From contig OY970359.1 in the NCBI GenBank assembly GCA_963718665.1, forward strand, positions 1,632,001 through 1,696,000: DNA of 64,000 bases, written 5' to 3'. Positions 1 through 64,000 of this stretch are shown piece after piece; the stretch's first letter is position 1; every line of letters starts with the position of its first letter. The notes beneath the pieces were generated by a model that made no database searches, was not told where the DNA came from, and saw only the letters and a program-made list of their open reading frames with translations. This stretch comes from an uncultured Phycisphaerales bacterium (GTDB lineage Bacteria > Planctomycetota > Phycisphaerae > Sedimentisphaerales > Anaerobacaceae). A program made the translations under genes and the position numbers.

Positions 1-2
1 GG

Positions 3-569
3 TTCGGCATCAGACGCGGCTACACGCTAAATGAGGAACAGTGGCGGGAGGTTGGGTGGCTGTGGTATGAGCCGTTGAGCAGGATTGTGAAGGTCGAGCC
101 GGATATAAAGGAAACGCTGGGTAAACTGAAGGGCATGGGGCTTAAATTAGGCATATTGAGCAATACATTTGTAAGCGCGGGGTCGTTAGACAGGCAGCTT
201 GAGCAGCTTGGTATGCTGGAGTTTTTTCCGTATCGACTTTATTCTTACCAGTATGAGTTTCGCAAGCCGGACAGGCGGATATTTGAGGCGGCGATAGCGA
301 AGGTGGGTGAGCTGGCGGAGAACATCCTTTTTGTTGGCGACAGGATATACACGGACATCAGGCCGGCGTTGAAAGCAGGAGTGCGGGCGGCATTGAAGTC
401 GGCTTACACGAATAAGGGCAAAAAAGTGCCGGCTGGCGTCTGGAGAATAGATAAAATAAATGAATTGCCGATGATTATCGAAAAGGTTAACGGTATGAAA
501 TCTGCGGATGGTGATGAGCTGCCAGCTGAAATTCCGGTTGCTGGTTGTGACGTATGCAAGAGGTGTTGA
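3..569 (+). CDS. HAD-superfamily hydrolase (5' end outside window)
   Basis: Frame open from position 3; HAD motifs GILSN, KPDRRIF, FVGDRIYTDI. Confidence 0.85.
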   Translation, partial: FGIRRGYTLNEEQWREVGWLWYEPLSRIVKVEPDIKETLGKLKGMGLKLGILSNTFVSAGSLDRQLEQLGMLEFFPYRLYSYQYEFRKPDRRIFEAAIAKVGELAENILFVGDRIYTDIRPALKAGVRAALKSAYTNKGKKVPAGVWRIDKINELPMIIEKVNGMKSADGDELPAEIPVAGCDVCKRC

Positions 570-1913
570 ATGGGTAAGCAGGTTGTTTTTCAAAGGTGTA
601 TAAACCCTGATTGTGCGGCGGAGTATGACGTCAGCGAAGTGATATTCAAGTGCCCGAAGTGCGGGGACCTTTTGGACGCACAATACAACTGGGACCAAGT
701 AGATATCCCGAAGAAGCTGGCTGATTTCGGCAAACGCTGGGCGAACAGGAACAATCGGCTGGATTTGTCGGGGGTGTGGCGGTTCAGGGAGCTTTTGAAT
801 TTCTGCGATGATAAATACAAGATAACAATCGCGGAAGGGCAGACGATTTTGCAGGCCAGCGACGAGGTCGGCAAATATGCGGGGATGAAGGCGGGGCGAT
901 TATTTTTGCAGTATGAGGGATTGAATCCGTCGGGGTCATTCAAGGATAACGGGATGACGGCGGCGTTCAGCCACGCAAAAATGGTGGGGGCGAAATCTTG
1001 CGCTTGTGCATCGACGGGCAACACGTCGGCGTCGGTTGCTCTTTACGCGCACAGCTGCGGGATGAAATGCACGGTCTTTATCGGGTCGGGAAGAATCGCT
1101 TTCGGGAAATTATCGCAGGCGATGGATTACGGCGCACAGACGATACAGATAAAGGGCGACTTCGATGATTGTATGAAGCAGGTGCAGGACGTCTGCACGA
1201 AACTCGGGTTATATCTGCTCAACTCGCTCAATCCATTCCGCTTGGAAGGGCAAAAGACGATAATGCTGCGGATTATCGAGGGGCTTGGGTGGGAAGTGCC
1301 TGACTGGATAGTTGTGCCGGGGGGCAATTTGGGCAATTCGAGCGCGTTCGGCAAGGCATTTTACGAATTGAAGCAGTTAGGTTTGATTAAACGTGTGCCG
1401 CGGCTGGCGATTATCAACGCGACGGGCGCGGATACGCTGACGGATATGGTGAACAACAAGAAATTGGTGTGGAACAACGGCAATGTGAATAACAAGGTCA
1501 TCGCCGATTACTACGCGGACCTTACGGCGAGGAAGTTTTCGCCTCATACGTGCGCATCGGCGATTGAAATTTCGCGGCCCGTGAATCTGAAGAAGTGTCT
1601 GCGTGCGATAGACGTTTGCAATGGCGTTGTGCGGGCGGTGAGCGATGAGGCGATTTGCGACGCCAAGGCGGTGATAGGCAAATACGGTCTTGGCTGTGAG
1701 CCGGCGTCGGCGGCATCAGTTGCGGGTCTGAAACTATTGCGAGACGAGGGCGTCATCGGGGCGGATGAGCGAATCGCGTGTGTGCTTACGGGGCATGCGC
1801 TTAAGGACCCGAATGTTACGGTGAATTATCACAAGGAAAAACAGGGGCTGTTCAGTAACCCGCCGATTGAGGCGCCGAACGATTTTAACGAGATATTGAA
1901 ACTTATAAAGTAG
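570..1913 (+). CDS. thrC: Threonine synthase
   Basis: N-terminal Cys knuckle, [11 protein letters not shown] lysine, [33 protein letters not shown]. Confidence 0.92.
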
Positions 1914-2016
1914 CAAAGGAAGAGACAGATATAGATTTGCCTTTGCCTGTCCGCTCGCCTGTGATGCAAGCAATTGTTTAACCGATATTTGAGGCCGGCA
2001 GGGCCTGAGTCGTTTG

Positions 2017-4494
2017 CTAAAAACTCAGGTCGTCTGTCTCGTTGAACGCAGCGAAGCTCAAGCCGAACTTCGCATCGCCCGACGCAACACCAAGGTCCGA
2101 CTTGATTATCGACACCGTAAATGTGCAGTTGTCGAGGTCTATACTTGCCGTTACCAGGGTGTTAATATTTTCGGCAGGAGTGATAACAGGATTGATTTTG
2201 CCGCAATTGTATAAATGTCCTTTCTTAGAGGCTTTAAAGCTGCCTTGGGGGATTGTGAAGGTCTGGGTGTTTGTATCATTCACGTCGCTTAAGGTAATGA
2301 CGACTTCTTTTGTGACCAGATTCGGTTCGTTGGTGTCGAGGTTCATATCCGCCACAGCAATGTCACCTTTTACGGACAACGAATCAGACGATGCTTTGGT
2401 GACGTTTTTGACCTTTGCCTTAGTGACAATAAGCGTGTCTTTATACAATCTCATAAGGCGGGCAGGTATCGACTGTTTGCTGCCGTTGACAACCGTTTCC
2501 CCGGCATTACCCGACACTTGATAGCCGCCCATAGTGAATCCGAGTTGAACCGGGCAAGCCAGGCCGGTCAGGTCGAGGTTATTGGCCTTTATCGCAAAGG
2601 TTCTTTTATGGAAATCCAGCGTCAGGGAAGTAATTTTTCCCGGCTGGCCCTTATAAACTTTGGCCAGGTGCGTGTACTTTCCTTTGCTATTGACCAGTGT
2701 CGGGTTGAAATCGCTTAGAGTTTCGGTGTAAACGACCTTGCCATCAGTTACAGAGGTGATATTAACTTCTACTGAATTTATATCGCTATAGTCACTTGGC
2801 AGCGTAATGGTTCCAGAGGCCTCGAAAGTATCTTTCATATCATTGTAGTCAGCGTTGTTATGATACTGGGTTTTGCCAGCCGCAACCTTACATTTGGTGA
2901 TTGTCAGAGAAGTTCCCGTCTGAAGCACTATATGACAAACAGTCAGAGGCGGGATGGTATATGTGAATGTGTTGTTTGTTATATCGGTGATTGCGGCGGT
3001 CTCCGTGATAGCGGGGCTGCTGCTGTCAAATCGCCACACTCTGCCTGATGTGAAATTTTGCGGGCTGGTAATATTGAAGGTTCCGGTGATGGCATTATTC
3101 ATGTTCTTATTAATGACTATCAGATGCATCTCGCAGGTATAGCCGTTGAACACAGAGGCATAAATGGAGCTGTCAACCTTGTCGGACATTGTCGAATAAA
3201 CTTCCGTATCTCCGAATGTGGATTTGTTGTTGTCGTAGTTTGTGTACATTTCGATTGCGGCATCAACATAGTTACCGTCACCCCAGTAACTCGCAAGGTA
3301 AACTCCGTATTTGCCGAAGATACCAAGGACATCCGCGGTGGCAATGCCGCCTGACCAGTGGGTTTCTCCGCCGTAAGCATACTCGGTTATCGTGAGATTG
3401 GTGTCAGGATAATAGGTATTTATTGAGCTCTGTAACCTGGGAATTATTGGCAGGTAACTGCTGTACCATTCCCCAATCCAGCTATTTTCAATATAACCCT
3501 GGTCCCACAGAGTTCTCGGCGCCTGCATACGGGCATCCCAGTTTGCGCTGTAATTCATAAAGTTTGTAATTCTGACGTCATTCACGTCCATCGCTTCCGG
3601 ATACCAGTGGACATCGAGAGCATCTAATAGTCGTTTGCCGGCGGCGACTGAATTTGCTTCCATCTTGTTTAAATAATAACTGAGGAACCAGTCATATCCA
3701 CTTCCTACGGTGCCCCAGTCGGGTGCGCCTTGGAAAGTCAGATAGCCGTTGAAACCATAGCTGACAGGGCCAAGCATCTGGGCATTGGGGTCAACATTTT
3801 TTACGGCTAAGGATATCGCCACGCTTTTATCTTTATATTCCGCACAGCCGGTCGCAGCAGGGTGAACTTCAGGGTGAGTGCTGTCCCAGAGGTCGGGTTC
3901 GTTGTCCATATCGTAGAATTTGACACCGTTCGGGTCGCCAGCGTGACCGTATTTGCTCACAAGAAAATTGACAAATTCATCCATATAGACATTGGGGTCA
4001 TTTCCGTCGGGATTGCCAGCAGGGCTGCAGAAGGGAGCGCCTTTGGCGAAAACGGCCTGCTTGAATCTTGATGATGGCGCTGTTTGAGTGGTTAGATCGA
4101 CATCGCCGCTGCCGTCAGCCGAGACATAGCCGGCCATTTGCACTGTTACGATAGAGTCCTGTTTGTTCGTAACACAGGAATTACGAAAATCGGTTACATA
4201 TTGGCCCGGAGTAGTGCTGCTGCAAAGATAATTATCGTTGCTGTAATACCAGTCGTTGCCGGCGTTTGAGTAGTTGTTTTCCCAGTTGTAAGCGGTTAGT
4301 CGATTTCCGCCACTTCTTACGACGGTGTAATTTGAGTTGCCTGTATCGTTTGTGCCGTAGACGTATTTGCTGATAGGCGTCCTGTTGACGTCAGTTTTGA
4401 TGTTATAAGTTACATTTATATTGGCTGCTGATGCAATTGGGCTATACGACAGATAGAAAACCAACGCGAGGGTGAGTAAGGTCGTTGCTTTCAT
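2017..4494 (-). CDS. Secreted GH44 endoglucanase/xyloglucanase with ~300-aa C-terminal beta domain
   Basis: Signal peptide; R-GGNRLTAYNWENNYSNAGNDW, DNEPDLWDSTH, LDVHWYPE, ITEY motifs. Confidence 0.85.
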   Translation of the reverse strand: MKATTLLTLALVFYLSYSPIASAANINVTYNIKTDVNRTPISKYVYGTNDTGNSNYTVVRSGGNRLTAYNWENNYSNAGNDWYYSNDNYLCSSTTPGQYVTDFRNSCVTNKQDSIVTVQMAGYVSADGSGDVDLTTQTAPSSRFKQAVFAKGAPFCSPAGNPDGNDPNVYMDEFVNFLVSKYGHAGDPNGVKFYDMDNEPDLWDSTHPEVHPAATGCAEYKDKSVAISLAVKNVDPNAQMLGPVSYGFNGYLTFQGAPDWGTVGSGYDWFLSYYLNKMEANSVAAGKRLLDALDVHWYPEAMDVNDVRITNFMNYSANWDARMQAPRTLWDQGYIENSWIGEWYSSYLPIIPRLQSSINTYYPDTNLTITEYAYGGETHWSGGIATADVLGIFGKYGVYLASYWGDGNYVDAAIEMYTNYDNNKSTFGDTEVYSTMSDKVDSSIYASVFNGYTCEMHLIVINKNMNNAITGTFNITSPQNFTSGRVWRFDSSSPAITETAAITDITNNTFTYTIPPLTVCHIVLQTGTSLTITKCKVAAGKTQYHNNADYNDMKDTFEASGTITLPSDYSDINSVEVNITSVTDGKVVYTETLSDFNPTLVNSKGKYTHLAKVYKGQPGKITSLTLDFHKRTFAIKANNLDLTGLACPVQLGFTMGGYQVSGNAGETVVNGSKQSIPARLMRLYKDTLIVTKAKVKNVTKASSDSLSVKGDIAVADMNLDTNEPNLVTKEVVITLSDVNDTNTQTFTIPQGSFKASKKGHLYNCGKINPVITPAENINTLVTASIDLDNCTFTVSIIKSDLGVASGDAKFGLSFAAFNETDDLSF

Positions 4495-4816
4495 TTTGCT
4501 TTTCCTGACTTCGCTATCCTGCCCGCCGGAGCCCCAAAAACGACTCTAACCCGGCAGGGAAGCGGATTTTGAGTATGGCTTTATTATCATCTGACATTTC
4601 CCATATATACACCTTAATAACATCGGTATGTCTTCTGATTGCCATAAGTTTTTCACAAGCAATTTGGTCTGAAGATACGCAGAAAGACCGATATGATTGT
4701 GATTTTGCGTTCGCTGTTTTCGGAAATATCTTGATGGGAGTTTGTAAAACAACATAATATGGTGCGATTTGAAGCCGGTTAAATTCTTCGGGTAACTACA
4801 TTTGGGTCAGGAAAGA

Positions 4817-6482
4817 ATGGATTTGAATATTAGTCGCGGCAAGGTGTTTTGGATTACAGGGGCGTTGCTATTATCTGCGATGCTCGCCGGGTGGAAGCTT
4901 TCGGCGGTCCCGCTCGATGACCACGAGAGTTATGTGTCGGTTACTGCGCGAGATGCTGGGAGGCGGCAGTTGGATTGAGCCGACATTCAATGGTGAACCA
5001 CGACTGCAAAAGACACCCCTTTCATACTGGCTTGTGGCGAGTATTGCCAGGGTTACGGGTAAGGTTGATGAGTTTGCGGCGCGGCTGCCGAGCGCGGTTT
5101 TCGCATTTTTGTCCGCCGGGGCGGTGCTGTATTTCGTGAATCGATGGCTGTCGCTGCGAATCGCGTTGATAGCGACGGCTGTTTGGGCAACATCGATTGC
5201 ATACGTTCACTGGTCACATTCAGCGAGGCCTGAGATGGGGCTGGTTTTTTTTGTGACGCTGTGCCTTTTGTCTTTTTACTCAGCGATAACCAGTGGAGAC
5301 CGCCGGAGTCGTGTTGTTTTTATGTTTATCTTCTGGGGAAGTTTCGCGCTGGGTAATCTTGCGAAGGGACCAGCGCCGGTTGTTTATGTTTTACTGCCTG
5401 TGGGTTTATATATTGCGGTCAGGAGGGAATGGCGTGTAATTCCGAAATTGCTGCCGGTCTGGGGGATAATCATTTGTCTTGCTGTTGTATTGCCCTGGCC
5501 TTTGGCGGCGGCGTATAAAGCAAACTGGGACGTGATGATATGGAAGCGTGAGTTTTTCGACCGGTTGTTCGGCGAGTACGCGGCAGGCAATTATCCGTGG
5601 TATTATTACTTTGGGATGGTGTTCAAATACACAGCGCCGTGGTGCATTTTTCTTCCGATTGCCCTTGTTGCGCCTTTCTACAAGTCGTGGGGCGAAAAAC
5701 GGCCGGTTATGCAGTTTTTATGGTTGTGGTTTGCGGCAGATTATGTGTTTCTGATGCTGTCAGGAGGCAAGCGTCAGCATTATCTTCTGCCGCTGATTCC
5801 TGCGATGTCGATACTAACCGCTATACTGATAGATGAGATGGCGTTTGTGCGTCAGGTGTTTACGCTCAGATATGCGGCAAATATATTGCGGGGTCACGTA
5901 TTATTTTTCGTTTTGGTTTCGATAGCGGTTCCTGTTTATTTCGCCAAGGCGAAGATTCCAGAATTGGCATCCGCGACGGCGTGGGTATATGTGATTAGCT
6001 TTTCTGTGATTTTGATTGTGACGACCATAGTTGTTGCAATTCTTTTTGTTAAACGGTATTCGAGCATTGCCTGCGTTACGCTTTTTTGCGGAATCACCGT
6101 TTTAATGGCGCATCATTATACAGGTTTGTTAAGTATTATCAGTCCGGACAGGGCGGTGAAGGAATTTGCTCTAAAGGTTGCGGATATTGTGCCGGTGACC
6201 GACAAGATGGTTTCATACGGGCCTGTGCCATCCAATTTCATACATTACTTTGGCAGGGACGTGAAAAGAATCCAGGACGAAGCCGAATTGAACAATCTCT
6301 ATCAACAGAATTGCTGGGTTGTTTCATTCGGCAAGGGGATGGATGAGCTGTTGAGCACAGGGCGATACAAACTTGTGTATATGGATACGAACGCCAAGAG
6401 GCGCGGGGAAAACATATCTGCCGGAGGGTTGTTTCATAATTTTTCCTCTTCTGTTAGCGTGCCTTCGATAAGCAGCCAATAA
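4817..6482 (+). pseudogene. ArnT/GT83-like lipid glycosyltransferase, frameshifted at ~4946-4952 (pseudogene or consensus error)
   Basis: ATG 4817 frame gives a TM segment + DDHESYVSVTAR; the track frame continues EMLGGGSWIEPTFNGEPRLQKTPL; AARLPSA and LAKGP motifs. Confidence 0.75.
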
Positions 6483-6504
6483 TTTATATCGGGGAGATAA
6501 GTGA

Positions 6505-8091
6505 ATGGATTTGATTGGTAGTCGCTGTAAGTTGTTTTTGATTCTGCTGTTTGCCTGGGCGGTAATATACCTGCCCGGGCTTGGCAGACAAGGGCTTAGG
6601 GGTGAGGAGGGGCGGCGGGTTCTGCCAGCGGTCGAAATGCTGAAGACGGGCAACTGGGTGCTGCCTCGCATTGCAGACATGGATTACTATAACAAACCGC
6701 CTGGGATAAACTGGCTTGTGGCCGCCTCATTTGTGCTGACAGGCGAGCAATCGGAGCTGACGGCGCGGCTGCCTTCGGTGGTGTTCGCTCTGATTTTCGT
6801 GGTGTTTTTAATCTGGATGCCGATCCCCTGGCTGGACCTCGAAGCCCGTTTGATTGGCGCGATAATTTTTCTGACCACCAGCGTCATTATAGAAAAAGGC
6901 CGGCTGATTGAAATTGAGACGGTTTACACGGCTCTTACCGGCATAGCGATACTTTTGTGGCTGAGCATCTGGTCAAGGAATGGTTCAAACCGGCTGCTGT
7001 GGCTTGCGCCATCAATAGTGCTTGCTTTTGGGATGCTGGTTAAGGGGCCGTTTATTCTCCTGTTCTTTTACAGTGTCGTGATTTCGGTATTGTATTACTC
7101 AAAGAAGCTGAAGAGTTTGTTTTCGATTTGGCATTTTGTCGGATGTGTGATTATTTTACTTCCGTTCTGCATATGGCTCCTGCTTGCGTTTCAGCAGACG
7201 TCCGCGTCCAAAATTTCATCTCAAATGACCAATCAATTGCTCATTAGAATCATCGATAAGATAGATATACTGTACTGGGGGCATAATTTTATTATGGAAT
7301 TCATGAATTTTCTGCCCTGGTTAGTTTTTTTACCGATGCTGTGGAGGGAGAAATTGACGGAAAGAATTGCCCCGCAATACCAGTCGCTGTTTCGCGGCAG
7401 CCGGCTCGGAATAGTGATTGGTTTTATTATAATTTCTCTGATGCCAAAAATGGAGTCGAGATACACCATACCTGTTATTCCGCTGGTATCTGTTTTGCTG
7501 GGCTGGACGCTTTCGCTTGAAAAGGAAATTGTTTCGACGGACCGCCTATGGAAAAGCGTACTGCTGGCGGGTTTCGCTGTGTCCTGCGTGACCGCAGCGG
7601 CAGGATTGGTATTTGTATCCGTATCGGCCGGGACGATTATTACGCTGGGGGCGACAATTTGCGCAACAGTTTTTATTTTTCTGAAACGCGGTAAGATTCA
7701 AGGCAAACCGGCACTTTCGCTTGCTACAATGCTGCTGGTTGTGATTGCAACGCTGCAGTATTCTACTTCTTTTCTCGATATTTCGGTGCCGATGGAAAAC
7801 CGTGCGTCGATGGGGACGGATATCAACAGAATTGTACCGGAGGGCGAGACAATAAATCTGTTTAGGCCGGGCACATTTATTTACCCGGCGATTTTCCGCT
7901 TTAGGATACCCACCAGATATATCTACGACGTCAACAATATCGACGAACAGGTTCATTATATGCTTATAAAACGGAAGGATTGGGATGTTCTAAGGACAGA
8001 GGGGAAAATCTCCGCCCGTTCTCCGCGGGTGATCCAGAAATTTGTCAACCCAGTACCCAACGAATACTGGTTAGTGCGGCTGGATCAATAA
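6505..8091 (+). CDS. ArnT/GT83-like lipid glycosyltransferase
   Basis: EEGRR..AVEMLKTGNW, NKPP, ARLPS, LVKGP; polytopic membrane protein. Confidence 0.82.
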   Translation: MDLIGSRCKLFLILLFAWAVIYLPGLGRQGLRGEEGRRVLPAVEMLKTGNWVLPRIADMDYYNKPPGINWLVAASFVLTGEQSELTARLPSVVFALIFVVFLIWMPIPWLDLEARLIGAIIFLTTSVIIEKGRLIEIETVYTALTGIAILLWLSIWSRNGSNRLLWLAPSIVLAFGMLVKGPFILLFFYSVVISVLYYSKKLKSLFSIWHFVGCVIILLPFCIWLLLAFQQTSASKISSQMTNQLLIRIIDKIDILYWGHNFIMEFMNFLPWLVFLPMLWREKLTERIAPQYQSLFRGSRLGIVIGFIIISLMPKMESRYTIPVIPLVSVLLGWTLSLEKEIVSTDRLWKSVLLAGFAVSCVTAAAGLVFVSVSAGTIITLGATICATVFIFLKRGKIQGKPALSLATMLLVVIATLQYSTSFLDISVPMENRASMGTDINRIVPEGETINLFRPGTFIYPAIFRFRIPTRYIYDVNNIDEQVHYMLIKRKDWDVLRTEGKISARSPRVIQKFVNPVPNEYWLVRLDQ

Positions 8092-8111
8092 AACCTGTTG
8101 TGTTCTAAGAA

Positions 8112-8762
8112 TTAGTTCCGGGGTATTTGCGGCAGCGGATTGGGTATTTCCTCTATAACTCCTGCCTGGTTGAGCCGTATTGCGAATTCAGCCATATTAT
8201 TATTGAGGAATGGGCGCAGGGAACGTTTGTTGTCGTGGATGGGGTATCCGTGTTTTTCCATTTCATCTTCGACGATATTGGGGTTTATTTTCTGCACCAA
8301 AAGCTGGTATGTTGCGATGACGCCGCCGGTTCTTGCTGCTCCGGCGGCACAATGCACAAGCACAGGCAGGTTTTGTTTTTCCGCGTTGGCTATCGCGATG
8401 ACTGCACTGGTGTAATCATTTACATCCCCGGTGCCGTTGCCGCGCATAGGGAAACTTAATACTTTAATTTTCAGCTCGGCTGCGGCCTGTTTCTCGGCTT
8501 GCTTGTCGTGGTTATTGAGGTCGGCGGAGGTAAGGTCAACAATGATGCGGATGTTGTATTTAGTCAGTGTTTTTTTTATCAGGGAGGCGGATATTTGCCC
8601 GCTGCGATAAACATGTCCCGGAACCACCACGCCGAAATTTCTCGGGATGATGTGGTATCTGATGAAACCAAACCAGGCCCATGTCGCCAATCCAATAATG
8701 ATTACCGGCACTACGACAAACACCCATTTGTGCTTGGCCCTGGATGAAGCATTAAGATTCAT
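8112..8762 (-). CDS. Membrane-anchored dual-specificity/tyrosine phosphatase-family protein (paralog 1)
   Basis: N-terminal TM; YRSGQ; HCAAGAARTG CX5R loop. Confidence 0.85.
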   Translation of the reverse strand: MNLNASSRAKHKWVFVVVPVIIIGLATWAWFGFIRYHIIPRNFGVVVPGHVYRSGQISASLIKKTLTKYNIRIIVDLTSADLNNHDKQAEKQAAAELKIKVLSFPMRGNGTGDVNDYTSAVIAIANAEKQNLPVLVHCAAGAARTGGVIATYQLLVQKINPNIVEDEMEKHGYPIHDNKRSLRPFLNNNMAEFAIRLNQAGVIEEIPNPLPQIPRN

Positions 8763-8869
8763 TTGGCAGTCCTTTCAGCATTGCGGTTTATTTTAATAAA
8801 CCGCGGATAAAGTTTATTTCCTGTTTGGTAAGTTGTCCGCCTTTAATTTTTATGGTGCCAGAGAAAGGA

Positions 8870-9526
8870 TTAGTCCCTCGGTATTTGGGGAATCGTTGCG
8901 GGGATTTCGTCAATAATTCCGGCCCGTTTGAGCCGGGTAGCCAACTCAGCCATATTATCGTTTAGAAATGAACGAAGAACCGGCCTGTCGTCGATGGCGC
9001 ATCCGTATTTTTCAATTTCATCTTCAACAATATTTGGGTCAATTTTTTGCACCAGAAGCCGGTATGTTGCGATGACGCCGCCTGTTCTTTGGGCTCCTGC
9101 GGTGCAATGCACAAGGACAGGCAGGTTTTGTTTTTCCGCGTTGGCTATCGCGATGACTGCACTGGCGTAATCATTTATATCGCCGGTGCCATTACCGCTC
9201 ATAGTAAACCTTAATACTTTGATGTTTAGTTCGGCTGCGGCCTGTTTTTCGGCCTGCTTGTCGGGGTTGTTGGGGTCGGCGGAGGTAAGGTCAACAATAA
9301 TGCGAATGTTGTATTTAGTCAGGGTTTTTTTTATCAGAGAGGCAGAAATTTGTCCGCTTCGATAAATATGTCCCGGCACTACGACGCCGAACCTTTTGGG
9401 GACAAAGCGATATTTGATGAAGCTAAACCAGACCCATACCGCTAATCCAATCACGATTGCCGACACGGCGACAAAGAGCCATTTATGCCCGGCCCCGGAA
9501 TATACTTGTGAAGCGTTAAGATTCAT
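8870..9526 (-). CDS. Membrane-anchored dual-specificity/tyrosine phosphatase-family protein (paralog 2)
   Basis: HCTAGAQRTG; long stretches identical to 8112-8762. Confidence 0.85.
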   Translation of the reverse strand: MNLNASQVYSGAGHKWLFVAVSAIVIGLAVWVWFSFIKYRFVPKRFGVVVPGHIYRSGQISASLIKKTLTKYNIRIIVDLTSADPNNPDKQAEKQAAAELNIKVLRFTMSGNGTGDINDYASAVIAIANAEKQNLPVLVHCTAGAQRTGGVIATYRLLVQKIDPNIVEDEIEKYGCAIDDRPVLRSFLNDNMAELATRLKRAGIIDEIPATIPQIPRD

Positions 9527-9551
9527 TGAGCAACCCTGTCAGCATTGTGGT

Positions 9552-10103
9552 TTATTTGAATAAACCGCGGATAAAGTTTTTCTCCTGCTCGGTAAGCTGT
9601 CCACATTTAATTTTTGCGGCTTCGGCGAGAACCTGTTCGAGGGTATTCTGCCGATTTTTGGCGAGCCATACGGCGGCAAGTACCGCGACACGGCCTTCGC
9701 CTTTGCCATCATGGACCAACACGGGAAGGTTTTCCTTGTCAGCTATTATATCGAGGAATTTTTGCTGCATATTCGCGTCGGGGAAATGAGCAGGGTCGTT
9801 TACGTTTCTTTCCAGCGGCATCTCGAAGTATTTGACGCTGTTGCTTCGGACCCAGGTCATTTCCTCACTGTACCAGTTTTGTTCGCGATGTTCAGCGGGC
9901 GAGCGGAGGTTGATGATTGTGCCGATGTGATACTTGTAAAGCAATCGGGTGTAGTCCATACCTCTGGGCTGGCCGCTTGTATAAAGGATACCCGGGCTTA
10001 TACAATTTAAGTCGGCAATCCAGAAGTTTTCGACAAGCATCACGATTGCGCCGACGATAATTGCTATTGTTATAATGGTTCGCAAGGGACTTTTCTTTTT
10101 CAC
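9552..10103 (-). CDS. Phosphatase-fold protein lacking the catalytic Cys
   Basis: YTSGQP, IINLR, PVLVHDGKGEGR (Asp at the Cys position of HCX5R). Confidence 0.7.
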   Translation of the reverse strand: MKKKSPLRTIITIAIIVGAIVMLVENFWIADLNCISPGILYTSGQPRGMDYTRLLYKYHIGTIINLRSPAEHREQNWYSEEMTWVRSNSVKYFEMPLERNVNDPAHFPDANMQQKFLDIIADKENLPVLVHDGKGEGRVAVLAAVWLAKNRQNTLEQVLAEAAKIKCGQLTEQEKNFIRGLFK

Positions 10104-10108
10104 CTTTT

Positions 10109-11119
10109 TTACTCCGAGCCAAGCGTCTGGCGAGTGTAAATTTTTTTGACCGAATAAATTTTTCTGTCTGTGGATTCAAAATAAACCCTGCTGACCATTT
10201 CGCCAATGAGTCCGGTGGCGATAAAGACGGTTCCTACCATAAGCAGGACCGCGGCAAGACCTGCCATTGGGCCGTGCGCGACGAAGACAGGAACTTTGTA
10301 GTATAGTTTATCGAAGAGGATATAGCCGGCCATAAGGATACTTGCGAGGACGCAATAGAATGCGGCTCTGCCGAAGAAATGCAGGGGTTTTGTGAGGTAG
10401 CCGAGGAGGAAGCGAAGGGTAATTAAATCAAAGACGACCCTGAAGGTTCTGCCGATTCCATAGTTGCTTGAGCCGGATGGCCTTACGATATTAGTAATTG
10501 GTATTTCGATTATTTTTGCACCGCTTTGGCTGAGCAGCGCGGGGATGAAGCGGTGCATTTCGCCGTAGAGGTGGAGTTGCTCTATTATTTCGCGGCGGTA
10601 TGCCTTGAAGGTTGTGCCAAAGTCGTGGATGTCAACGCCGGAGATTTTTGAAGCAAGCCAGTTTGCGGCCCTTGAGGGGATTTTTCGCATAACGAGGTTA
10701 TCGACTCGGTTTTTTCGCCAGCCGCTGACGACATCGTAACCCTCGTTGAGCTTTTCGAGGAAAATTGGTATTTCTTCGGGCAGGTGCTGGAGGTCGCCAT
10801 CCATTGAGATGATGATTTGTCCCCGCGCGATATCGAAGCCGGCGGCGAGGGCGGGCGTCTGGCCAAAGTTGCGTCGAAGCTCTACGGCGAGAACTTTGCT
10901 GTCTTTGGAGGCGATTGCTTTAAGGAGCTGAAGCGTGTTGTCCGAACTGCCGTCGTCGATAAAGATAAGCTCGTAGTAAAGACCTGTCGCGGTGAGCGTT
11001 TTGGTCAGGCGGTCGTAAAGCTCCTGCACGACGGCTGATTCGTTGTAGAGCGGCACTACGACAGAGCAATCGATAGTCGGGTTCCTTGAGGATTGCGGTT
11101 GTTTTTCAAAGTTGGCCAT
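10109..11119 (-). CDS. GT2 polyprenol-phosphate glycosyltransferase (ArnC/GtrB-like)
   Basis: VVPLYNE, IDDGSSD, RNFGQTPA, MDGDLQH, GEMHRFIP; two C-terminal TMs. Confidence 0.88.
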   Translation of the reverse strand: MANFEKQPQSSRNPTIDCSVVVPLYNESAVVQELYDRLTKTLTATGLYYELIFIDDGSSDNTLQLLKAIASKDSKVLAVELRRNFGQTPALAAGFDIARGQIIISMDGDLQHLPEEIPIFLEKLNEGYDVVSGWRKNRVDNLVMRKIPSRAANWLASKISGVDIHDFGTTFKAYRREIIEQLHLYGEMHRFIPALLSQSGAKIIEIPITNIVRPSGSSNYGIGRTFRVVFDLITLRFLLGYLTKPLHFFGRAAFYCVLASILMAGYILFDKLYYKVPVFVAHGPMAGLAAVLLMVGTVFIATGLIGEMVSRVYFESTDRKIYSVKKIYTRQTLGSE

Positions 11120-11954
11120 AGTTTATCAGTTTTATACCTGCTTCATTGAAAGATTGTTTTGTTTTTTCACTGCAAAGGGCCTCAATCTCGATTTCACGCT
11201 GTTTGACCAAACGGGTCCGGGTTGCGTCAAGGTCATAGGTATATCCCGGGTGCGTCATTACTTCTGCTGTCGAGGCGATATTATACAGTGAAACAGCCCG
11301 CATAAAAGCGGTATTTATTTTTCCGACGTGGTTGACGCCTAAGAGCCAATCGGTTTTGAAGAACGCGGAATTTTGGAAGCGGTTGATTTTTGCCATTGTT
11401 CGTATGAGCGACGCTCGTTTTCTGCTTTCGCGGTCGGTTAAGGGCCAGGGTAATTGGCTCACCTGTTTCGGTTCGAAGGTATAGCGAATCGCGGGAATGC
11501 TAAAGCGTTTTGCCAATCGGCAGACAATCGGGAATATGGAGGGGAAGGAATGAATATGTTTATGCGAATCGAGGTGTGTTGGTTTTATGCCTTTGTCGAT
11601 TAGCCACTGAATCTGGGAGGCCAGCTCGGTTTCGATGGCGGTTCGGACTTTGCCGGTTATGAGGGACGCGAGCGTCAACTTACCCGGCGATAAAGCGAAA
11701 CATCCCTGCGAGTCGAGGATTAGTTTTACGGTGTTATCCCGGCAGAGGGGTTTTCCTGCGGTGAGGTTAAGATGGACGCCGAGGCCGAGGGTTGGCAGAT
11801 TTTTGGCTAATTCGACGGCCTGTTCGGCGGCGGGCATATTGGCCATAATGGTTGTGCTTGTCAGGACACCTTTGGTGTGTGCCTCGACAATTCCTTTGTT
11901 GACGCTTTCGCAAAACCCGAAGTCGTCAGCGTTTATTATTAGTCGTCGTTCCAT
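11106..11954 (-). CDS. YdjC/ChbG/HpnK-family carbohydrate deacetylase
   Basis: LIINADDFG, GVHLNLT, HLDSHKHIH, EVMTHPG. Confidence 0.88.
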   Translation of the reverse strand: MERRLIINADDFGFCESVNKGIVEAHTKGVLTSTTIMANMPAAEQAVELAKNLPTLGLGVHLNLTAGKPLCRDNTVKLILDSQGCFALSPGKLTLASLITGKVRTAIETELASQIQWLIDKGIKPTHLDSHKHIHSFPSIFPIVCRLAKRFSIPAIRYTFEPKQVSQLPWPLTDRESRKRASLIRTMAKINRFQNSAFFKTDWLLGVNHVGKINTAFMRAVSLYNIASTAEVMTHPGYTYDLDATRTRLVKQREIEIEALCSEKTKQSFNEAGIKLINYGQL

Positions 11955-11992
11955 TGCGGGCAAGTTTAAGGTGGCTTCGTATCGTCGTCAAC

Positions 11993-12940
11993 TTATTTGG
12001 CGAAGTAGAAGCGACTGATGATGAAGCCGATGGCGAGGGCGAGACAGCCGATGAAATGGAGGAGAATGGTAATTGCGCAGGCGCGATGCTGGGTAGGGCC
12101 TGGGGTGGAGATGTTGTGAACATTGACGAAGTTTATAGCGGCTACAGAGGCGGGCAGGCCAAAGAGGAAATACAGAAGCAAAGGCCAGGTCATAACTCTG
12201 CCGACAAAGACGCCCGCGACCATAATCACAAACGTGCTTATCACGGCGATTCGGTAAATCTGCACGCCGACGGGGATGCTGAGGAGGACGACGAGGGTTT
12301 TCTTATTGACGGCGGCATCGGCGGGCAGGTCAGGAAATTCATTTATGAGAATTATGAGGAGAATCAGGATGCCGACGACACAGGCGGCGGGCAGTGGTGT
12401 AATGCTGATTAAACCGGTTTGGAGATAGTAAGAGCCATAGACGGGGAAGATACCGAAGAGAAAGGCGATAGCGATTTCGCCGACACCACGATAGCCGAGT
12501 TTGACCGGCGGCGCGGTGTAGAAAAATCCGCCGAGCAGGCCTATGAGGCCGAGGATTAAAATGAACCAGCTGCGAGTCATATACAGGATGACCAAGCCGA
12601 GCGATACGCCGAGGGCGAGGCAAAAAATTGATGCGGCCAGCGTTGCCTTCGGCGAGAGGATATTTTGCTGGATGAATTGTCTGCCGCCTGAGAATGGAGT
12701 GACGTTTTTGTTGAGCCAGTCGTTGCCGGAAAGGGAGTCGAAGTAGTCGTTGGCGATATTTGCGCCAGCGTGCAGGGCCATCATGCTGAATAATGCCAGC
12801 AGAAACAGGGGCCAGTGGAATGTGCCCATAACCGCGAAGCCGAGAGCCGAGCCGACGGGAACGGGGCTGATGCTCGCGGTGAGAAACTGCGGCCTCGATG
12901 CGAGAAATAAAATTGTCAGATTTTTCCGGTTAAGAGCCAT
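11993..12940 (-). CDS. menA: 1,4-dihydroxy-2-naphthoate prenyltransferase (UbiA family)
   Basis: ANIANDYFD, YTAPP.KLGYRGVGE, NEFPD..D..VNKKTL. Confidence 0.8.
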   Translation of the reverse strand: MALNRKNLTILFLASRPQFLTASISPVPVGSALGFAVMGTFHWPLFLLALFSMMALHAGANIANDYFDSLSGNDWLNKNVTPFSGGRQFIQQNILSPKATLAASIFCLALGVSLGLVILYMTRSWFILILGLIGLLGGFFYTAPPVKLGYRGVGEIAIAFLFGIFPVYGSYYLQTGLISITPLPAACVVGILILLIILINEFPDLPADAAVNKKTLVVLLSIPVGVQIYRIAVISTFVIMVAGVFVGRVMTWPLLLYFLFGLPASVAAINFVNVHNISTPGPTQHRACAITILLHFIGCLALAIGFIISRFYFAK

Positions 12941-13157
12941 AAGATTGAATGGTTTACTTTAAATAACAGTTTTGCGGGTTAATTATGCTGATTAGCGGCG
13001 TTTTTACAAGATTATTGGCGTGATGGATATTTTGAATTTTAATCAAATTTTAAGCGGGTGCTAATCTGCCGGTAACGCAAAATGTTTAAACACGTTATCG
13101 GTGAAAGTCACAATAGGTTGGTCTTGTTGACGAACCTGTAATAATAAGACGTCAATA

Positions 13158-13292
13158 GCTCTTCCTGGGGTGGCAGCTGGCGCTAAGACTCCTAAGTCCG
13201 GCGCACTGGATTCGGAAGATGCTTTGCGAATGGCGGCGCTGAAAAGTGCTCGTCGGCCGGTTGAAGACGTATAAGGCCGCGAGCCGGAGGGT
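13158..13292 (+). ncRNA. Candidate structured small RNA (6S-like or unknown)
   Basis: GC-rich block in an AT-rich gap; ends pair (CTTCCTGG..CCGGAGG); stems AGTCCGG/CTGGATT and GCGCT-GAAA-AGTGC with G-U pairs valid only on + strand. Confidence 0.4.
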
Positions 13293-13296
13293 GATA

Positions 13297-13329
13297 GGGC
13301 GATACGGCCCTGAATGTGCCGTATCGCCC
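13297..13329. terminator. 12-bp perfect hairpin between the candidate sRNA and the miaA 3' end
   Basis: GGGCGATACGGC-N9-GCCGTATCGCCC. Confidence 0.6.
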
Positions 13330-13346
13330 ATAGCCGCCACGCATTT

Positions 13347-14273
13347 CTATGTTATTTTCAATATCTCTTTTGCGCGGGTGAGTACAGAATCAACGGTTTC
13401 ATCGGTGGCGAGGTCGAGGGAGTGGACGTTTTTGAAGGTTTTAAACCATGTTCGCTGCGCCTTGGCGAGTTTTCGGGTGTTTTTCTTGATTAGTTCAATT
13501 GCATCGTCGAGAGTTATTTGGCCTGCGAGGTGGTTTATTATTTCAGCGTAGCCGATGGCGGAGCGGGCCTGTTTGCTGAGCGGTTTTGGTTCAGCGAGGA
13601 GCTGTTTAACCTCATCGACTAGGCTGGCGTCAATCATCTTTTTTACTCTTGTGTTGATGCGTTTGTTTTCCTCGGATTTTTCCCTTCGTAAGCCGATGAT
13701 TATCCAGTCCTGCGAAGCGTTTGTGTCCCACTGCTGCTGAAAGGCAGAGATGGGTTTGCCGGTTAGTTTATACACCTCAATGGCACGGATGATGCGTCTT
13801 GGGTCGTTGGCGCTGATTTTGGCGGCGGCAGCGGGGTCGATTTTTTGAAGCTGGGCGTAAAGTTTGCCGAGGCCTTCGGCTTGTGCCTGTGCTTTGAGTT
13901 CCTCGCGGATTTGTTCATCGGCACCGGGGCCTTCAAACAGGCCGTAGAGGAGCGATTTGATGTAGAGGGCTGTGCCGCCAACCGCGACGACGGGTTTGCC
14001 ACGTTTTTTTATGTCGTCGATAGATTCTATAGCCAGTTCGAGGAATCGAGCGACACTGAATGAGTCGCCGGGTTCGACGACGTCGATGAGATGATAGGGA
14101 ATCTGGTCGAGGTTTTCTTTTGGGGGTTTGGCGGTGCCGATATCCATTCGGCGATAGACCTTCATCGAGTCGATGCTGATAATTTCAGCGCCGAGAGATT
14201 TTGCCAGGGCGAAGGCGAGTTTGCCTTTGCCTGAAGCGGTGACGCCAAGAATAAGAATCATTTTGGGGTTCAT
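13347..14273 (-). CDS. miaA: tRNA dimethylallyltransferase
   Basis: GVTASGK, SIDSMKVYRRMDIGTAKP, VGGTALY, AIGY, AKAQRTWF. Confidence 0.95.
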   Translation of the reverse strand: MNPKMILILGVTASGKGKLAFALAKSLGAEIISIDSMKVYRRMDIGTAKPPKENLDQIPYHLIDVVEPGDSFSVARFLELAIESIDDIKKRGKPVVAVGGTALYIKSLLYGLFEGPGADEQIREELKAQAQAEGLGKLYAQLQKIDPAAAAKISANDPRRIIRAIEVYKLTGKPISAFQQQWDTNASQDWIIIGLRREKSEENKRINTRVKKMIDASLVDEVKQLLAEPKPLSKQARSAIGYAEIINHLAGQITLDDAIELIKKNTRKLAKAQRTWFKTFKNVHSLDLATDETVDSVLTRAKEILKIT

Positions 14274-14353
14274 AATTTTTTATCGAAGCCCCGCGGGGCG
14301 AGTGTATAATACGGTTTTTGGGATTGTAACGCAACGTTTCCGGGGCTGGTGTT

Positions 14354-15259
14354 ATGAAGTCAGACAGTGAAATGCAAAGACGGTTTGAGAGGGACCTGGA
14401 GCGCAAGGTCAAGTTGGTTAATAGGACGCTTGGCTGGATTTTGTCGCGGAGGGATTTAATCAGCAAAGAGCTTAGGGGGCCGGTTCGTTACGCGTTAATG
14501 GGACCGGGCAAGCGCATACGCTCTGCGATAGTGTTGTGGTGCTGCGAAATGATAAGCGGGAAGGTTAATCGCGACGCGGAGATAGCTGCGGCGGCGATAG
14601 AGATGGTTCATACGTATTCGCTGATACACGATGATTTGCCGGCGATGGATGACGATGATTATCGACGGGGTCGGCTGACGTGTCATAAGAAATTTGACGA
14701 GGCGACGGCGATACTTGCGGGGGACGGGTTGCTGACGCTGGCGTTTGAGGTGCTGGCGAAGGAAATAAAAAATCCTGCGACGGCTGCGCGGCTGGTTGGC
14801 GAGCTTGCGGAGACGGCGGGGTCTGCGGGAATGGTGGCGGGACAAATGGCGGACCTTGATTTTGAAAACAAAAGCGTTGATGAGAAGATGCTGCGATACA
14901 TTCACACCAACAAGACGGCAAAGATGTTCCGCTGTGCCGCTGTTATGGGTGGGATATGTGGAGGGGCCAACGAGAAACAATTGAAGCGGCTGCGGGAATA
15001 CGGATTAAAGATAGGACTTGGGTTCCAGATAGCAGACGACATACTTGACGTGTGCGGGACGAGCAAACAATTGGGCAAGACCAGCGGCAAAGACGCAAGG
15101 CAGGGAAAGCAAACGTATCCTGCGGTGGTGGGGCTTGAGAAGTCGAGAAAATTGGCTGAGAAGATTGCCGATGAGGCGGTTGCTGCGTTAAAGCCCTTTG
15201 GTGAAAAAGCGGAGACGCTTCGCCGGCTTGTTGAGACGCTTTTGAACAGGACGAAATAA
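14354..15259 (+). CDS. ispA: Farnesyl/geranylgeranyl diphosphate synthase
   Basis: GKRIR, LIHDDLPAMDDDDYRRG, GQMADL, FQIADDILD. Confidence 0.9.
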   Translation: MKSDSEMQRRFERDLERKVKLVNRTLGWILSRRDLISKELRGPVRYALMGPGKRIRSAIVLWCCEMISGKVNRDAEIAAAAIEMVHTYSLIHDDLPAMDDDDYRRGRLTCHKKFDEATAILAGDGLLTLAFEVLAKEIKNPATAARLVGELAETAGSAGMVAGQMADLDFENKSVDEKMLRYIHTNKTAKMFRCAAVMGGICGGANEKQLKRLREYGLKIGLGFQIADDILDVCGTSKQLGKTSGKDARQGKQTYPAVVGLEKSRKLAEKIADEAVAALKPFGEKAETLRRLVETLLNRTK

Positions 15260-15282
15260 AAACTCCAAACACCAAATCCTAA

Positions 15283-15390
15283 ATCCGCCTTCGCCGATGC
15301 TCCGGCGGACAAGTCCCAAACCCTCCCCAAGGCGAGGTCTCGCCCGCCTCGACTCGCCTCAGCGAGGCCGGGCTGAAGGCGGACAAGCAC
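15283..15390. repeat. Cluster of REP-like palindromes (TCCGCC..GGCGGACAAG family)
   Basis: atccgccttcgccgatgctccggcggacaag; related copies at 27541-27600. Confidence 0.6.
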
Positions 15391-15898
15391 CAATTAATAA
15401 AATTCAAATCTCAAACGGCTGACGCCTGGGGGAACAGCATTATCGATACTGATAACGGGGTTGGGGGATAAGGTTTTTCGGCAATTTTGGGTGAGGGATT
15501 TTGACTCATAAAAAATTAAAGGAGTTGTCGATGAGACAAACAGAACTATGGGAGCTTGATTATGGAAGTGCTGATGTCGCCTATAGGGCTGGTAATGGTG
15601 GTTATAAACCTCTCGCTACCGGCGGGTTTGGCTGGCGGGAAGGTAGTTTTTGAATATACAGAAGATTCACAGGTTTTTTGGAATTTTTATGGAGCGAGTC
15701 ATTTGGTTTACAGAATACGACCTCCGCCGAGGCCTCCTTAGGTAAGTTGAACTCGTAAGTTTAAAGCTGTTTTTGCGAACAAACGGGCCATCCTTCGAAG
15801 TAAATCAGGGTGGCCTTTTTATTTTGTCACAAATCAGAGGACAGATGACAGAAGACAGAGGGCAGGCCATATCCGTCCCTGGTTTTCTGTCTTCAGTT

Positions 15899-17736
15899 TT
15901 AGTCGGTGCTGTAGTCGTGCCAGCCGGCGGGAGCGGGGATATATTTGCCGGATAACCAGATATCGCCCGGCAGTATGCCCGACATCAGCCGGGTATCGAT
16001 GTAATATTGTTTAATATAACCATCAGAGCCGAGGTGGCCTACGACGCCTCTAACGACTTCAGTGATACTGCCGTGGACGACGAGATAATCCTGCGGGCTG
16101 GAGTAAACCCTTCTGCCGTTTGATGTATTAACGTTTTCCGCACCCCATCCGCCGCCGCCAACTGTCATTGCGGCCTCGACGATGGTTGGGTCGGAAAGAT
16201 ATCGGCCTGTGTACCCTGGTTTTTTGATTCCAATTGGCCGATAAGTGTATCCAGCGTAGCTTGGAGGTGTAGCAGGTGCCTGTCCCGGGTCAACGACTTT
16301 TATTACGCCCTGAGCGATAAGGCCGAGGACGTTAGTATTTGTCGCGCTGGGAATGCCGTTTGGGTCGAGGCTGGTGTCGTGAGGTCCATCAACTTTTATC
16401 GAATCGGCTATCCAAATATTACCTGTGGCGACGACGGTCATTGTGCCATTGACGACCATATTATTGATGTCGGTAAAGTTCGCGTCTTCGCCACCACCGA
16501 TTACGACGTTGCCATTGACGTAGATTTGACCGCCGGGGCGCTTGTATAACCGCCGATGGTCTGGGTAACATAAGTATTCGTGATGGGAACAACAATACAG
16601 GGGTCGGAGGTTTTTTTATAGTGATAGGCATAAATACTGTATTGATGGAAACTCATTGGGTTGCTGCCTGAGACGATATTGTAATCTGAAGGTCCCGCGT
16701 TGGCTAATTGTACTATGCAGTTTGGGTCGATGCGAACCATTCCGATGCCGTTCTTGACGTAGAATTCGAGCTGGACGGCCGAGCATCTAGGATTTGAGAG
16801 GCCGCTGGGAGCGGTAGCATTGGGCGTAAATTGGTAGGCGGGGAGGGTGCTGTTTTTGAATCGAGTAACTTTGTCCTGGACGGCTGTCGCATCAGTGATG
16901 CGGACAGTTGGCTGGTCGAAAACTATTCCGCTTTGAAAGCATGACATAATGCCGGAGTATTTGTCGGTGCCGCCGGAGGTGTATCTGTCTTCGCCCATTT
17001 CGACTTGTTGCAGGAATGTCGGGGTGCCGCTTATGAAAATATCGGCAACGTCCGGGTTGTCGTTAGCTTTATTTATATGCAGAGGCATATCGATTACCTC
17101 ACCGCTGCCGAAGTACACCGGAGTCGTGGAGGATGACCCGGATGGGACCACGCAGGAGCCCATAGCCCAGCCACAGGTTTCCTGAACTACGTTTACGTCA
17201 ACGATTCTGGTGAATGAAGGTCTGCCGCTTATTCCTGTGGACTTTACTTCGAAGACAGGTTTCTGGCCGAGCCAGCCCTGGAAGTTAATCGTATAGCTGC
17301 AGGTTGCACTTCCGAAATTGAGGGAGCCGTTTTCGCTTCCTGCCTGGATAGCACCGAGGATATCTTCCTGCTGGCCCATCCAGAAGATAGCGCTTTCATA
17401 GCCGGCTTCAGCGGCGAGCATAGCTTCGGTCTCGGATTTGGTCAGGACGGCCTGGAGGCGGACTTGATAGTCGGACATATTGGAGCCAATAATGAGCGCC
17501 ATAAGAATCACGACGGCCATAAGGACCAGAAGCAGGACAAATCCTCCTTCTCTAAAGCTTCCGATTTTGTTCCGATACGCTACATTGGGACTATGCCGGA
17601 TGAATCGGAGGACAGGTCCATTACTTGTCGCTCGCCGCTCGTCGCTCGCAGAGGTCGAGTTACGGGTTGCGAGTTGCGTATTACGAATATGAAGTTTTAA
17701 GTATTGAGTATTCATAATTTGGCTCCTGTACCACAC
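15899..17736 (-). pseudogene. PilX-like large minor pilin, split by a 1-nt frameshift at G4 16535-16538
   Basis: G|FVLLLVL hydrophobic N-terminus, A..AAEAG; adding one base joins SAPGGQIYVNGNVVIGG..NMVVNG to ORF 15899-16459. Confidence 0.7.
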
Positions 17737-18401
17737 TACTGTGGCCAGATGTTTCGGAGATAAGTCGCCGCGAGGAAAGTGTCTATTTTATTGTTTAGCG
17801 TATCATTAATGACCAAATTCATTCTGACACAGCCATTTCCATCACCGGCCAAATCTGTTGCGGTATGGCTAAATGCGACGCTTGTAACGTTATGGGCGAG
17901 GATGACGGTTGTTACGCCGTTTCCGGTTACCCTGTGTCCTGCGGCGTTGATGGCGCCACCAGTTGGGCCGCCGGTCGATGTGCCAAAGTCGACATTGAGC
18001 TGGCCGTTGTTGAGATAGAAGAAGGCATAACTGTCCGCGACGCTGGTTGGAGCCAGCATAGCGGAGGTAAGGTAGGTACTCCAGTATCTAAATTCAACGG
18101 CTTGGCCCGTCAGGGTTTCATCGGGTAGGGAGGCCGGTACGACCCGGGTGTAGGTTGTGTTGGAGCCACTGCCGGCGACGCTGTAAACATAGTAGTCCTT
18201 TTGATTGGATTTTCGTCCGAATGAGCCGAATGTGGTAATTGTGCCAATAGAATCGAGCCGGGAATTGGCGTCGGCGATATTGTAAGTTCTGTTCCAGCTT
18301 TGATACCCGCTTTGGACGAGCATCGCGACGGAGAGCATAACAATACAACTGACAACTGTTGCTGTCATGAGTTCAATCAGCGTAAATCCGTTTCTTTTCA
18401 T
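17736..18401 (-). CDS. Type IV pilin-like protein (PilW-like)
   Basis: Class III signal MKRNG|FTLIEL. Confidence 0.85.
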   Translation of the reverse strand: MKRNGFTLIELMTATVVSCIVMLSVAMLVQSGYQSWNRTYNIADANSRLDSIGTITTFGSFGRKSNQKDYYVYSVAGSGSNTTYTRVVPASLPDETLTGQAVEFRYWSTYLTSAMLAPTSVADSYAFFYLNNGQLNVDFGTSTGGPTGGAINAAGHRVTGNGVTTVILAHNVTSVAFSHTATDLAGDGNGCVRMNLVINDTLNNKIDTFLAATYLRNIWPQ

Positions 18402-18428
18402 AAATTTTTACTGATGACTCGGGACGAG

Positions 18429-18917
18429 TTATGCATCGAGCCTCACAAAAGTGGTAAAGGTCAGAGTAGGGTCTGAACTGCTGACAGTGCCAGGACTATA
18501 ATCTTTTCGCCAGCTTACAGTTATACTTAGTTGCTGAAGCGTTACCCCCGCAACCGTGTCGGGATTGGAGCCGCTGCTGACAGGGGCCAGTTGCTGGGCC
18601 AGTTGAATATAGAATGTCTGGTAGTCAATGGTGATTGTATAGTTTCCTTGAGTTACGAGCGTAAAACCCAGCCCCAGGGTATTAGGGTCGTAGGCGGAAT
18701 TGCCACCGGTGCTTTTCCAGTCCTCAAGCAGTAATTGGCCGAGACGAGTGGCGGCGGTCTGTGCTTCTGCCTGGCGGGCAGGGCTTGCACCGTTGTACTG
18801 AAAGTACATTGTACCCACGGCGACTATTATAACAATAGCCATAGAGAGCATTACTTCCACAATAGTGAATCCGTGGAGTCGTGAATTTTTGCGAGGGTTA
18901 TTCATCATAGTATTCAT
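18429..18917 (-). CDS. Type IV pilin-like protein (PilV-like)
   Basis: Class III signal HG|FTIVEV; C-terminal ITVSW strand. Confidence 0.8.
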   Translation of the reverse strand: MNTMMNNPRKNSRLHGFTIVEVMLSMAIVIIVAVGTMYFQYNGASPARQAEAQTAATRLGQLLLEDWKSTGGNSAYDPNTLGLGFTLVTQGNYTITIDYQTFYIQLAQQLAPVSSGSNPDTVAGVTLQQLSITVSWRKDYSPGTVSSSDPTLTFTTFVRLDA

Positions 18918-19327
18918 TGGTCGGCCTAAAAAATCTGGTGGTAACTGGCGTGTAAAACTACACAACCAGATTCTCCCAATCTAAAGTATTGCAGATATTT
19001 ATGTTATATCCAAGATACCTATGCAGTTTTACGCCGTATAAATCGGCATTTCTTATTGATGAGTTGATATAGGAAGCGTTTTGTTTGTCTTGCTGTTGGC
19101 TGTGCGATAAACGCTGATATTATAGGGTGTAATGCTGGTTTTTGGGAAAAGACCAAACAATATGAGGCATTTCGGGGTATATAGGCGAGTTAGGGGGATT
19201 TTTGTATAAGAGAAGGGATTTGCGAAGTAATTGGGGGGTGTTATAGCCGCAAAGATGGTCTGGGTTTGGTTGAAGTATTAGATAGAATGGTGTATAATCA
19301 AAGGTTTGTCTGAAATTGGGTTAAGTG

Positions 19328-21379
19328 ATGCAAAATTCAAAAGAAGCATATCAGGAATTTGGTGTCAGGAGGCCGGCGGAAGTGCTGCGTCCGGCATCGA
19401 CGAGTCCGGCCAGCGTGGACCCTCTGAAGAAAAATGAAGGGGTTGGCGACGAGGGCTGGGGGGGGTATCCTCTGCTTAGGGGGATAAACGGACCTGCGGA
19501 TGTGAAAAAGCTTTCGGTAGCCCAGTTGAGCCAATTAGCCGATGAGATACGCCAATTCATAATCGAGACGGTGGGCATGACCGGAGGGCACCTGGCGAGC
19601 AGCTTAGGGGTTGTTGAGATAACGCTTGCACTGCATTATGTGTTCGATTTTGAGCAGGATAAACTGGTCTGGGACGTGGGGCATCAGTGCTATGCGCATA
19701 AGATAGTTACGGGGAGGAAAGAGGAGTTCAGGAATCTTCGTCGAGCCGGGGGGGTGAGCGGATTTCCGAATCCTGAGGAAAGTACTTATGACCAGTTCGC
19801 GGTGGGGCATGCGGGGACGTCGATAGGCACAGCTATCGGGCTTGCGCTTGGTGAGATGAAACAGGCAAGGCAGAATAAGATTGTAGCTCTTGTCGGGGAC
19901 GGTAGTATCGTCAATGGGGCGAGCTTCGAGTCACTGAACAACCTTGGCCTGGTCAAGCGACAGACGCTGATTGTGCTGAATGATAACTCGATGGCGATAG
20001 ACGCGACGCAGGGTGCGGTGGCGAAGTATTTTTCGAAGATTCGATTGAGCCAGACATACGAGGATTTGCGAAGGACGACGAGCGACATACTGGAACATAC
20101 GCCTGTGATTGGCAAAACGGTGGAGGAAGCGATAGAGCGAATCAAGAAGAGCATTCGTATGGTACTTCCCGGCGGCCGGCTGTTTGAGAGTTTGAATGTG
20201 CCGTATTTCGGGCCTGTGGATGGTCATGATATAGGGGCTTTGGTGCAGTTATTCAGGGCTTTGAAGCAGATTGACCACCCGGTGCTTTTGCATTGTCATA
20301 CCAAAAAAGGGATGGGATTTACGCCCGCGGACAATCATCCGAGCAAGTATCATTCGACCGGGCCATTCAAGATGAACGGCGACGTGGTTGAGCCGGCGAC
20401 GGAGAAGCAGGGGCGAAGCTTTACGGACGTTTTCGGCGACGAGTTAGTAAGATTGGCTGAGAAGGACAAGAAGGTTATCGCGATAAGCAGCGCGATGTGC
20501 GAGGGGACGGGGCTGAAAAAGTTCCGCGAGAAGTATCCCGACAGATTTTATGACGTTGGAATAGCTGAAAGCGCGGCGGTTGAGATAGCGGCGGGTCTCG
20601 CGAAGAGCGGATTGCGGCCTGTGGTGTGCATATATTCGACTTTTTTGCAGAGGAGTTTCGACCAGATATTCCAGGAGGTTTCGCTGCAGAAACTGCCTGT
20701 GGTATTTTGCATAGACAGGGCGGGAGTGGTAGGGGCGGACGGGCCGACGCATCATGGTCTTATGGATATCGGGTATTTGCGAATGATGCCGAATCTTGCA
20801 CTTGTTTCGCCTGCGGACGCGGTTGAGATGGGGGGCGTTTTGGAATTCGCGTTGAGCGCGGACAGGGCCGTGTGCGTGAGGTATCCGAAAGAAATAGTTG
20901 CCAGCGAGCGGATAGTCGAGTCGAGCGATGAGCCGTTTGTTCTGGGTAAAAGCGTGGTTGCCAGAAGCAGCGACAGGTCTGCTGCGGTGATAGTAAGTTA
21001 CGGAAGCGTTCTTATTGAAGCGATAGCAGCCGCAAGGGCGCTGGCGGAGGAAGGCATAGAGGTTGACGTGATAAACGCGAGGTTTGCGGCACCGATTGAC
21101 AGCAGGATAGTTGAGCTTATGGGAGCGGGCAAGCCGGTGATTACGGTTGAGGATCACGGGGTGGCTTGCGGGTTTGGTTCGGCGATAATGGAGGCGGCGG
21201 GTCAGCACAGCGGCGGATTTGTGCCCCGGCGGGACGGGGGAGCGATTCGGATTTTAGGGGCGTCGAAGCGATTTATCAGGCACGATTCACGGAGCAACCA
21301 GCTTATGGAGGCGGGGATAAATGCCGATAAAATAGCGGAAGCGGTGTATCAGATACTAAATAGACGTGAGAATCAATGA
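19328..21379 (+). CDS. dxs: 1-deoxy-D-xylulose-5-phosphate synthase
   Basis: GGHLASSLG, WDVGHQCYAHK, GDGS..LNDN, DVGIAE, DRAG.VGADGPTHHG. Confidence 0.95.
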   Translation: MQNSKEAYQEFGVRRPAEVLRPASTSPASVDPLKKNEGVGDEGWGGYPLLRGINGPADVKKLSVAQLSQLADEIRQFIIETVGMTGGHLASSLGVVEITLALHYVFDFEQDKLVWDVGHQCYAHKIVTGRKEEFRNLRRAGGVSGFPNPEESTYDQFAVGHAGTSIGTAIGLALGEMKQARQNKIVALVGDGSIVNGASFESLNNLGLVKRQTLIVLNDNSMAIDATQGAVAKYFSKIRLSQTYEDLRRTTSDILEHTPVIGKTVEEAIERIKKSIRMVLPGGRLFESLNVPYFGPVDGHDIGALVQLFRALKQIDHPVLLHCHTKKGMGFTPADNHPSKYHSTGPFKMNGDVVEPATEKQGRSFTDVFGDELVRLAEKDKKVIAISSAMCEGTGLKKFREKYPDRFYDVGIAESAAVEIAAGLAKSGLRPVVCIYSTFLQRSFDQIFQEVSLQKLPVVFCIDRAGVVGADGPTHHGLMDIGYLRMMPNLALVSPADAVEMGGVLEFALSADRAVCVRYPKEIVASERIVESSDEPFVLGKSVVARSSDRSAAVIVSYGSVLIEAIAAARALAEEGIEVDVINARFAAPIDSRIVELMGAGKPVITVEDHGVACGFGSAIMEAAGQHSGGFVPRRDGGAIRILGASKRFIRHDSRSNQLMEAGINADKIAEAVYQILNRRENQ

Positions 21380-22320
21380 CAAAATCGAGCCGAGCCAGAA
21401 CGTTGAGATTGGCGATTTTCGGAGACCGCAGAAAAGGGCACGTCGCGGAGGCGATAGCGGATTTTGCGGATTTTGTAAAAGGCAAGCCCCTCGACTCTGC
21501 TCCCCTCGACAAAGCTCGGGGCAGGCAGGGCAGGGTTCGGACGGTGGTTAATTGCGGGATTGATGAGTGCACACCTGATAATTTGCAGGAGGCGGATTAC
21601 GCGATAGTTTTTGGCGGGGACGGGAGTATCATCGCGGCGGCGAGGCGATTAAGCCGAAGCGACGACAAAACGGGGATTCCAGTCATAGGTGTTAATCTCG
21701 GCAAGCTCGGATACTTGGCGGAGTTCAGCGTTGAGGAGTTGAAAAAGTTTTTCCCGGAGCTGATGAAGGGCAAGGCGATAATTGAGAAGCGAATGATGCT
21801 TCTTTGCCAGGTGCTAAGGAAGGGCAGGGAGCGTTTTTGTTCGACGGCAGTGAACGACGTATTCATAACGGCGGGGCCGCCGTTTCGGATGATAGACCTG
21901 AAGATGTTCGTTGACGGACAGCATTTGGGTGATTGCGTCAGTGACGGGCTGGTGGTATCGACGCCGACTGGCTCTACGGCGTATGGATTGTCTGCGGGGG
22001 GGCCGATTCTGTCGCAGAAGATGGAAGGGATAGTAATTACGCCGATATGCCCGCACAGTTTAAGTTTCAGACCTATTGTTATAAGAGCGGACAGTGTTGT
22101 TGAGCTTCGCGGGGAGCGTTTGAATGAGGGGACGACGGTTTCGATAGACGGACAAGTGTCGCTGGAGCTGGAAATTGATGATGTGGTGCAGATAAAGCGG
22201 CACAAGAGGGATTTTCTTGTTGTGAATAATCCGCTTCGGTGCGAGTGGGATACGCTGGCGACGAAATTAGGCTGGGCGGAAAAGCCGAAGTATCAGGGCG
22301 TTGAGAAGAATAATCGATAA
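21376..22320 (+). CDS. nadK: NAD kinase
   Basis: GGDGS, GVNLGKLGYL, ND, DGLVVSTPTGSTAY.LSAGGP. Confidence 0.93.
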   Translation: MTKSSRARTLRLAIFGDRRKGHVAEAIADFADFVKGKPLDSAPLDKARGRQGRVRTVVNCGIDECTPDNLQEADYAIVFGGDGSIIAAARRLSRSDDKTGIPVIGVNLGKLGYLAEFSVEELKKFFPELMKGKAIIEKRMMLLCQVLRKGRERFCSTAVNDVFITAGPPFRMIDLKMFVDGQHLGDCVSDGLVVSTPTGSTAYGLSAGGPILSQKMEGIVITPICPHSLSFRPIVIRADSVVELRGERLNEGTTVSIDGQVSLELEIDDVVQIKRHKRDFLVVNNPLRCEWDTLATKLGWAEKPKYQGVEKNNR

Positions 22321-22402
22321 TCGATTATTTTGACCACGGTTTACGAATTGCAACGTGGATTTATATGCGAACAGGATGAATTTGCCCGGGGTAGCAGTTA
22401 AT

Positions 22403-23875
22403 ATGAGAAGCATAAGGTTGGTGTATGTATTGGTGTTTACTTTGGTTGCTTTTGGGGGGGTGGGTCTATCATTGGAAAATCCATCGATTGGCAACCCTGT
22501 GGGGTCCGGAACTGTTCCGCCGACGGCGTATCAGCCGGGATTAGTCCATAGCCCAAACCCGATCGATATGAGCGGTAATCTTGTGATTACGGGCAACGTT
22601 GCCAACGGTATGCAGTTCAGGGGTGTTGTGCCGTATAACAGTCCGACGAGTTTTTACGCGCCGGCGGGTTCGCTTTGGCGTACATCGGCTGGGCTGGATT
22701 CATTTTTGAGGGATACCGCGGGTTCGCAGAATTTCGGGCCGAGCAGCGGTGGTTTGACGCCTTATTATTCACCAACGTGGACGGTAACGACAACGCAGCC
22801 GGGCGTGCAAGGAGTGGTTACGACCGGCGGTTCGGGGGCAAATTCATTTGCAGGCACAAATTTACCGAATGCCCAGACAGGATATTACCTACCCGGGTAT
22901 AACTCTCAGATTAACAAACGGCCGTTGTCGCTGAGCCAGGAGGACTTGGAGAAACTTGTCGAAACGGATGTTACGAAATATCCTAAGGGAAGCGAGGCGG
23001 ATTCGCAATTGCAGGACCAGTTCTGGCGTGATATGGGAGTAAAGATTGAGCGCAAAGAGGAAGCGGCTGATATCACGGATAAGACGGGGCCGGGGCAGGC
23101 GACGAGCAGTGAGCCGAGTTTGGAGGAACTGCTTGGCGGGAATACTCAGGGATTACAGAGGTCGAAGGACAAGCAACGGGTTGATAAAGAAAGATTGGCG
23201 GGTCAGCCAGGCGAAACACCGAAGACGGAGCAGGTGGCTGATATATATGAACAAATGAAGGGGCGGCTGGGCAAGACGATTGAATTGCCCAAGGGTGAGG
23301 GCATATCTGCGACAAAACAGGCGGAGGCGAATGAATCGACAGTATCAAAGCCGGGCGTTACGCCGGCGGAGTTCGCGAAGGCGTATAAGAGTTTTGCCGT
23401 TTTAAGCGATGACAGGTTCAATCAGCATATGAGGGCGGCAGAAGGTTTTATGAAGCAGGGGAGATTTTACAGAGCCGCGGATGCATACACTCTTGCTTCG
23501 ATATATAAGCCAAATGACCCGCTGGGTTACGCGGGCAAGAGCGTGGCGTTGTTCGCGTCGGGAGAGTATCTGAGCAGCTCGCTGTTTTTGGCCAGGGCAT
23601 TGGAAATTTTCCCGGAATACGCGAAGGTCAAGATTGATCTTGTGGGAATGATAGGCGACAAAGATACGGTTGAGAACAGGATACTCGAAGCTCGTGATTG
23701 GATGGACAAGAGTGATTCCGGTGAGCTGGAATTTCTGCTAAGCTACATTTATTATCAGATGGACCGGCTGGAGTTTGCGAGGCAGTCGATAGAGGCGGCG
23801 GCGAAGAAGATGCCGGATTCGCCGGCGGTCGCGGCGATGAAGAAGGCGATAGACGAGCGCCTTGCAAAACCTTAA
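22403..23875 (+). CDS. Exported protein with C-terminal TPR repeats
   Basis: Signal/TM segment, low-complexity middle, helical TPR-like C-terminus; start uncertain (22355-22403). Confidence 0.6.
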   Translation: MRSIRLVYVLVFTLVAFGGVGLSLENPSIGNPVGSGTVPPTAYQPGLVHSPNPIDMSGNLVITGNVANGMQFRGVVPYNSPTSFYAPAGSLWRTSAGLDSFLRDTAGSQNFGPSSGGLTPYYSPTWTVTTTQPGVQGVVTTGGSGANSFAGTNLPNAQTGYYLPGYNSQINKRPLSLSQEDLEKLVETDVTKYPKGSEADSQLQDQFWRDMGVKIERKEEAADITDKTGPGQATSSEPSLEELLGGNTQGLQRSKDKQRVDKERLAGQPGETPKTEQVADIYEQMKGRLGKTIELPKGEGISATKQAEANESTVSKPGVTPAEFAKAYKSFAVLSDDRFNQHMRAAEGFMKQGRFYRAADAYTLASIYKPNDPLGYAGKSVALFASGEYLSSSLFLARALEIFPEYAKVKIDLVGMIGDKDTVENRILEARDWMDKSDSGELEFLLSYIYYQMDRLEFARQSIEAAAKKMPDSPAVAAMKKAIDERLAKP

Positions 23876-23927
23876 CGCATATCGTATATCGTATTTCGTA
23901 TATCGAACCACGAGCGACGAAATACGA

Positions 23928-25964
23928 ATGACTAACGACGAAATACAAAGCACGGCTTTGAATATAGATGATTTTTTTGCGCCTGGAGGGGCGATAGGCC
24001 GGGCATTTGAGGGATACGAACGGCGTCAGCAGCAGGTCGATATGGCCAGGGCGGTGCAAAAGTCGCTATCGACGAAGCGGCATTTGGCGACGGAGGCGGG
24101 GACAGGCGTCGGGAAGAGTTTGGCATATCTTGTGCCTGCGATAGAAAAGGCAATTCTTGGGGCAAATCGAGTAGTCATCAGCACATTCACAATCGCTTTG
24201 CAGGAGCAGTTAATTAATAAGGATATTCCCTGTTTGAACCGGTGTCTGCCGTGGGGGTTCAAGGCGGCGCTGGCAAAGGGTAAATCGAATTATATTTGTA
24301 AACGCCGGCTGGAGTTTGCGATTCGAAGACAGATGGGCTTGTTCGACCAGTTCAGTGATACTCTTGCGGAGATAAATAACTGGGCAACGAGAACGGCGGA
24401 CGGGTCGCTGAGCGATTTGCCTTTTATACCGGATGGTCGGGTTTGGGACGCGGTGAAGGCGGAACACGGCAATTGCAAAGGCAGGAAGTGCGGACATTTT
24501 ACGAGCTGCTTTTGCCAGCGTGCGAAGAGGGAGCTTGAGAACGCGAATGTTATTGTGACGAATCACGCGTTATTATTCAGCGACCTTGCGCTGCGGGAAG
24601 AAGAGTTTTCGATACTGCCAGATTATAAGTGGGTGATTATCGATGAGGCGCATAACATTGAGCGAGTGGCGGAGGAACATTTCGGGATAGAGATAAGCAG
24701 CGGGTCGGTGCGGTTTTTGCTGGACGGGCTTTATAATCCGCGAACACACAAGGGGCTGCTGGTTTATACGGAAGCCGGAAAATTGACGGACATGGTTGTC
24801 AAGGCATCAGAGGCGGCGAAAGAATTTTTCAAAAGCATTCGGCAGTGGGATGAGCGGCACAAGACACAAACTAATGGACGATGCTACAAGAATTTCGTTG
24901 AGGATAAGTTATCTGCGCAGATTAAGGAATTGCGGGCGGGGTTGTCTGGTTTGGCAAAGCAGGCGAAAGACGAGGATGAGCGATTTGAATTGACGCGGTA
25001 TGTCGATAAATGCACAGGGCTGTTGCAGGATTTGGAGGCATTTTTGCCACAGGCCAAACAGGATTATGTTTATTGGGTTGAGGTTAGTGAGAATAAACGT
25101 GAGGCGGTTTACCTGAAAAGTGCGCCGTTAAACGTCGGAGCGGATGTGAAAAGGAGTTTGTTCGATAAGTTTGAGTCGGTGATAATGACGAGCGCGACGT
25201 TAAGCAGTGGTTCGACCCCTTCGACAAGCTCAGGGCAGACAAGCTCACCACGAGTGGGGGGAGAAAAGGGAAAGGGCGGATTCGAGTTTTTCGCGGGGAG
25301 GGTTGGCTTGGGGGATTATGACGCGGTGAAATTAGGTTCGCCATTTGATTATCAAAGGCAGGTAACGATTTATGTCGAGAGCGAATTGCCTGAGCCGAAT
25401 GATGAGAAGTTTGTTGAGTCGGCGTGCGAGGCGGTGAAGAAATATGTGCTGCGAACACAGGGGCGGGCGTTTGTGCTTTTCACGAGTTATAAGATGCTGG
25501 GGGATTTCGCGGAACAATTGGCGGAGTGGTTTAGAGAGAACAATATAGAATTGCTTCAGCAGGGGGTGGGGTTAGACAGGACATCGCTATTGAGACGATT
25601 CAAGATGGACGGGCGATTTGTGTTGTTCGGGACAGATAGTTTCTGGCAGGGGGTGGATGTTGCGGGCGAGGCGTTATCGAACGTGATAATTGTGCGGCTG
25701 CCTTTCGCGATGCCTGATACGCCTTTGTTGGCGGGGCGGTTAGATAAAATCAAAGAAGAAGGCGGCAATCCTTTTGCGGAGTATCAGTTGCCTTTGGCGA
25801 TAATAAAGTTCAAGCAGGGCTTTGGCCGACTGATTCGGACGAAGACGGATACAGGCATTGTTGTTATTTTGGATTCCCGCATATTGAGCAAATCATACGG
25901 CAAGAATTTTTTGGTGGCGATACCGAAATGTAAGACCGAAATAGTTGCTCGCGGCAGGCAGTAA
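23928..25964 (+). CDS. DinG/YoaA-family Fe-S helicase
   Basis: EAGTGVGKS, Cys cluster, IIDEAH, TSATL, LFTSY, FWQGVD, QGFGRLIR. Confidence 0.9.
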   Translation: MTNDEIQSTALNIDDFFAPGGAIGRAFEGYERRQQQVDMARAVQKSLSTKRHLATEAGTGVGKSLAYLVPAIEKAILGANRVVISTFTIALQEQLINKDIPCLNRCLPWGFKAALAKGKSNYICKRRLEFAIRRQMGLFDQFSDTLAEINNWATRTADGSLSDLPFIPDGRVWDAVKAEHGNCKGRKCGHFTSCFCQRAKRELENANVIVTNHALLFSDLALREEEFSILPDYKWVIIDEAHNIERVAEEHFGIEISSGSVRFLLDGLYNPRTHKGLLVYTEAGKLTDMVVKASEAAKEFFKSIRQWDERHKTQTNGRCYKNFVEDKLSAQIKELRAGLSGLAKQAKDEDERFELTRYVDKCTGLLQDLEAFLPQAKQDYVYWVEVSENKREAVYLKSAPLNVGADVKRSLFDKFESVIMTSATLSSGSTPSTSSGQTSSPRVGGEKGKGGFEFFAGRVGLGDYDAVKLGSPFDYQRQVTIYVESELPEPNDEKFVESACEAVKKYVLRTQGRAFVLFTSYKMLGDFAEQLAEWFRENNIELLQQGVGLDRTSLLRRFKMDGRFVLFGTDSFWQGVDVAGEALSNVIIVRLPFAMPDTPLLAGRLDKIKEEGGNPFAEYQLPLAIIKFKQGFGRLIRTKTDTGIVVILDSRILSKSYGKNFLVAIPKCKTEIVARGRQ

Positions 25965-25968
25965 TCTG

Positions 25969-27264
25969 TCATTTGTCCGCGACGGGGACATTGGCATCAC
26001 AGGGGGAATCGGGAAGTTTTTGTCCTTCAACGTATTCTGTTACAAAGCAGGAACTCTTTACAAGACCTGACTTGCGCAATTCAATATAGGCCAGCGGATT
26101 TGGCGAGGGGATTTTGAGTAATCTGGTTCGATGGGCATTTAGCCAGGTTGATTTAGCGGTGGAATTGCCGAAAGTTTGCCGCAGAGAATCGACAAGCCCT
26201 TTCGTCTTATAACGAGCCACGGCTATGTCTGAGCCGTTCCATTTCAAACGGGATACGACGCAGATGTCGTTGTTTTTAAGAAACTGCCCGCTTTCAATTA
26301 TCTTGTCGAGGTTTTTTATAAAGTCGAGCGGGCCGGTTTGGGGCCAGAAGCTTTTTGTAAACACGCCCCGGTAGTTGGCGGTTTTAACAAGGGTATATTT
26401 TGAATTTGTTCGCAGAGTTTGGCCGAGAGCTCTGCGGATTTTTTCCCCCGTGTTTAATCGCTGGCGTGTTTTTCGGAGCACCGCTTTAATAAGGATTTTT
26501 CCTGTTTTTTTGCCTATTCCAGTCCAGGCACAGTATTCTGTGAAGAATCTCATTCGGTCTGTTCTGCTGAGGAGGCCGCAGGCGCTGATATTGAGCTGCA
26601 CGAGATTTTTGACGCGGAGCCAAAAAGGGAGCAGGATAAATTTTTTTGTTCTGGTGTTGTCGATGAAGAAGAATCGCCAGGAAGCTCTTTCGGGGCTAAG
26701 CAGCACATTGCCGAAGCGCAAGTCGCCGTGAAAGATTCCATTTGCGTGCATTTTGCCGATGGTTCTGCCGAAATTGCGTAACAGGTCTCTGAAGCCGGCC
26801 AATTGTTCAGGGGTCATAATTTCCCATGTTTGGCGAGCAATATCAATAGCTCTTTTTGTGTTTTCGATTCCGAGTGTGACCGAGAAGCTTTCGGAATGAA
26901 AAAGGCCTGAGCAGGACTCTCCAACAGCGACAGTTACAGGGACATCAAAGCCGTTTTGTGCAAGCATCATTTCCGCTTTATGCGAACATTTCGCCAAACT
27001 TCCGAAGATAAGGGATTTAAGGGAGGCGAGACCTGATTTGCGGAAAAACCACTTTATGTAAATATCCCTGTCGGCGCCTTCAAAGGGGATGTTAAATTTG
27101 CAAACGCGGCTGAACTCCGAAGACGGCAGAGTTTTAAGCGGGTATCGTTTTCGCAGGGTTTCTTCGCCTGACAACAGTGCCTGCCCCAGGTCGCTGCTGA
27201 GAAAGTTCTTCCTGATATACAACGTGAGATTATTTTGCTTAATTTTTACAAAATCGGCGTTCAA
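25969..27264 (-). CDS. Kdo/WaaP-type lipopolysaccharide kinase with a truncated second kinase domain
   Basis: MHANGIFHGDLRFGNVL, FFIDN, NLVQLN; second repeat ends at VTEYVEG; TTG start after an RBS. Confidence 0.72.
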   Translation of the reverse strand: MNADFVKIKQNNLTLYIRKNFLSSDLGQALLSGEETLRKRYPLKTLPSSEFSRVCKFNIPFEGADRDIYIKWFFRKSGLASLKSLIFGSLAKCSHKAEMMLAQNGFDVPVTVAVGESCSGLFHSESFSVTLGIENTKRAIDIARQTWEIMTPEQLAGFRDLLRNFGRTIGKMHANGIFHGDLRFGNVLLSPERASWRFFFIDNTRTKKFILLPFWLRVKNLVQLNISACGLLSRTDRMRFFTEYCAWTGIGKKTGKILIKAVLRKTRQRLNTGEKIRRALGQTLRTNSKYTLVKTANYRGVFTKSFWPQTGPLDFIKNLDKIIESGQFLKNNDICVVSRLKWNGSDIAVARYKTKGLVDSLRQTFGNSTAKSTWLNAHRTRLLKIPSPNPLAYIELRKSGLVKSSCFVTEYVEGQKLPDSPCDANVPVADK

Positions 27265-27492
27265 GGTCTCATCCTTATTATTGCGACGGCTCGCGTGATG
27301 TTTTCCAGCGGTGGAATATAGCGGAATTGGGCGAAAGAAACAAGTTTTTAAGGTGCAGCGTACAGCGTTCAGCGGACAGGCCAAACAGCATAGCGGGCAG
27401 CTATGGCCCCTCGGCCTTGCTCGGGACAGGCGGACAGGTTATGGAAGCGAGAAGTTAGAAGGGAGAAGTAAAAACGGATTTAGGATTTGATT

Positions 27493-27518
27493 GGATTCCC
27501 GCCTGCGCGGGAATGACA
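27493..27518. repeat. REP-like palindrome GGATTCCCGCCTGCGCGGGAATGAC (variant copy at 28105-28129)
   Basis: Two near-identical hairpins bracketing the gap upstream of the portal gene. Confidence 0.7.
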
Positions 27519-28148
27519 GTTATGAAATGGCTTGCAGTGAAATCCTCCTTCGCTGAAGCTACGGAGGACAGGCCAGTGGAATCCGCCTCCGGCGGACAAG
27601 TATGTGGCGGAGAGGGTTTTCTGCATAAAAAACAGGGGGGATGGGGACATTAAAAAATGATGTAAGGCCAGTTTGTAGAAGTAGTTATAAACAATTGACT
27701 GTCCAAGAAGGGGGGCTTTTTGCACGGTTTTTTGGTCATTTTTGGGGCTGTTTTTTGAGTGTTTTTTAAGTCGCGTTTTTGCTGTAACCACTGCAAATAT
27801 AACTGTTTAAAATCTGGACACGAACAGTCGTATAAAACAAACGTATCAAACGCTTGTATCAAACACTTGTTATCCATTTTCGCGCAGGTCGAAAACCCTT
27901 AGATGGAAAAATTTCAAAAAATTTTATCTCCTTGTGGCACAAGGACTTATCGATTTTGGGCATATCAGGAAATCCCTTAGTTTTCGTCAAAAGCGCGCAA
28001 GTTTGCGCCATAGGGTAGAGGGACGCGTGAAGCGGTCGCCTCTGTAGTTTTGAGTTTTTAGTGTTTAGTTTTGAGTTGAGGAAGAAGAAAGCGATTGAGA
28101 TTGTGGATTCCTGCTTGCGCAGGAATGACAAGTGAAAGGGGAAGTGAA

Positions 28149-29666
28149 ATGGGATTTGACGTGAAGATATTTGGGGACGGATTCGATGCGGAGTATCTGG
28201 AATGGTTAGTGGAGCAGCGTTGGCCACAGATACAGGTACACTTCGGGAAGATGTGGGAGTATTACGCGAACCCGATAATGGATTTACATAAGGGAGCTAA
28301 TCATTCCGTCGAGCAGAAGATCAATGAAAGCGGCAAGTGCTATGTTCAGGCGCAGGAGTATGGGCTGCCGGCGAGGATAACCGGACTGGCGCGGTGCGCG
28401 GAGGCGGGGGTGTATGGCGGGAGGCCAGTCGGGGACATACGCCGCAAAGAGGTGGTGATTGAGAATGATATAGCGTGGCGGGTAAACGCTGCTGTGGATT
28501 TTTTGTTTGGGAAACCAATAAGCGTGGTGTCCCGAGCCGCTGATGGCACGAAACGAGCAGAAATCGAAGGGATAATAAAGGCGGTTTTTTCGGCCAACGG
28601 CGGAATCGGGTTTTTGCAGGATATGGCGGTGCTCGGGGGCGTCTATGGGTTCGTCGATTGTATGGTCAGGCCTGGCCGGGAAATCTACGAGCGCATTTCG
28701 GACACTCCTTCAAACCTCAACTGCGAGGTTGTGCTTGAATTGGCACGCGCAATCGGGTTAGAGCTGATAGAGGCGCCTCGGGCACTGCCTGTTCTTGATG
28801 AGAATGATTATCGAAAAGTGGTTTACTATGTTCAGCATTTTCGGCAGGTGAAGAATCAACTGACGGGCGGCGGGGTGTTGCAGCGGCTGTTTGGGCAGGA
28901 GGGGGACAAACGCAGAGTTGTGAGCGTGACGGAGATAACGTCGGCGGAGGCGTGGCAGAGGTATGAGAACAAGGAGCTTGTGGCAGAGGGGAAATTGCCC
29001 TGGGGATTTTTGCCTGTGGTTCACATTCAGAATCTGGCTCAGCCATTTTACTACGAGGGACAGAGCGACGTTGAGCCGTTGATGCCGATACAGGACGAGT
29101 TGAACACGAGGTTATCTGACAGGGCCAGCCGGATAACGATGCAGTCGTTCAAGATGTACCTTGGCAAGGGGATAGAGGGTTTCGCGGAGAAGCCCGTGTC
29201 GCCGGGAGTGATGTGGCATACGGATAATCCGGACGCGGCGATAGAGGAGTTCGGGGGTGACGAGGACCATCCGAGCGAGAGCGCGCACATAGAAGAGATG
29301 CGCGAGGCGATGGATAAAATCAGCGGAATGACGCCTTTGGTGGCGGGGGTGATTCGCACGAAGCTGGGGAATCTGACGAGCGCGGTTGCGCTTAGGTTGA
29401 CGATGATGGGGATGCTGTCAAAAACGGAGCGCAAGAGATTTACATACGGCGAGGGGCTTAAGAGGATTGTGGAGATGGTCCTGGAGATTTTGGACAAGGC
29501 GAACATCTACAAGACAAGTGAGCAGGACAGGGACGTTGAGGTAATTTTCCCGGACCCGCTGCCTGAGAATGAGATGGAAAAGCTTGATGAGGCAAAGGCG
29601 AAGAAAGAGCTTGGCGTGCCTATTGAGCGAGTGTTGAAAGAGCTTGGGTATGAAACAGTTGTGTAA
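28149..29666 (+). CDS. Phage portal protein (SPP1 gp6-like)
   Basis: ~505 aa; N..W.V...VDFLFGKP, LPVVHIQN..GQSDVE.L...QDELN..LS, SAVALR, V.V.F...LPEN. Confidence 0.8.
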   Translation: MGFDVKIFGDGFDAEYLEWLVEQRWPQIQVHFGKMWEYYANPIMDLHKGANHSVEQKINESGKCYVQAQEYGLPARITGLARCAEAGVYGGRPVGDIRRKEVVIENDIAWRVNAAVDFLFGKPISVVSRAADGTKRAEIEGIIKAVFSANGGIGFLQDMAVLGGVYGFVDCMVRPGREIYERISDTPSNLNCEVVLELARAIGLELIEAPRALPVLDENDYRKVVYYVQHFRQVKNQLTGGGVLQRLFGQEGDKRRVVSVTEITSAEAWQRYENKELVAEGKLPWGFLPVVHIQNLAQPFYYEGQSDVEPLMPIQDELNTRLSDRASRITMQSFKMYLGKGIEGFAEKPVSPGVMWHTDNPDAAIEEFGGDEDHPSESAHIEEMREAMDKISGMTPLVAGVIRTKLGNLTSAVALRLTMMGMLSKTERKRFTYGEGLKRIVEMVLEILDKANIYKTSEQDRDVEVIFPDPLPENEMEKLDEAKAKKELGVPIERVLKELGYETVV

Positions 29667-29714
29667 AAAAGGCAAAAGGAAAAAATAAAAAGGTAAAAGT
29701 TAAAAGGAGGAAGT

Positions 29715-30233
29715 ATGAGTCAAGTTGACGAAGGGGTACTGCCAGGGGCAGAAGAGGGACAAGGCGAGGTTGATGACGTGAAATTTGTTCCTGTGGGTGA
29801 ATCGATAAGGTATCGCAGGCGGGCACAGGGCGCTGAGAAACGGGTTGAGGAGCTTGCGGGAGAGCTGGTTGAGGCGAAAACTGAGGCGACGAGGTTGGCT
29901 GATGAGCTTAAGGCGACGCAGCAGGAACAGGAATTGATGAGACGGCTGGCTTCGGAGGGGACACGTGATTTGGAGGCGGCGATGCTGATAGCTAAGTCAC
30001 GATTAGCCGGGACAGATAAGGCAGATTTGAATGACGTTGTGGAGCAGTTGAAGAAGGAGAAGCAGTATCTGTTTGGCGAAAAGACGTCGGGGAGTGTGGC
30101 TGTGAGGACATCGCCGGCGAAAGAGCAGAGAAGTGGAGCCGGAGCGCTCGAGCGGTCGGCCAAGAGGGCCGCGGGGACAGGCAGCAGGAGTGATTTGCAG
30201 GAGTATATGAGAAAACGGAGAAGCATTGTTTAA
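29715..30233 (+). CDS. Putative capsid scaffolding protein
   Basis: Between portal and capsid genes; acidic N-terminus, coiled coil, LKKEKQYLF motif. Confidence 0.65.
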   Translation: MSQVDEGVLPGAEEGQGEVDDVKFVPVGESIRYRRRAQGAEKRVEELAGELVEAKTEATRLADELKATQQEQELMRRLASEGTRDLEAAMLIAKSRLAGTDKADLNDVVEQLKKEKQYLFGEKTSGSVAVRTSPAKEQRSGAGALERSAKRAAGTGSRSDLQEYMRKRRSIV

Positions 30234-30330
30234 CTGTTGTTGAAATGAAATGTTCATAGTTTGTTGTTCGTAGTTTATTGCAATGAACAATGAACACAGA
30301 ACACCGGACAATTAGGAAGGAGACAAACAC

Positions 30331-31485
30331 ATGGCATTTACAGGAAAAGCGACGTATTCGGCAGGGACGAGTTTGCCGGAATTGGCGGAAGATGTGGCGG
30401 ATTTAATCGGGATAGTATCGCCTTATGAGACGCCATTGCTGGACGCATTAGGCGACCCATTGAGAGAGGCGACAAGCATACATCACGAGTGGCTGGAAGA
30501 TGAGTTGCTACCGAACAAGGACGCGGTGAACGATAGCACGTTTACGGACCCGGATATTGACACGCAATTTGTGGTTGATAACGGGAGCAGGTTCAGGGTT
30601 GGCGACCAGATACAAATTGAGGGAAGCCGAGAACTGATGCTGGTTGTCGGAGTGAACGGCAACACGCTGACGGTGACTCGCGGGTACGGTGGAACATTGC
30701 CCGATAATCTGGCTGACAACCAGGTAATCAACATCCTGGGCAACGCGGCATTGGAAGGTGATGACAAGCCGGGGACAAGGTTTACCAATCGCAGCAGGCG
30801 AGGCAACTATACGCAGATATTCACAGCGACGGTTGAGGTGTCGGGGACGGATATTGCGGCAAGTCATCTTGGACTGGCAGATGAGATGGATTATCAGAAG
30901 CAGGAGCGGTTGCGTGAGCTTATTCGAGACCTTGAGAACACGGTCATCAACGGAGGTCAGCCGACGAGCAGTCCGCAGGGCGGGGACACAGCGAGACGGA
31001 CAATGAAGGGTGTTGTGCAGCATCTTGCGACGAACGTGTTCCGAACAGGCGACAGCGGATTCCCGATGGGAGCGGACCTTGATGAGGCGAAGATTAACTA
31101 CGCGCTTAGGGAAATCTGGGCGAGCAGCAGCGGGAATGTTGACCTGATAGTCGTGGGCGGTTTTCAGAAGCGGAAGATAAACAGTTTTGTGTCGAGCAGC
31201 AGGAGTTACGCGGCAGGGGACACGAAGTTTACCGACCTGGTGAACGTCTATGAGAGCGATTTCGGCGTCTGCCGGATAGTGACGACGCGCTGGCTGCCGC
31301 AGGATACGGTTCTGCTTCTGGATTCGTCGCGGATAGCGGTATTGCCCTTGGCGGGGAGGAGTTTCTACTTCAAACCATTGGCAAGCAGCGGCGATTATGA
31401 ATGCGGGGAGCTGATAGGCGAATACACGGTGGAGCTGAAGAACGAGGCGGCACACGGGATAATTCGAGGACTTAGCGTTAGTTAG
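30331..31485 (+). CDS. Major capsid protein (DUF5309/SU10-like)
   Basis: ETPLL..LG, HEWLEDEL, NYTQIF..VEVSGT, RDLE..ING, RTMKG, YESDFG, GEYTVELKNE.AHG. Confidence 0.8.
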   Translation: MAFTGKATYSAGTSLPELAEDVADLIGIVSPYETPLLDALGDPLREATSIHHEWLEDELLPNKDAVNDSTFTDPDIDTQFVVDNGSRFRVGDQIQIEGSRELMLVVGVNGNTLTVTRGYGGTLPDNLADNQVINILGNAALEGDDKPGTRFTNRSRRGNYTQIFTATVEVSGTDIAASHLGLADEMDYQKQERLRELIRDLENTVINGGQPTSSPQGGDTARRTMKGVVQHLATNVFRTGDSGFPMGADLDEAKINYALREIWASSSGNVDLIVVGGFQKRKINSFVSSSRSYAAGDTKFTDLVNVYESDFGVCRIVTTRWLPQDTVLLLDSSRIAVLPLAGRSFYFKPLASSGDYECGELIGEYTVELKNEAAHGIIRGLSVS

Positions 31486-31565
31486 CGTTTAGCGGGCAGC
31501 GGATAGCGTATAGGAAACTACCTAACACTATCCGCAAGGCCCGCAGCTAAAGAAGGGAGTGAAAT

Positions 31566-32222
31566 ATGGTCAGGTTGTGTGATGACAGAGACATTTTGAA
31601 GATTGAGCCGGCGTTGTTCGGGGAATTGTATCCTGCTAACCAGGTTATCGCGGCGGGAACGGCAGGTGTGCTTGTTGGGACGACATTTGAGGCGAGTGGG
31701 GCGAATTTTGTGTCGGCTGGGGTCGAGGCGGGAGATTGTGTTTATCTGAGGTCGGCGGACGGAGTTCTCGACGGCGTGTATGAGATTGCGGCGGTGGATT
31801 CAGCGATGCAGTTGTGTGTGTCGGTTTTGCGGGTAGATTCGGAGGCAGACCCGATAGCTCCGCCGACAGTGAGTGATATTTCTTATCGGATAAGCACATT
31901 CAAGCCACAAATTGCGGATGTGAGCTTGAGGTTGATGGAATACCTGTGGATTAAGCCGGGGCAGGTAATCGGAGATGTTTCGGTGGATGAGATTCTCGAT
32001 TTGGATGAGGTTAGGCAATTGTGCGCGACGGGAGTAACAGCGACGGTATACAGAATGCTGGCGAGCGGGGCGGACAACGAGAATTTTAAGGAGAAGTGGC
32101 AAAAATACGAGGAGATGTTCGGGAAGGGGATGGAGCGATGTAGGGTGGCGATAGACAAAGACGGTGACGGAGTCGCGGATTCGATTCGTTTCGGCGGGTG
32201 CGGACGGCTGATAAGAGATTAA
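31566..32222 (+). CDS. Putative head-tail adaptor/virion protein
   Basis: Immediately follows capsid gene; helical C-terminal half resembling connector proteins (positional inference). Confidence 0.45.
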   Translation: MVRLCDDRDILKIEPALFGELYPANQVIAAGTAGVLVGTTFEASGANFVSAGVEAGDCVYLRSADGVLDGVYEIAAVDSAMQLCVSVLRVDSEADPIAPPTVSDISYRISTFKPQIADVSLRLMEYLWIKPGQVIGDVSVDEILDLDEVRQLCATGVTATVYRMLASGADNENFKEKWQKYEEMFGKGMERCRVAIDKDGDGVADSIRFGGCGRLIRD

Positions 32223-32246
32223 CAAGTTGATTATCCGGGTGAAGTT

Positions 32247-32615
32247 ATGAGCGCTAAGTTGGATGGTAACAAGTTGTTTGATGAGCCAATAGTTATCGAG
32301 GCAGAGAGCGTTAGTCGAGAGTCGATTGAGAGGTCGGCGGCGGGGCTGGACGGCGTGTTGAGTATCGACCTGGGCGGACGAGGAAGGAAAATCAGGCAAA
32401 AGGGTGAGATACGGGCCAGGAGCAAGGCGGAGCTGGACAGCAAGGCGGGGGCAATATCGGCTTTTATAGATGGGGACACGCATACGCTGGTCGGTTCGCG
32501 CGGAGATACATTTGAGAATCTTCGGGTTGATTCGGTAAATGTCAAAAATGAGCGAGTGAGCGGAGCGGGTGTGGTTGTGGATTACGAAGTTGTTTATACA
32601 CAGTTGATGGTGTGA
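32247..32615 (+). CDS. Hypothetical virion/tail protein
   Basis: Co-oriented, overlaps next gene. Confidence 0.5.
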   Translation: MSAKLDGNKLFDEPIVIEAESVSRESIERSAAGLDGVLSIDLGGRGRKIRQKGEIRARSKAELDSKAGAISAFIDGDTHTLVGSRGDTFENLRVDSVNVKNERVSGAGVVVDYEVVYTQLMV

Positions 32616-33397
32616 TGATGGGACTTATTAGTAGCGGGATAAATGGCGTGAGGGTTTTTGATTTGCCGACGGGCGTTTGGGAAGACGGGGCTGTAGTAGA
32701 GGCGCCAAGAATTTGCTTAGTGAAGTGGCGGTCGGAGTGGAAGGACAAGCTGTACCAGGTTTATGTAAACGGGTATTTCGCCGGCGTAACAGTTGACCGC
32801 GAGCAGAGAGAAATGGTGGTGCAGACGCCGAGTTGTTATGAGCGGGCGGTAAGGATTGAGGTATTTGCGGTTGAGGCGAACGAGGCGGACATTGATTTTG
32901 GGGATGAGCTGGAACAAAGCAGTGGGGACAGCGGAAGGGTGAGGTTGAGATTGCTGCGGAGTCAGCGATTGCCGATGGGGGCGAGGTTTGAGGTTTACTT
33001 TGACAATGGGATAGGGGTGATTGACTACGCGAATCCTATAGGCGGCGGACGAGTATGGGGATGTTGGCAGGATAAGGCGGGATTTGGATTAGCGAGGTTC
33101 GGAGAAAATGATTTTGGTTATGAGTGGGAAAACGGAGTCGGGTTCGGAAGAGGCGGCTTTGGGCTGGGTGAGTTCGGAGTTAACGCAGATGTTATCGAAT
33201 GGATAAGCCCTATTCTGGAGGCAGGGACATACAGATTTGGAGTGAAAATAATCGACGCGAGGGGTAATGAGAGCGAGGCAAGTGAGACGGGAGAGGTAGT
33301 GGTGATACCGGCAGCGATGCCGGCGATGGGATTGGATGTGCTGTCGTTTGATAAAACGACGAACGCGTTAATGCTTGGAATTAAAGATGAGGAGTAA
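32612..33397 (+). CDS. Hypothetical beta-rich (Fn3/Ig-like) virion protein
   Basis: YRFGVK..DARGNES Fn3-like strand; Gly-Phe repeats. Confidence 0.5.
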   Translation: MMMGLISSGINGVRVFDLPTGVWEDGAVVEAPRICLVKWRSEWKDKLYQVYVNGYFAGVTVDREQREMVVQTPSCYERAVRIEVFAVEANEADIDFGDELEQSSGDSGRVRLRLLRSQRLPMGARFEVYFDNGIGVIDYANPIGGGRVWGCWQDKAGFGLARFGENDFGYEWENGVGFGRGGFGLGEFGVNADVIEWISPILEAGTYRFGVKIIDARGNESEASETGEVVVIPAAMPAMGLDVLSFDKTTNALMLGIKDEE

Positions 33398-33409
33398 AGG
33401 AGCGAAATT

Positions 33410-33850
33410 ATGGCAGAGGTATATCCGAGTGATAATGAGTTGTTGAATTTGCTGACGGACAGTGAAACCGGGGTGGAATACATAGCGACGGGACAGTCGC
33501 CATATTATTTGCAGTTTCGCAGGTTGCTGTATCGACTGCTGCAGGCGACGAGGCGGGCGAATGATTTGCGGGTATTCGACGAGGGCGGATTGAATATAGG
33601 CGCGAAGGCGGGAAGGTTCCAGGCGGGGACACAGCAGGTGAATTACGCAGGGTCGTCGGGCAACGCTTTGGCGGATAACAAGGCGAACATATACATTTAC
33701 CTGACAAACACGGGGGTTTTGGTGACGAATGAATACAGCGGATTTCCGGATATGGCGACTACGTCACACGTTCGGTTGGCGAAAGTAACGACTTCGGGCG
33801 GGGACATAACGGCGATTGAGGATTGTCGCATTCTAATAAGAATTGGGTGA
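33410..33850 (+). CDS. Hypothetical virion protein (tail-fibre anchor-like)
   Basis: LAKVTTSGGDITAIEDCR ending resembles fibre attachment domains; good RBS. Confidence 0.5.
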   Translation: MAEVYPSDNELLNLLTDSETGVEYIATGQSPYYLQFRRLLYRLLQATRRANDLRVFDEGGLNIGAKAGRFQAGTQQVNYAGSSGNALADNKANIYIYLTNTGVLVTNEYSGFPDMATTSHVRLAKVTTSGGDITAIEDCRILIRIG

Positions 33851-33871
33851 TATTGGTAAAAGGAAAAAGAG

Positions 33872-35053
33872 ATGATTTACGTAAATGATTCAAGCAGGGT
33901 GTGGCATGTCGCGAAGGTTGGTAATGACTCGAACAGTGGGCACGCGGGTCAATACCCGGTTAATCTGGCGAATGACGCGAAACTGACGATAGGTGCGGCT
34001 GTGGGCGCGGCGGCGAGCGGGGACACGATAATAATCTGGCCCGGGGATTACGCGGAGAATGTGAACGCCGGGAGCAAGGCATTAACATTTGCAGGGACAA
34101 ACAGGGCGAAGAGCCACATTGTGCCGGCGACAGGGTCGGCGTTAACTCTCGCGGACGGCTGTATAGTGAAAAACCTGTCATGCGAGGCGTTGCAGGTCGC
34201 GGCCCAGGTAGCCGGCATATACGCTTTTCAAAAGAAGAATATTGTCATTGAGGATTGTGACATATCCGGGTCTTATGACGGGCTGTATTTGTTTACGACA
34301 ACGGACGTGTATCTCAGGAATTGCCGGGTGTTCGGCAAATATGACAGCGCGAATTTTAACACGGTAACGGGGCTGATGGTCGAGAACTGCGTTTTTAGAG
34401 CAGACGGGACATACGGGACGAGCGTCAATTGCCGAGCTGCGTGGGGTAACGGCGAGGCCATCTTCAGGAAATGTCAGTTTATAGCGGGCAGAAGCGATGC
34501 TTCATCGATGACTTTGGCGGGATATTACATCGGGAGTGCTTCGGCCAGACATATTTTTGATGACTGCATTTTTGTGGCAAACGGCGGGGCGTCTTTCGCC
34601 GGTAACATTTACGCGTTTCAATCCAACTACGCGTCTGGCAACGTGATAATGAATGGCTGCGTTTTTTATACTTCCTCGACGGGAACGCCTTTGGAGATGG
34701 TTGATTTGAAGAATTCAGCGGGAGCCGTTGTGGTGAACGGGTGCAAGTATGCTTCCAGCGGCGGGATTATCACGCAATCGGACTCGAATTGGGCGAGCGC
34801 ATTGGCTGTAGCGTTATTCACGAATGGCGAGGCGAACAAACTGAAGATAGACGCGGCAGGCAGAGTTGAGACAAGCGGCGTGCAGGGGATTAATGCTGAA
34901 TCGATTCAGAAGGCGGCGAAGATGCTGCTGAATAAGGCGGCGCAGGACAAACTGACGGGTGCGATTCGGTATTACGATGACGACGGGCAGACGGTGATAT
35001 TGACGCATACGCCACAGGAAAGCGAGTCGAGTTTGACGAGGACGGTGAGCTGA
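33872..35053 (+). CDS. Right-handed beta-helix (pectin lyase fold) tailspike-like protein
   Basis: HV..GNDSNSG, TIGAAV..A.SGDTIIIWPGDY.E, repeated xENC/NGC rungs. Confidence 0.65.
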   Translation: MIYVNDSSRVWHVAKVGNDSNSGHAGQYPVNLANDAKLTIGAAVGAAASGDTIIIWPGDYAENVNAGSKALTFAGTNRAKSHIVPATGSALTLADGCIVKNLSCEALQVAAQVAGIYAFQKKNIVIEDCDISGSYDGLYLFTTTDVYLRNCRVFGKYDSANFNTVTGLMVENCVFRADGTYGTSVNCRAAWGNGEAIFRKCQFIAGRSDASSMTLAGYYIGSASARHIFDDCIFVANGGASFAGNIYAFQSNYASGNVIMNGCVFYTSSTGTPLEMVDLKNSAGAVVVNGCKYASSGGIITQSDSNWASALAVALFTNGEANKLKIDAAGRVETSGVQGINAESIQKAAKMLLNKAAQDKLTGAIRYYDDDGQTVILTHTPQESESSLTRTVS

Positions 35054-35736
35054 TGGAAGCGGCGTGGATGAGAGAGGCGTTGTTCGCGGGGCAGACGGCG
35101 AACGGTTTTAAGCTGGGGACGACAGCGACGCTGGGGTGGTTCTGGATGAGGTTAAATGGCTGTCGGATAGCGTATCGCGGACAGAGTATGGATGAGGTTG
35201 ATTTTGATAACATACTCACTGTCGCGGGAGCAGGAATAGATGAGATTGCAATGCCAGGTTACTTATCGCACGAGGCGGGAGAGACGTATTTTTATGTTGT
35301 GCGGTGCGCGAATAGATGCGGGGATATTGAACGGACACTACGGGCGGCGGCGAAGGTTACGATTGGTGATGACGGCAAGTTAGGCAAGGCGAGGCCGAAT
35401 GAAGTTGTGGGGTTAAAAGCGGAACAAGGACAGGAGGGAGAGATTGAGATTACCTGGACATACAACCCGATGGAACAGGATAGTGTGCCTGTGGAGATGA
35501 GGATTTACGGGGACAACGGGACGGGTGAGATTGATTATCAAAATCCGATTGCGGTAGTGAAGTATAAGGGGCGGAGGTTTTACAGGCACAGGATTGAGAG
35601 ACCAGCGGACGGGCGGTATCGGTTCGCGGTAAGAACGGCAGACGCAAATGGTAACGAGTGCGAGTCGAAACAGGATGTTACGGTTGAGATTAGCAGGACG
35701 AATTTGGAAGCTATTCAGATTATTGGTGCGATATGA
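35053..35736 (+). CDS. Fn3-like domain protein
   Basis: YFYVVRCAN..G.E, P..V.GL.AE...I.ITW, YRFAVRTAD.NGNE. Confidence 0.55.
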   Translation: MEAAWMREALFAGQTANGFKLGTTATLGWFWMRLNGCRIAYRGQSMDEVDFDNILTVAGAGIDEIAMPGYLSHEAGETYFYVVRCANRCGDIERTLRAAAKVTIGDDGKLGKARPNEVVGLKAEQGQEGEIEITWTYNPMEQDSVPVEMRIYGDNGTGEIDYQNPIAVVKYKGRRFYRHRIERPADGRYRFAVRTADANGNECESKQDVTVEISRTNLEAIQIIGAI

Positions 35737-36800
35737 CGAACAGGGTGGATTTGTATCAGCCGGAGAGAAGAGGGACGGCGTTGCCTGGGGGTGGGGCGTT
35801 TGTTTTTGTTGAAGGGAGATTATGCCCGGAACTGGAAGTTGTGGAGATAGCCAGAGGCGGGATGGGCGAGTTTGGTTCAGCGAGGATGAGAAATAACGCG
35901 GACAGCGAGATTGAAATCGGGAAGCCCGTAGTAATCAAATGGTTTTATAACAATTGTTATCCTGCGGGAGGCGCGGAGGGGATTGCGATTTTCGTCGGAG
36001 AGGTAGAGACGATTGAGACGGCTATCGGACCAGAGGACGAGAGTATTGAAATCGTGGCGAGAGATTTCAGTTTGGCGATGGAGGGGATAAGCGTATTGGG
36101 GAGATGGGAACGGGGAGTTGACGGTCAGGTTGCCTTTGCAGCGGGAGCGAAGACGATTTTTAATGAGAATGGTTTGGCAAACGCGGCTGATGAAACAGCG
36201 GATTGTAACGGCAGCAGGATACGGGCGTTTGCGGCGGAGGGTGTGGAAGCGAAGTTGTGGGATTTCGCGGAGATAATAGGGTATTTGCTTTGTGAGTATT
36301 TGCCTGCGGGGCAGTTGGGTATCCCGGAGGCGAGCAGGATAAGGGCGTTGACGGCGGGGGAGGTGATTGAGGACCTTGATGTTACGGGGAGGAGTTTGCT
36401 TGAGGCGATAAGCCGATGCTGCGAACGGGCGGGCGTTAAGTTTAAGTTTGTGCCGAGGTTGGGCGAGACGGGGCCGGAAAGCGGAATAGTGTTTTATCGA
36501 ACGGGAATAAATAGAGCAGTTGAGCTGAATCTGCAAAAGCAGGGCGAACGGCTGAACATATCGAAGACGAATATCTGGAAAGTTAATGCGTCAAGAAACG
36601 CCGACGGCGATACATTTGAAGTGCAGACGCCTTATTTGGCGATTGGCTTTGAGGTCGGGGATATCGCAGGGGCGGCCCCGGACAGCAGGGATGTGTTATC
36701 GACGAGGAACAACATAAACCCGGCGGTAATTGAACGGGTGAGGATGGATTTTGGGAAGCAAACGACGCAATTAAAAATTGTTAGAAACAGGACATATTGA
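35733..36800 (+). CDS. Putative tail hub/baseplate-like protein
   Basis: IFVGEV..IE......IEIVARD, SLLEAI..CC, VGD...IERV pattern of hub-type tail proteins (inference). Confidence 0.45.
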   Translation: MTNRVDLYQPERRGTALPGGGAFVFVEGRLCPELEVVEIARGGMGEFGSARMRNNADSEIEIGKPVVIKWFYNNCYPAGGAEGIAIFVGEVETIETAIGPEDESIEIVARDFSLAMEGISVLGRWERGVDGQVAFAAGAKTIFNENGLANAADETADCNGSRIRAFAAEGVEAKLWDFAEIIGYLLCEYLPAGQLGIPEASRIRALTAGEVIEDLDVTGRSLLEAISRCCERAGVKFKFVPRLGETGPESGIVFYRTGINRAVELNLQKQGERLNISKTNIWKVNASRNADGDTFEVQTPYLAIGFEVGDIAGAAPDSRDVLSTRNNINPAVIERVRMDFGKQTTQLKIVRNRTY

Positions 36801-36845
36801 TTGCGGATTTGGGATTGCAGATTGCGGATTGAAGAGGAGCGGGAA

Positions 36846-37100
36846 ATGACAAGACAAAACGGGAAATGGACGCTGAACAGGACGGTGAATTTGTCGGTTT
36901 TGGTGCAATTGGCGTTTTTGGCGTCGCTGATATTGGGAAGCTGGGTGAATCTGCAAAGACAACTGGATTCGCTTCAGCGGGACGTAACAAGCTTATTGGA
37001 AAGTCAGAAACGCTCCGCGGATAAGGTTGAAGCCCTTCAGGAAAAGGTAATATCGCACGAATTTAGATTGAAACAGCTTGAGAAGGAATTACAGGAGTGA
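36846..37100 (+). CDS. Small single-TM coiled-coil protein (holin-like)
   Basis: RBS GAGGAG; one TM followed by coiled coil. Confidence 0.5.
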   Translation: MTRQNGKWTLNRTVNLSVLVQLAFLASLILGSWVNLQRQLDSLQRDVTSLLESQKRSADKVEALQEKVISHEFRLKQLEKELQE

Positions 37101-37206
37101 TGTATTTCGTATTTAGTCGTTCGTATTTCGTCGGTCGATATACGAAATACGAGATACGCACGACGAGCTTTGTATGAAAGTCAAATTCAATTTTAGGAGG
37201 AAAATT

Positions 37207-37818
37207 ATGAAGAAGTTAGCAGTTGTAATGACAGTAGGAATGTTGTTTTGTGTTGGTGGTTCGATTTTACTTATCACGGGCGGTTGTGAAGGAATCAGGT
37301 TTGCGCCGAGCGAGACGCAGAAACAAAACGCGTGGGTGCATAATCGGACGGCGGCGATAACATCGCAAACGGCACAAAGCGAGCAGGCATCGGAAAAGCT
37401 ACAGGAACTGACGAAACTGTCGGAGACGCAGAGCCAGGCGTTTGTGGCGTATTACGGATTGCCACAGGAACTGCCGAAGGCGGATACAGTGAACGATGTG
37501 CTTAGCGAATCGAATAAGCAATTAGCGGCGACGGCGATAAAGGAATCCGGTCAAAGGCCTAACGGATGGGATATCGCAGATTCGGCGATGGAGCTTGGTA
37601 TAGCGATAGCGGGTCTCTTTGGCGGGGCAGGGGCGATAAGGGTTATGAGCTTTTTGCAGCAGGCAAAGGCGAAATCGAACGCTTTGAAGGAGATTGTTTT
37701 AGCCAATGAGATTTTCAAGAAGACAAATCCCGATTCAGCAGAGGCGTTCAAGGATGCGCAGAAGAATCAGTCGCCATTGACGAAGCAGATTGTGACGGAA
37801 GCGAAGAGCGGGGCGTAG
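37207..37818 (+). CDS. Lipoprotein with a second TM segment (spanin-like architecture)
   Basis: RBS AGGAGG; lipobox-like ITGG|C; TM LGIAIAGLFGGAGAI. Confidence 0.55.
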   Translation: MKKLAVVMTVGMLFCVGGSILLITGGCEGIRFAPSETQKQNAWVHNRTAAITSQTAQSEQASEKLQELTKLSETQSQAFVAYYGLPQELPKADTVNDVLSESNKQLAATAIKESGQRPNGWDIADSAMELGIAIAGLFGGAGAIRVMSFLQQAKAKSNALKEIVLANEIFKKTNPDSAEAFKDAQKNQSPLTKQIVTEAKSGA

Positions 37819-37968
37819 CTGATTTCGTGACTCGTGACCCGGGCCTCGTATCTCGTTCGAGCGATGGGGGCACGGGTGACGAGCGACACAACCAGCACAA
37901 ATGAGGGCAGGGATGGTATGAGAACGAGCGAATCGTTTTATTATGAGCCGGATAAGCTGGCGGAGTTC

Positions 37969-38388
37969 TTAGTTGGCGAGTTTGATATCGACTAAGGTTT
38001 TGATATTGGCGACGTCGGTTTTGTTTCGCACTTGTAGGCGGATGCCTCGGCCTTCGACGTATTTTTTGGCGTTTCGCAATTCATCTTTAATCGACTGCGG
38101 CAGCGAGCTATTCTGCACGTCGTCAACGCCCTTGTCGCCGAATACGAACGCGACCATTATGTGACCGTCGCTCGGCACCATATAAATGATATTGCGTTTC
38201 TTGTCTTTTAGCCGGAATGACCAGCCGTATTTGACGCCGGGGTATTTCCATTCTTCAATTGCCTTGGGATATTTTTCCACGACGTATTCGGCGATGTCGG
38301 TCCACAGTTGATATTGTTTTCCAAGCGTCTTGGCCAGCATTTGCTTTGTCGGCTGTTTCGACTTGTCGTCAAATAAGCTCAGCGCCAT
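37969..38388 (-). CDS. DUF3788-like protein
   Basis: F.DK..QPT, EWKY.G.KYGWS.RLK..KR, KKYVEGRGI. Confidence 0.65.
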   Translation of the reverse strand: MALSLFDDKSKQPTKQMLAKTLGKQYQLWTDIAEYVVEKYPKAIEEWKYPGVKYGWSFRLKDKKRNIIYMVPSDGHIMVAFVFGDKGVDDVQNSSLPQSIKDELRNAKKYVEGRGIRLQVRNKTDVANIKTLVDIKLAN

Positions 38389-38461
38389 TGATTCTTCTCC
38401 TGTTTTTATTTCCTGAATGGTGTAATGATACCACATTCGCGGGGAAAGTTAAGCGACTTGA

Positions 38462-39882
38462 TTATTGTGGCATGACGTGATACAGGCCGGTGTCGTGGGC
38501 GTTGATTTTTGTGCTGAAACTGCTTTCAAACACGCCCATCTCTTTATGCGTCCACAAATTTTTTACCAGGCAGCGGCTGGCCAGCCCCATTTTGGCGAAG
38601 TCCGCGGAGACATCCACCACCTGCTTATCATTCAGATTAAACAGGGCGACATATTTATCTTTGGAATCGGGGACATCCGACATCCACGCGACCTTGTCGC
38701 CGTCGCGGAAAAGCAGCCGCGGATTTCGGCCGTGCTGATTAACCGCCAGCACTTCGTCGTTGGTAATCAGCGACAGTGTCCATTCGTCACAACTGGGCAT
38801 ATCGCCCCCGAACATCAGCGGCGAATTAAAAATGCTCCACAGGGTAATCAGAGTGACCTGTTCGTCTTTGGTAAAATGGCTGCGGCGGTCCTGCCCGCGT
38901 TCGGCACGGATGCCGATGCGTCCCAGCGGCAGCATATCACAGTCGGGCCAATAGCCGGGGCCGCCTTTGGACATCCACTTCTCGCAGAGGCCGAATGTTT
39001 CTTTTAGAGAACGCCAGTTATCCCAGAAATCGCCGGACATCCGCCACAAGTTAGCGTTTGTCTTCAGATGCTCGGCGTCACCGACAGGCGCCGGGCCTGG
39101 CGAGAGACTCAGTACGATATTCGGGCCGTATGTATCGAGGGCCTTGCGCAGCAGTTGGACTTCTTCTTTGTGGTACGGCGACGACATATCGTCGCATTTG
39201 ATATAGTCCACACTCCACTGGGCGTACAGTTGGATAATCGAATCGTAATACGCCTGCGCACGGGGCGAGCCGGATTTACGCCATACATATCGGTAATCCA
39301 TTTGCAGGTGCCGTTGGGGTCGGCGATATCGGCGGCGGTATAAGATACACCTTTGACAGGCGTTTTATCCTTTGACGGCTTGACGCGGGATGCCGCGCAT
39401 GATATGAATGCCGAACTTCAGACCTTTGTTGTGGACATAATCGGCCAGCGGCTTAAACCCGTTGCCGTCGGCGGCGGAAGGAAAACGATTGACCGCGGGG
39501 ATAAGCCGGCCCCAGGAATCCATCTCCAGCGGGGCAAAGTTATTGTAGCCCTGCGCCCGGGCATTGGGTTCATACCATTGTATATCGACGACGATATACT
39601 GCCAGCCATGGGACTTAAGGTGTTCGGCCATATAGTCGGCGTTGGCCTTGACTTCTTCCTCGCGGACGCACGGGCCGTAACAATCCCAGCTGTTCCAGCC
39701 CATCGGAGGCGTCGGGGCAAGCGCCAATGATGCGGCTGTAAATTTGCAGCCGCATAACCCATGCTTGCCAGAAGAGAAAAAATCATTACACAAAATCCGC
39801 CGGCGAAAGCCAACCCGAATGCCTTAGCGAGCATCTGTTTTGTCGGCTGTTTCGATTTGTCGTCAAATAAGCTCATCGCCAT
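38462..39882 (-). pseudogene. GH27 alpha-galactosidase/beta-L-arabinopyranosidase with three frameshifts, fused to a duplicated DUF3788 5' end
   Basis: LAPTPPMGWNSWD, VVDIQW, GLKFGIH, VDYIKCDD, WRMSGDFWD, WPDCDML; shifts at ~39725, 39371-39373 and ~39261. Confidence 0.8.
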
Positions 39883-40021
39883 TGAATCTTCTCCTGTTCT
39901 TGTTTCCTGAATGACGTAATGATAGCAGATTCACGGGGGCAATTGAAAGCCAAATTTATGAACGTCAATTTGCGGAAAAACAGTTGCGGTTCGAGTAGCG
40001 TAGATGTTCTAATATAATATG

Positions 40022-41074
40022 ATGAGCAGGCGAAACGAGACACGAGACCGGCTGGAAAAACTCAAATCGCTTTGGGCGAGGGGCGAGTCGCTTTTGATAG
40101 TGATGCAGAATAATCCCGACCCCGACTCAATCGCCGCGGCGTGCGCCCTTCGTGAGCTTGCCAACAGGACGGCGGGCTTGAACTGCCGGTTCGCGTATGG
40201 CGGCACGATAGGCCGGGCAGAGAACCGCGAGCTGGTTCATTATCTCGGCTTTGCGTTTTATCATTTCGACAAAATCAGTCATCAGAAGTCCGACCTTATC
40301 GCGCTTGTTGATACTCAGCCGAGCGCGGGTAATAATCCGCTGCCCGAAGGCGTTCAGCCGGATATCATCATCGACCACCATCCCGCGATAGAGGCAAGCA
40401 GGGGTGTCGCTTTCGCGGATATTCGCGAGAATTATGGCGCGACTTCGACGATTATGTGGGAATATCTTCGCGAGGCCAAAATCACGCCGGATATGCCGAT
40501 TGCGACTGCGCTGCTTTACGGTATCCGTTCCGATACGCAGGACCTCGGCAGGGAAGCAACACAGGTGGATATCGACGCGATTGGGGCGTTGTATCCTTTG
40601 GCCAACAAGCGGATGCTCGGCCAGATTCAGCGGGGACGAGTGCCCTCTGATTATTATCAAATGCTCTCGACTGCGCTGACTAACACGCAGATTTATTCGC
40701 ATGCCTTAATTTGCAATATCGGCAGCATCGACAACGCGGATATGATTGGCGAGGTGGCGGACCTTCTGCTGCGACACGAGGAAGTTGACTGGGTGATGTG
40801 CTACGGCATTTGCGACAGCCGGATTCTTATTTCTTTTCGCACTCAGGATAGCAATCTCGATGCGGGTGATGTAGCGCGTAAGGTTGTTTATAAGCTCGGC
40901 ACAGGAGGCGGACACACGAGTATGGCGGGCGGACAGATAACATTACTCGAGGCCAAACGCCCGGCGCGTCTCGAAGGATTGATACGCAGGCGGTTCCTCA
41001 ATGCTCTCAAGATAAGGACGCAAAATAGCCGGCCTCTTGTTCGTATCCCGCCGAAGGCACGTTCCGGAAAATAA
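40022..41074 (+). CDS. DHH/DHHA1 phosphoesterase (NrnA-like)
   Basis: NPDPDS, LVD, IDHH, GIRSDT, GGGH..MAGG. Confidence 0.85.
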   Translation: MSRRNETRDRLEKLKSLWARGESLLIVMQNNPDPDSIAAACALRELANRTAGLNCRFAYGGTIGRAENRELVHYLGFAFYHFDKISHQKSDLIALVDTQPSAGNNPLPEGVQPDIIIDHHPAIEASRGVAFADIRENYGATSTIMWEYLREAKITPDMPIATALLYGIRSDTQDLGREATQVDIDAIGALYPLANKRMLGQIQRGRVPSDYYQMLSTALTNTQIYSHALICNIGSIDNADMIGEVADLLLRHEEVDWVMCYGICDSRILISFRTQDSNLDAGDVARKVVYKLGTGGGHTSMAGGQITLLEAKRPARLEGLIRRRFLNALKIRTQNSRPLVRIPPKARSGK

Positions 41075-41096
41075 ACCTCGACTCCGCCGTTTACGG

Positions 41097-41702
41097 TTAT
41101 TTTCGGCGACGCAGCAGTAATCCGCCGATTCCCAGCAAAGCTATCGTCGCGGGCTCTGGGACACATGGGACTTTTATGGTTTCGGTAGTTATGGTGAATG
41201 TTACGCCGTCGTTATAGAAGTGGCAATCCGGGTCGATTCCGAATCCGAAGTTGGCTTTACCCGTGCCTGGTGTTGTCGTTATGTAAGCGTTGAGCGCGTC
41301 CAAAAGTCCCAGTTTGCCGAAATCAAGAACCAGGTTGAAATTTCGCGATTTGCCGCCTGCCGGATCCGACCAGTTGCTCACCAACTTGCCCTGTCCCGCG
41401 AAGTTGTCGCCGCCGCCCTGGTTATCAACATAGCTTATTACGCTGGCTTTCGGGTTATCGAGCAGGTGAATGAACAGGTGGTCGTCGCTTTCTTTGACCC
41501 AGTCCCAGATGTTGGTAAACGTCAGCACTGCGCCGGTTATTTTTTCATTCGGCGCGAGAGTGAAGTTGATTCCCCAGGTAAAATATTCCTCGTGAGGCAG
41601 TTCCGACAAACCGTTTGGTGTTGGGCGAAATACCGTCAGTCCGGCGTTTGCGGATGTGGCTGCGGCCAAGCCAAGCGCAATCACACACAGTAAAGTTCCC
41701 AT
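41097..41702 (-). CDS. PEP-CTERM surface protein
   Basis: Signal peptide; VPEPATIALLGIGGLLLRRRK. Confidence 0.88.
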   Translation of the reverse strand: MGTLLCVIALGLAAATSANAGLTVFRPTPNGLSELPHEEYFTWGINFTLAPNEKITGAVLTFTNIWDWVKESDDHLFIHLLDNPKASVISYVDNQGGGDNFAGQGKLVSNWSDPAGGKSRNFNLVLDFGKLGLLDALNAYITTTPGTGKANFGFGIDPDCHFYNDGVTFTITTETIKVPCVPEPATIALLGIGGLLLRRRK

Positions 41703-42053
41703 CTCTCTTCTTCATTTCTCTTCTCCATACCGCCCGCATTGCCCATATTAACATATTGGTGCATCAACAACCGATTTCTCAGTATTGATTTTAGCGGACT
41801 CTCCACTATCACGCCCCTAATGCTCCTATATTAACATAACAGTGGTAGTTGAATCAATCGGGAATTTCCTTAGGCCGGTAATAAGTAATTATGGCAGATA
41901 AAAATCCGTTTGTAGGGCATATAAAATCGCCAATTTTTGGGTCTATTTGCCGTCGAGGATTGCTTAAGTCGAGTTTGTTTTAGTCCGATATAGCCAGTAG
42001 TATTATTCTGCGCCGTAAGGCCGGAATAAACGACCATAAAAAAAGGATTTTGT

Positions 42054-42548
42054 ATGGCAACTATCCTGGTAGTTGAAGACGAGTTGGATATGCAGAAAGT
42101 CGTCGCCAAACGGCTTTCCAGCAGGGGCTTCACTGTCCACTGCGCATCAGATGGCTATCAGGCGGTGCAGAAGGCGCACAAGATAGCTCCCGATTTAATC
42201 GTGCTGGATTTACAACTGCCCGCGGGCGACGGCCTGAGCGTTCTGCGAAAACTGCGAATTTCCAAAAACACCAAAAAGACGCATATTGTTGTCCTGACCG
42301 GTATGACCAACGAACTGTTTAAGCAGAGCGTCCTGACCGAAGGCGTCGATGCGTATCTGCAAAAACCCTACGATTCACAGGTTCTTCTCGATACTATCGA
42401 TAAAATCCTCGGCAAAAAAGAAACCCCCGCGGGTTCAGAAGTTCCCAAAGCCGATGCCTCACCGGTGCCGGACAGTGAAAAGAAAGGCACGCCGGAAGAG
42501 CCGACGCTTTTCGATTTCGCCGCGAGCAGGAATCAACCCGGCAAGTAG
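42054..42548 (+). CDS. Single-domain response regulator with acidic/Pro tail
   Basis: ILVVEDE, DLIVLDLQLP..DG, VVLTG, YLQKP. Confidence 0.88.
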   Translation: MATILVVEDELDMQKVVAKRLSSRGFTVHCASDGYQAVQKAHKIAPDLIVLDLQLPAGDGLSVLRKLRISKNTKKTHIVVLTGMTNELFKQSVLTEGVDAYLQKPYDSQVLLDTIDKILGKKETPAGSEVPKADASPVPDSEKKGTPEEPTLFDFAASRNQPGK

Positions 42549-43624
42549 AAATAGAACGTTGTTCCTTTACCCGGTTTTGATTCGGCCCGGATTTTTCCTT
42601 TGTGTTGTTCGATAATCAGTTTTGAGATGGCAAGTCCCAGCCCCGTGCCCTCTATGTCTTTTACCTTCGTTGACTTGATTTGCCCGTATTTTTTGAATAG
42701 CTTACCGAGGTCGTCTTTGCTTATCCCGCAGCCGGTGTCCGCGATTGCGACTTCTATGCCGCTTTCGTCTTTTCTTGTGCGGATGACGATGCTGCCCTCG
42801 GTTGTGAATTTAAAGGCGTTGCTGACGAGGTTGGTTACGACGCGAGTGATGCCGTCGTAATCGAATTCTATTTTGGGCAGTCCTTCTTCAAGCTCAATTC
42901 GCAGGTCCACCCCTTTTTGTCTGGCGACCGGCCCCATCATTTTGTAAACGTCGTTTGCCAGTTCATTTATGTCGTTTTCCGCGATGTTGAACTGCTGTTT
43001 GTCGGCGTCGATTTTCTCGAAGTCGAGAAAGTCCGTTATAAGCCGGGTCAGCCGTTCGACGTTTCTTTTGGCAAGCGTGAGAAACTCCTTTTGTTCCTCG
43101 TTGACCGCACCCGCGTCTCCGCCGGCAACGATATCAATGCCCTCTTTGATTGCCGTAAGCGGTATTCGCAGGTCGTGCGAGACCATATTCACCAGGTCCG
43201 CTTTGGCGGCGAGCGCCTCTTTGAGTTTCCGCTCCACCTTTTTGCGTTCCAGCGCGTAGAGCAGCGTTCTGCCGAGCATACTTGCAATCGCCGGACCTTT
43301 TACGAGATAATCCGTCGCGCCGAGGTTTATCGCCGAAATGCCTGTTTGGTCGTCCGCCAATCCTGTCAGGACAACGACCGGGATTTCTCCTGCCGCCGAG
43401 AGCGCACCTTTGACCGTCTCAAGTCCCGCACTATCCGGCAGCCCCAAATCGAACAGCGCCACGTCGAATAGTTCGCGTTTGAGCTTGTCTATTCCCGTGG
43501 CCATTGTGCCGGCGGTCTCAACCTCGAATTTAACGGGAAGCGGCGAGTTGGCCAAAGCCCTTTTAGCCGTCATACAATCCAATTCGTCGTCATCAACCAC
43601 CAGTATGCGAATTTTAGGCGTCAT
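42533..43624 (-). CDS. Cytoplasmic hybrid histidine kinase (REC-HisKA-HATPase)
   Basis: ILVVDDD, SHDLRIPL, NLVSNAFKF, DTGCGI, GTGLGL. Confidence 0.9.
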   Translation of the reverse strand: MTPKIRILVVDDDELDCMTAKRALANSPLPVKFEVETAGTMATGIDKLKRELFDVALFDLGLPDSAGLETVKGALSAAGEIPVVVLTGLADDQTGISAINLGATDYLVKGPAIASMLGRTLLYALERKKVERKLKEALAAKADLVNMVSHDLRIPLTAIKEGIDIVAGGDAGAVNEEQKEFLTLAKRNVERLTRLITDFLDFEKIDADKQQFNIAENDINELANDVYKMMGPVARQKGVDLRIELEEGLPKIEFDYDGITRVVTNLVSNAFKFTTEGSIVIRTRKDESGIEVAIADTGCGISKDDLGKLFKKYGQIKSTKVKDIEGTGLGLAISKLIIEQHKGKIRAESKPGKGTTFYFYLPG

Positions 43625-43893
43625 ATTACTCTCCCTGCCACCCCTTAGGGATGGCGAAGTCTCGCCGTCGGCTGTTCCGGCGGACTTGAAATCAATATTC
43701 CATTCTTTATAGCGGCGGATTCTAAATCATCAAGCATCAATTAGCAATCATCAAGTTCTTGTGATGGAAGCTCATCTTTGATTGTAACCGCTTGTTAATA
43801 ATATGGTTAGGCGTTTTGCGCCAAAAATGGTGCTAAAGGCCGTTAAAATATGCTATAATGAAAATCGACATGGTTTTTTGTGGGGGTGTTGTG

Positions 43894-45387
43894 ATGAAAC
43901 CGAATAAAGCTTTTTGCGTTATCTTCGGCTGGCTTATGGCGGGGCTTATAGCAACGTCATTGGCCGAAGGTGGACAAACATTTATCAGCAACGCCGGTTT
44001 TGAAGTCAATACCTGGGGCACCGGTTTCGCCGATGAATGGTGGTCTTGGCCTACCGAAAATGCTGCTTATCACAACCCCGACCCGAACAATGCCCATAGC
44101 GGCAATGCGTATATCACTATTTCTGCGGACTCCAACGAATGGCCCAACGTCGGTATTACTTCGCCGATACGCGTATCGTATGACACAAACTACATACTCG
44201 GCGGATACATCGCGGACGCTAATGGCGGGCAGAGCGGCCAGAATCTTTACGGCACCGCCGGGATTAGAGTTGATTGGTATGCAAACGCAAGCGACTCGTA
44301 TGATATGCGGCTCGGCTCCGACTACATTACTCCAGCCGTACCGAAGGACGGCAATTATTACTATTACTCGGGCACATTCCGCAACCACTATGACGCCAAC
44401 TACGTCCAGATTATTCTTGCGGCCACAAAAACTTCCGGACAAACCCCGACCTTCAAATTCGATGATATCGTATTCGCACTGGCGAACCCGCCGGCCAAAC
44501 CGGACTTTAACGGTGACAGGACGGTCAACTTCATCGATTTCGCGCTGCTGGCCCAGGGATACAAAAAGGCCATTCCCACATACGATATGGATGGCGACGG
44601 CACTTTCAGCATTTCTGACCTTGCAATATTTACGCACGACTGGTTAAGGATTATCCCCGACATCCCCGGCTACCAGTTTGTCTGGTCAGATGAGTTCGAC
44701 GGCGTCCAACTCGACCGCACAAACTGGACCTACGACGTAGGCGATAGTTGGCCTAACGGCGAACTCGAGTCCTATACAGACCGGCCGGATAATTCGGTAG
44801 TCCAGAACGGCTGCCTTGTCATAATCGCAAAACAGGAAAATTACAACTCCAACAACTACACCTCGGCGCGTCTTCGCTCTCAGACCAAGGCCGACTTCCT
44901 CTACGGAAGAATGGCCGCTCGCATCAAACTGCCCGTGGGTCAGGGTATTTGGCCTGCGTTCTGGATGATGCCCACCTGCTCGGTTTACGGCGGATGGCCC
45001 AGCAGCGGAGAAATTGATATTCTGGAAACAATTAACCAGGGCGACCGCGTCTATGGCACTATGCATTTTACTAACGCCCAGGGTCAGCAAGCATCATCCG
45101 GCGGTTCATACTACGCAAACGGCCTTTGTTTCGCGAACGATTTCCACGAGTACGCCATCGAATGGGATCCCAACGAAATCCGCTGGTATGTAGATAATGT
45201 TGAGTACTTTTCCGAGACCAAATGGAGCAGCGGCACTTATCCTTATCCTGCCCCGTTCGACCAGCAATTCTACTTCATCCTCAACGTGGCAATCGGCGGC
45301 AGCTGGGCGGGCCCGCCGGACCAAACAACCGTTTTTCCGCAGCAAATGCTTGTCGACTGGGTCCGCGTCTATCAAAAGAACCCCTGA
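43894..45387 (+). CDS. Secreted GH16 beta-glucanase with CBM-like and dockerin-like domains
   Basis: DFNGDRTVNFIDF / DMDGDG EF-hand pair; WSDEF, WPAFWM, GEIDILE. Confidence 0.88.
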   Translation: MKPNKAFCVIFGWLMAGLIATSLAEGGQTFISNAGFEVNTWGTGFADEWWSWPTENAAYHNPDPNNAHSGNAYITISADSNEWPNVGITSPIRVSYDTNYILGGYIADANGGQSGQNLYGTAGIRVDWYANASDSYDMRLGSDYITPAVPKDGNYYYYSGTFRNHYDANYVQIILAATKTSGQTPTFKFDDIVFALANPPAKPDFNGDRTVNFIDFALLAQGYKKAIPTYDMDGDGTFSISDLAIFTHDWLRIIPDIPGYQFVWSDEFDGVQLDRTNWTYDVGDSWPNGELESYTDRPDNSVVQNGCLVIIAKQENYNSNNYTSARLRSQTKADFLYGRMAARIKLPVGQGIWPAFWMMPTCSVYGGWPSSGEIDILETINQGDRVYGTMHFTNAQGQQASSGGSYYANGLCFANDFHEYAIEWDPNEIRWYVDNVEYFSETKWSSGTYPYPAPFDQQFYFILNVAIGGSWAGPPDQTTVFPQQMLVDWVRVYQKNP

Positions 45388-45440
45388 AACGCATACTCCT
45401 TCAGTTGTTCGCAATCCGCGCATAACTTCTGTTTAATTCG

Positions 45441-45566
45441 GATGCTTGGTTGAACTCATCCGGTCAAACCAACTGGAATCCGGCCTGCGATATCAGCTCG
45501 CCGAAAGATAATGTAATTGATTTCAGGGACTTCGCTGTCTTTGCCGCCGACTGGCGCAAATACTGA
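45441..45566 (+). pseudogene. Orphan dockerin-like C-terminal gene remnant
   Basis: Translates DAWLNSSGQTNWNPACDISSPKDNVIDFRDFAVFAADWRKY* with no start. Confidence 0.6.
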
Positions 45567-45616
45567 TAGATTGCTTCTTGCGGAAAATTGCGGACATACC
45601 GCGAATTGTCACGATA

Positions 45617-46015
45617 TCAGCGTTTTTTCGCTGGCTTTTCCATTTCCGTTTTGAGCCATTCAATCGCCTCGGCGGGTTCTGAAAACACCCTGAATTGCAG
45701 CGACGAGATGATTGAGACGTTCTCGAAAAATGTGAAGTTGCCGCTACGGGGCGACGCAGGGTCGAACAAAATCGCCACCTTATATTCAGGCCCTATGCCG
45801 ATTTCCTTGAATAACTTGGGCAGGTTGTCAATTTGCAGAATGGTTAAGTTGGTCTGCAAAAGCCGGTGGTCAACGAGGACCTTTTTCGTGCCGTGATGCT
45901 CCGCTGCCGCAAAGGCCTCCTGTGTCATAATTTTGTTGTCGTCCCAGGTGATAAGACCGGAGGTCTTAACAATCAGGATGCCATCTTTTTCATTGTGTTC
46001 GATTTGCCATTTCAT
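45617..46015 (-). CDS. STAS/SpoIIAA-like small protein
   Basis: KVLVDHR, KVAIL, FRVFSE..EAIEWL. Confidence 0.65.
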   Translation of the reverse strand: MKWQIEHNEKDGILIVKTSGLITWDDNKIMTQEAFAAAEHHGTKKVLVDHRLLQTNLTILQIDNLPKLFKEIGIGPEYKVAILFDPASPRSGNFTFFENVSIISSLQFRVFSEPAEAIEWLKTEMEKPAKKR

Positions 46016-46302
46016 TACTTGCCCCCTGACTATTATATTATATGCTGGAGCAGAGAGGGAATCAATAGATGATTACGTGGGGCTTGCCGTTTCTCGCGGA
46101 AAGCGGGCGATGAGCCGCTCCGTGGACGACTCGGTCCCTATCGCAGCGTCTGCCAGTGCCATGTTATCCGGACGTGCCGGAACAACCGATGGCTCGGGTT
46201 TTCTTCTACTTATATAATACGATGCGTTAAAGGGTTCGCAAATCGCCAACTGTGCGATATCGCGTGCAATTGATTGTAGCGACAAAGGGAAAAAGAGAGT
46301 TA

Positions 46303-46418
46303 TTACTCCGGCTCCTGCTTTTGCATCAGTTCGATTATCTCGGCCTTTGTGGGCATCGTGTCAACCGACCCGAATTTGGTGCAGGCAATCGCACCCACCG
46401 CCGATGCGAACCTTACCG
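46303..46418 (-). repeat. Duplicated 3' end of the ribokinase gene
   Basis: Near-identical to 48583-48698, including the stop codon. Confidence 0.9.
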
Positions 46419-46668
46419 ACTATTTACTGCTTAAAAAGGTGTTGAAATCAAAAATTATGAAGAAATCTGCCGCGTTTTTGGGCTAAAACGGGCGTTCGGG
46501 AAAGTCGGAAAAATTATCAAAAAACAGCATTTCTGGGCCTGGAGAGGCCTATTTCGGATTTACTAATAATATTTTCACCTCGGTGTATATGACAAAATCG
46601 CCTTTTCTCTCAGATTAGATGCTTTTTGCGGATACCCCAGATTTTTAATAGGAATTCCGACTTTGCGC

Positions 46669-46697
46669 TTGACATTATCGGTTTTTGCGTATAGAAT
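46669..46697 (+). promoter_or_regulatory. Sigma70-type promoter for the PEP-CTERM pair
   Basis: TTGACA-N17-TAGAAT. Confidence 0.7.
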
Positions 46698-46890
46698 TTT
46701 AGTTGCCAGTTGCTTAGGCCACATCAGGCCAGCCGGTGGCACGAAGAAGGACGAAGAGAGTGATGAGAAGAAGGAAAGAGAGCGCTGGTTTTGTGTTCAT
46801 AGTGAGTATTAGTATCTCTCTTTTATCTCCCGCAGCATCGTTCCTCACATCTTGAAATCCATATTGTTTATTTTTGGGGAGGAGAAGAGT

Positions 46891-47532
46891 ATGAAAAAGT
46901 TAGTAACAATTTGTGCAGTGGTAATTTTTGTTATGGCGATGTCCGCTGGCGCGACAACTGTCAATTACACAGTGTCTGGCTGGGGGCCAACGCAGTATCC
47001 CGGTCCTGTCACTCCACCGGAGGGGTCTCCTCGTGGCCCCAGCGGTTACCCGGGTGATACGGTAGAGCTTGTCACCTACACAGGCACCCTCGATCTTACC
47101 CCAGGCACATATGATTTGAAGATCAACACCCTTTTATGGTCAGTAGATTTCACCTATGCGGGTACTGATACCCAGTGGGACTACCCAGCCCATTGGAGTG
47201 ATCTGTCGTTCAATATTAACGCAGGCCGCGGTATGTCCATCGGAACGGCTGCTGATTCCCTGAGCCAGAACGGTCTACTCGGAGTCACTTGGTTTTACGA
47301 CTGCCTCTCGTTCTCTCAGGGGGCAGTGACTTCCTTCGTCGTCGACGGTTACCGAGTTGATGTTACGCCGCTCGAAGTCGCGCCCACTGATGCTGGGGGC
47401 ACTGTTGGTCCCCCCTGGGTCCAGCCCGAGCAAGACGTGATGGCGAGATTCGACGTCACTGTTGTTCCCGAGCCGGCAACGATGTGTCTGCTTGGTCTTG
47501 GCGCGTTGGGTCTGCTGAAAAGACGCAGTTGA
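46891..47532 (+). CDS. PEP-CTERM surface protein
   Basis: MKKLVTICAV signal; VPEPATMCLLGLGALGLLKRRS. Confidence 0.88.
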   Translation: MKKLVTICAVVIFVMAMSAGATTVNYTVSGWGPTQYPGPVTPPEGSPRGPSGYPGDTVELVTYTGTLDLTPGTYDLKINTLLWSVDFTYAGTDTQWDYPAHWSDLSFNINAGRGMSIGTAADSLSQNGLLGVTWFYDCLSFSQGAVTSFVVDGYRVDVTPLEVAPTDAGGTVGPPWVQPEQDVMARFDVTVVPEPATMCLLGLGALGLLKRRS

Positions 47533-47611
47533 ATTAGAAAAAAACTCGCGAAGTTGTGTAATTTGCGAGAGTAAAAAAGAGGTCGAGAGTGATGAAGAGG
47601 AAGGAAAGAGA

Positions 47612-48460
47612 ATGAAAAAATTAATTACAATTTGTGCAGTACTAATGATTGCTTTGGCCGGTACGGCTCAGGCGCAAATTGCGACGTATTCGGATTTTGC
47701 AGGATATGCAATCCGCCCTGGCACCAGTGGCAGTTATACAACGTCCGTAGCAAGTGACAATACAAATCAGACATTCACTGTTACCGCCGTCGGCGGCGGA
47801 AAAGTGGCAATCGGCACCTCGGCTATGAATGGCCTGAAGGTTTCCGATTTCGTCAATTTTAAGTTCTCTAATTCTGTTTCTGTTACCGCTGCCGGTCAAA
47901 TAGTTTATCCTAATTTTTGGGTAACCGATGGAACCGCCAACCACTACGCACTTGTCTCTGTAAATGCCATCAACGGCCAAACGCAGGACGATTTTCCGGT
48001 TTATACTGAGATGGCCTCTTCAGGCGGTATGGGCGAAAGTTACTTTGAAAATCTTGCTATACGTGTCTATGCCACCAATACAACCGATCTTAGTTGGCTC
48101 TATCCCAATAGCGTTCAGATGGCCAAATTCGGCGGCTGGAGTCAGTCGTTATGGAAATCTTCCAACGCCTCGACAATAGATCCGGTTAAGGTCTCCGATA
48201 TTGGCAATCTCTATTTTGGTTCACCTTTTATTTCTGCGACGGTCCCCGGTATCGCTGGTAATCCCGCGTGGTCTTATGTGGGGACGGGTGACCCGCAAAT
48301 GCCTCAAACATTCTACCTGATGTGCGGCGATACAAGCGGAAGTGTCCAGAACTTCGGTTATACACTGAGCAATTTGGAATTGCAGTATATTCCTGAGCCG
48401 GCGACAATTTGTCTGCTTGGTCTTGGTGCGCTGGGTCTGTTGAGGAAACGCAGGGCATAA
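47612..48460 (+). CDS. PEP-CTERM surface protein
   Basis: MKKLITICAV signal; IPEPATICLLGLGALGLLRKRRA. Confidence 0.88.
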   Translation: MKKLITICAVLMIALAGTAQAQIATYSDFAGYAIRPGTSGSYTTSVASDNTNQTFTVTAVGGGKVAIGTSAMNGLKVSDFVNFKFSNSVSVTAAGQIVYPNFWVTDGTANHYALVSVNAINGQTQDDFPVYTEMASSGGMGESYFENLAIRVYATNTTDLSWLYPNSVQMAKFGGWSQSLWKSSNASTIDPVKVSDIGNLYFGSPFISATVPGIAGNPAWSYVGTGDPQMPQTFYLMCGDTSGSVQNFGYTLSNLELQYIPEPATICLLGLGALGLLRKRRA

Positions 48461-48492
48461 GAAGCTCGAAAAGACAATTTGTTTTATAAATC

Positions 48493-48525
48493 AAAGGGCT
48501 GTGTTCAAACAACACAGCCCTTTTT
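48493..48525 (+). terminator. Intrinsic terminator (likely bidirectional)
   Basis: AAAGGGCTGTGTT-CAAAC-AACACAGCCCTTTTT. Confidence 0.8.
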
Positions 48526-48582
48526 CTATTCAGGATTTTAGCCGATATTAAGCCCGTTTTGTGATTTTGGTCAGCCGGCGGA

Positions 48583-49545
48583 TTACTCCGGCTCCTGCTT
48601 TTGCATCAGCTCGATTATCTCGGCCTTTGTGGGCATCGCGTCAACCGACCCGAATTTGGTGCAGGCCATCGCACCCGCCGCCGACGCGAATTTTACGGCC
48701 TTTCGCAAATCATCGCCCACCGCCAGTGATGCCGCCAGTGCCCCGGCGAATGCGTCTCCCGTTCCCGTGTGGTCAACCAGCTCGATTGGATAAGCCGGCA
48801 CGTGGTCGGCGTTGTCCCTGTCAACGACCATACAGCCGCGTCTGCCCATAGTTATAACCGCCGCCCCCACTCCCCTGGCGACGAGGTCTGAGCCGACCAT
48901 TTTCGCGGTGCGGATATTGGCGCTGGAATGCTCGCTTATCAGCGACGCCTCGTAAAGATTCGGTATCATAACGTCCACCGAGAAATACTCCGCGGGCAGC
49001 GTCGTTTCCACTCCGGCGCACGAACCGCCCAGCACGCCCGCCGGGTCAAGAATCACTTTTTTGCCGTACAGCTTGGCGATTGTGATGGTTTTGATAATTG
49101 CTTCTTTAAGCAGCCCGGCGTGAATCAGGCACACGTCCGCCTCCGCTATCGCCCGCTCCGCAAGCTCGATATCCGCCGGCACAAGCGCAAGGTTAGCCCC
49201 GTCGTATATAATGCTCGCGTTTTCGCCCTTGGTATCTACAAGCGTCAGGATGACGCCCGTGTTTTTCGCCTGCGCAGTGAAGACGTATTTGGTTTTTACG
49301 TCGTATTGTTCCAATACTGATTTTATCGTCGCCCCAAGCGGGCAGTTGCTGATTTTGCTGATTAAATGAACTTCGCAGCCGCAAAGTGCCGCCTCGATGG
49401 CCTGATTGACTCCCGGCCCCGTAGCCGTCAGTGATAATGCCGTTCCCGTTGCCGTCTGGCCCGCCGCCGGCACCTCCGTGCACTTTATCGCAAGGTCAAC
49501 GTATGCCCCGCCGACAACAACTACGTTAGGATTCCTTTCCGACAT
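48583..49545 (-). CDS. rbsK: Ribokinase (PfkB family)
   Basis: VVVVGG..VDL, GPGVNQA, PNLYEA, VDHTGTGDAFAGALA. Confidence 0.8.
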   Translation of the reverse strand: MSERNPNVVVVGGAYVDLAIKCTEVPAAGQTATGTALSLTATGPGVNQAIEAALCGCEVHLISKISNCPLGATIKSVLEQYDVKTKYVFTAQAKNTGVILTLVDTKGENASIIYDGANLALVPADIELAERAIAEADVCLIHAGLLKEAIIKTITIAKLYGKKVILDPAGVLGGSCAGVETTLPAEYFSVDVMIPNLYEASLISEHSSANIRTAKMVGSDLVARGVGAAVITMGRRGCMVVDRDNADHVPAYPIELVDHTGTGDAFAGALAASLAVGDDLRKAVKFASAAGAMACTKFGSVDAMPTKAEIIELMQKQEPE

Positions 49546-49752
49546 ATCAATTCCTCAAAGATTGTCTATTATTGCGTGAGTATATCCCGCCCCGACCTAT
49601 TTGCAACCCTTTTTGTTTTTCTTCTACAACCTATTTCATGGCTGTCATTCCCGTGACACGGAGCATAGCGAAGGGCCTGCTTCATAAGGTGGGAATTCAG
49701 AAGCCCGTTTTTGCCGTAATATGAATCCTGATTGTTTCGTGTGCTCGTAGTC

Positions 49753-49806
49753 GTAAGGCGGGGCTTGCCCCGCCAAATAGAATAGGTGGGGTAAAGTCCA
49801 CCCTAC
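49753..49806. repeat. Inverted pair of GTAG-type REPs (REPIN-like)
   Basis: GTAAGGCGGGGCTTGCCCCGCC on + and GTAGGGTGGACTTTACCCCACC on -. Confidence 0.6.
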
Positions 49807-49986
49807 AAAATTCCTTGCCAAACGGCCACTTGAAGCAATCAGCAAATTATGTGCCCTATAAGGCCCATAATTGGAAAGTATTTGTAAGCTTTTGCCAAAC
49901 AATATCTTGTGATTCGCAGCATATACAGTGGTAGTCCTTTCTGGGGGCAAAATACGAACTACTAACGACGAAATACGGAAAATGAT

Positions 49987-50058
49987 TGGGCCCGGAAGGG
50001 ATCGGACCTTCGACCAATGGATTATGAGTCCACTGCTCTACCGCTGAGCTACGAGCCC
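49987..50058 (-). tRNA. tRNA with CAT anticodon (probably Ile2, possibly Met); CCA not encoded
   Basis: GGGCTCGTAGCTCAGCGGTAGAGCAGTGGACTCATAATCCATTGGTCGAAGGTCCGATCCCTTCCGGGCCCA folds as a cloverleaf. Confidence 0.9.
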
Positions 50059-50153
50059 GTAACTGCTTTCAGGATAACCGTTTCCACCCCAACCTGTCAA
50101 TATCAATACGCCCAAAAGGGGCCATGGTGTCAGTTTTGGTGTCAGTCATCCAC

Positions 50154-50267
50154 TCAGACCGCCGCAATACTCTTTAGAATCCTGCCAGCCGAAGCAAGGT
50201 CGTCTGGGCGAACGGCCAGATAATACTTCTGCGTGGTCGAGATGTCAGCGTGTCCGGCAAGCTGTTT
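50154..50267 (-). pseudogene. C-terminal stub of a tyrosine integrase
   Basis: KQLAGHADISTTQKYYLAVRPDDLASAGRILKSIAAV* contains the box II His and catalytic Tyr. Confidence 0.8.
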
Positions 50268-50341
50268 TCCGAAGTGGGCGCGGCATGGGCTAAAAAGTCC
50301 AGCAACTTTGATTTGAGGGATTATAAAAAATTCCCCACCTG

Positions 50342-50528
50342 TGCTATAAAAAAAATCGTCCGATGCTAAGTATTTGGGAAAGCCGAACTTACAGGTAGCT
50401 TATTTTGTTGAAATTGGTCTACTTTCCTTTGGTTCCGCGATATAATTCCTATGTCGGGAGTGCCTTAGTGGGCTTTTGAAGTCATACAGGAGAGAGGCCT
50501 GATGGATGGGATGAATTTTTTTACAGTT
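50342..50528 (+). repeat. ~190-bp island repeat, copy A
   Basis: Aligns with copies B, C and D. Confidence 0.85.
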
Positions 50529-50761
50529 CTAGTGAAATGATGGCTGCCTATATCAGTCGCGGCTAAAGGCAGGGTAGGCCTTAGATCCATGTCAGGGTAT
50601 AGAGGCGTGACATTCAGTAAAGGTTTGACGGATAAAAAGTTACGCATTTTGGGGTGTCCAAAATACCGACAGATCCGCCACTCATTTAGCCATTTTTAAG
50701 CCAAATTATGATCCGATTCTTATCTCTAGGTCCTTATATGATGCCCCCGCTAGTGGTTTCA

Positions 50762-50800
50762 AGAGATAACTTCCTGTTTAACAGGAAGTTATCTCTTTTT
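50762..50800 (+). terminator. Strong hairpin with T-run, duplicated at ~60011-60050
   Basis: AGAGATAACTTCCTGTT-T-AACAGGAAGTTATCTCT-TTTT. Confidence 0.7.
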
Positions 50801-50822
50801 CTTTATGCCCAAGTTAGTCCTG

Positions 50823-50999
50823 TACTATAAAAATATTAGTCCGATGCTAATTTTTTGAAAAACCTGAACTTACAAGCAGCTTATTTTGTTGAAATTGGTC
50901 GCCTTTTCTTTGGTTCCGCGATATATTCCTACGTTGAGAGTGTCGTGGTAAGTTTTTAAAGTCATACGGGAGGGCGGTCTGATGGATATTTTTACAGTA
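50823..50999 (+). repeat. ~190-bp island repeat, copy B
   Basis: TACTATAAAAA...TTTTTACAGTA imperfect terminal inverted repeats. Confidence 0.85.
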
Positions 51000-51005
51000 A
51001 GCGTG

Positions 51006-52082
51006 TTACCGTAAATACGTGTTTGCTCTGCTGCTTTTGACAACTTGGTACTCCGGTCCAGCGGTGATTAGAATGGCCTCGACGCCGTCCAGCGACTCAA
51101 CGAGTGCAAGGCCCTTTTCAGTCCCCATTACATTTACAGCCGTTGAAAGTGCATCCGCATCCACAGCAGTTGTGGCGAGGATGGTGTCGCTGCTTAACTT
51201 ACTTGCCCCAGTCGCAGTGCTCGTATCAATGATGTGACTGTATCTCTTCCCATCTATGGTCACAAACCGCCTGTAGTCGCCGCTTGTTGCAACCGCCATA
51301 TCATTCAATTTCAAGACCATCAACACCTGTTCCGCGCCAATGGCACCATTTGAGTTCGGCGGGTCTGCACCCGGTTGTGCCGCCACTGGGTTTTGCAGGC
51401 CAACCAGCCAGGTGTCTTTGTCTGCTGGTTTTCCGAAGCAGCGTATATCGCCGCTCGCACAGACCATACCACCAATGGCCCCCTCCCGCCGCATTGCCTC
51501 AATGGCCTTATCTACGGCGTAACCCTTTGCTATCCCGCCCAAATCCAGACGCATCCCCTTGACCGCAAACCGCACCGTTCGCTCATTCGCATCCAGTATC
51601 AGTTTTTCAAATCCGACGCGTGCTTTGGCGGCAGCAAGGGTATTTTCGTCAGGTACGGCGTTTGCCTTGCCCGCTTTATGCCAGAGGTCCACCAAAGGCC
51701 CAACGGTAATGTCAAACGCACCATTGGAAAGCCGACTGAACTCAACACTTTTTTGAAGTATTTCGAAAAGCTCGGGGCTGACCTTGACGGGGTTTGTAAA
51801 TGCCTCGCGGTTGACCCTGCTTAGCTCGGAGTCATTCTTGTAATCACTCATCATTGCATCGATTCGTTTGAGTTGCTCAAATCCTGCCTCGATGCAGCGT
51901 TTGCCCTGCCATTGGTGTTTTGCCACCGCCACTATTCTCGCCAATGTCCCCATCACCTCGCGGTAGCCGCCATCAATCTCAACCGGCTGGCGTATTTTTT
52001 CTGCCACAAAAAAATAAACGCCGACCAAAAGAACACCGGTGACAGCAATCTTTATCGCAACTCGCCTGCTACTGTTCTTCAA
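51006..52082 (-). CDS. apbE: FAD:protein FMN transferase
   Basis: MGT, GAFDITVGPL..LW, LDLGGIAKGYAVD, ATSGDYRR, YSHIID, ADALSTA. Confidence 0.9.
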   Translation of the reverse strand: MKNSSRRVAIKIAVTGVLLVGVYFFVAEKIRQPVEIDGGYREVMGTLARIVAVAKHQWQGKRCIEAGFEQLKRIDAMMSDYKNDSELSRVNREAFTNPVKVSPELFEILQKSVEFSRLSNGAFDITVGPLVDLWHKAGKANAVPDENTLAAAKARVGFEKLILDANERTVRFAVKGMRLDLGGIAKGYAVDKAIEAMRREGAIGGMVCASGDIRCFGKPADKDTWLVGLQNPVAAQPGADPPNSNGAIGAEQVLMVLKLNDMAVATSGDYRRFVTIDGKRYSHIIDTSTATGASKLSSDTILATTAVDADALSTAVNVMGTEKGLALVESLDGVEAILITAGPEYQVVKSSRANTYLR

Positions 52083-52122
52083 CTCTATCTCCAGAAAAAC
52101 AAAATTCGGGTAACTAAAAGGT

Positions 52123-55100
52123 TTATTGGGAGCCAGTCTTTTTATAGAAATTGGCCTCGTGTTCCGACAGTTTGTTTTCACGAATCAGGTTTTTGATTTT
52201 CTGTGTATCGACGTTTCTGGGTTGTCCTGCCGAAGGCGATGCTGCAATGGCGGTCGATGTGACCGGCAATTCCTTGATGAAACTTTCGACAGACACAGAA
52301 GCAATACCGATGGCAATAACAAGCACCGTCGGAAGAAAATAGCGAGAGACAAAACCAGCAACAGGTGATTCGGCGACAACGGATTTTTTCTCGTATCGGC
52401 ATTTGTCGCAATAGATACAATCGAGCTTATCATTGAAGCTCAACCCGTATTCGCAGTTGGCATATTGCTTCGCAGGCAAATATCGGCTGAATATCGCGAT
52501 TTTATTAAATAGCGACAAAAACGCCCCGGCAGGACACAGATACCGGCACCAGAAACGCGAATAGAAAAAAGAGCCGATAAGTGCCACGGCTACGATGAGC
52601 AGCAGGAACTCGTTAAAATGCCTGAAACTGAAGACTCTAATCAACGGGTCGATGGCGAGAGTATTATGATTTCGAGACAGGAAAAACGCAGCTATGAGAA
52701 CAAAAAGAATGACGAATTTGACGAATCTTCCTTCTTGTATCTGCTCCCTTGACAGAATCGGTCTGAATCGGGCCGGCAGAACATAACCGATAAATTCCTG
52801 CAAGGCGCCGAAAGGGCACAGATACCCGCAATAGATGTTGCCAAAAACAATAGCCAGCAACGGCGCTCCGATTGTAAGAATAAATACTCCCGTCGATACT
52901 AAAAGAGGGATAGCCAATGACAATAACGAGGCAATCTGTTCGGTAGAAAATTGTGCATTGAGAATAATACCGCCGAGCAAAACGTTAAAACCGAGGACAA
53001 ACAATCGTGTCCGGAAGCTGCCTCGATATATAATGATTAGAGTAAGTACTAAGGCAACAATAAGATATGCACCTTGTGAATCGGGCAGCCAACGGGCAAC
53101 AACGGCTGTCCTTTGCTGAGCGGTTTGACCGAGGATTTGAGTTGCGAAGGTGCTGCCTGATTGAGCGAGAGATTCAAGAACTGCTTTTGAACTGACGGTC
53201 GCGCCAGTGACGGCATCGACATTTGCGAATGGCTGAGGACTGAAAAGGGCGTGGTCTTTTAGTGAAGGCAACCAGTTAGTAAGCATATCGAGATAAGAGG
53301 GAGTTTCATTCGAACTAATTATGTGAAAATCGAGGAGATTACCTGCGGCATCGATGTGAATGGCGATATTTATTTTACCGCCGAAGCCTTGAACATTTGG
53401 GGCAAGCTCAGCGGAACTAAAAATGAAACCCGCGAGTTTGTCGTTGGCATCGTAGGTTTTAAAATAGGTCGCTGTCCTGCCGGTATTGGGTAGAGCAATG
53501 GTTGCGGCCTCAAGTCGGAGCGAGCCGACCAGGGCCTGAGCTTCGCGTAGCGGAAGTGCAGGAGCAAATCTGGCGCCTACGGTAACGAGCAGGTTTGAGC
53601 AAAGGATTAACGATACAGCAATGCCAAACAGTGCATAACCTGCTGAACGAAAAATTGGTGATACGAAAACTTTTTCTGGATGGCCTATTCTTAACAAAGT
53701 TGCGGGCAGGTTGGCAAGGGTGAGTAATATGAACATCAGTATTGTAATCTTTGCGCCAAGTATGGGGATAAGAACGAGGGCGGCGAACAGCCCACCTGCC
53801 GCTGCACCGATATGGTCGGCGTATTCGAGTCGTGCCGATGCCTGTGTAGTATTTAAACCGCTCACGGCCAAAAGATTGCCGGTTATCGGGAAGTAAGAAC
53901 CGGCGCACAAGCCGCAGACAATAAATGTAACTGCGAAACTTATATGAGACCAGCCCGGAGCGGGCCAAAAGGCAACGGCTGCCAGAACAGCACAATGGAT
54001 TAACAGAACAGCCATAAGAAGCACCTCAGAATTCCGCACATATTTCCTTTGCAGGAGGCGATTGGTAATTGTTGCGCCTGCGGCGAGGCCGGCCATATAC
54101 ATCGAAGAAATGGCACCGATATGCAAATAGATGGAGCCGAAACGGGTCTGGTAGAGATACATCAGAACGATTACGACACCGATACCGACAGCGCCCGTAG
54201 AAAAAAGCAGAAACGTGAAGTCAAAGGTTGACGCCTTAGAGGCAACTAGAGAAGTCAGAATAAATATCAATCGCAGAATCACATAAATGATAACAGGAAC
54301 TAAAAACACCGGAAGGCCGGCAAGCAAAAGATGTTTGAAAAATAAAGTTACAGGTGCATCAGATTGTTTTGCCGCGAGCAATAGAGCATATAGATTAGCC
54401 AGCGGCCTCGAATCACGATTGAGAAGATGCTCGGTGGGCAGGTCAACGGCATTATATGCGTCGAATGCCTTGGCGGCGCGGTCGGGCAGGTAGATACTCA
54501 AAAGACCATTGGGCGGATAGGAATTGGCGGCGTTTGGGATTAAGGCGAAACGTTCCCGCAGTATGCCGGGGTCACCTGTAAGGTTGTTAGAGTCGGAGAC
54601 GATAAACCAGGAGTTGTCGCCGGGCACAAGGGCAATATGAGAGAAAACCTGTTCGAGCGTGAGCTTTGTGGAGGCACCGATAGTGGCAAGCTCAGTACCC
54701 ATAATGTTCTCGCCAGCTGGAATACGAACAGCCAGAACGCCTGAAGAGCCAAGAGCAGTTTTCAACTGCTCATAAAACTCGATTGTAAAGTAACGATTAA
54801 GGATTGAACTTGTTGCGTCGGGAAGATTGACGATTACGAGGTCGAATCGTTCTTTTTGCCGGCTCAGCAAAGCACGCGGGTCATCTGTAAAACTCTCAAA
54901 TCGCTTATCAGAGATACTCATTTGTCGCGGCACAGATTCCAGGACGCAACGGATATACTCGCTGTCAGGATTGGCCCAAACGAGCCGGGCAATTTGCGGA
55001 AGCTGGAGAAACTCGCGACAAAGGCCAAGTCCCGAACCGACGATGAGAACGCGAGAGGCCTTAGGATTCTGCGATAGGGTAAGAGCGACAATTCTTCCGG

Positions 55101-55989
55101 CGGAAGTTGGGTCGGGTACGGCCTCGACAACACTGCCCTCACGGACGGCGACCCACTGGTTCTGGTAGAGGCCATAGAGGTATTCGGCCTGTGCGGTCTG
55201 AAAGGAGCCGGTAAGGGAATCCGCCGGGAGAAGGCGGGACCACTTGACGGTGCGCAAATAATTGGCAAGTGGTTTATCAGCGCCGAACGCCGCTGCAAAA
55301 CCAAGAAGAAGAACCAGCAGAAAAACCGGTGGTACAGTTATTTTGCGCGAATGATGCAACACTACAAACAAAGATGGCAGGATAGCAAATGAGAGAATAA
55401 AGGCGAGAAGAAGAAAAATTTTAACGGAACTTATACCAAAGGTCAGCAGCACCGTTGTGCCGAGACCGCCGATGAAGCTGCCAAGCGATTCGAGCAGGTA
55501 AACCCGCGAGACAGCAGGCGTGGTTTCGAGGGCGACCCAGCGACAGGTTAGAGGGAAAAGTAGGCCGGTGATGAAGCTGACGGGGGCATTAACCAATGCG
55601 CTTAAAAGCAAGGCGGCAGGGATGGGCAAAAGCGTATAAGGGGCAATGCCTGCAATTTGACGAATATGAATAATTAACAGCACCTGAAGAACAAAGGCAG
55701 GAAGATAACTCAGGTAGAGCATCTCAATATTTGCAAGCAGGAAGTCGGTGATACGTTTGCTTCTGTTGACCAACATTGCGCCGATGGCAATCCAGAGAAA
55801 CCAGCAGGCAAAAAATATACCGATAGTGATATCGTTGCTTTCGAAAGAGGTAATGAACTCCCTGAAGATAAGTGTTTGAGCGGAGATTGAGAACAGGCCA
55901 TAGGCAAATATCACGAAGCCACGGGTCACGCTGGCTGAAAACGCGGAATTACGAGGGGTACCGAGTTCGGCGTGGTCGGGTGACTTCAT
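52123..55989 (-). CDS. Large membrane fusion: TM block + spermidine-synthase-like domain + TM block + FMN-binding domain + NapH/NosR-type polyferredoxin
   Basis: RVLIVGSG, FDLVIVNLPD..NRYFT.EFY; GFGG.I..ETP, VDAVTGATVSS; YCGYLCPFG, WCRYLCPAG, CIYCDKC. Confidence 0.8.
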   Translation of the reverse strand: MKSPDHAELGTPRNSAFSASVTRGFVIFAYGLFSISAQTLIFREFITSFESNDITIGIFFACWFLWIAIGAMLVNRSKRITDFLLANIEMLYLSYLPAFVLQVLLIIHIRQIAGIAPYTLLPIPAALLLSALVNAPVSFITGLLFPLTCRWVALETTPAVSRVYLLESLGSFIGGLGTTVLLTFGISSVKIFLLLAFILSFAILPSLFVVLHHSRKITVPPVFLLVLLLGFAAAFGADKPLANYLRTVKWSRLLPADSLTGSFQTAQAEYLYGLYQNQWVAVREGSVVEAVPDPTSAGRIVALTLSQNPKASRVLIVGSGLGLCREFLQLPQIARLVWANPDSEYIRCVLESVPRQMSISDKRFESFTDDPRALLSRQKERFDLVIVNLPDATSSILNRYFTIEFYEQLKTALGSSGVLAVRIPAGENIMGTELATIGASTKLTLEQVFSHIALVPGDNSWFIVSDSNNLTGDPGILRERFALIPNAANSYPPNGLLSIYLPDRAAKAFDAYNAVDLPTEHLLNRDSRPLANLYALLLAAKQSDAPVTLFFKHLLLAGLPVFLVPVIIYVILRLIFILTSLVASKASTFDFTFLLFSTGAVGIGVVIVLMYLYQTRFGSIYLHIGAISSMYMAGLAAGATITNRLLQRKYVRNSEVLLMAVLLIHCAVLAAVAFWPAPGWSHISFAVTFIVCGLCAGSYFPITGNLLAVSGLNTTQASARLEYADHIGAAAGGLFAALVLIPILGAKITILMFILLTLANLPATLLRIGHPEKVFVSPIFRSAGYALFGIAVSLILCSNLLVTVGARFAPALPLREAQALVGSLRLEAATIALPNTGRTATYFKTYDANDKLAGFIFSSAELAPNVQGFGGKINIAIHIDAAGNLLDFHIISSNETPSYLDMLTNWLPSLKDHALFSPQPFANVDAVTGATVSSKAVLESLAQSGSTFATQILGQTAQQRTAVVARWLPDSQGAYLIVALVLTLIIIYRGSFRTRLFVLGFNVLLGGIILNAQFSTEQIASLLSLAIPLLVSTGVFILTIGAPLLAIVFGNIYCGYLCPFGALQEFIGYVLPARFRPILSREQIQEGRFVKFVILFVLIAAFFLSRNHNTLAIDPLIRVFSFRHFNEFLLLIVAVALIGSFFYSRFWCRYLCPAGAFLSLFNKIAIFSRYLPAKQYANCEYGLSFNDKLDCIYCDKCRYEKKSVVAESPVAGFVSRYFLPTVLVIAIGIASVSVESFIKELPVTSTAIAASPSAGQPRNVDTQKIKNLIRENKLSEHEANFYKKTGSQ

Positions 55990-57620
55990 TATTCTTCACC
56001 AAACACTTCGGCCTGGAAGACCTCAAAGGTTGCGCCTTTTTTCCAGCTGTCTGAAGATAATCCTGCCTTGAGGGATAAGTGCGTCAGTGTTTCTTCTAGA
56101 GTCCACTTCTGTTCCGGAGCAACCTGAGGCAAAAATAAGGCCGAGTAACCGTCTTTTTTCAGGATGACGCCATCCGTGCCCAATCGAATAAGATTATACG
56201 AGATGATGGGTTGCGGCACCGTAAGAGCAGATATTTCGATTTTAATACTGCTGAGTTCATCTTTCGTAACAGGTGTAAATCTCCAATCATTGACCGCCGC
56301 GTTAATCGCATTTGCGATGACCGACTTGTAAAGCGCCTGCCTCGGCATAACATCACCGATACATCCCCTTAAGTTCTTGTTTATTGTCAACGTCACAAAC
56401 GCAGCTCTGGAAATTTTCATCGCTTCGCTTATCGGAACATCCAATTCTTCAGGGGTAGGGACATTTCCATTTCGCAGATAAAACTCGATTGTTCTGCGAG
56501 CGAGCAGTAAAAGGTTGTTATGGTCTTCCTGCGTCAGTGCAGTATCTGTTTTTGCCGGCTCGACCTTAGCTTGTTTTTGCCAGTCGCCGTGAAAGGCGAC
56601 AGAGAGATAACTGACGGAATTGGTGAAATCGCCTGTTAGCTTGCCTGACGTGGTGTACTTGAGCAATTCCGGCCTGGTTCCGGACGGAAGCATCGAAAGA
56701 AGTATCGCAATCGGCACCCGGCCACAAATAGTCGCGCCTGTTTTATCGCAATATTGGCTAAAGCCGGTGCTATCCAGTTTTGAGATGTAATCATAAGCGC
56801 CCATATCGAGCTTTTTAAGCCCATCGGGGATATTCTGGTCAAATGGTACGTAGTTATAATTAGGGCCATAGTGAACAAAGTCAGAGCTTGCCACAACGAG
56901 GGTATTGCTATCGACTAACGATTTCAGGATTGAGGCCACTTTCTGCACCGTTTGCGGAGAACACTGGCCTGCGACAATTGGGACAAGTTTGAAATCTCCA
57001 AGGCGGTGTTGCAGCAGAGGCAGTTGCATAAAGACGCTGTGCTCGGTCTTGTATGCCTGTGGGATGTCCTTAAATAGTGGGGACTGTAAGAGTTTATTTA
57101 TAAACTCAGTATCAAGCGGTATTTCACCCAGCGGTGTCTGATAATGAGTTACGACTCCCGGAACGCTGAGAACATCCAGCATAGGAACCTGATGCGATGG
57201 CCCAATGACAATGACTCGCTTGTATTTTGCTTTCGCGGCTTTAACTCCAAAAGCGGCTGTTTGGCCCGAGTATGCGTAGCCGGCGTGAGGACTTATAATG
57301 GCAACGACATCGTCCGCAGATTGCACCTGGGCTTTTTGAAAGAAACCCTCGACTTGTTTTGCCAGCGCATTGGGGTCGTTTTCATGCCAGCCCATCTGCC
57401 CCATCGGCGAAGTCAGAACGGACCTGACAATCTGCGGTTGTTTTTGGGCTTCACTTTCGGCGGCTTTGGTTGATTGCGGGATTTCCAGAACATAAGGTAT
57501 TGTTTGCGGATTTTGGTGCAGATCCAGTTTAAGCAGATAAGCAGCGCCGAGAACAAAAAGAGAGACAACAACACCCCATATTAATTGACGAATTTGAATT
57601 TTATCGGGACTTTCAGACAT
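55989..57620 (-). CDS. AmmeMemoRadiSam protein B (MEMO1-like) + protein A (AMMECR1) fusion with N-terminal TM
   Basis: SPHAGYAYSG, IGPSH, EHS..QLP, ASSDFVHYG, TICG; AAFVTL..LRGCIG, D.RF, IEISALT, LFLPQVA. Confidence 0.88.
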   Translation of the reverse strand: MSESPDKIQIRQLIWGVVVSLFVLGAAYLLKLDLHQNPQTIPYVLEIPQSTKAAESEAQKQPQIVRSVLTSPMGQMGWHENDPNALAKQVEGFFQKAQVQSADDVVAIISPHAGYAYSGQTAAFGVKAAKAKYKRVIVIGPSHQVPMLDVLSVPGVVTHYQTPLGEIPLDTEFINKLLQSPLFKDIPQAYKTEHSVFMQLPLLQHRLGDFKLVPIVAGQCSPQTVQKVASILKSLVDSNTLVVASSDFVHYGPNYNYVPFDQNIPDGLKKLDMGAYDYISKLDSTGFSQYCDKTGATICGRVPIAILLSMLPSGTRPELLKYTTSGKLTGDFTNSVSYLSVAFHGDWQKQAKVEPAKTDTALTQEDHNNLLLLARRTIEFYLRNGNVPTPEELDVPISEAMKISRAAFVTLTINKNLRGCIGDVMPRQALYKSVIANAINAAVNDWRFTPVTKDELSSIKIEISALTVPQPIISYNLIRLGTDGVILKKDGYSALFLPQVAPEQKWTLEETLTHLSLKAGLSSDSWKKGATFEVFQAEVFGEE

Positions 57621-57621
57621 A

Positions 57622-57804
57622 TTATCCACTCCATTTGGATTGTGAATTAATGTTGGCGATGGGTTTTAATCGACCTGGGTATTTTGACAACGGCTTTGCC
57701 CACAGGAATCTACGAGGTACAACGGTTTTAGCCAACACCCAGCCGGCAACTAAGATAGTTGAGCCGGCAACCAATATTTTTTGCAGGAAACTGCGCCTTG
57801 TCAT
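57622..57804 (-). CDS. 60-aa protein with a twin-arginine-like N-terminus
   Basis: MTRRSFLQK + hydrophobic stretch; ATGA overlap with the radical SAM stop. Confidence 0.65.
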   Translation of the reverse strand: MTRRSFLQKILVAGSTILVAGWVLAKTVVPRRFLWAKPLSKYPGRLKPIANINSQSKWSG

Positions 57805-58793
57805 TTCCACACCCCGTATATTTTTTTGCCGCAATATGGGCAGCAGCCATCTTTCAGATTGTTCGCCACGACAACGTATTCCTGCCGTTCGATTAACATT
57901 TTATGGCAGCCGGGGCAATATGTATTCTCGCCCTGGCGGCTGCGAATATTGCCTATGTAAACATAATATAATCCCTCTTCCATAGCAATCTGTCTCGCCA
58001 AATCGAGCGTTTCCAGCGGTGTCGGCGGCAGATGCTGCATCTTATACTGCGGGAAAAAACGCGAGAAATGCAAAGGTATATCGCTGCCGAGATTTGTCCT
58101 GACCCACCGAGCCAGGCGTCTAATATCATCTGGCTTATCATTGAGCGTCGGTATAATCAGATTTATCACCTCAACGTGCACACCCATAGCAACAGCATCT
58201 ATAAGGCATTGCTGTACCGGCCCAACGGTACCCGAACAAAACTTTCGGTAAAAATCATCACTCATACCTTTAAGGTCAACACGGGCAGCGTCGGTAACTT
58301 CGAGCAGGCGCTTCCATGGTTTGGGATTACAATAAGCGGCCGTAACCAGCACATTACGCACACCGGCCTGTTTGGCAAGCCGGGAGGTATCATAAGCATA
58401 TTCGTAGTAAGCAATCGGGTCGGTATATGTATATGCGATTGATGGAGATTTATATTGCCGGGCATATGCGACGAGCTGTTCGGGCGAGACGAGAGAAGCG
58501 GTCGATTCTTCAGGATTGGCCTGCGAGATTTCCCAGTTTTGGCAGTTTAAGCAATGCAGATTGCAGCCAATCGTTGCAAGCGAAAGAATTGGCGTGCCGG
58601 GTAAAAAATGAAACAACGGCTTTTTCTCAACCGGGTCTATGTTAATGGAACACGGATAACCATAGACAACTGTGCGCAGGACGCCGTCTATATTGATTCT
58701 GACCCGGCAGTCGCCGCTCTGGCCGGGTGCAATGATACACTCCCTCGGACACAACTCGCACTGGACCTTTTGATTCATAAAACGCCTTCCCAA
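57801..58793 (-). CDS. amrS: AmmeMemoRadiSam radical SAM enzyme (5' end possibly truncated)
   Basis: VQCELCPREC, DPVEKKPLFHF, GCNLHCLNCQNWEISQ, HFSRFFP, YVYIGN, TYCP.C, CPYCG. Confidence 0.88.
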   Translation of the reverse strand: MGRRFMNQKVQCELCPRECIIAPGQSGDCRVRINIDGVLRTVVYGYPCSINIDPVEKKPLFHFLPGTPILSLATIGCNLHCLNCQNWEISQANPEESTASLVSPEQLVAYARQYKSPSIAYTYTDPIAYYEYAYDTSRLAKQAGVRNVLVTAAYCNPKPWKRLLEVTDAARVDLKGMSDDFYRKFCSGTVGPVQQCLIDAVAMGVHVEVINLIIPTLNDKPDDIRRLARWVRTNLGSDIPLHFSRFFPQYKMQHLPPTPLETLDLARQIAMEEGLYYVYIGNIRSRQGENTYCPGCHKMLIERQEYVVVANNLKDGCCPYCGKKIYGVWK

Positions 58794-58898
58794 ATACTAC
58801 GCACTAATTATAACAAAGTTGGGCAGGAGATTGGAGGATTTTAGATACTGGATACTTGAAGCACAATGCCAAGGCGTAAGGGTGTGTAGTGCTCCCCG

Positions 58899-59085
58899 TA
58901 CTATAAAAAAACTCATCCGATGCTAAGTTTTGAGGACACCTGACCTTACAAGCAGCTTATTTCGCTGAAATTGGTAGCATTCCCTTTGGTTCTGCGATAT
59001 GATTCCTATGTCGGGAGCGCCTTAGCGGGCTTTTGAAGTCATACAGGAGAGAGGCTTGATGGGTGGTATGAATATTTTTACAGTA
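58899..59085 (+). repeat. ~190-bp island repeat, copy C
   Basis: Closely matches copy A; terminal inverted repeats intact. Confidence 0.85.
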
Positions 59086-59162
59086 CGCCACCTGACAGAT
59101 TGTCCCGCCGCAAAAATCGTAAATTTGAGATTGCAAAAGGGAGAAGCTTGATTAAATGGGTT

Positions 59163-59603
59163 TTACCCTTTAACGCCCGCCGAATCTTTAGCGAACTGCC
59201 GCGGCATTTTTGCCTTAAAATAGTCCCTGTATTTCATATCACATTTGAGGATGTGGAGCATCAGCCATATTTTAAGGAATTCCACAATCTCACTGAAGAC
59301 CATTGATTGATTATCCAGGGCGTTTATGGATAGTTCGGCCGTTGTCTCGATGAAGTAGGCGTGCTGCTCTTTGTGTGATTCAAGCTCTGGATAGCCGTAT
59401 TCCTGCATAAGTTCTTCTTCATCTGCAAAATGCTCTTTCGCGTAGTTAAGCATTTCCGTCAACGCATGTGAGACCAGCTTTAAATCTGGGGATGCAGCGG
59501 TCCGTTCGATGAGTTTATTGACAAGTTCAAACAGGTGCTGGTGTTGACGGTCGACTTTCTCAACGCCCAAGCTGTATTCATCTTTCCAGTAGAACTTTTC
59601 CAT
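59163..59603 (-). CDS. Bacteriohemerythrin
   Basis: W...YS.G...VD.QH, HF..EE..M, H...H, WL..HI...D. Confidence 0.9.
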   Translation of the reverse strand: MEKFYWKDEYSLGVEKVDRQHQHLFELVNKLIERTAASPDLKLVSHALTEMLNYAKEHFADEEELMQEYGYPELESHKEQHAYFIETTAELSINALDNQSMVFSEIVEFLKIWLMLHILKCDMKYRDYFKAKMPRQFAKDSAGVKG

Positions 59604-59787
59604 TTTAATCTCCCTCGTTCAGGCTGTGTCTATAGGCCTCGCTCTTTGGTATATCCGGAACACCTGCTGTATCTGTTTTATCGGCGTTCCAAGCCGCTGG
59701 AGTTACTATTTTTTGATGCTTTTCGGAGCGCAGCGAAGACCCCGGAATGTCATTATCCGGGGTCCGGTCCTCACCCTTGCCTCCCCG

Positions 59788-59893
59788 TACTATAAAAAAT
59801 TCGTCCGATGCTAAGTATTTGGGAAAGCTAATCTTATAATCGGCTTACTTTGTTGAAATTGGTCGATTTTCATTCGGTTCTGCGCCATAATTC
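59788..59893 (+). repeat. Island repeat, copy D (5' half only)
   Basis: TACTATAAAAAATTCGTCCGATGCTAAGTATTTGGGAAAGC matches copy A. Confidence 0.8.
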
Positions 59894-60717
59894 TCCCCAG
59901 CGCTCTCTGTAACGTAATCTTCTGATACGGCTTAAGCCGCCGCGCACCATTTCTCCCGGAAGGCATTTTTCATGTGAAGCGGCCACGAACGCGCCCCGCT
60001 AGTGGATTACAGAGATAACTTCCTATCAAGCAGGGAGTTCTCTCTTTTTCTTTGCTCCCCAATTACCCGCTATGAACCTAAGTTTTGTGGTGATTGTTTT
60101 GGGCTTTAGGGGTAAAATCTGGTATGCTCTACCATAGAGTCGGCTGTTAATAAACGGAGCTTTATTTGAGGGTGCTGGGCCGGCTTTTGGGTGTGGGGTC
60201 GGTCCCGGCGCCTTCTTTTATTGGCATATCAATCATTCCCAACAGTGGTATTTTCATGAGCGGTGTTTTCTAATCGACTCTGTGAATCTTCCTTAATGCA
60301 TCTACAAAATCAGAATGCTTGCTTTTAATATTCAATGGGCTCCTTTCCGGGCTATTCCGGCCCGCTATCATGGAGCCAAAAGCGTCAATTTTTTAGAATA
60401 TCCTCCTTAAACCCTTACCTCTCTACTATGCACTGTCCCACTTTCTGCTGACGGCGAACGGAGTATGCTAATAAAGATTTTCTTTTGTTGTGCCTTGGAA
60501 AGTCTCTTTCTCTCCAAGGGCGTTCTTATATTTGTTTGCAGAAAGTTCCATTTAGCGTCACCTACGGCAACATCATATAATTGCTCTTCCTTTTGAAGTA
60601 AGCCATACAGTGCAAAAACCCCAGAATTTTTTGCCTGAGACCTCCAGAGGTTGATGAATTACACGGAAAATGCCGATATATATTGCGTTCAGTTGACATA
60701 TATGATAAGATGACGCA

Positions 60718-61353
60718 ATGAAATGGGCAGACCTATTATCGATGGTAGGCGATGAACCGGTTTTCCGCACTGGCTTTTTAGCGCCACGGAAGGAAACCCT
60801 GGCGGAGGTGCGTATGCAATTAAGCCGCTGGGTTAAAACCGGCAGGTTAATCAAGCTTAAAAAGGGATTATATACCTTGGCTCAGCCGTACAGGAAAGTA
60901 ACGCCTCACCCTTTTCTCATCGCAAACACGATGAAGAAAGCTTCTTACGTTAGTATGCAGTCCGCGTTGGGACACTACGGGATGATTCCTGAGTATGTTC
61001 CTGCCATTACCAGTATCACAACGCAAAGGCCTGAACAGATAGAAACGCCCTTAGGCCACTTCGCATTTCGACATATCAAGAAAAACTGGTTTCATGGTTA
61101 TAGACAAATTGACCTCGGTTCAGGTCAACGGGTATTTATCGCCACTCCCGAAAAGGCTCTGCTGGATCTGGTCTATTTGACATCGCATGCCGATAACTAT
61201 GACTTTTTGAGCGAACTTAGACTCCAAAATTTGGAACAGCTGAACATTGATGTGGTTCGGGAATTAGCAGATAAAAGCAAAAGTATGAAGCTACGTCGAA
61301 CTGCCAAGCTTATTGCAAAACTATCTAAGCAGGAAACAGGGAAAGAACTATGA
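60718..61353 (+). CDS. AbiEi-like type IV antitoxin
   Basis: LSRW...G.LIKLKKGLY wHTH, SYVS..SAL..YGMIPE, ATPEKALLD. Confidence 0.82.
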   Translation: MKWADLLSMVGDEPVFRTGFLAPRKETLAEVRMQLSRWVKTGRLIKLKKGLYTLAQPYRKVTPHPFLIANTMKKASYVSMQSALGHYGMIPEYVPAITSITTQRPEQIETPLGHFAFRHIKKNWFHGYRQIDLGSGQRVFIATPEKALLDLVYLTSHADNYDFLSELRLQNLEQLNIDVVRELADKSKSMKLRRTAKLIAKLSKQETGKEL

Positions 61354-62156
61354 AGGATTTTCTCAGACAGATTCTTGGCGGCGTAGAAAATCAGATTTTG
61401 GGCCGTTGCATCATCAGGGAATATTTGCAGGCACGGCTGCTGCAATCGTTGCAGGACCGCGGGACGTTTAATACATGGGTATTCCAGAGCGGAACCGCGT
61501 TGCGGTTTCTTTACGGCATGCCGCGTTTTTCCGAGGATTTGGATTTCGCCCTTATCGAGCCGGGAATGGAAGATAATTTCCGTGAAGTTCTTGTAAACGG
61601 CCAAAAGGTTTTCATCGCCGAAGGTTATGATATCGACGTTAAGGTTAACGATACCAAAACAGTCAAATCCGCCTTTTTGCGTTTCAAAGGGTTGCTATTC
61701 GAATTGGGTTTTTCCGCCCACAAATCTGAGACGCTTTCCATCAAAGTAGAGGTGGATACGAACCCGCCTTTAGGAGCAGGCATCAGTTCGACCGTAGTCA
61801 GACGGCACGTTACTTTGAATCTAAGGCACCACGACAAAGCATCTCTGCTTGCCGGTAAGCTGCATGCCGTTTTGGCGCGTCGATACGTTAAGGGCCGCGA
61901 TATCTACGACCTTGTCTGGTATCTCTCGGACAGGACCTGGCCTGAACCGAATATTGAATTCTTGAACAACGCCCTGAGACAGACCGGTTGGGACGGTCAC
62001 GAAGTAACCCCAACAAATTGGCGAGAATTGGTTCGCCGACGTATTGAGGAATTTCATTGGAAGCAGGTCGTTGAAGATGTCAGACCTTTCCTCGAGAGAA
62101 CGGAAGATGTTGCATTGTTGACAAAAGAAAACCTCTTAGGCCTGTTGCAGGCGTAA
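61350..62156 (+). CDS. AbiEii-like nucleotidyltransferase toxin
   Basis: F.SGTALR..Y...RFSEDLDF, IKVEVD, K..A..R..KGRD.YDL. Confidence 0.85.
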   Translation: MKDFLRQILGGVENQILGRCIIREYLQARLLQSLQDRGTFNTWVFQSGTALRFLYGMPRFSEDLDFALIEPGMEDNFREVLVNGQKVFIAEGYDIDVKVNDTKTVKSAFLRFKGLLFELGFSAHKSETLSIKVEVDTNPPLGAGISSTVVRRHVTLNLRHHDKASLLAGKLHAVLARRYVKGRDIYDLVWYLSDRTWPEPNIEFLNNALRQTGWDGHEVTPTNWRELVRRRIEEFHWKQVVEDVRPFLERTEDVALLTKENLLGLLQA

Positions 62157-62304
62157 ATACCGGTGTCAAAAAATTGTCAGTCGCCAGCAGTAAGCCACCC
62201 CAGAAGCGACTTGTCAGTGACTTGCTAACTACTTGTAATCCTCGATTTCAGCTTAAAATCGAGCCATAAGGTATTATTGGGAATGCACTTACAACCGGAC
62301 TCCG

Positions 62305-62345
62305 GGATTATGAGTCCACTGCTCTACCGCTGAGCTACGAGCCCG
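62305..62345 (-). repeat. att direct repeat: 5' half of the tRNA(CAT)
   Basis: Identical to 50019-50059; the 3' tRNA half is absent. Confidence 0.92.
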
Positions 62346-62582
62346 CAACGGCATAAGGATAACCGCTTTAACCGCGGGATGTTAATACCCACATTGACGA
62401 TTTGCGTAAATCGGGCGGTTCCAATAAATATTATCTTCAAGAAGAATTATTCGCAAAGTCGAAGAAATATGGTATATTACTGTTCCTGTTTTGGTATATG
62501 GACACGTCGATTGCTTTGCGTATATGTTTCGCCGAGTTGTCAGCGTAGGGAATGCGATAATCTTTTGGAATGGAGTTGGTTT

Positions 62583-63518
62583 ATGAAAAAACGGCCGGCG
62601 ATAACATCTCGAGACCTCGGCTTGGAATTCGCGGCAATCTGCGGCAAACATTTCCTCGGGCTTGAGCACCTGCACTATGGCTACTGGCCTGAAGGGCTCC
62701 CCGTAAACATAAACAACCTGCGCACTGCGCAGGAAAATTATACCAGCTTTCTGTTGTCGCAAATTCCTGCCGGCGTCCGCACCATTCTCGACGTCGGCTG
62801 CGGCTCAGGACATACCTCGAAACGGCTCGCTGATATGGGCTACAAAGTTGCCTGCGTTTCGCCGAGTCCCGTGTTAAGCGCAAAGGTGCGGGAGTTGATG
62901 GGTGATGCCTGCAAAATATATGAGTGCAAGTTCGAAGATTTGCAGACCGAAGACAAGTACGACATGGTGCTGTTCAGCGAGAGTTTTCAGTATATCAAGG
63001 TGCGCAAGTCGCTGGACAAGACGCTTGGAATTCTCAATCCGGGCGGCTATCTGCTTGTTTGCGACGTTTTCCGCAAGGACGTCGAGCTTGAATCGGACAA
63101 AAAAGGCGTCGGCGGGGGACATCTTTTGAGCAGATTTTACAGCCAGGCAGCGACCAGCTCATTCGAGCAGGTTAAGGATATCGATATAACCGACCGGGCG
63201 ATGCCCAATATGGACCTGATGGATGACACGATGAAAAACGTTGTCCGTCCCATTGTTGACTCAACGATTAACTTCCTCGGCGGCAGGTATCCGCTTATGA
63301 GCAGGGCTATTCAATGGCTGTACAGAAAGCGAATCGGGAACGTTTATCAGAAATATTTCAACGGCAACAGGGCCAGCGCCAACTTTGTAAAATTCAAATC
63401 CTATCGGCTTTTGCTTTATAGATATACCTGCAAAGTCCCCGCGGCAAATCCCGTCGTAAGCAGTACGGACCCGGACAATAAGACGACCTGCCCGGTTACT
63501 TTGCCTGCGGGTATCTAA
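62583..63518 (+). CDS. Class I SAM-dependent methyltransferase
   Basis: HLHYGYW, ILDVGCGSG, YDMVLFSESFQY, LNPGGYLLVCD. Confidence 0.85.
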   Translation: MKKRPAITSRDLGLEFAAICGKHFLGLEHLHYGYWPEGLPVNINNLRTAQENYTSFLLSQIPAGVRTILDVGCGSGHTSKRLADMGYKVACVSPSPVLSAKVRELMGDACKIYECKFEDLQTEDKYDMVLFSESFQYIKVRKSLDKTLGILNPGGYLLVCDVFRKDVELESDKKGVGGGHLLSRFYSQAATSSFEQVKDIDITDRAMPNMDLMDDTMKNVVRPIVDSTINFLGGRYPLMSRAIQWLYRKRIGNVYQKYFNGNRASANFVKFKSYRLLLYRYTCKVPAANPVVSSTDPDNKTTCPVTLPAGI

Positions 63519-63732
63519 ATCGCAACCGGTGTCCGGCATAATTAAAAATACCCTGCATTGGGTGTTTTTTCTCTGTTATTGCTATTTACCGTATTTTATC
63601 CGCCAATAGAAAATTTGCGATTATTAATGGTTGACTTTCCAGATTGTAAATTATAAAGTATCGTCCTACGGGGGTTTTGCCGCTTTTGCGTATGATAAGT
63701 TGACAATTTGTAAACCGAAAGTAAGTTCTGGC

Positions 63733-64000
63733 ATGGCCGGAGAAAACTATATTGGTAATCTTTACTGGCAGGGCACGAAAATCGCAAAGAGACCATACAT
63801 TCAGGGGCCGTATTCAAAAGGGGAAATTGCTCTTTTGAAAAAGCAGTATCCGGCCACAAGCGCAGTTACGCTGGCAGGCAAATTGAAACGTTCGCTTATA
63901 TCTGTTCAGAAGCAGCTCCGCGAGATGGGCATCGGCAGACGCGATGTATCCGACTGGACACCCGCTCAACTGCGGTATCTGCGAAAAAACTATCACGAAA
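63733..64000 (+). CDS. Myb/SANT-like repeat protein (3' end outside window)
   Basis: Not in the ORF track; reads GPYSKGEIALLKKQYP..LAGKLKRSLISV..WTPAQLRYLRKNY. Confidence 0.6.
   Translation, partial: MAGENYIGNLYWQGTKIAKRPYIQGPYSKGEIALLKKQYPATSAVTLAGKLKRSLISVQKQLREMGIGRRDVSDWTPAQLRYLRKNYHE

Follow-up and report, generated by a model that had tools for sequence, protein, structure and literature searches.

A phage-derived particle system, probably domesticated and vertically inherited, in Sedimentisphaerales (Planctomycetota)

RcGTA-type gene transfer agents (GTAs) of Alphaproteobacteria, such as that of Rhodobacter capsulatus, have head, tail and TerS/TerL genes but are not known to carry integrase or replication genes. 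They are encoded at multiple loci, inherited vertically and maintained by purifying selection. BaGTA of Bartonella, VSH-1/BhGTA of Brachyspira, Dd1 of Desulfovibrio and VTA of Methanococcus are also tamed phage particles encoded in the chromosome. cf-PICIs carry integrase and replication genes and move horizontally. Encapsulins are not known to come with a portal, scaffold, adaptor, tail or terminase. A preliminary description of a planctomycete locus proposed a vertically inherited particle-making module, either a GTA with an unlinked packaging motor or a capsid repurposed without DNA. A search of a paper library found no description of this planctomycete system.

The locus lies in a window of 64,000 nt (assembly GCA_963718665.1, contig OY970359.1, positions 1,632,001 to 1,696,000 of the forward strand) from an uncultured sediment Phycisphaerales bacterium (GTDB: Planctomycetota; Phycisphaerae; Sedimentisphaerales; Anaerobacaceae), designated G000 in the comparison with relatives. 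Like RcGTA, the system has head, tail and TerS/TerL genes without integrase or replication genes, occupies more than one locus, descends vertically and is under purifying selection. Nevertheless it is of independent origin and not a homologue. It combines an SU10-type capsid (PF17236) and a separate scaffold, whereas RcGTA has an HK97-type capsid and a prohead protease. It also differs in having neither tape measure nor long tail, in operons that are divergent and often split, and in frequent loss within the genus; DNA transfer is a putative trait here. BaGTA, VSH-1/BhGTA, Dd1 and VTA are of the same kind but belong to other phyla and probably to other capsid lineages. Phage SU10 and other short-tailed PF17236 phages share with it the capsid family (285 bits), the adaptor fold (Z 7.5) and a short tail without tape measure. 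Unlike them, the planctomycete system has no genome replication or lysis enzyme module, its capsid is at most 31% identical to those of cultured phages, and its hub is of the gp27/Mu gp44/VgrG type, typical of long-tailed phages and injection systems. Its tail-less variants, with portal, capsid, adaptor and terminase, resemble cf-PICIs, but no integrase or replication genes were found and descent is vertical. As with encapsulins, the host has retained a shell protein of viral origin, but here portal, scaffold, adaptor, tail and terminase are present as well.

The cluster (28149-37818) consists of 12 intact phage structural ORFs, all on the + strand and separated by gaps of at most 97 nt or overlapping. 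Their order is portal, scaffold, SU10-type capsid, adaptor, tail genes including a beta-helix spike and a hub, and two envelope proteins. Host genes flank the cluster, with dxs, nadK, a DinG-like helicase and Kdo kinase upstream and DUF3788 and a DHH protein downstream. Its GC content is similar to that of the flanks, and its GC skew is 0.29-0.43 vs 0.24-0.31 in upstream + strand genes. No integrase, terminase, replication gene or endolysin was found by Pfam in 45 other ORFs of the window, and no flanking direct (att-like) repeats of at least 14 nt were found around the cluster. The sole tRNA noted is 12 kb away. Nor did Pfam detect an integrase, replication gene or terminase among 98 ORFs flanking the cluster at 13 loci of relatives, and the only mobile-element genes seen near relatives' clusters were IS transposases (G037 and G031). 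No endolysin or holin was identified for the particle system. The co-oriented intact ORFs, the ordinary host flanks, the shared G skew and the absence of integrase, att repeat, replication gene, terminase and endolysin from the window had all been noted in the preliminary description and are borne out.

The portal gene (g01, 28149..29666) matches PF05133 SPP1_portal (2.1e-16, 60.4 bits, cut-off 25.5) and phrog_64 (5.6e-24); orthologues 46-94% identical occur in 24/25 relatives' loci (dN/dS 0.12). The scaffolding protein gene (g02, 29715..30233, dN/dS 0.19) matches PF06810 at 1.6e-7 and 31.9 bits, under the cut-off of 35, and phrog_194 at 1.3e-6, and lies between portal and capsid in all loci. 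The major capsid protein (g03, 30331..31485, dN/dS 0.087) matches PF17236 at 7.7e-85 and phrog_1328 at 1e-75. The AlphaFold2 model of g04 (31566..32222, mean pLDDT 82) has neck and adaptor proteins as its top structural matches, namely the Mu neck (Z 9.8), the phage B2 tail (Z 8.8), the SU10 tail (7z47_A, Z 7.5) and HK97 gp6 (Z 6.8), and a BFVD entry, 'Head to tail adaptor', is matched at 1.1e-4. The predicted fold confirms g04 as the head-to-tail adaptor. This gene is present in every locus, tail-less ones included.

The tail block, g05-g10, is optional, being conserved together in 13/23 evaluable relatives' loci and absent together in 9/23. It begins with a small tail or neck protein (g05, 32247..32615, dN/dS 0.16) for which Pfam, PHROG and a further search gave no family match. 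The tail proteins g06 (32612..33397, dN/dS 0.18) and g09 (35053..35736, dN/dS 0.27, the top value among the 12 genes) have no family match in Pfam or PHROG and are conserved with the block. The most conserved tail protein is g07 (33410..33850, dN/dS 0.14), with 68-73% identity between families vs 39-54% for g05 and g06. Its closest matches in the ESM Atlas are clusters of hypothetical viral proteins; in one of them 28% of members carry Caudo_bapla_N, which is a lead only. The right-handed beta-helix spike (g08, 33872..35053, PF13229, 1.2e-9) is the fastest-diverging gene. It is 96% identical in the closest relative (G006) but 36-56% identical in 8/9 same-genus g08 loci, where the capsid is 84-96% identical, and in other families its place is taken by Laminin_G_3 or other ORFs.

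The tail hub gene (g10, 35733..36800) is a short form with an in-frame internal deletion. Residues 1-292 align to 1-~290, and 293-353 to 547-608, of a 608-aa same-genus orthologue, about 255 internal residues having been lost. Among g10 ORFs, 104 are ~600 aa and 8 are ~350 aa long. The N-terminal ~260 residues of the orthologue model (pLDDT 64-84) match gp27, Mu gp44 and VgrG-type hubs, with 28 chains at Z >= 8, including the HFTV1 tail (Z 12.8), the Streptomyces CIS baseplate (Z 12.1) and Mu gp44 (Z 10.7). The hub label is thus confirmed by predicted fold, on the same-genus orthologue.

Two envelope genes complete the cluster. g11 (36801..37100, dN/dS 0.11) encodes an i-spanin-like membrane protein in which a transmembrane helix at the N-terminus is combined with a coiled coil, is weakly matched by phrog_739 Rz-like spanin (E 0.0034), and is present in nearly all loci, tail-less ones included. 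g12 (37174..37818, dN/dS 0.15) encodes a lipoprotein with hydrophobic stretch LELGIAIAGLFGG, a lipobox whose G-C is conserved in 12/13 aligned sequences, and a second hydrophobic helix near residue 150, a spanin-like topology; PDB and family searches gave no match. A spore-photoproduct-lyase-like gene separates g11 from g12 in 18/36 loci. The labels portal, scaffold, capsid and spike stand by family matches and adaptor and hub by fold, and lipoprotein is supported by its lipobox. The label 'holin-like' was not confirmed, as the helix and coiled coil of g11 are closer to an Rz-type spanin, nor was 'Fn3', as neither g06 nor g09 has a Pfam match at E <= 0.01.

A whole-genome scan for an orphan TerL, suggested in the preliminary description, located a packaging operon at G000:C1:975253-984635, ~0.68 Mb from the cluster and outside the window. 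It encodes a sigma-70-region-4-like HTH protein, an ABC-type ATPase, a 218-aa protein (x218), a ParB-like nuclease-domain protein, TerS (phrog_2538, 3e-7) and TerL (PF17289, 35.6 bits, above cut-off; phrog_2, 1.8e-20). An alignment of 30 TerL orthologues shows conserved Walker A and Walker B motifs and conserved nuclease aspartates. The operon lies 1.8-7 kb upstream of the portal gene in 22/80 related species' loci, divergently in 22/22; among the 40 loci whose upstream sequence extends for 7 kb or more, 14 have it. Two further genes also link the two loci: x218 follows g12 in G030, and the spore-photoproduct-lyase-like gene sits within the packaging operon in G000 and G002. TerL is present in 13/14 head-less genomes, where its dN/dS is 0.083 vs 0.075 in pairs with heads (0.066 for G019-G020). 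Since TerL is under purifying selection in head-less genomes, the motor is not strictly dependent on this head.

The system follows its hosts. The capsid gene occurs in 27/41 relatives, in single copy. With increasing distance from G000, capsid identity drops from 96% to 57% and dxs identity from 96% to 50%; across families with only 50-60% dxs identity the capsid is the more conserved of the two. It also occurs in other Planctomycetota classes, 353 stretches of species-representative genomes encode a capsid relative, and in a phylum sample the system was present in 8/8 same-order and 12/15 same-class genomes. Gene order is kept among relatives, and dinG-to-DUF3788 synteny is kept within the genus, marking a fixed chromosomal site. 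The head tree shares 12/20 splits with dxs and 14/20 with TerL (patristic Spearman correlations 0.92 and 0.95 for these comparisons). Its RF distance to the dxs tree is 16/40, whereas 1000 label shuffles gave a mean of 39.7/40 and a best of 36/40. Relative to dxs, the head evolves 0.8 times as fast. For all 12 genes dN/dS is 0.09-0.27 vs 0.11-0.17 in flanking host genes, a pairwise measure averaged over long shared history, to which recent relaxation is invisible. Conserved gene order, head and TerL trees that match the host marker and low dN/dS thus uphold the interpretation proposed. The best cultured-phage capsid match is 31% identical. Of the IMG/VR loci, 3 have capsids at least 65% identical and are the element itself; in the remaining 10, identity does not exceed 37%.

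Loss is frequent, and the head cluster is dispensable. Presence within the genus is 12/23, and 14/41 relatives lack the head cluster. When its presence is mapped on a dxs tree of 37 genomes, in which G036 and G028 were scored as tailed although their contigs stop short of the tail region, at least 12 changes are needed, read as losses of the head in which the tail goes first; tail-less genomes are sister to head-less ones (G017/G007, G012/G021). The preliminary description had named patchy presence, with homologues only inside complete prophages, as evidence against its proposal. Half of this pattern was found, in the patchy within-genus presence and the tail-less and head-less forms; homologues in complete prophages were not encountered in the 98 flank ORFs of 13 loci.

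These results are best read not as a prophage but as a particle system of phage descent that is ancient and belongs to its Sedimentisphaerales hosts, related systems occurring in other Planctomycetota. The cluster would be its head-and-tail half and the packaging operon the other. That the particle system is domesticated and inherited vertically has, in our estimate, a probability of about 0.85. Because the tamed gene set is inherited across the whole order, these bacteria probably make virus-like particles that serve their own ends, and possibly these ship DNA between cells. Judging from known protein-family roles, scaffold and capsid protein would form a procapsid on the portal, into which TerS and TerL would pump DNA. 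The adaptor may close the portal and dock a very short tail, built from g05-g10 with a gp27-type hub and beta-helix spike but without tape measure or sheath, and g11 and g12 may help in release through the envelope. As there are no replication, integration or immunity genes, such particles could not propagate the element; the cargo would be host DNA, in GTA fashion. A GTA-like, DNA-carrying function is somewhat better than an even bet. The orphan TerL and TerS favor the first of the two proposals, a GTA whose motor is unlinked, over a capsid without DNA. A portal-bearing shell serving as compartment or secreted protein carrier is improbable, even though head cluster and terminase are unlinked in the genus and separately lost and tail-less forms persist. 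Across the order, portal and adaptor are conserved, as is a TerL whose ATPase and nuclease motifs are intact; head and packaging loci adjoin in 22/80 species, and no conserved cargo-type gene lies beside the capsid gene.

The reduced forms might instead point to a kit of capsid and terminase that the host owns and that acts together with infecting phages, as cf-PICIs do, loading DNA into foreign capsids or docking foreign tails on its own heads, with interference, transduction or both as the outcome. Tail-less loci (9/23 evaluable) retain intact adaptor, portal, scaffold and capsid, the packaging operon is under selection without any head genes, and defence-type genes (type ISP restriction-modification enzyme, FRG-domain protein, DUF2971) occupy the site left vacant in head-less genomes. 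However, PADLOC gave only the inserted methylase and weak ABC-ATPase matches, 55/57 evaluable close relatives keep their own tail genes, descent is vertical, and integrase, primase, replication gene and signs of excision were not found. We consider such a kit unlikely. Decay of a cryptic prophage without present function could account for the repeated loss of tail then head, the g10 deletion, a 96% identical g12 C-terminus that marks a deletion scar in head-less G019, and the stop codons that interrupt TerL in G016 and G005, both head-less, and TerS in G002. Neutral remnants lose their open frames over long distances, whereas here 12/12 ORFs are intact under the dN/dS values given, the capsid outlasts dxs in conservation across families, and the system pervades the order and most of the class sampled, which makes a remnant quite improbable. 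A temperate phage that is still active and lives, unusually, without an integrase would explain the full morphogenesis set with TerS and TerL and its presence on three IMG/VR contigs. Yet the one whose analysed stretch covers the cluster (L138) has the same host-embedded gene order, and the analysed stretches of the other two (L139, L221) end at the capsid gene. Replication, lysogeny and integration genes are lacking, the site is fixed in the genus, host genes (rpiB, PfkB kinase) are interleaved with the system's loci, and trees congruent with the host and one copy per genome complete a picture in which an active phage is very improbable.

At the 5' end of the cluster, the first ORF is open from TTG 28095, a start that reads through a hairpin, and the ATG at 28149 is preceded by a ribosome-binding-like site, AAAGGGGAAG. 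The hairpin is an inverted repeat, ATTCCTGC-TTGC-GCAGGAAT, at approximately 28107..28126 (counted back from 28149), which leaves 22 nt to the ATG of the portal gene. In several same-genus loci, too, a similar hairpin precedes the portal gene.

The window carries 12 intact phage-type ORFs at 28149-37818, all on the + strand and thus co-oriented as the preliminary description had it, with neighbours spaced by at most 97 nt or overlapping. The ATG at 28149 that it proposed as the portal start is the most likely one, and is preceded by a hairpin and a purine-rich ribosome-binding site. The portal protein (g01, + strand) matches PF05133, SPP1 Gp6-like, at 2e-16 (60.4 bits against a cut-off of 25.5) and phrog_64 at 6e-24. 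The scaffold (g02, +) matches PF06810 at 1.6e-7, which is under the curated cut-off, and phrog_194 at 1e-6. The major capsid protein (g03, +) is of the SU10 type; its match to PF17236 (SU10_MCP) scores 285.4 bits against a cut-off of 24.1 and spans profile positions 11-291 of 292. The beta-helix protein g08 (+) matches PF13229 at 1e-9, and its description as a spike holds. 7/12 cluster proteins lack a family match at E ≤ 0.01 in Pfam and PHROG, the proposed Fn3 proteins went unconfirmed by family search, and NCBIfam has no model for the 12 proteins save a NosD-type beta-helix match below threshold.

Structural comparison was used for the adaptor and hub labels. An AlphaFold2 model of g04 was built from 16 orthologues (mean pLDDT 82). 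Its top VIA-align matches among about 48,000 PDB representatives are overwhelmingly neck or head-to-tail adaptor proteins, including the Mu neck (Z 9.8), phage B2 (8.8), the SU10 tail (7.5) and HK97 gp6 (6.8), which agrees with the earlier adaptor label. In BFVD the model matches 'Head to tail adaptor' at 1e-4; Foldseek against the PDB gave no match at E ≤ 0.001, and profile searches of PDB sequences, run with g04 and g12, yielded a single match, at chance level. The hub fold was taken from a 608-aa orthologue of g10 in the same genus, whose model has a mean pLDDT of 45, moderate over the first ~260 residues. Those N-terminal ~260 residues resemble gp27, Mu gp44 and VgrG-type hubs (Z up to 12.8; 28 chains with Z ≥ 8), in support of the hub label. 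Residues 263-543 of the model are uninterpretable and correspond to the part deleted in the g10 of the window (35733-36800), a 355-aa protein with an in-frame internal deletion of ~255 residues relative to the long form. Most species have this long form of ~610 aa; in the count of g10 ORFs, 104 fall near 600 aa as against 8 near 350 aa. The protein g11, previously called holin-like, is better described as spanin-like, with a transmembrane helix, a coiled coil and a weak match to the Rz-spanin family phrog_739 (E 0.0034). A conserved lipobox upholds the lipoprotein label of g12, a protein without any family match that carries a second hydrophobic helix as well. In an Rz/Rz1-like spanin pair, for which g11 and g12 are candidates, an inner-membrane protein with a periplasmic coiled coil works with an outer-membrane lipoprotein. 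Neither an endolysin nor a holin was identified, and the release-type genes seen are spanin-like g11 and g12 only. A tail lacking both tape measure and sheath has to be very short.

The flanks are ordinary host genes, as first described. Among the 45 other ORFs in the window, Pfam searches found no terminase, integrase, replication gene or endolysin. Upstream lie dxs and genes for NAD kinase, a DinG-like helicase and Kdo kinase; DUF3788 and DHH phosphoesterase genes lie downstream. No att-type direct repeat brackets the cluster, the sole tRNA in the window is 12 kb away, and the GC content equals that of the flanks. The GC skew of the cluster (0.29-0.43) is similar to, or a little higher than, that of upstream + strand genes, in keeping with the shared skew noted before.

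Relatives of the cluster were examined in the Sedimentisphaerales (Phycisphaerae, Planctomycetota). Within the genus, the cluster is always flanked by dinG and DUF3788; other families have different host flanks (dnaA, cmk, tpiA, pheA, metH, rpoN, queG). Pfam detected neither integrase nor terminase among 98 flanking ORFs at 13 loci. The capsid gene is present in 21/29 high-quality genomes and in 12/23 genomes of the genus. Of the 27 carriers among 41 relatives, 26 have a single copy; in the remaining one, G010, a further weak match was seen (E 3e-9, 29% identity). Capsid identity falls from 96% to 57% with declining kinship, in parallel with that of the host marker dxs (96% to 50%), and the rate of evolution of the head proteins is roughly 0.8 that of dxs. 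Vertical inheritance had been proposed, and the portal-plus-capsid tree of 23 genomes agrees with dxs in 12/20 splits and with TerL in 14/20. In 1000 label shuffles the RF distance was never below 36 of 40 (mean 39.7). Patristic distances of the head tree correlate with those of dxs (0.92) and TerL (0.95). Pairwise dN/dS, another test suggested, ranges over all 12 genes from 0.087 (capsid) to 0.27 (g09), with neighbouring host genes at 0.11-0.17. A neutral remnant is very unlikely.

The capsid family extends beyond the order. Capsid relatives are encoded in 353 stretches of species-representative genomes, and the best 80 of these are all at least 79% identical. The capsid profile matches 53/401 Planctomycetota genomes, the window's own included: 8/8 of the same order, 12/15 others in the class and 32 genomes of other classes. 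One family supplies 17 of these 32, 16 of them with E values no higher than 1e-128. No match was obtained in several large Planctomycetota families (0/20, 0/12, 0/23). In six genomes of other classes (G207, G170, G256, G076, G287 and G302; excised loci L194-L199), capsids 47-50% identical have host genes on both sides, among them argS, a class II aminoacyl-tRNA synthetase gene and ftsY, with portal-, scaffold- and adaptor-sized ORFs alongside. The closest capsid of a cultured phage is 31% identical. IMG/VR holds 3 loci with capsids at least 65% identical and 10 at no more than 37%; of the 3 close loci, one (L138) has the same host-embedded order, and in the other two (L139, L221) the stretch examined stops at the capsid gene. 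By these identities, free relatives are distant.

The unlinked packaging motor that had been postulated was sought in the whole 2.61-Mb genome. TerL is present ~0.68 Mb from the portal as a 522-aa ORF (G000:C1:975253-976821, contig coordinates of the window's genome G000). It is the lone PF17289 match and also matches phrog_2 (1.8e-20); the terminase families PF03237, PF03354, PF04466, PF20441 and PF05876 gave no match in the genome. TerL and TerS span G000:C1:975253-978332 within a packaging operon on the - strand, outside the window, at G000:C1:975253-984635 (9254-18636 of the excised packaging locus L040). Upstream of TerL on the same strand are rpiB, a 134-aa ORF, a TerS-like gene (phrog_2538, 3e-7) and a gene for a ParB-N-domain protein. 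The operon continues with an inserted type IIG-like methylase gene (L040:13072-15408, -), found inside the operon of G000 only, and a spore-photoproduct-lyase-like radical-SAM gene (L040:15503-16672, -; PF20903, 5.8e-37). Beyond these lie genes for x218 (a 218-aa protein), for an ATPase of the ABC type (phrog_293, 4.5e-30) and for an HTH protein resembling sigma-70 region 4. The gene order HTH, ATPase, x218, (ParB), TerS, (rpiB), TerL extends to other families of the order, and the Walker A, Walker B and nuclease aspartates are kept throughout an alignment of 30 TerL orthologues. Restriction-modification genes for an MjaI-type endonuclease and an N6/N4 methylase lie beside the TerL locus (L040:3534-5518, -).

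Linkage of the two operons was examined in the best 80 of the 353 capsid-bearing loci. In 22/80 the packaging operon lies 1.8-7 kb upstream of the portal, and it is divergent in 22/22. Where at least 7 kb of upstream sequence is available (n=40), 14 loci have the packaging operon, dinG is found instead in 11, which is the arrangement of the window, and both are missing from 15. The genes between the operons in the 22 linked loci are host genes, with a PfkB kinase among them in 21/22; the PfkB kinase gene of the window is at 48583-49545. In the related genome G030 the x218 gene follows g12. The lyase-like gene accompanies one half of the system or the other: of 36 loci holding both g11 and g12, 18 have it between the two (for example L014:9354-10445, L024:16383-17552 and L029:15286-16392), and in G000 and G002 it is found within the packaging operon. 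The proximity of the operons, the position of x218 after g12 and the shared lyase-like gene argue that both loci derive from a single element of ~20 kb with two divergent operons, which would have split later in the genus of the window.

The head and tail genes have been lost repeatedly. The capsid is absent from 14/41 relatives, and the portal is absent too in 5/5 head-less genomes checked. Mapping head presence on the dxs tree of 37 genomes requires at least 12 changes, with G036 and G028 scored as tailed without evidence. The tail genes g05-g10 are present in 55/57 evaluable close relatives; they are absent in 9/23 evaluable loci and partial in 1. Because the tail-less genomes G017 and G012 are sisters of head-less G007 and G021 on the dxs tree, these sequences suggest that the tail is lost before the head. 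In head-less genomes the site between dinG and DUF3788 is filled by unrelated genes, with a g12 remnant in G019. The content of the vacated site varies among G007, G019, G020, G002 and G005 (L133-L137) and includes genes for a 1710-aa PKD/CARDB protein, fn3 proteins, URO-D, a type ISP restriction-modification enzyme, and FRG and DUF2971 proteins.

TerL is found in 40/41 genomes, and the packaging operon is mostly intact, and still subject to purifying selection, where the head is gone. The dN/dS of TerL is equal with or without a head (0.075, 0.083, 0.083; 0.066 for the pair G019-G020). Few signs of decay were seen: stop codons in TerL (G016, G005) and TerS (G002), all in head-less genomes, and a truncated operon in G007. 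TerL is broken in 2/13 head-less genomes as against 0/27 head-bearing ones. Pairwise dN/dS may be blind to recent loss. A replacement head was considered as an explanation for this retention and rejected: PF04860, PF05133 and, as a control, PF17236 matched 0/5 head-less genomes, and PF05065 (HK97-type) capsid genes occur in only 2/5 (G019:C34:13078-13905 and G020:C2:287520-288350), where they probably belong to unrelated prophages.

The genes encode a head with a short tail, proteins that cross the envelope and a terminase, and include none by which a particle could propagate itself. The data agree with a particle system owned by the host, and its closest analogue in function would be a gene transfer agent. 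The particles of a GTA hold random fragments of host DNA, each too short for the complete gene set, and on release deliver them to recipient cells; the predicted particles may do likewise. Like GTAs, it has chromosomal phage-derived particle genes without genes for integration, replication or lysogeny; it is inherited vertically with the host under purifying selection, according to the trees and dN/dS; and it has its own terminase (TerL/TerS), unlinked in G000. It is not a homologue of RcGTA. RcGTA combines an HK97-type capsid (PF05065) and prohead protease with a long tail and tape measure, whereas the cluster of the window has a capsid matching PF17236 only, a scaffold in place of the protease and no ORF of tape-measure size. 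An ordinary prophage is excluded by the data: no integrase, att repeats, repressor or replication module was found, the site is fixed in the genus and the trees are host-congruent. A cf-PICI or other phage satellite was likewise rejected, as integrase, primase and replication genes are found at neither locus.

The main live rival is a kit that interacts with infecting phages and takes over foreign tails or capsids; variants that lack a tail or retain just the motor would suit such a kit. PADLOC 2.0 found no known anti-phage defence system among 22 proteins. Apart from type IIG restriction-modification models matching the inserted methylase, there were only weak matches, of the ABC-ATPase to mad3 and mad8 and of the ParB-like protein to a pair of type II methyltransferase models (E 1.3e-7 and 2e-4).

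A broader version of the host-owned particle reading is tentative, and we consider it rather improbable: that Planctomycetota possess an ancient phylum-wide viriform family with two separable halves, an expendable capsid and short tail, and a terminase half, near-universal in the order, under its own selection. Selection on the terminase half by itself would suggest a host terminase active without a cognate head, for example in loading foreign capsids or processing DNA. Within the same reading, the lyase-like protein may repair the UV lesion that typically forms where DNA is densely packed and dehydrated; if so, the cargo would be DNA exposed outside the cell. 

To our knowledge, phages are known to have been domesticated into GTAs independently in a few cases, none of them in Planctomycetota. 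A literature search among openly accessible papers found no description of the system. As to age, the system tracks the order-level phylogeny and occurs in other classes of the phylum. With a capsid that evolves more slowly than the core enzyme dxs, it would rank among the most widespread virus-like particle systems owned by a host. If DNA is moved, the particles would let abundant anaerobic bacteria of sediment and peat exchange genes, and would be a non-viral source of "viral" metagenome signal. The natural head-plus-tail, head-only and motor-only variants are a ready-made dissection of the essential parts, and retention of the terminase without a capsid raises the new question of what uses a host has for a phage packaging motor.

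Several minor features accompany the two loci. GGGACG-containing motifs precede both the portal and the HTH gene (HTH148) within the genus, with 3 and 5 occurrences in G000. A shared promoter motif or regulon was rejected; the remaining sites lie in front of ordinary genes, as part of a REP-like repeat of ~45 nt. The intergenic stretches at ~27950-28148 of the window and upstream of HTH148 in L040, L124 and L129 hold short-period purine-rich repeats (GAAGACAGAAGACGG, GATTGCGGATTG, AGTTTTGAGTTTT) and a REP-like element of ~45 nt, which terminates in GAAGGGGACGGAGT and has copies elsewhere in the genome. Shortly downstream of the cluster, an alpha-galactosidase ORF (38462-39301, -) matches its Pfam profile only from position 105 and is probably a 5'-truncated gene. 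Elsewhere in the window are a tandem trio of paralogous dual-specificity or tyrosine phosphatase genes (8112-10103, -), adjoined by glycosyltransferase and YdjC genes, and an AbiEi/AbiEii type IV toxin-antitoxin pair (60718-62156, +).
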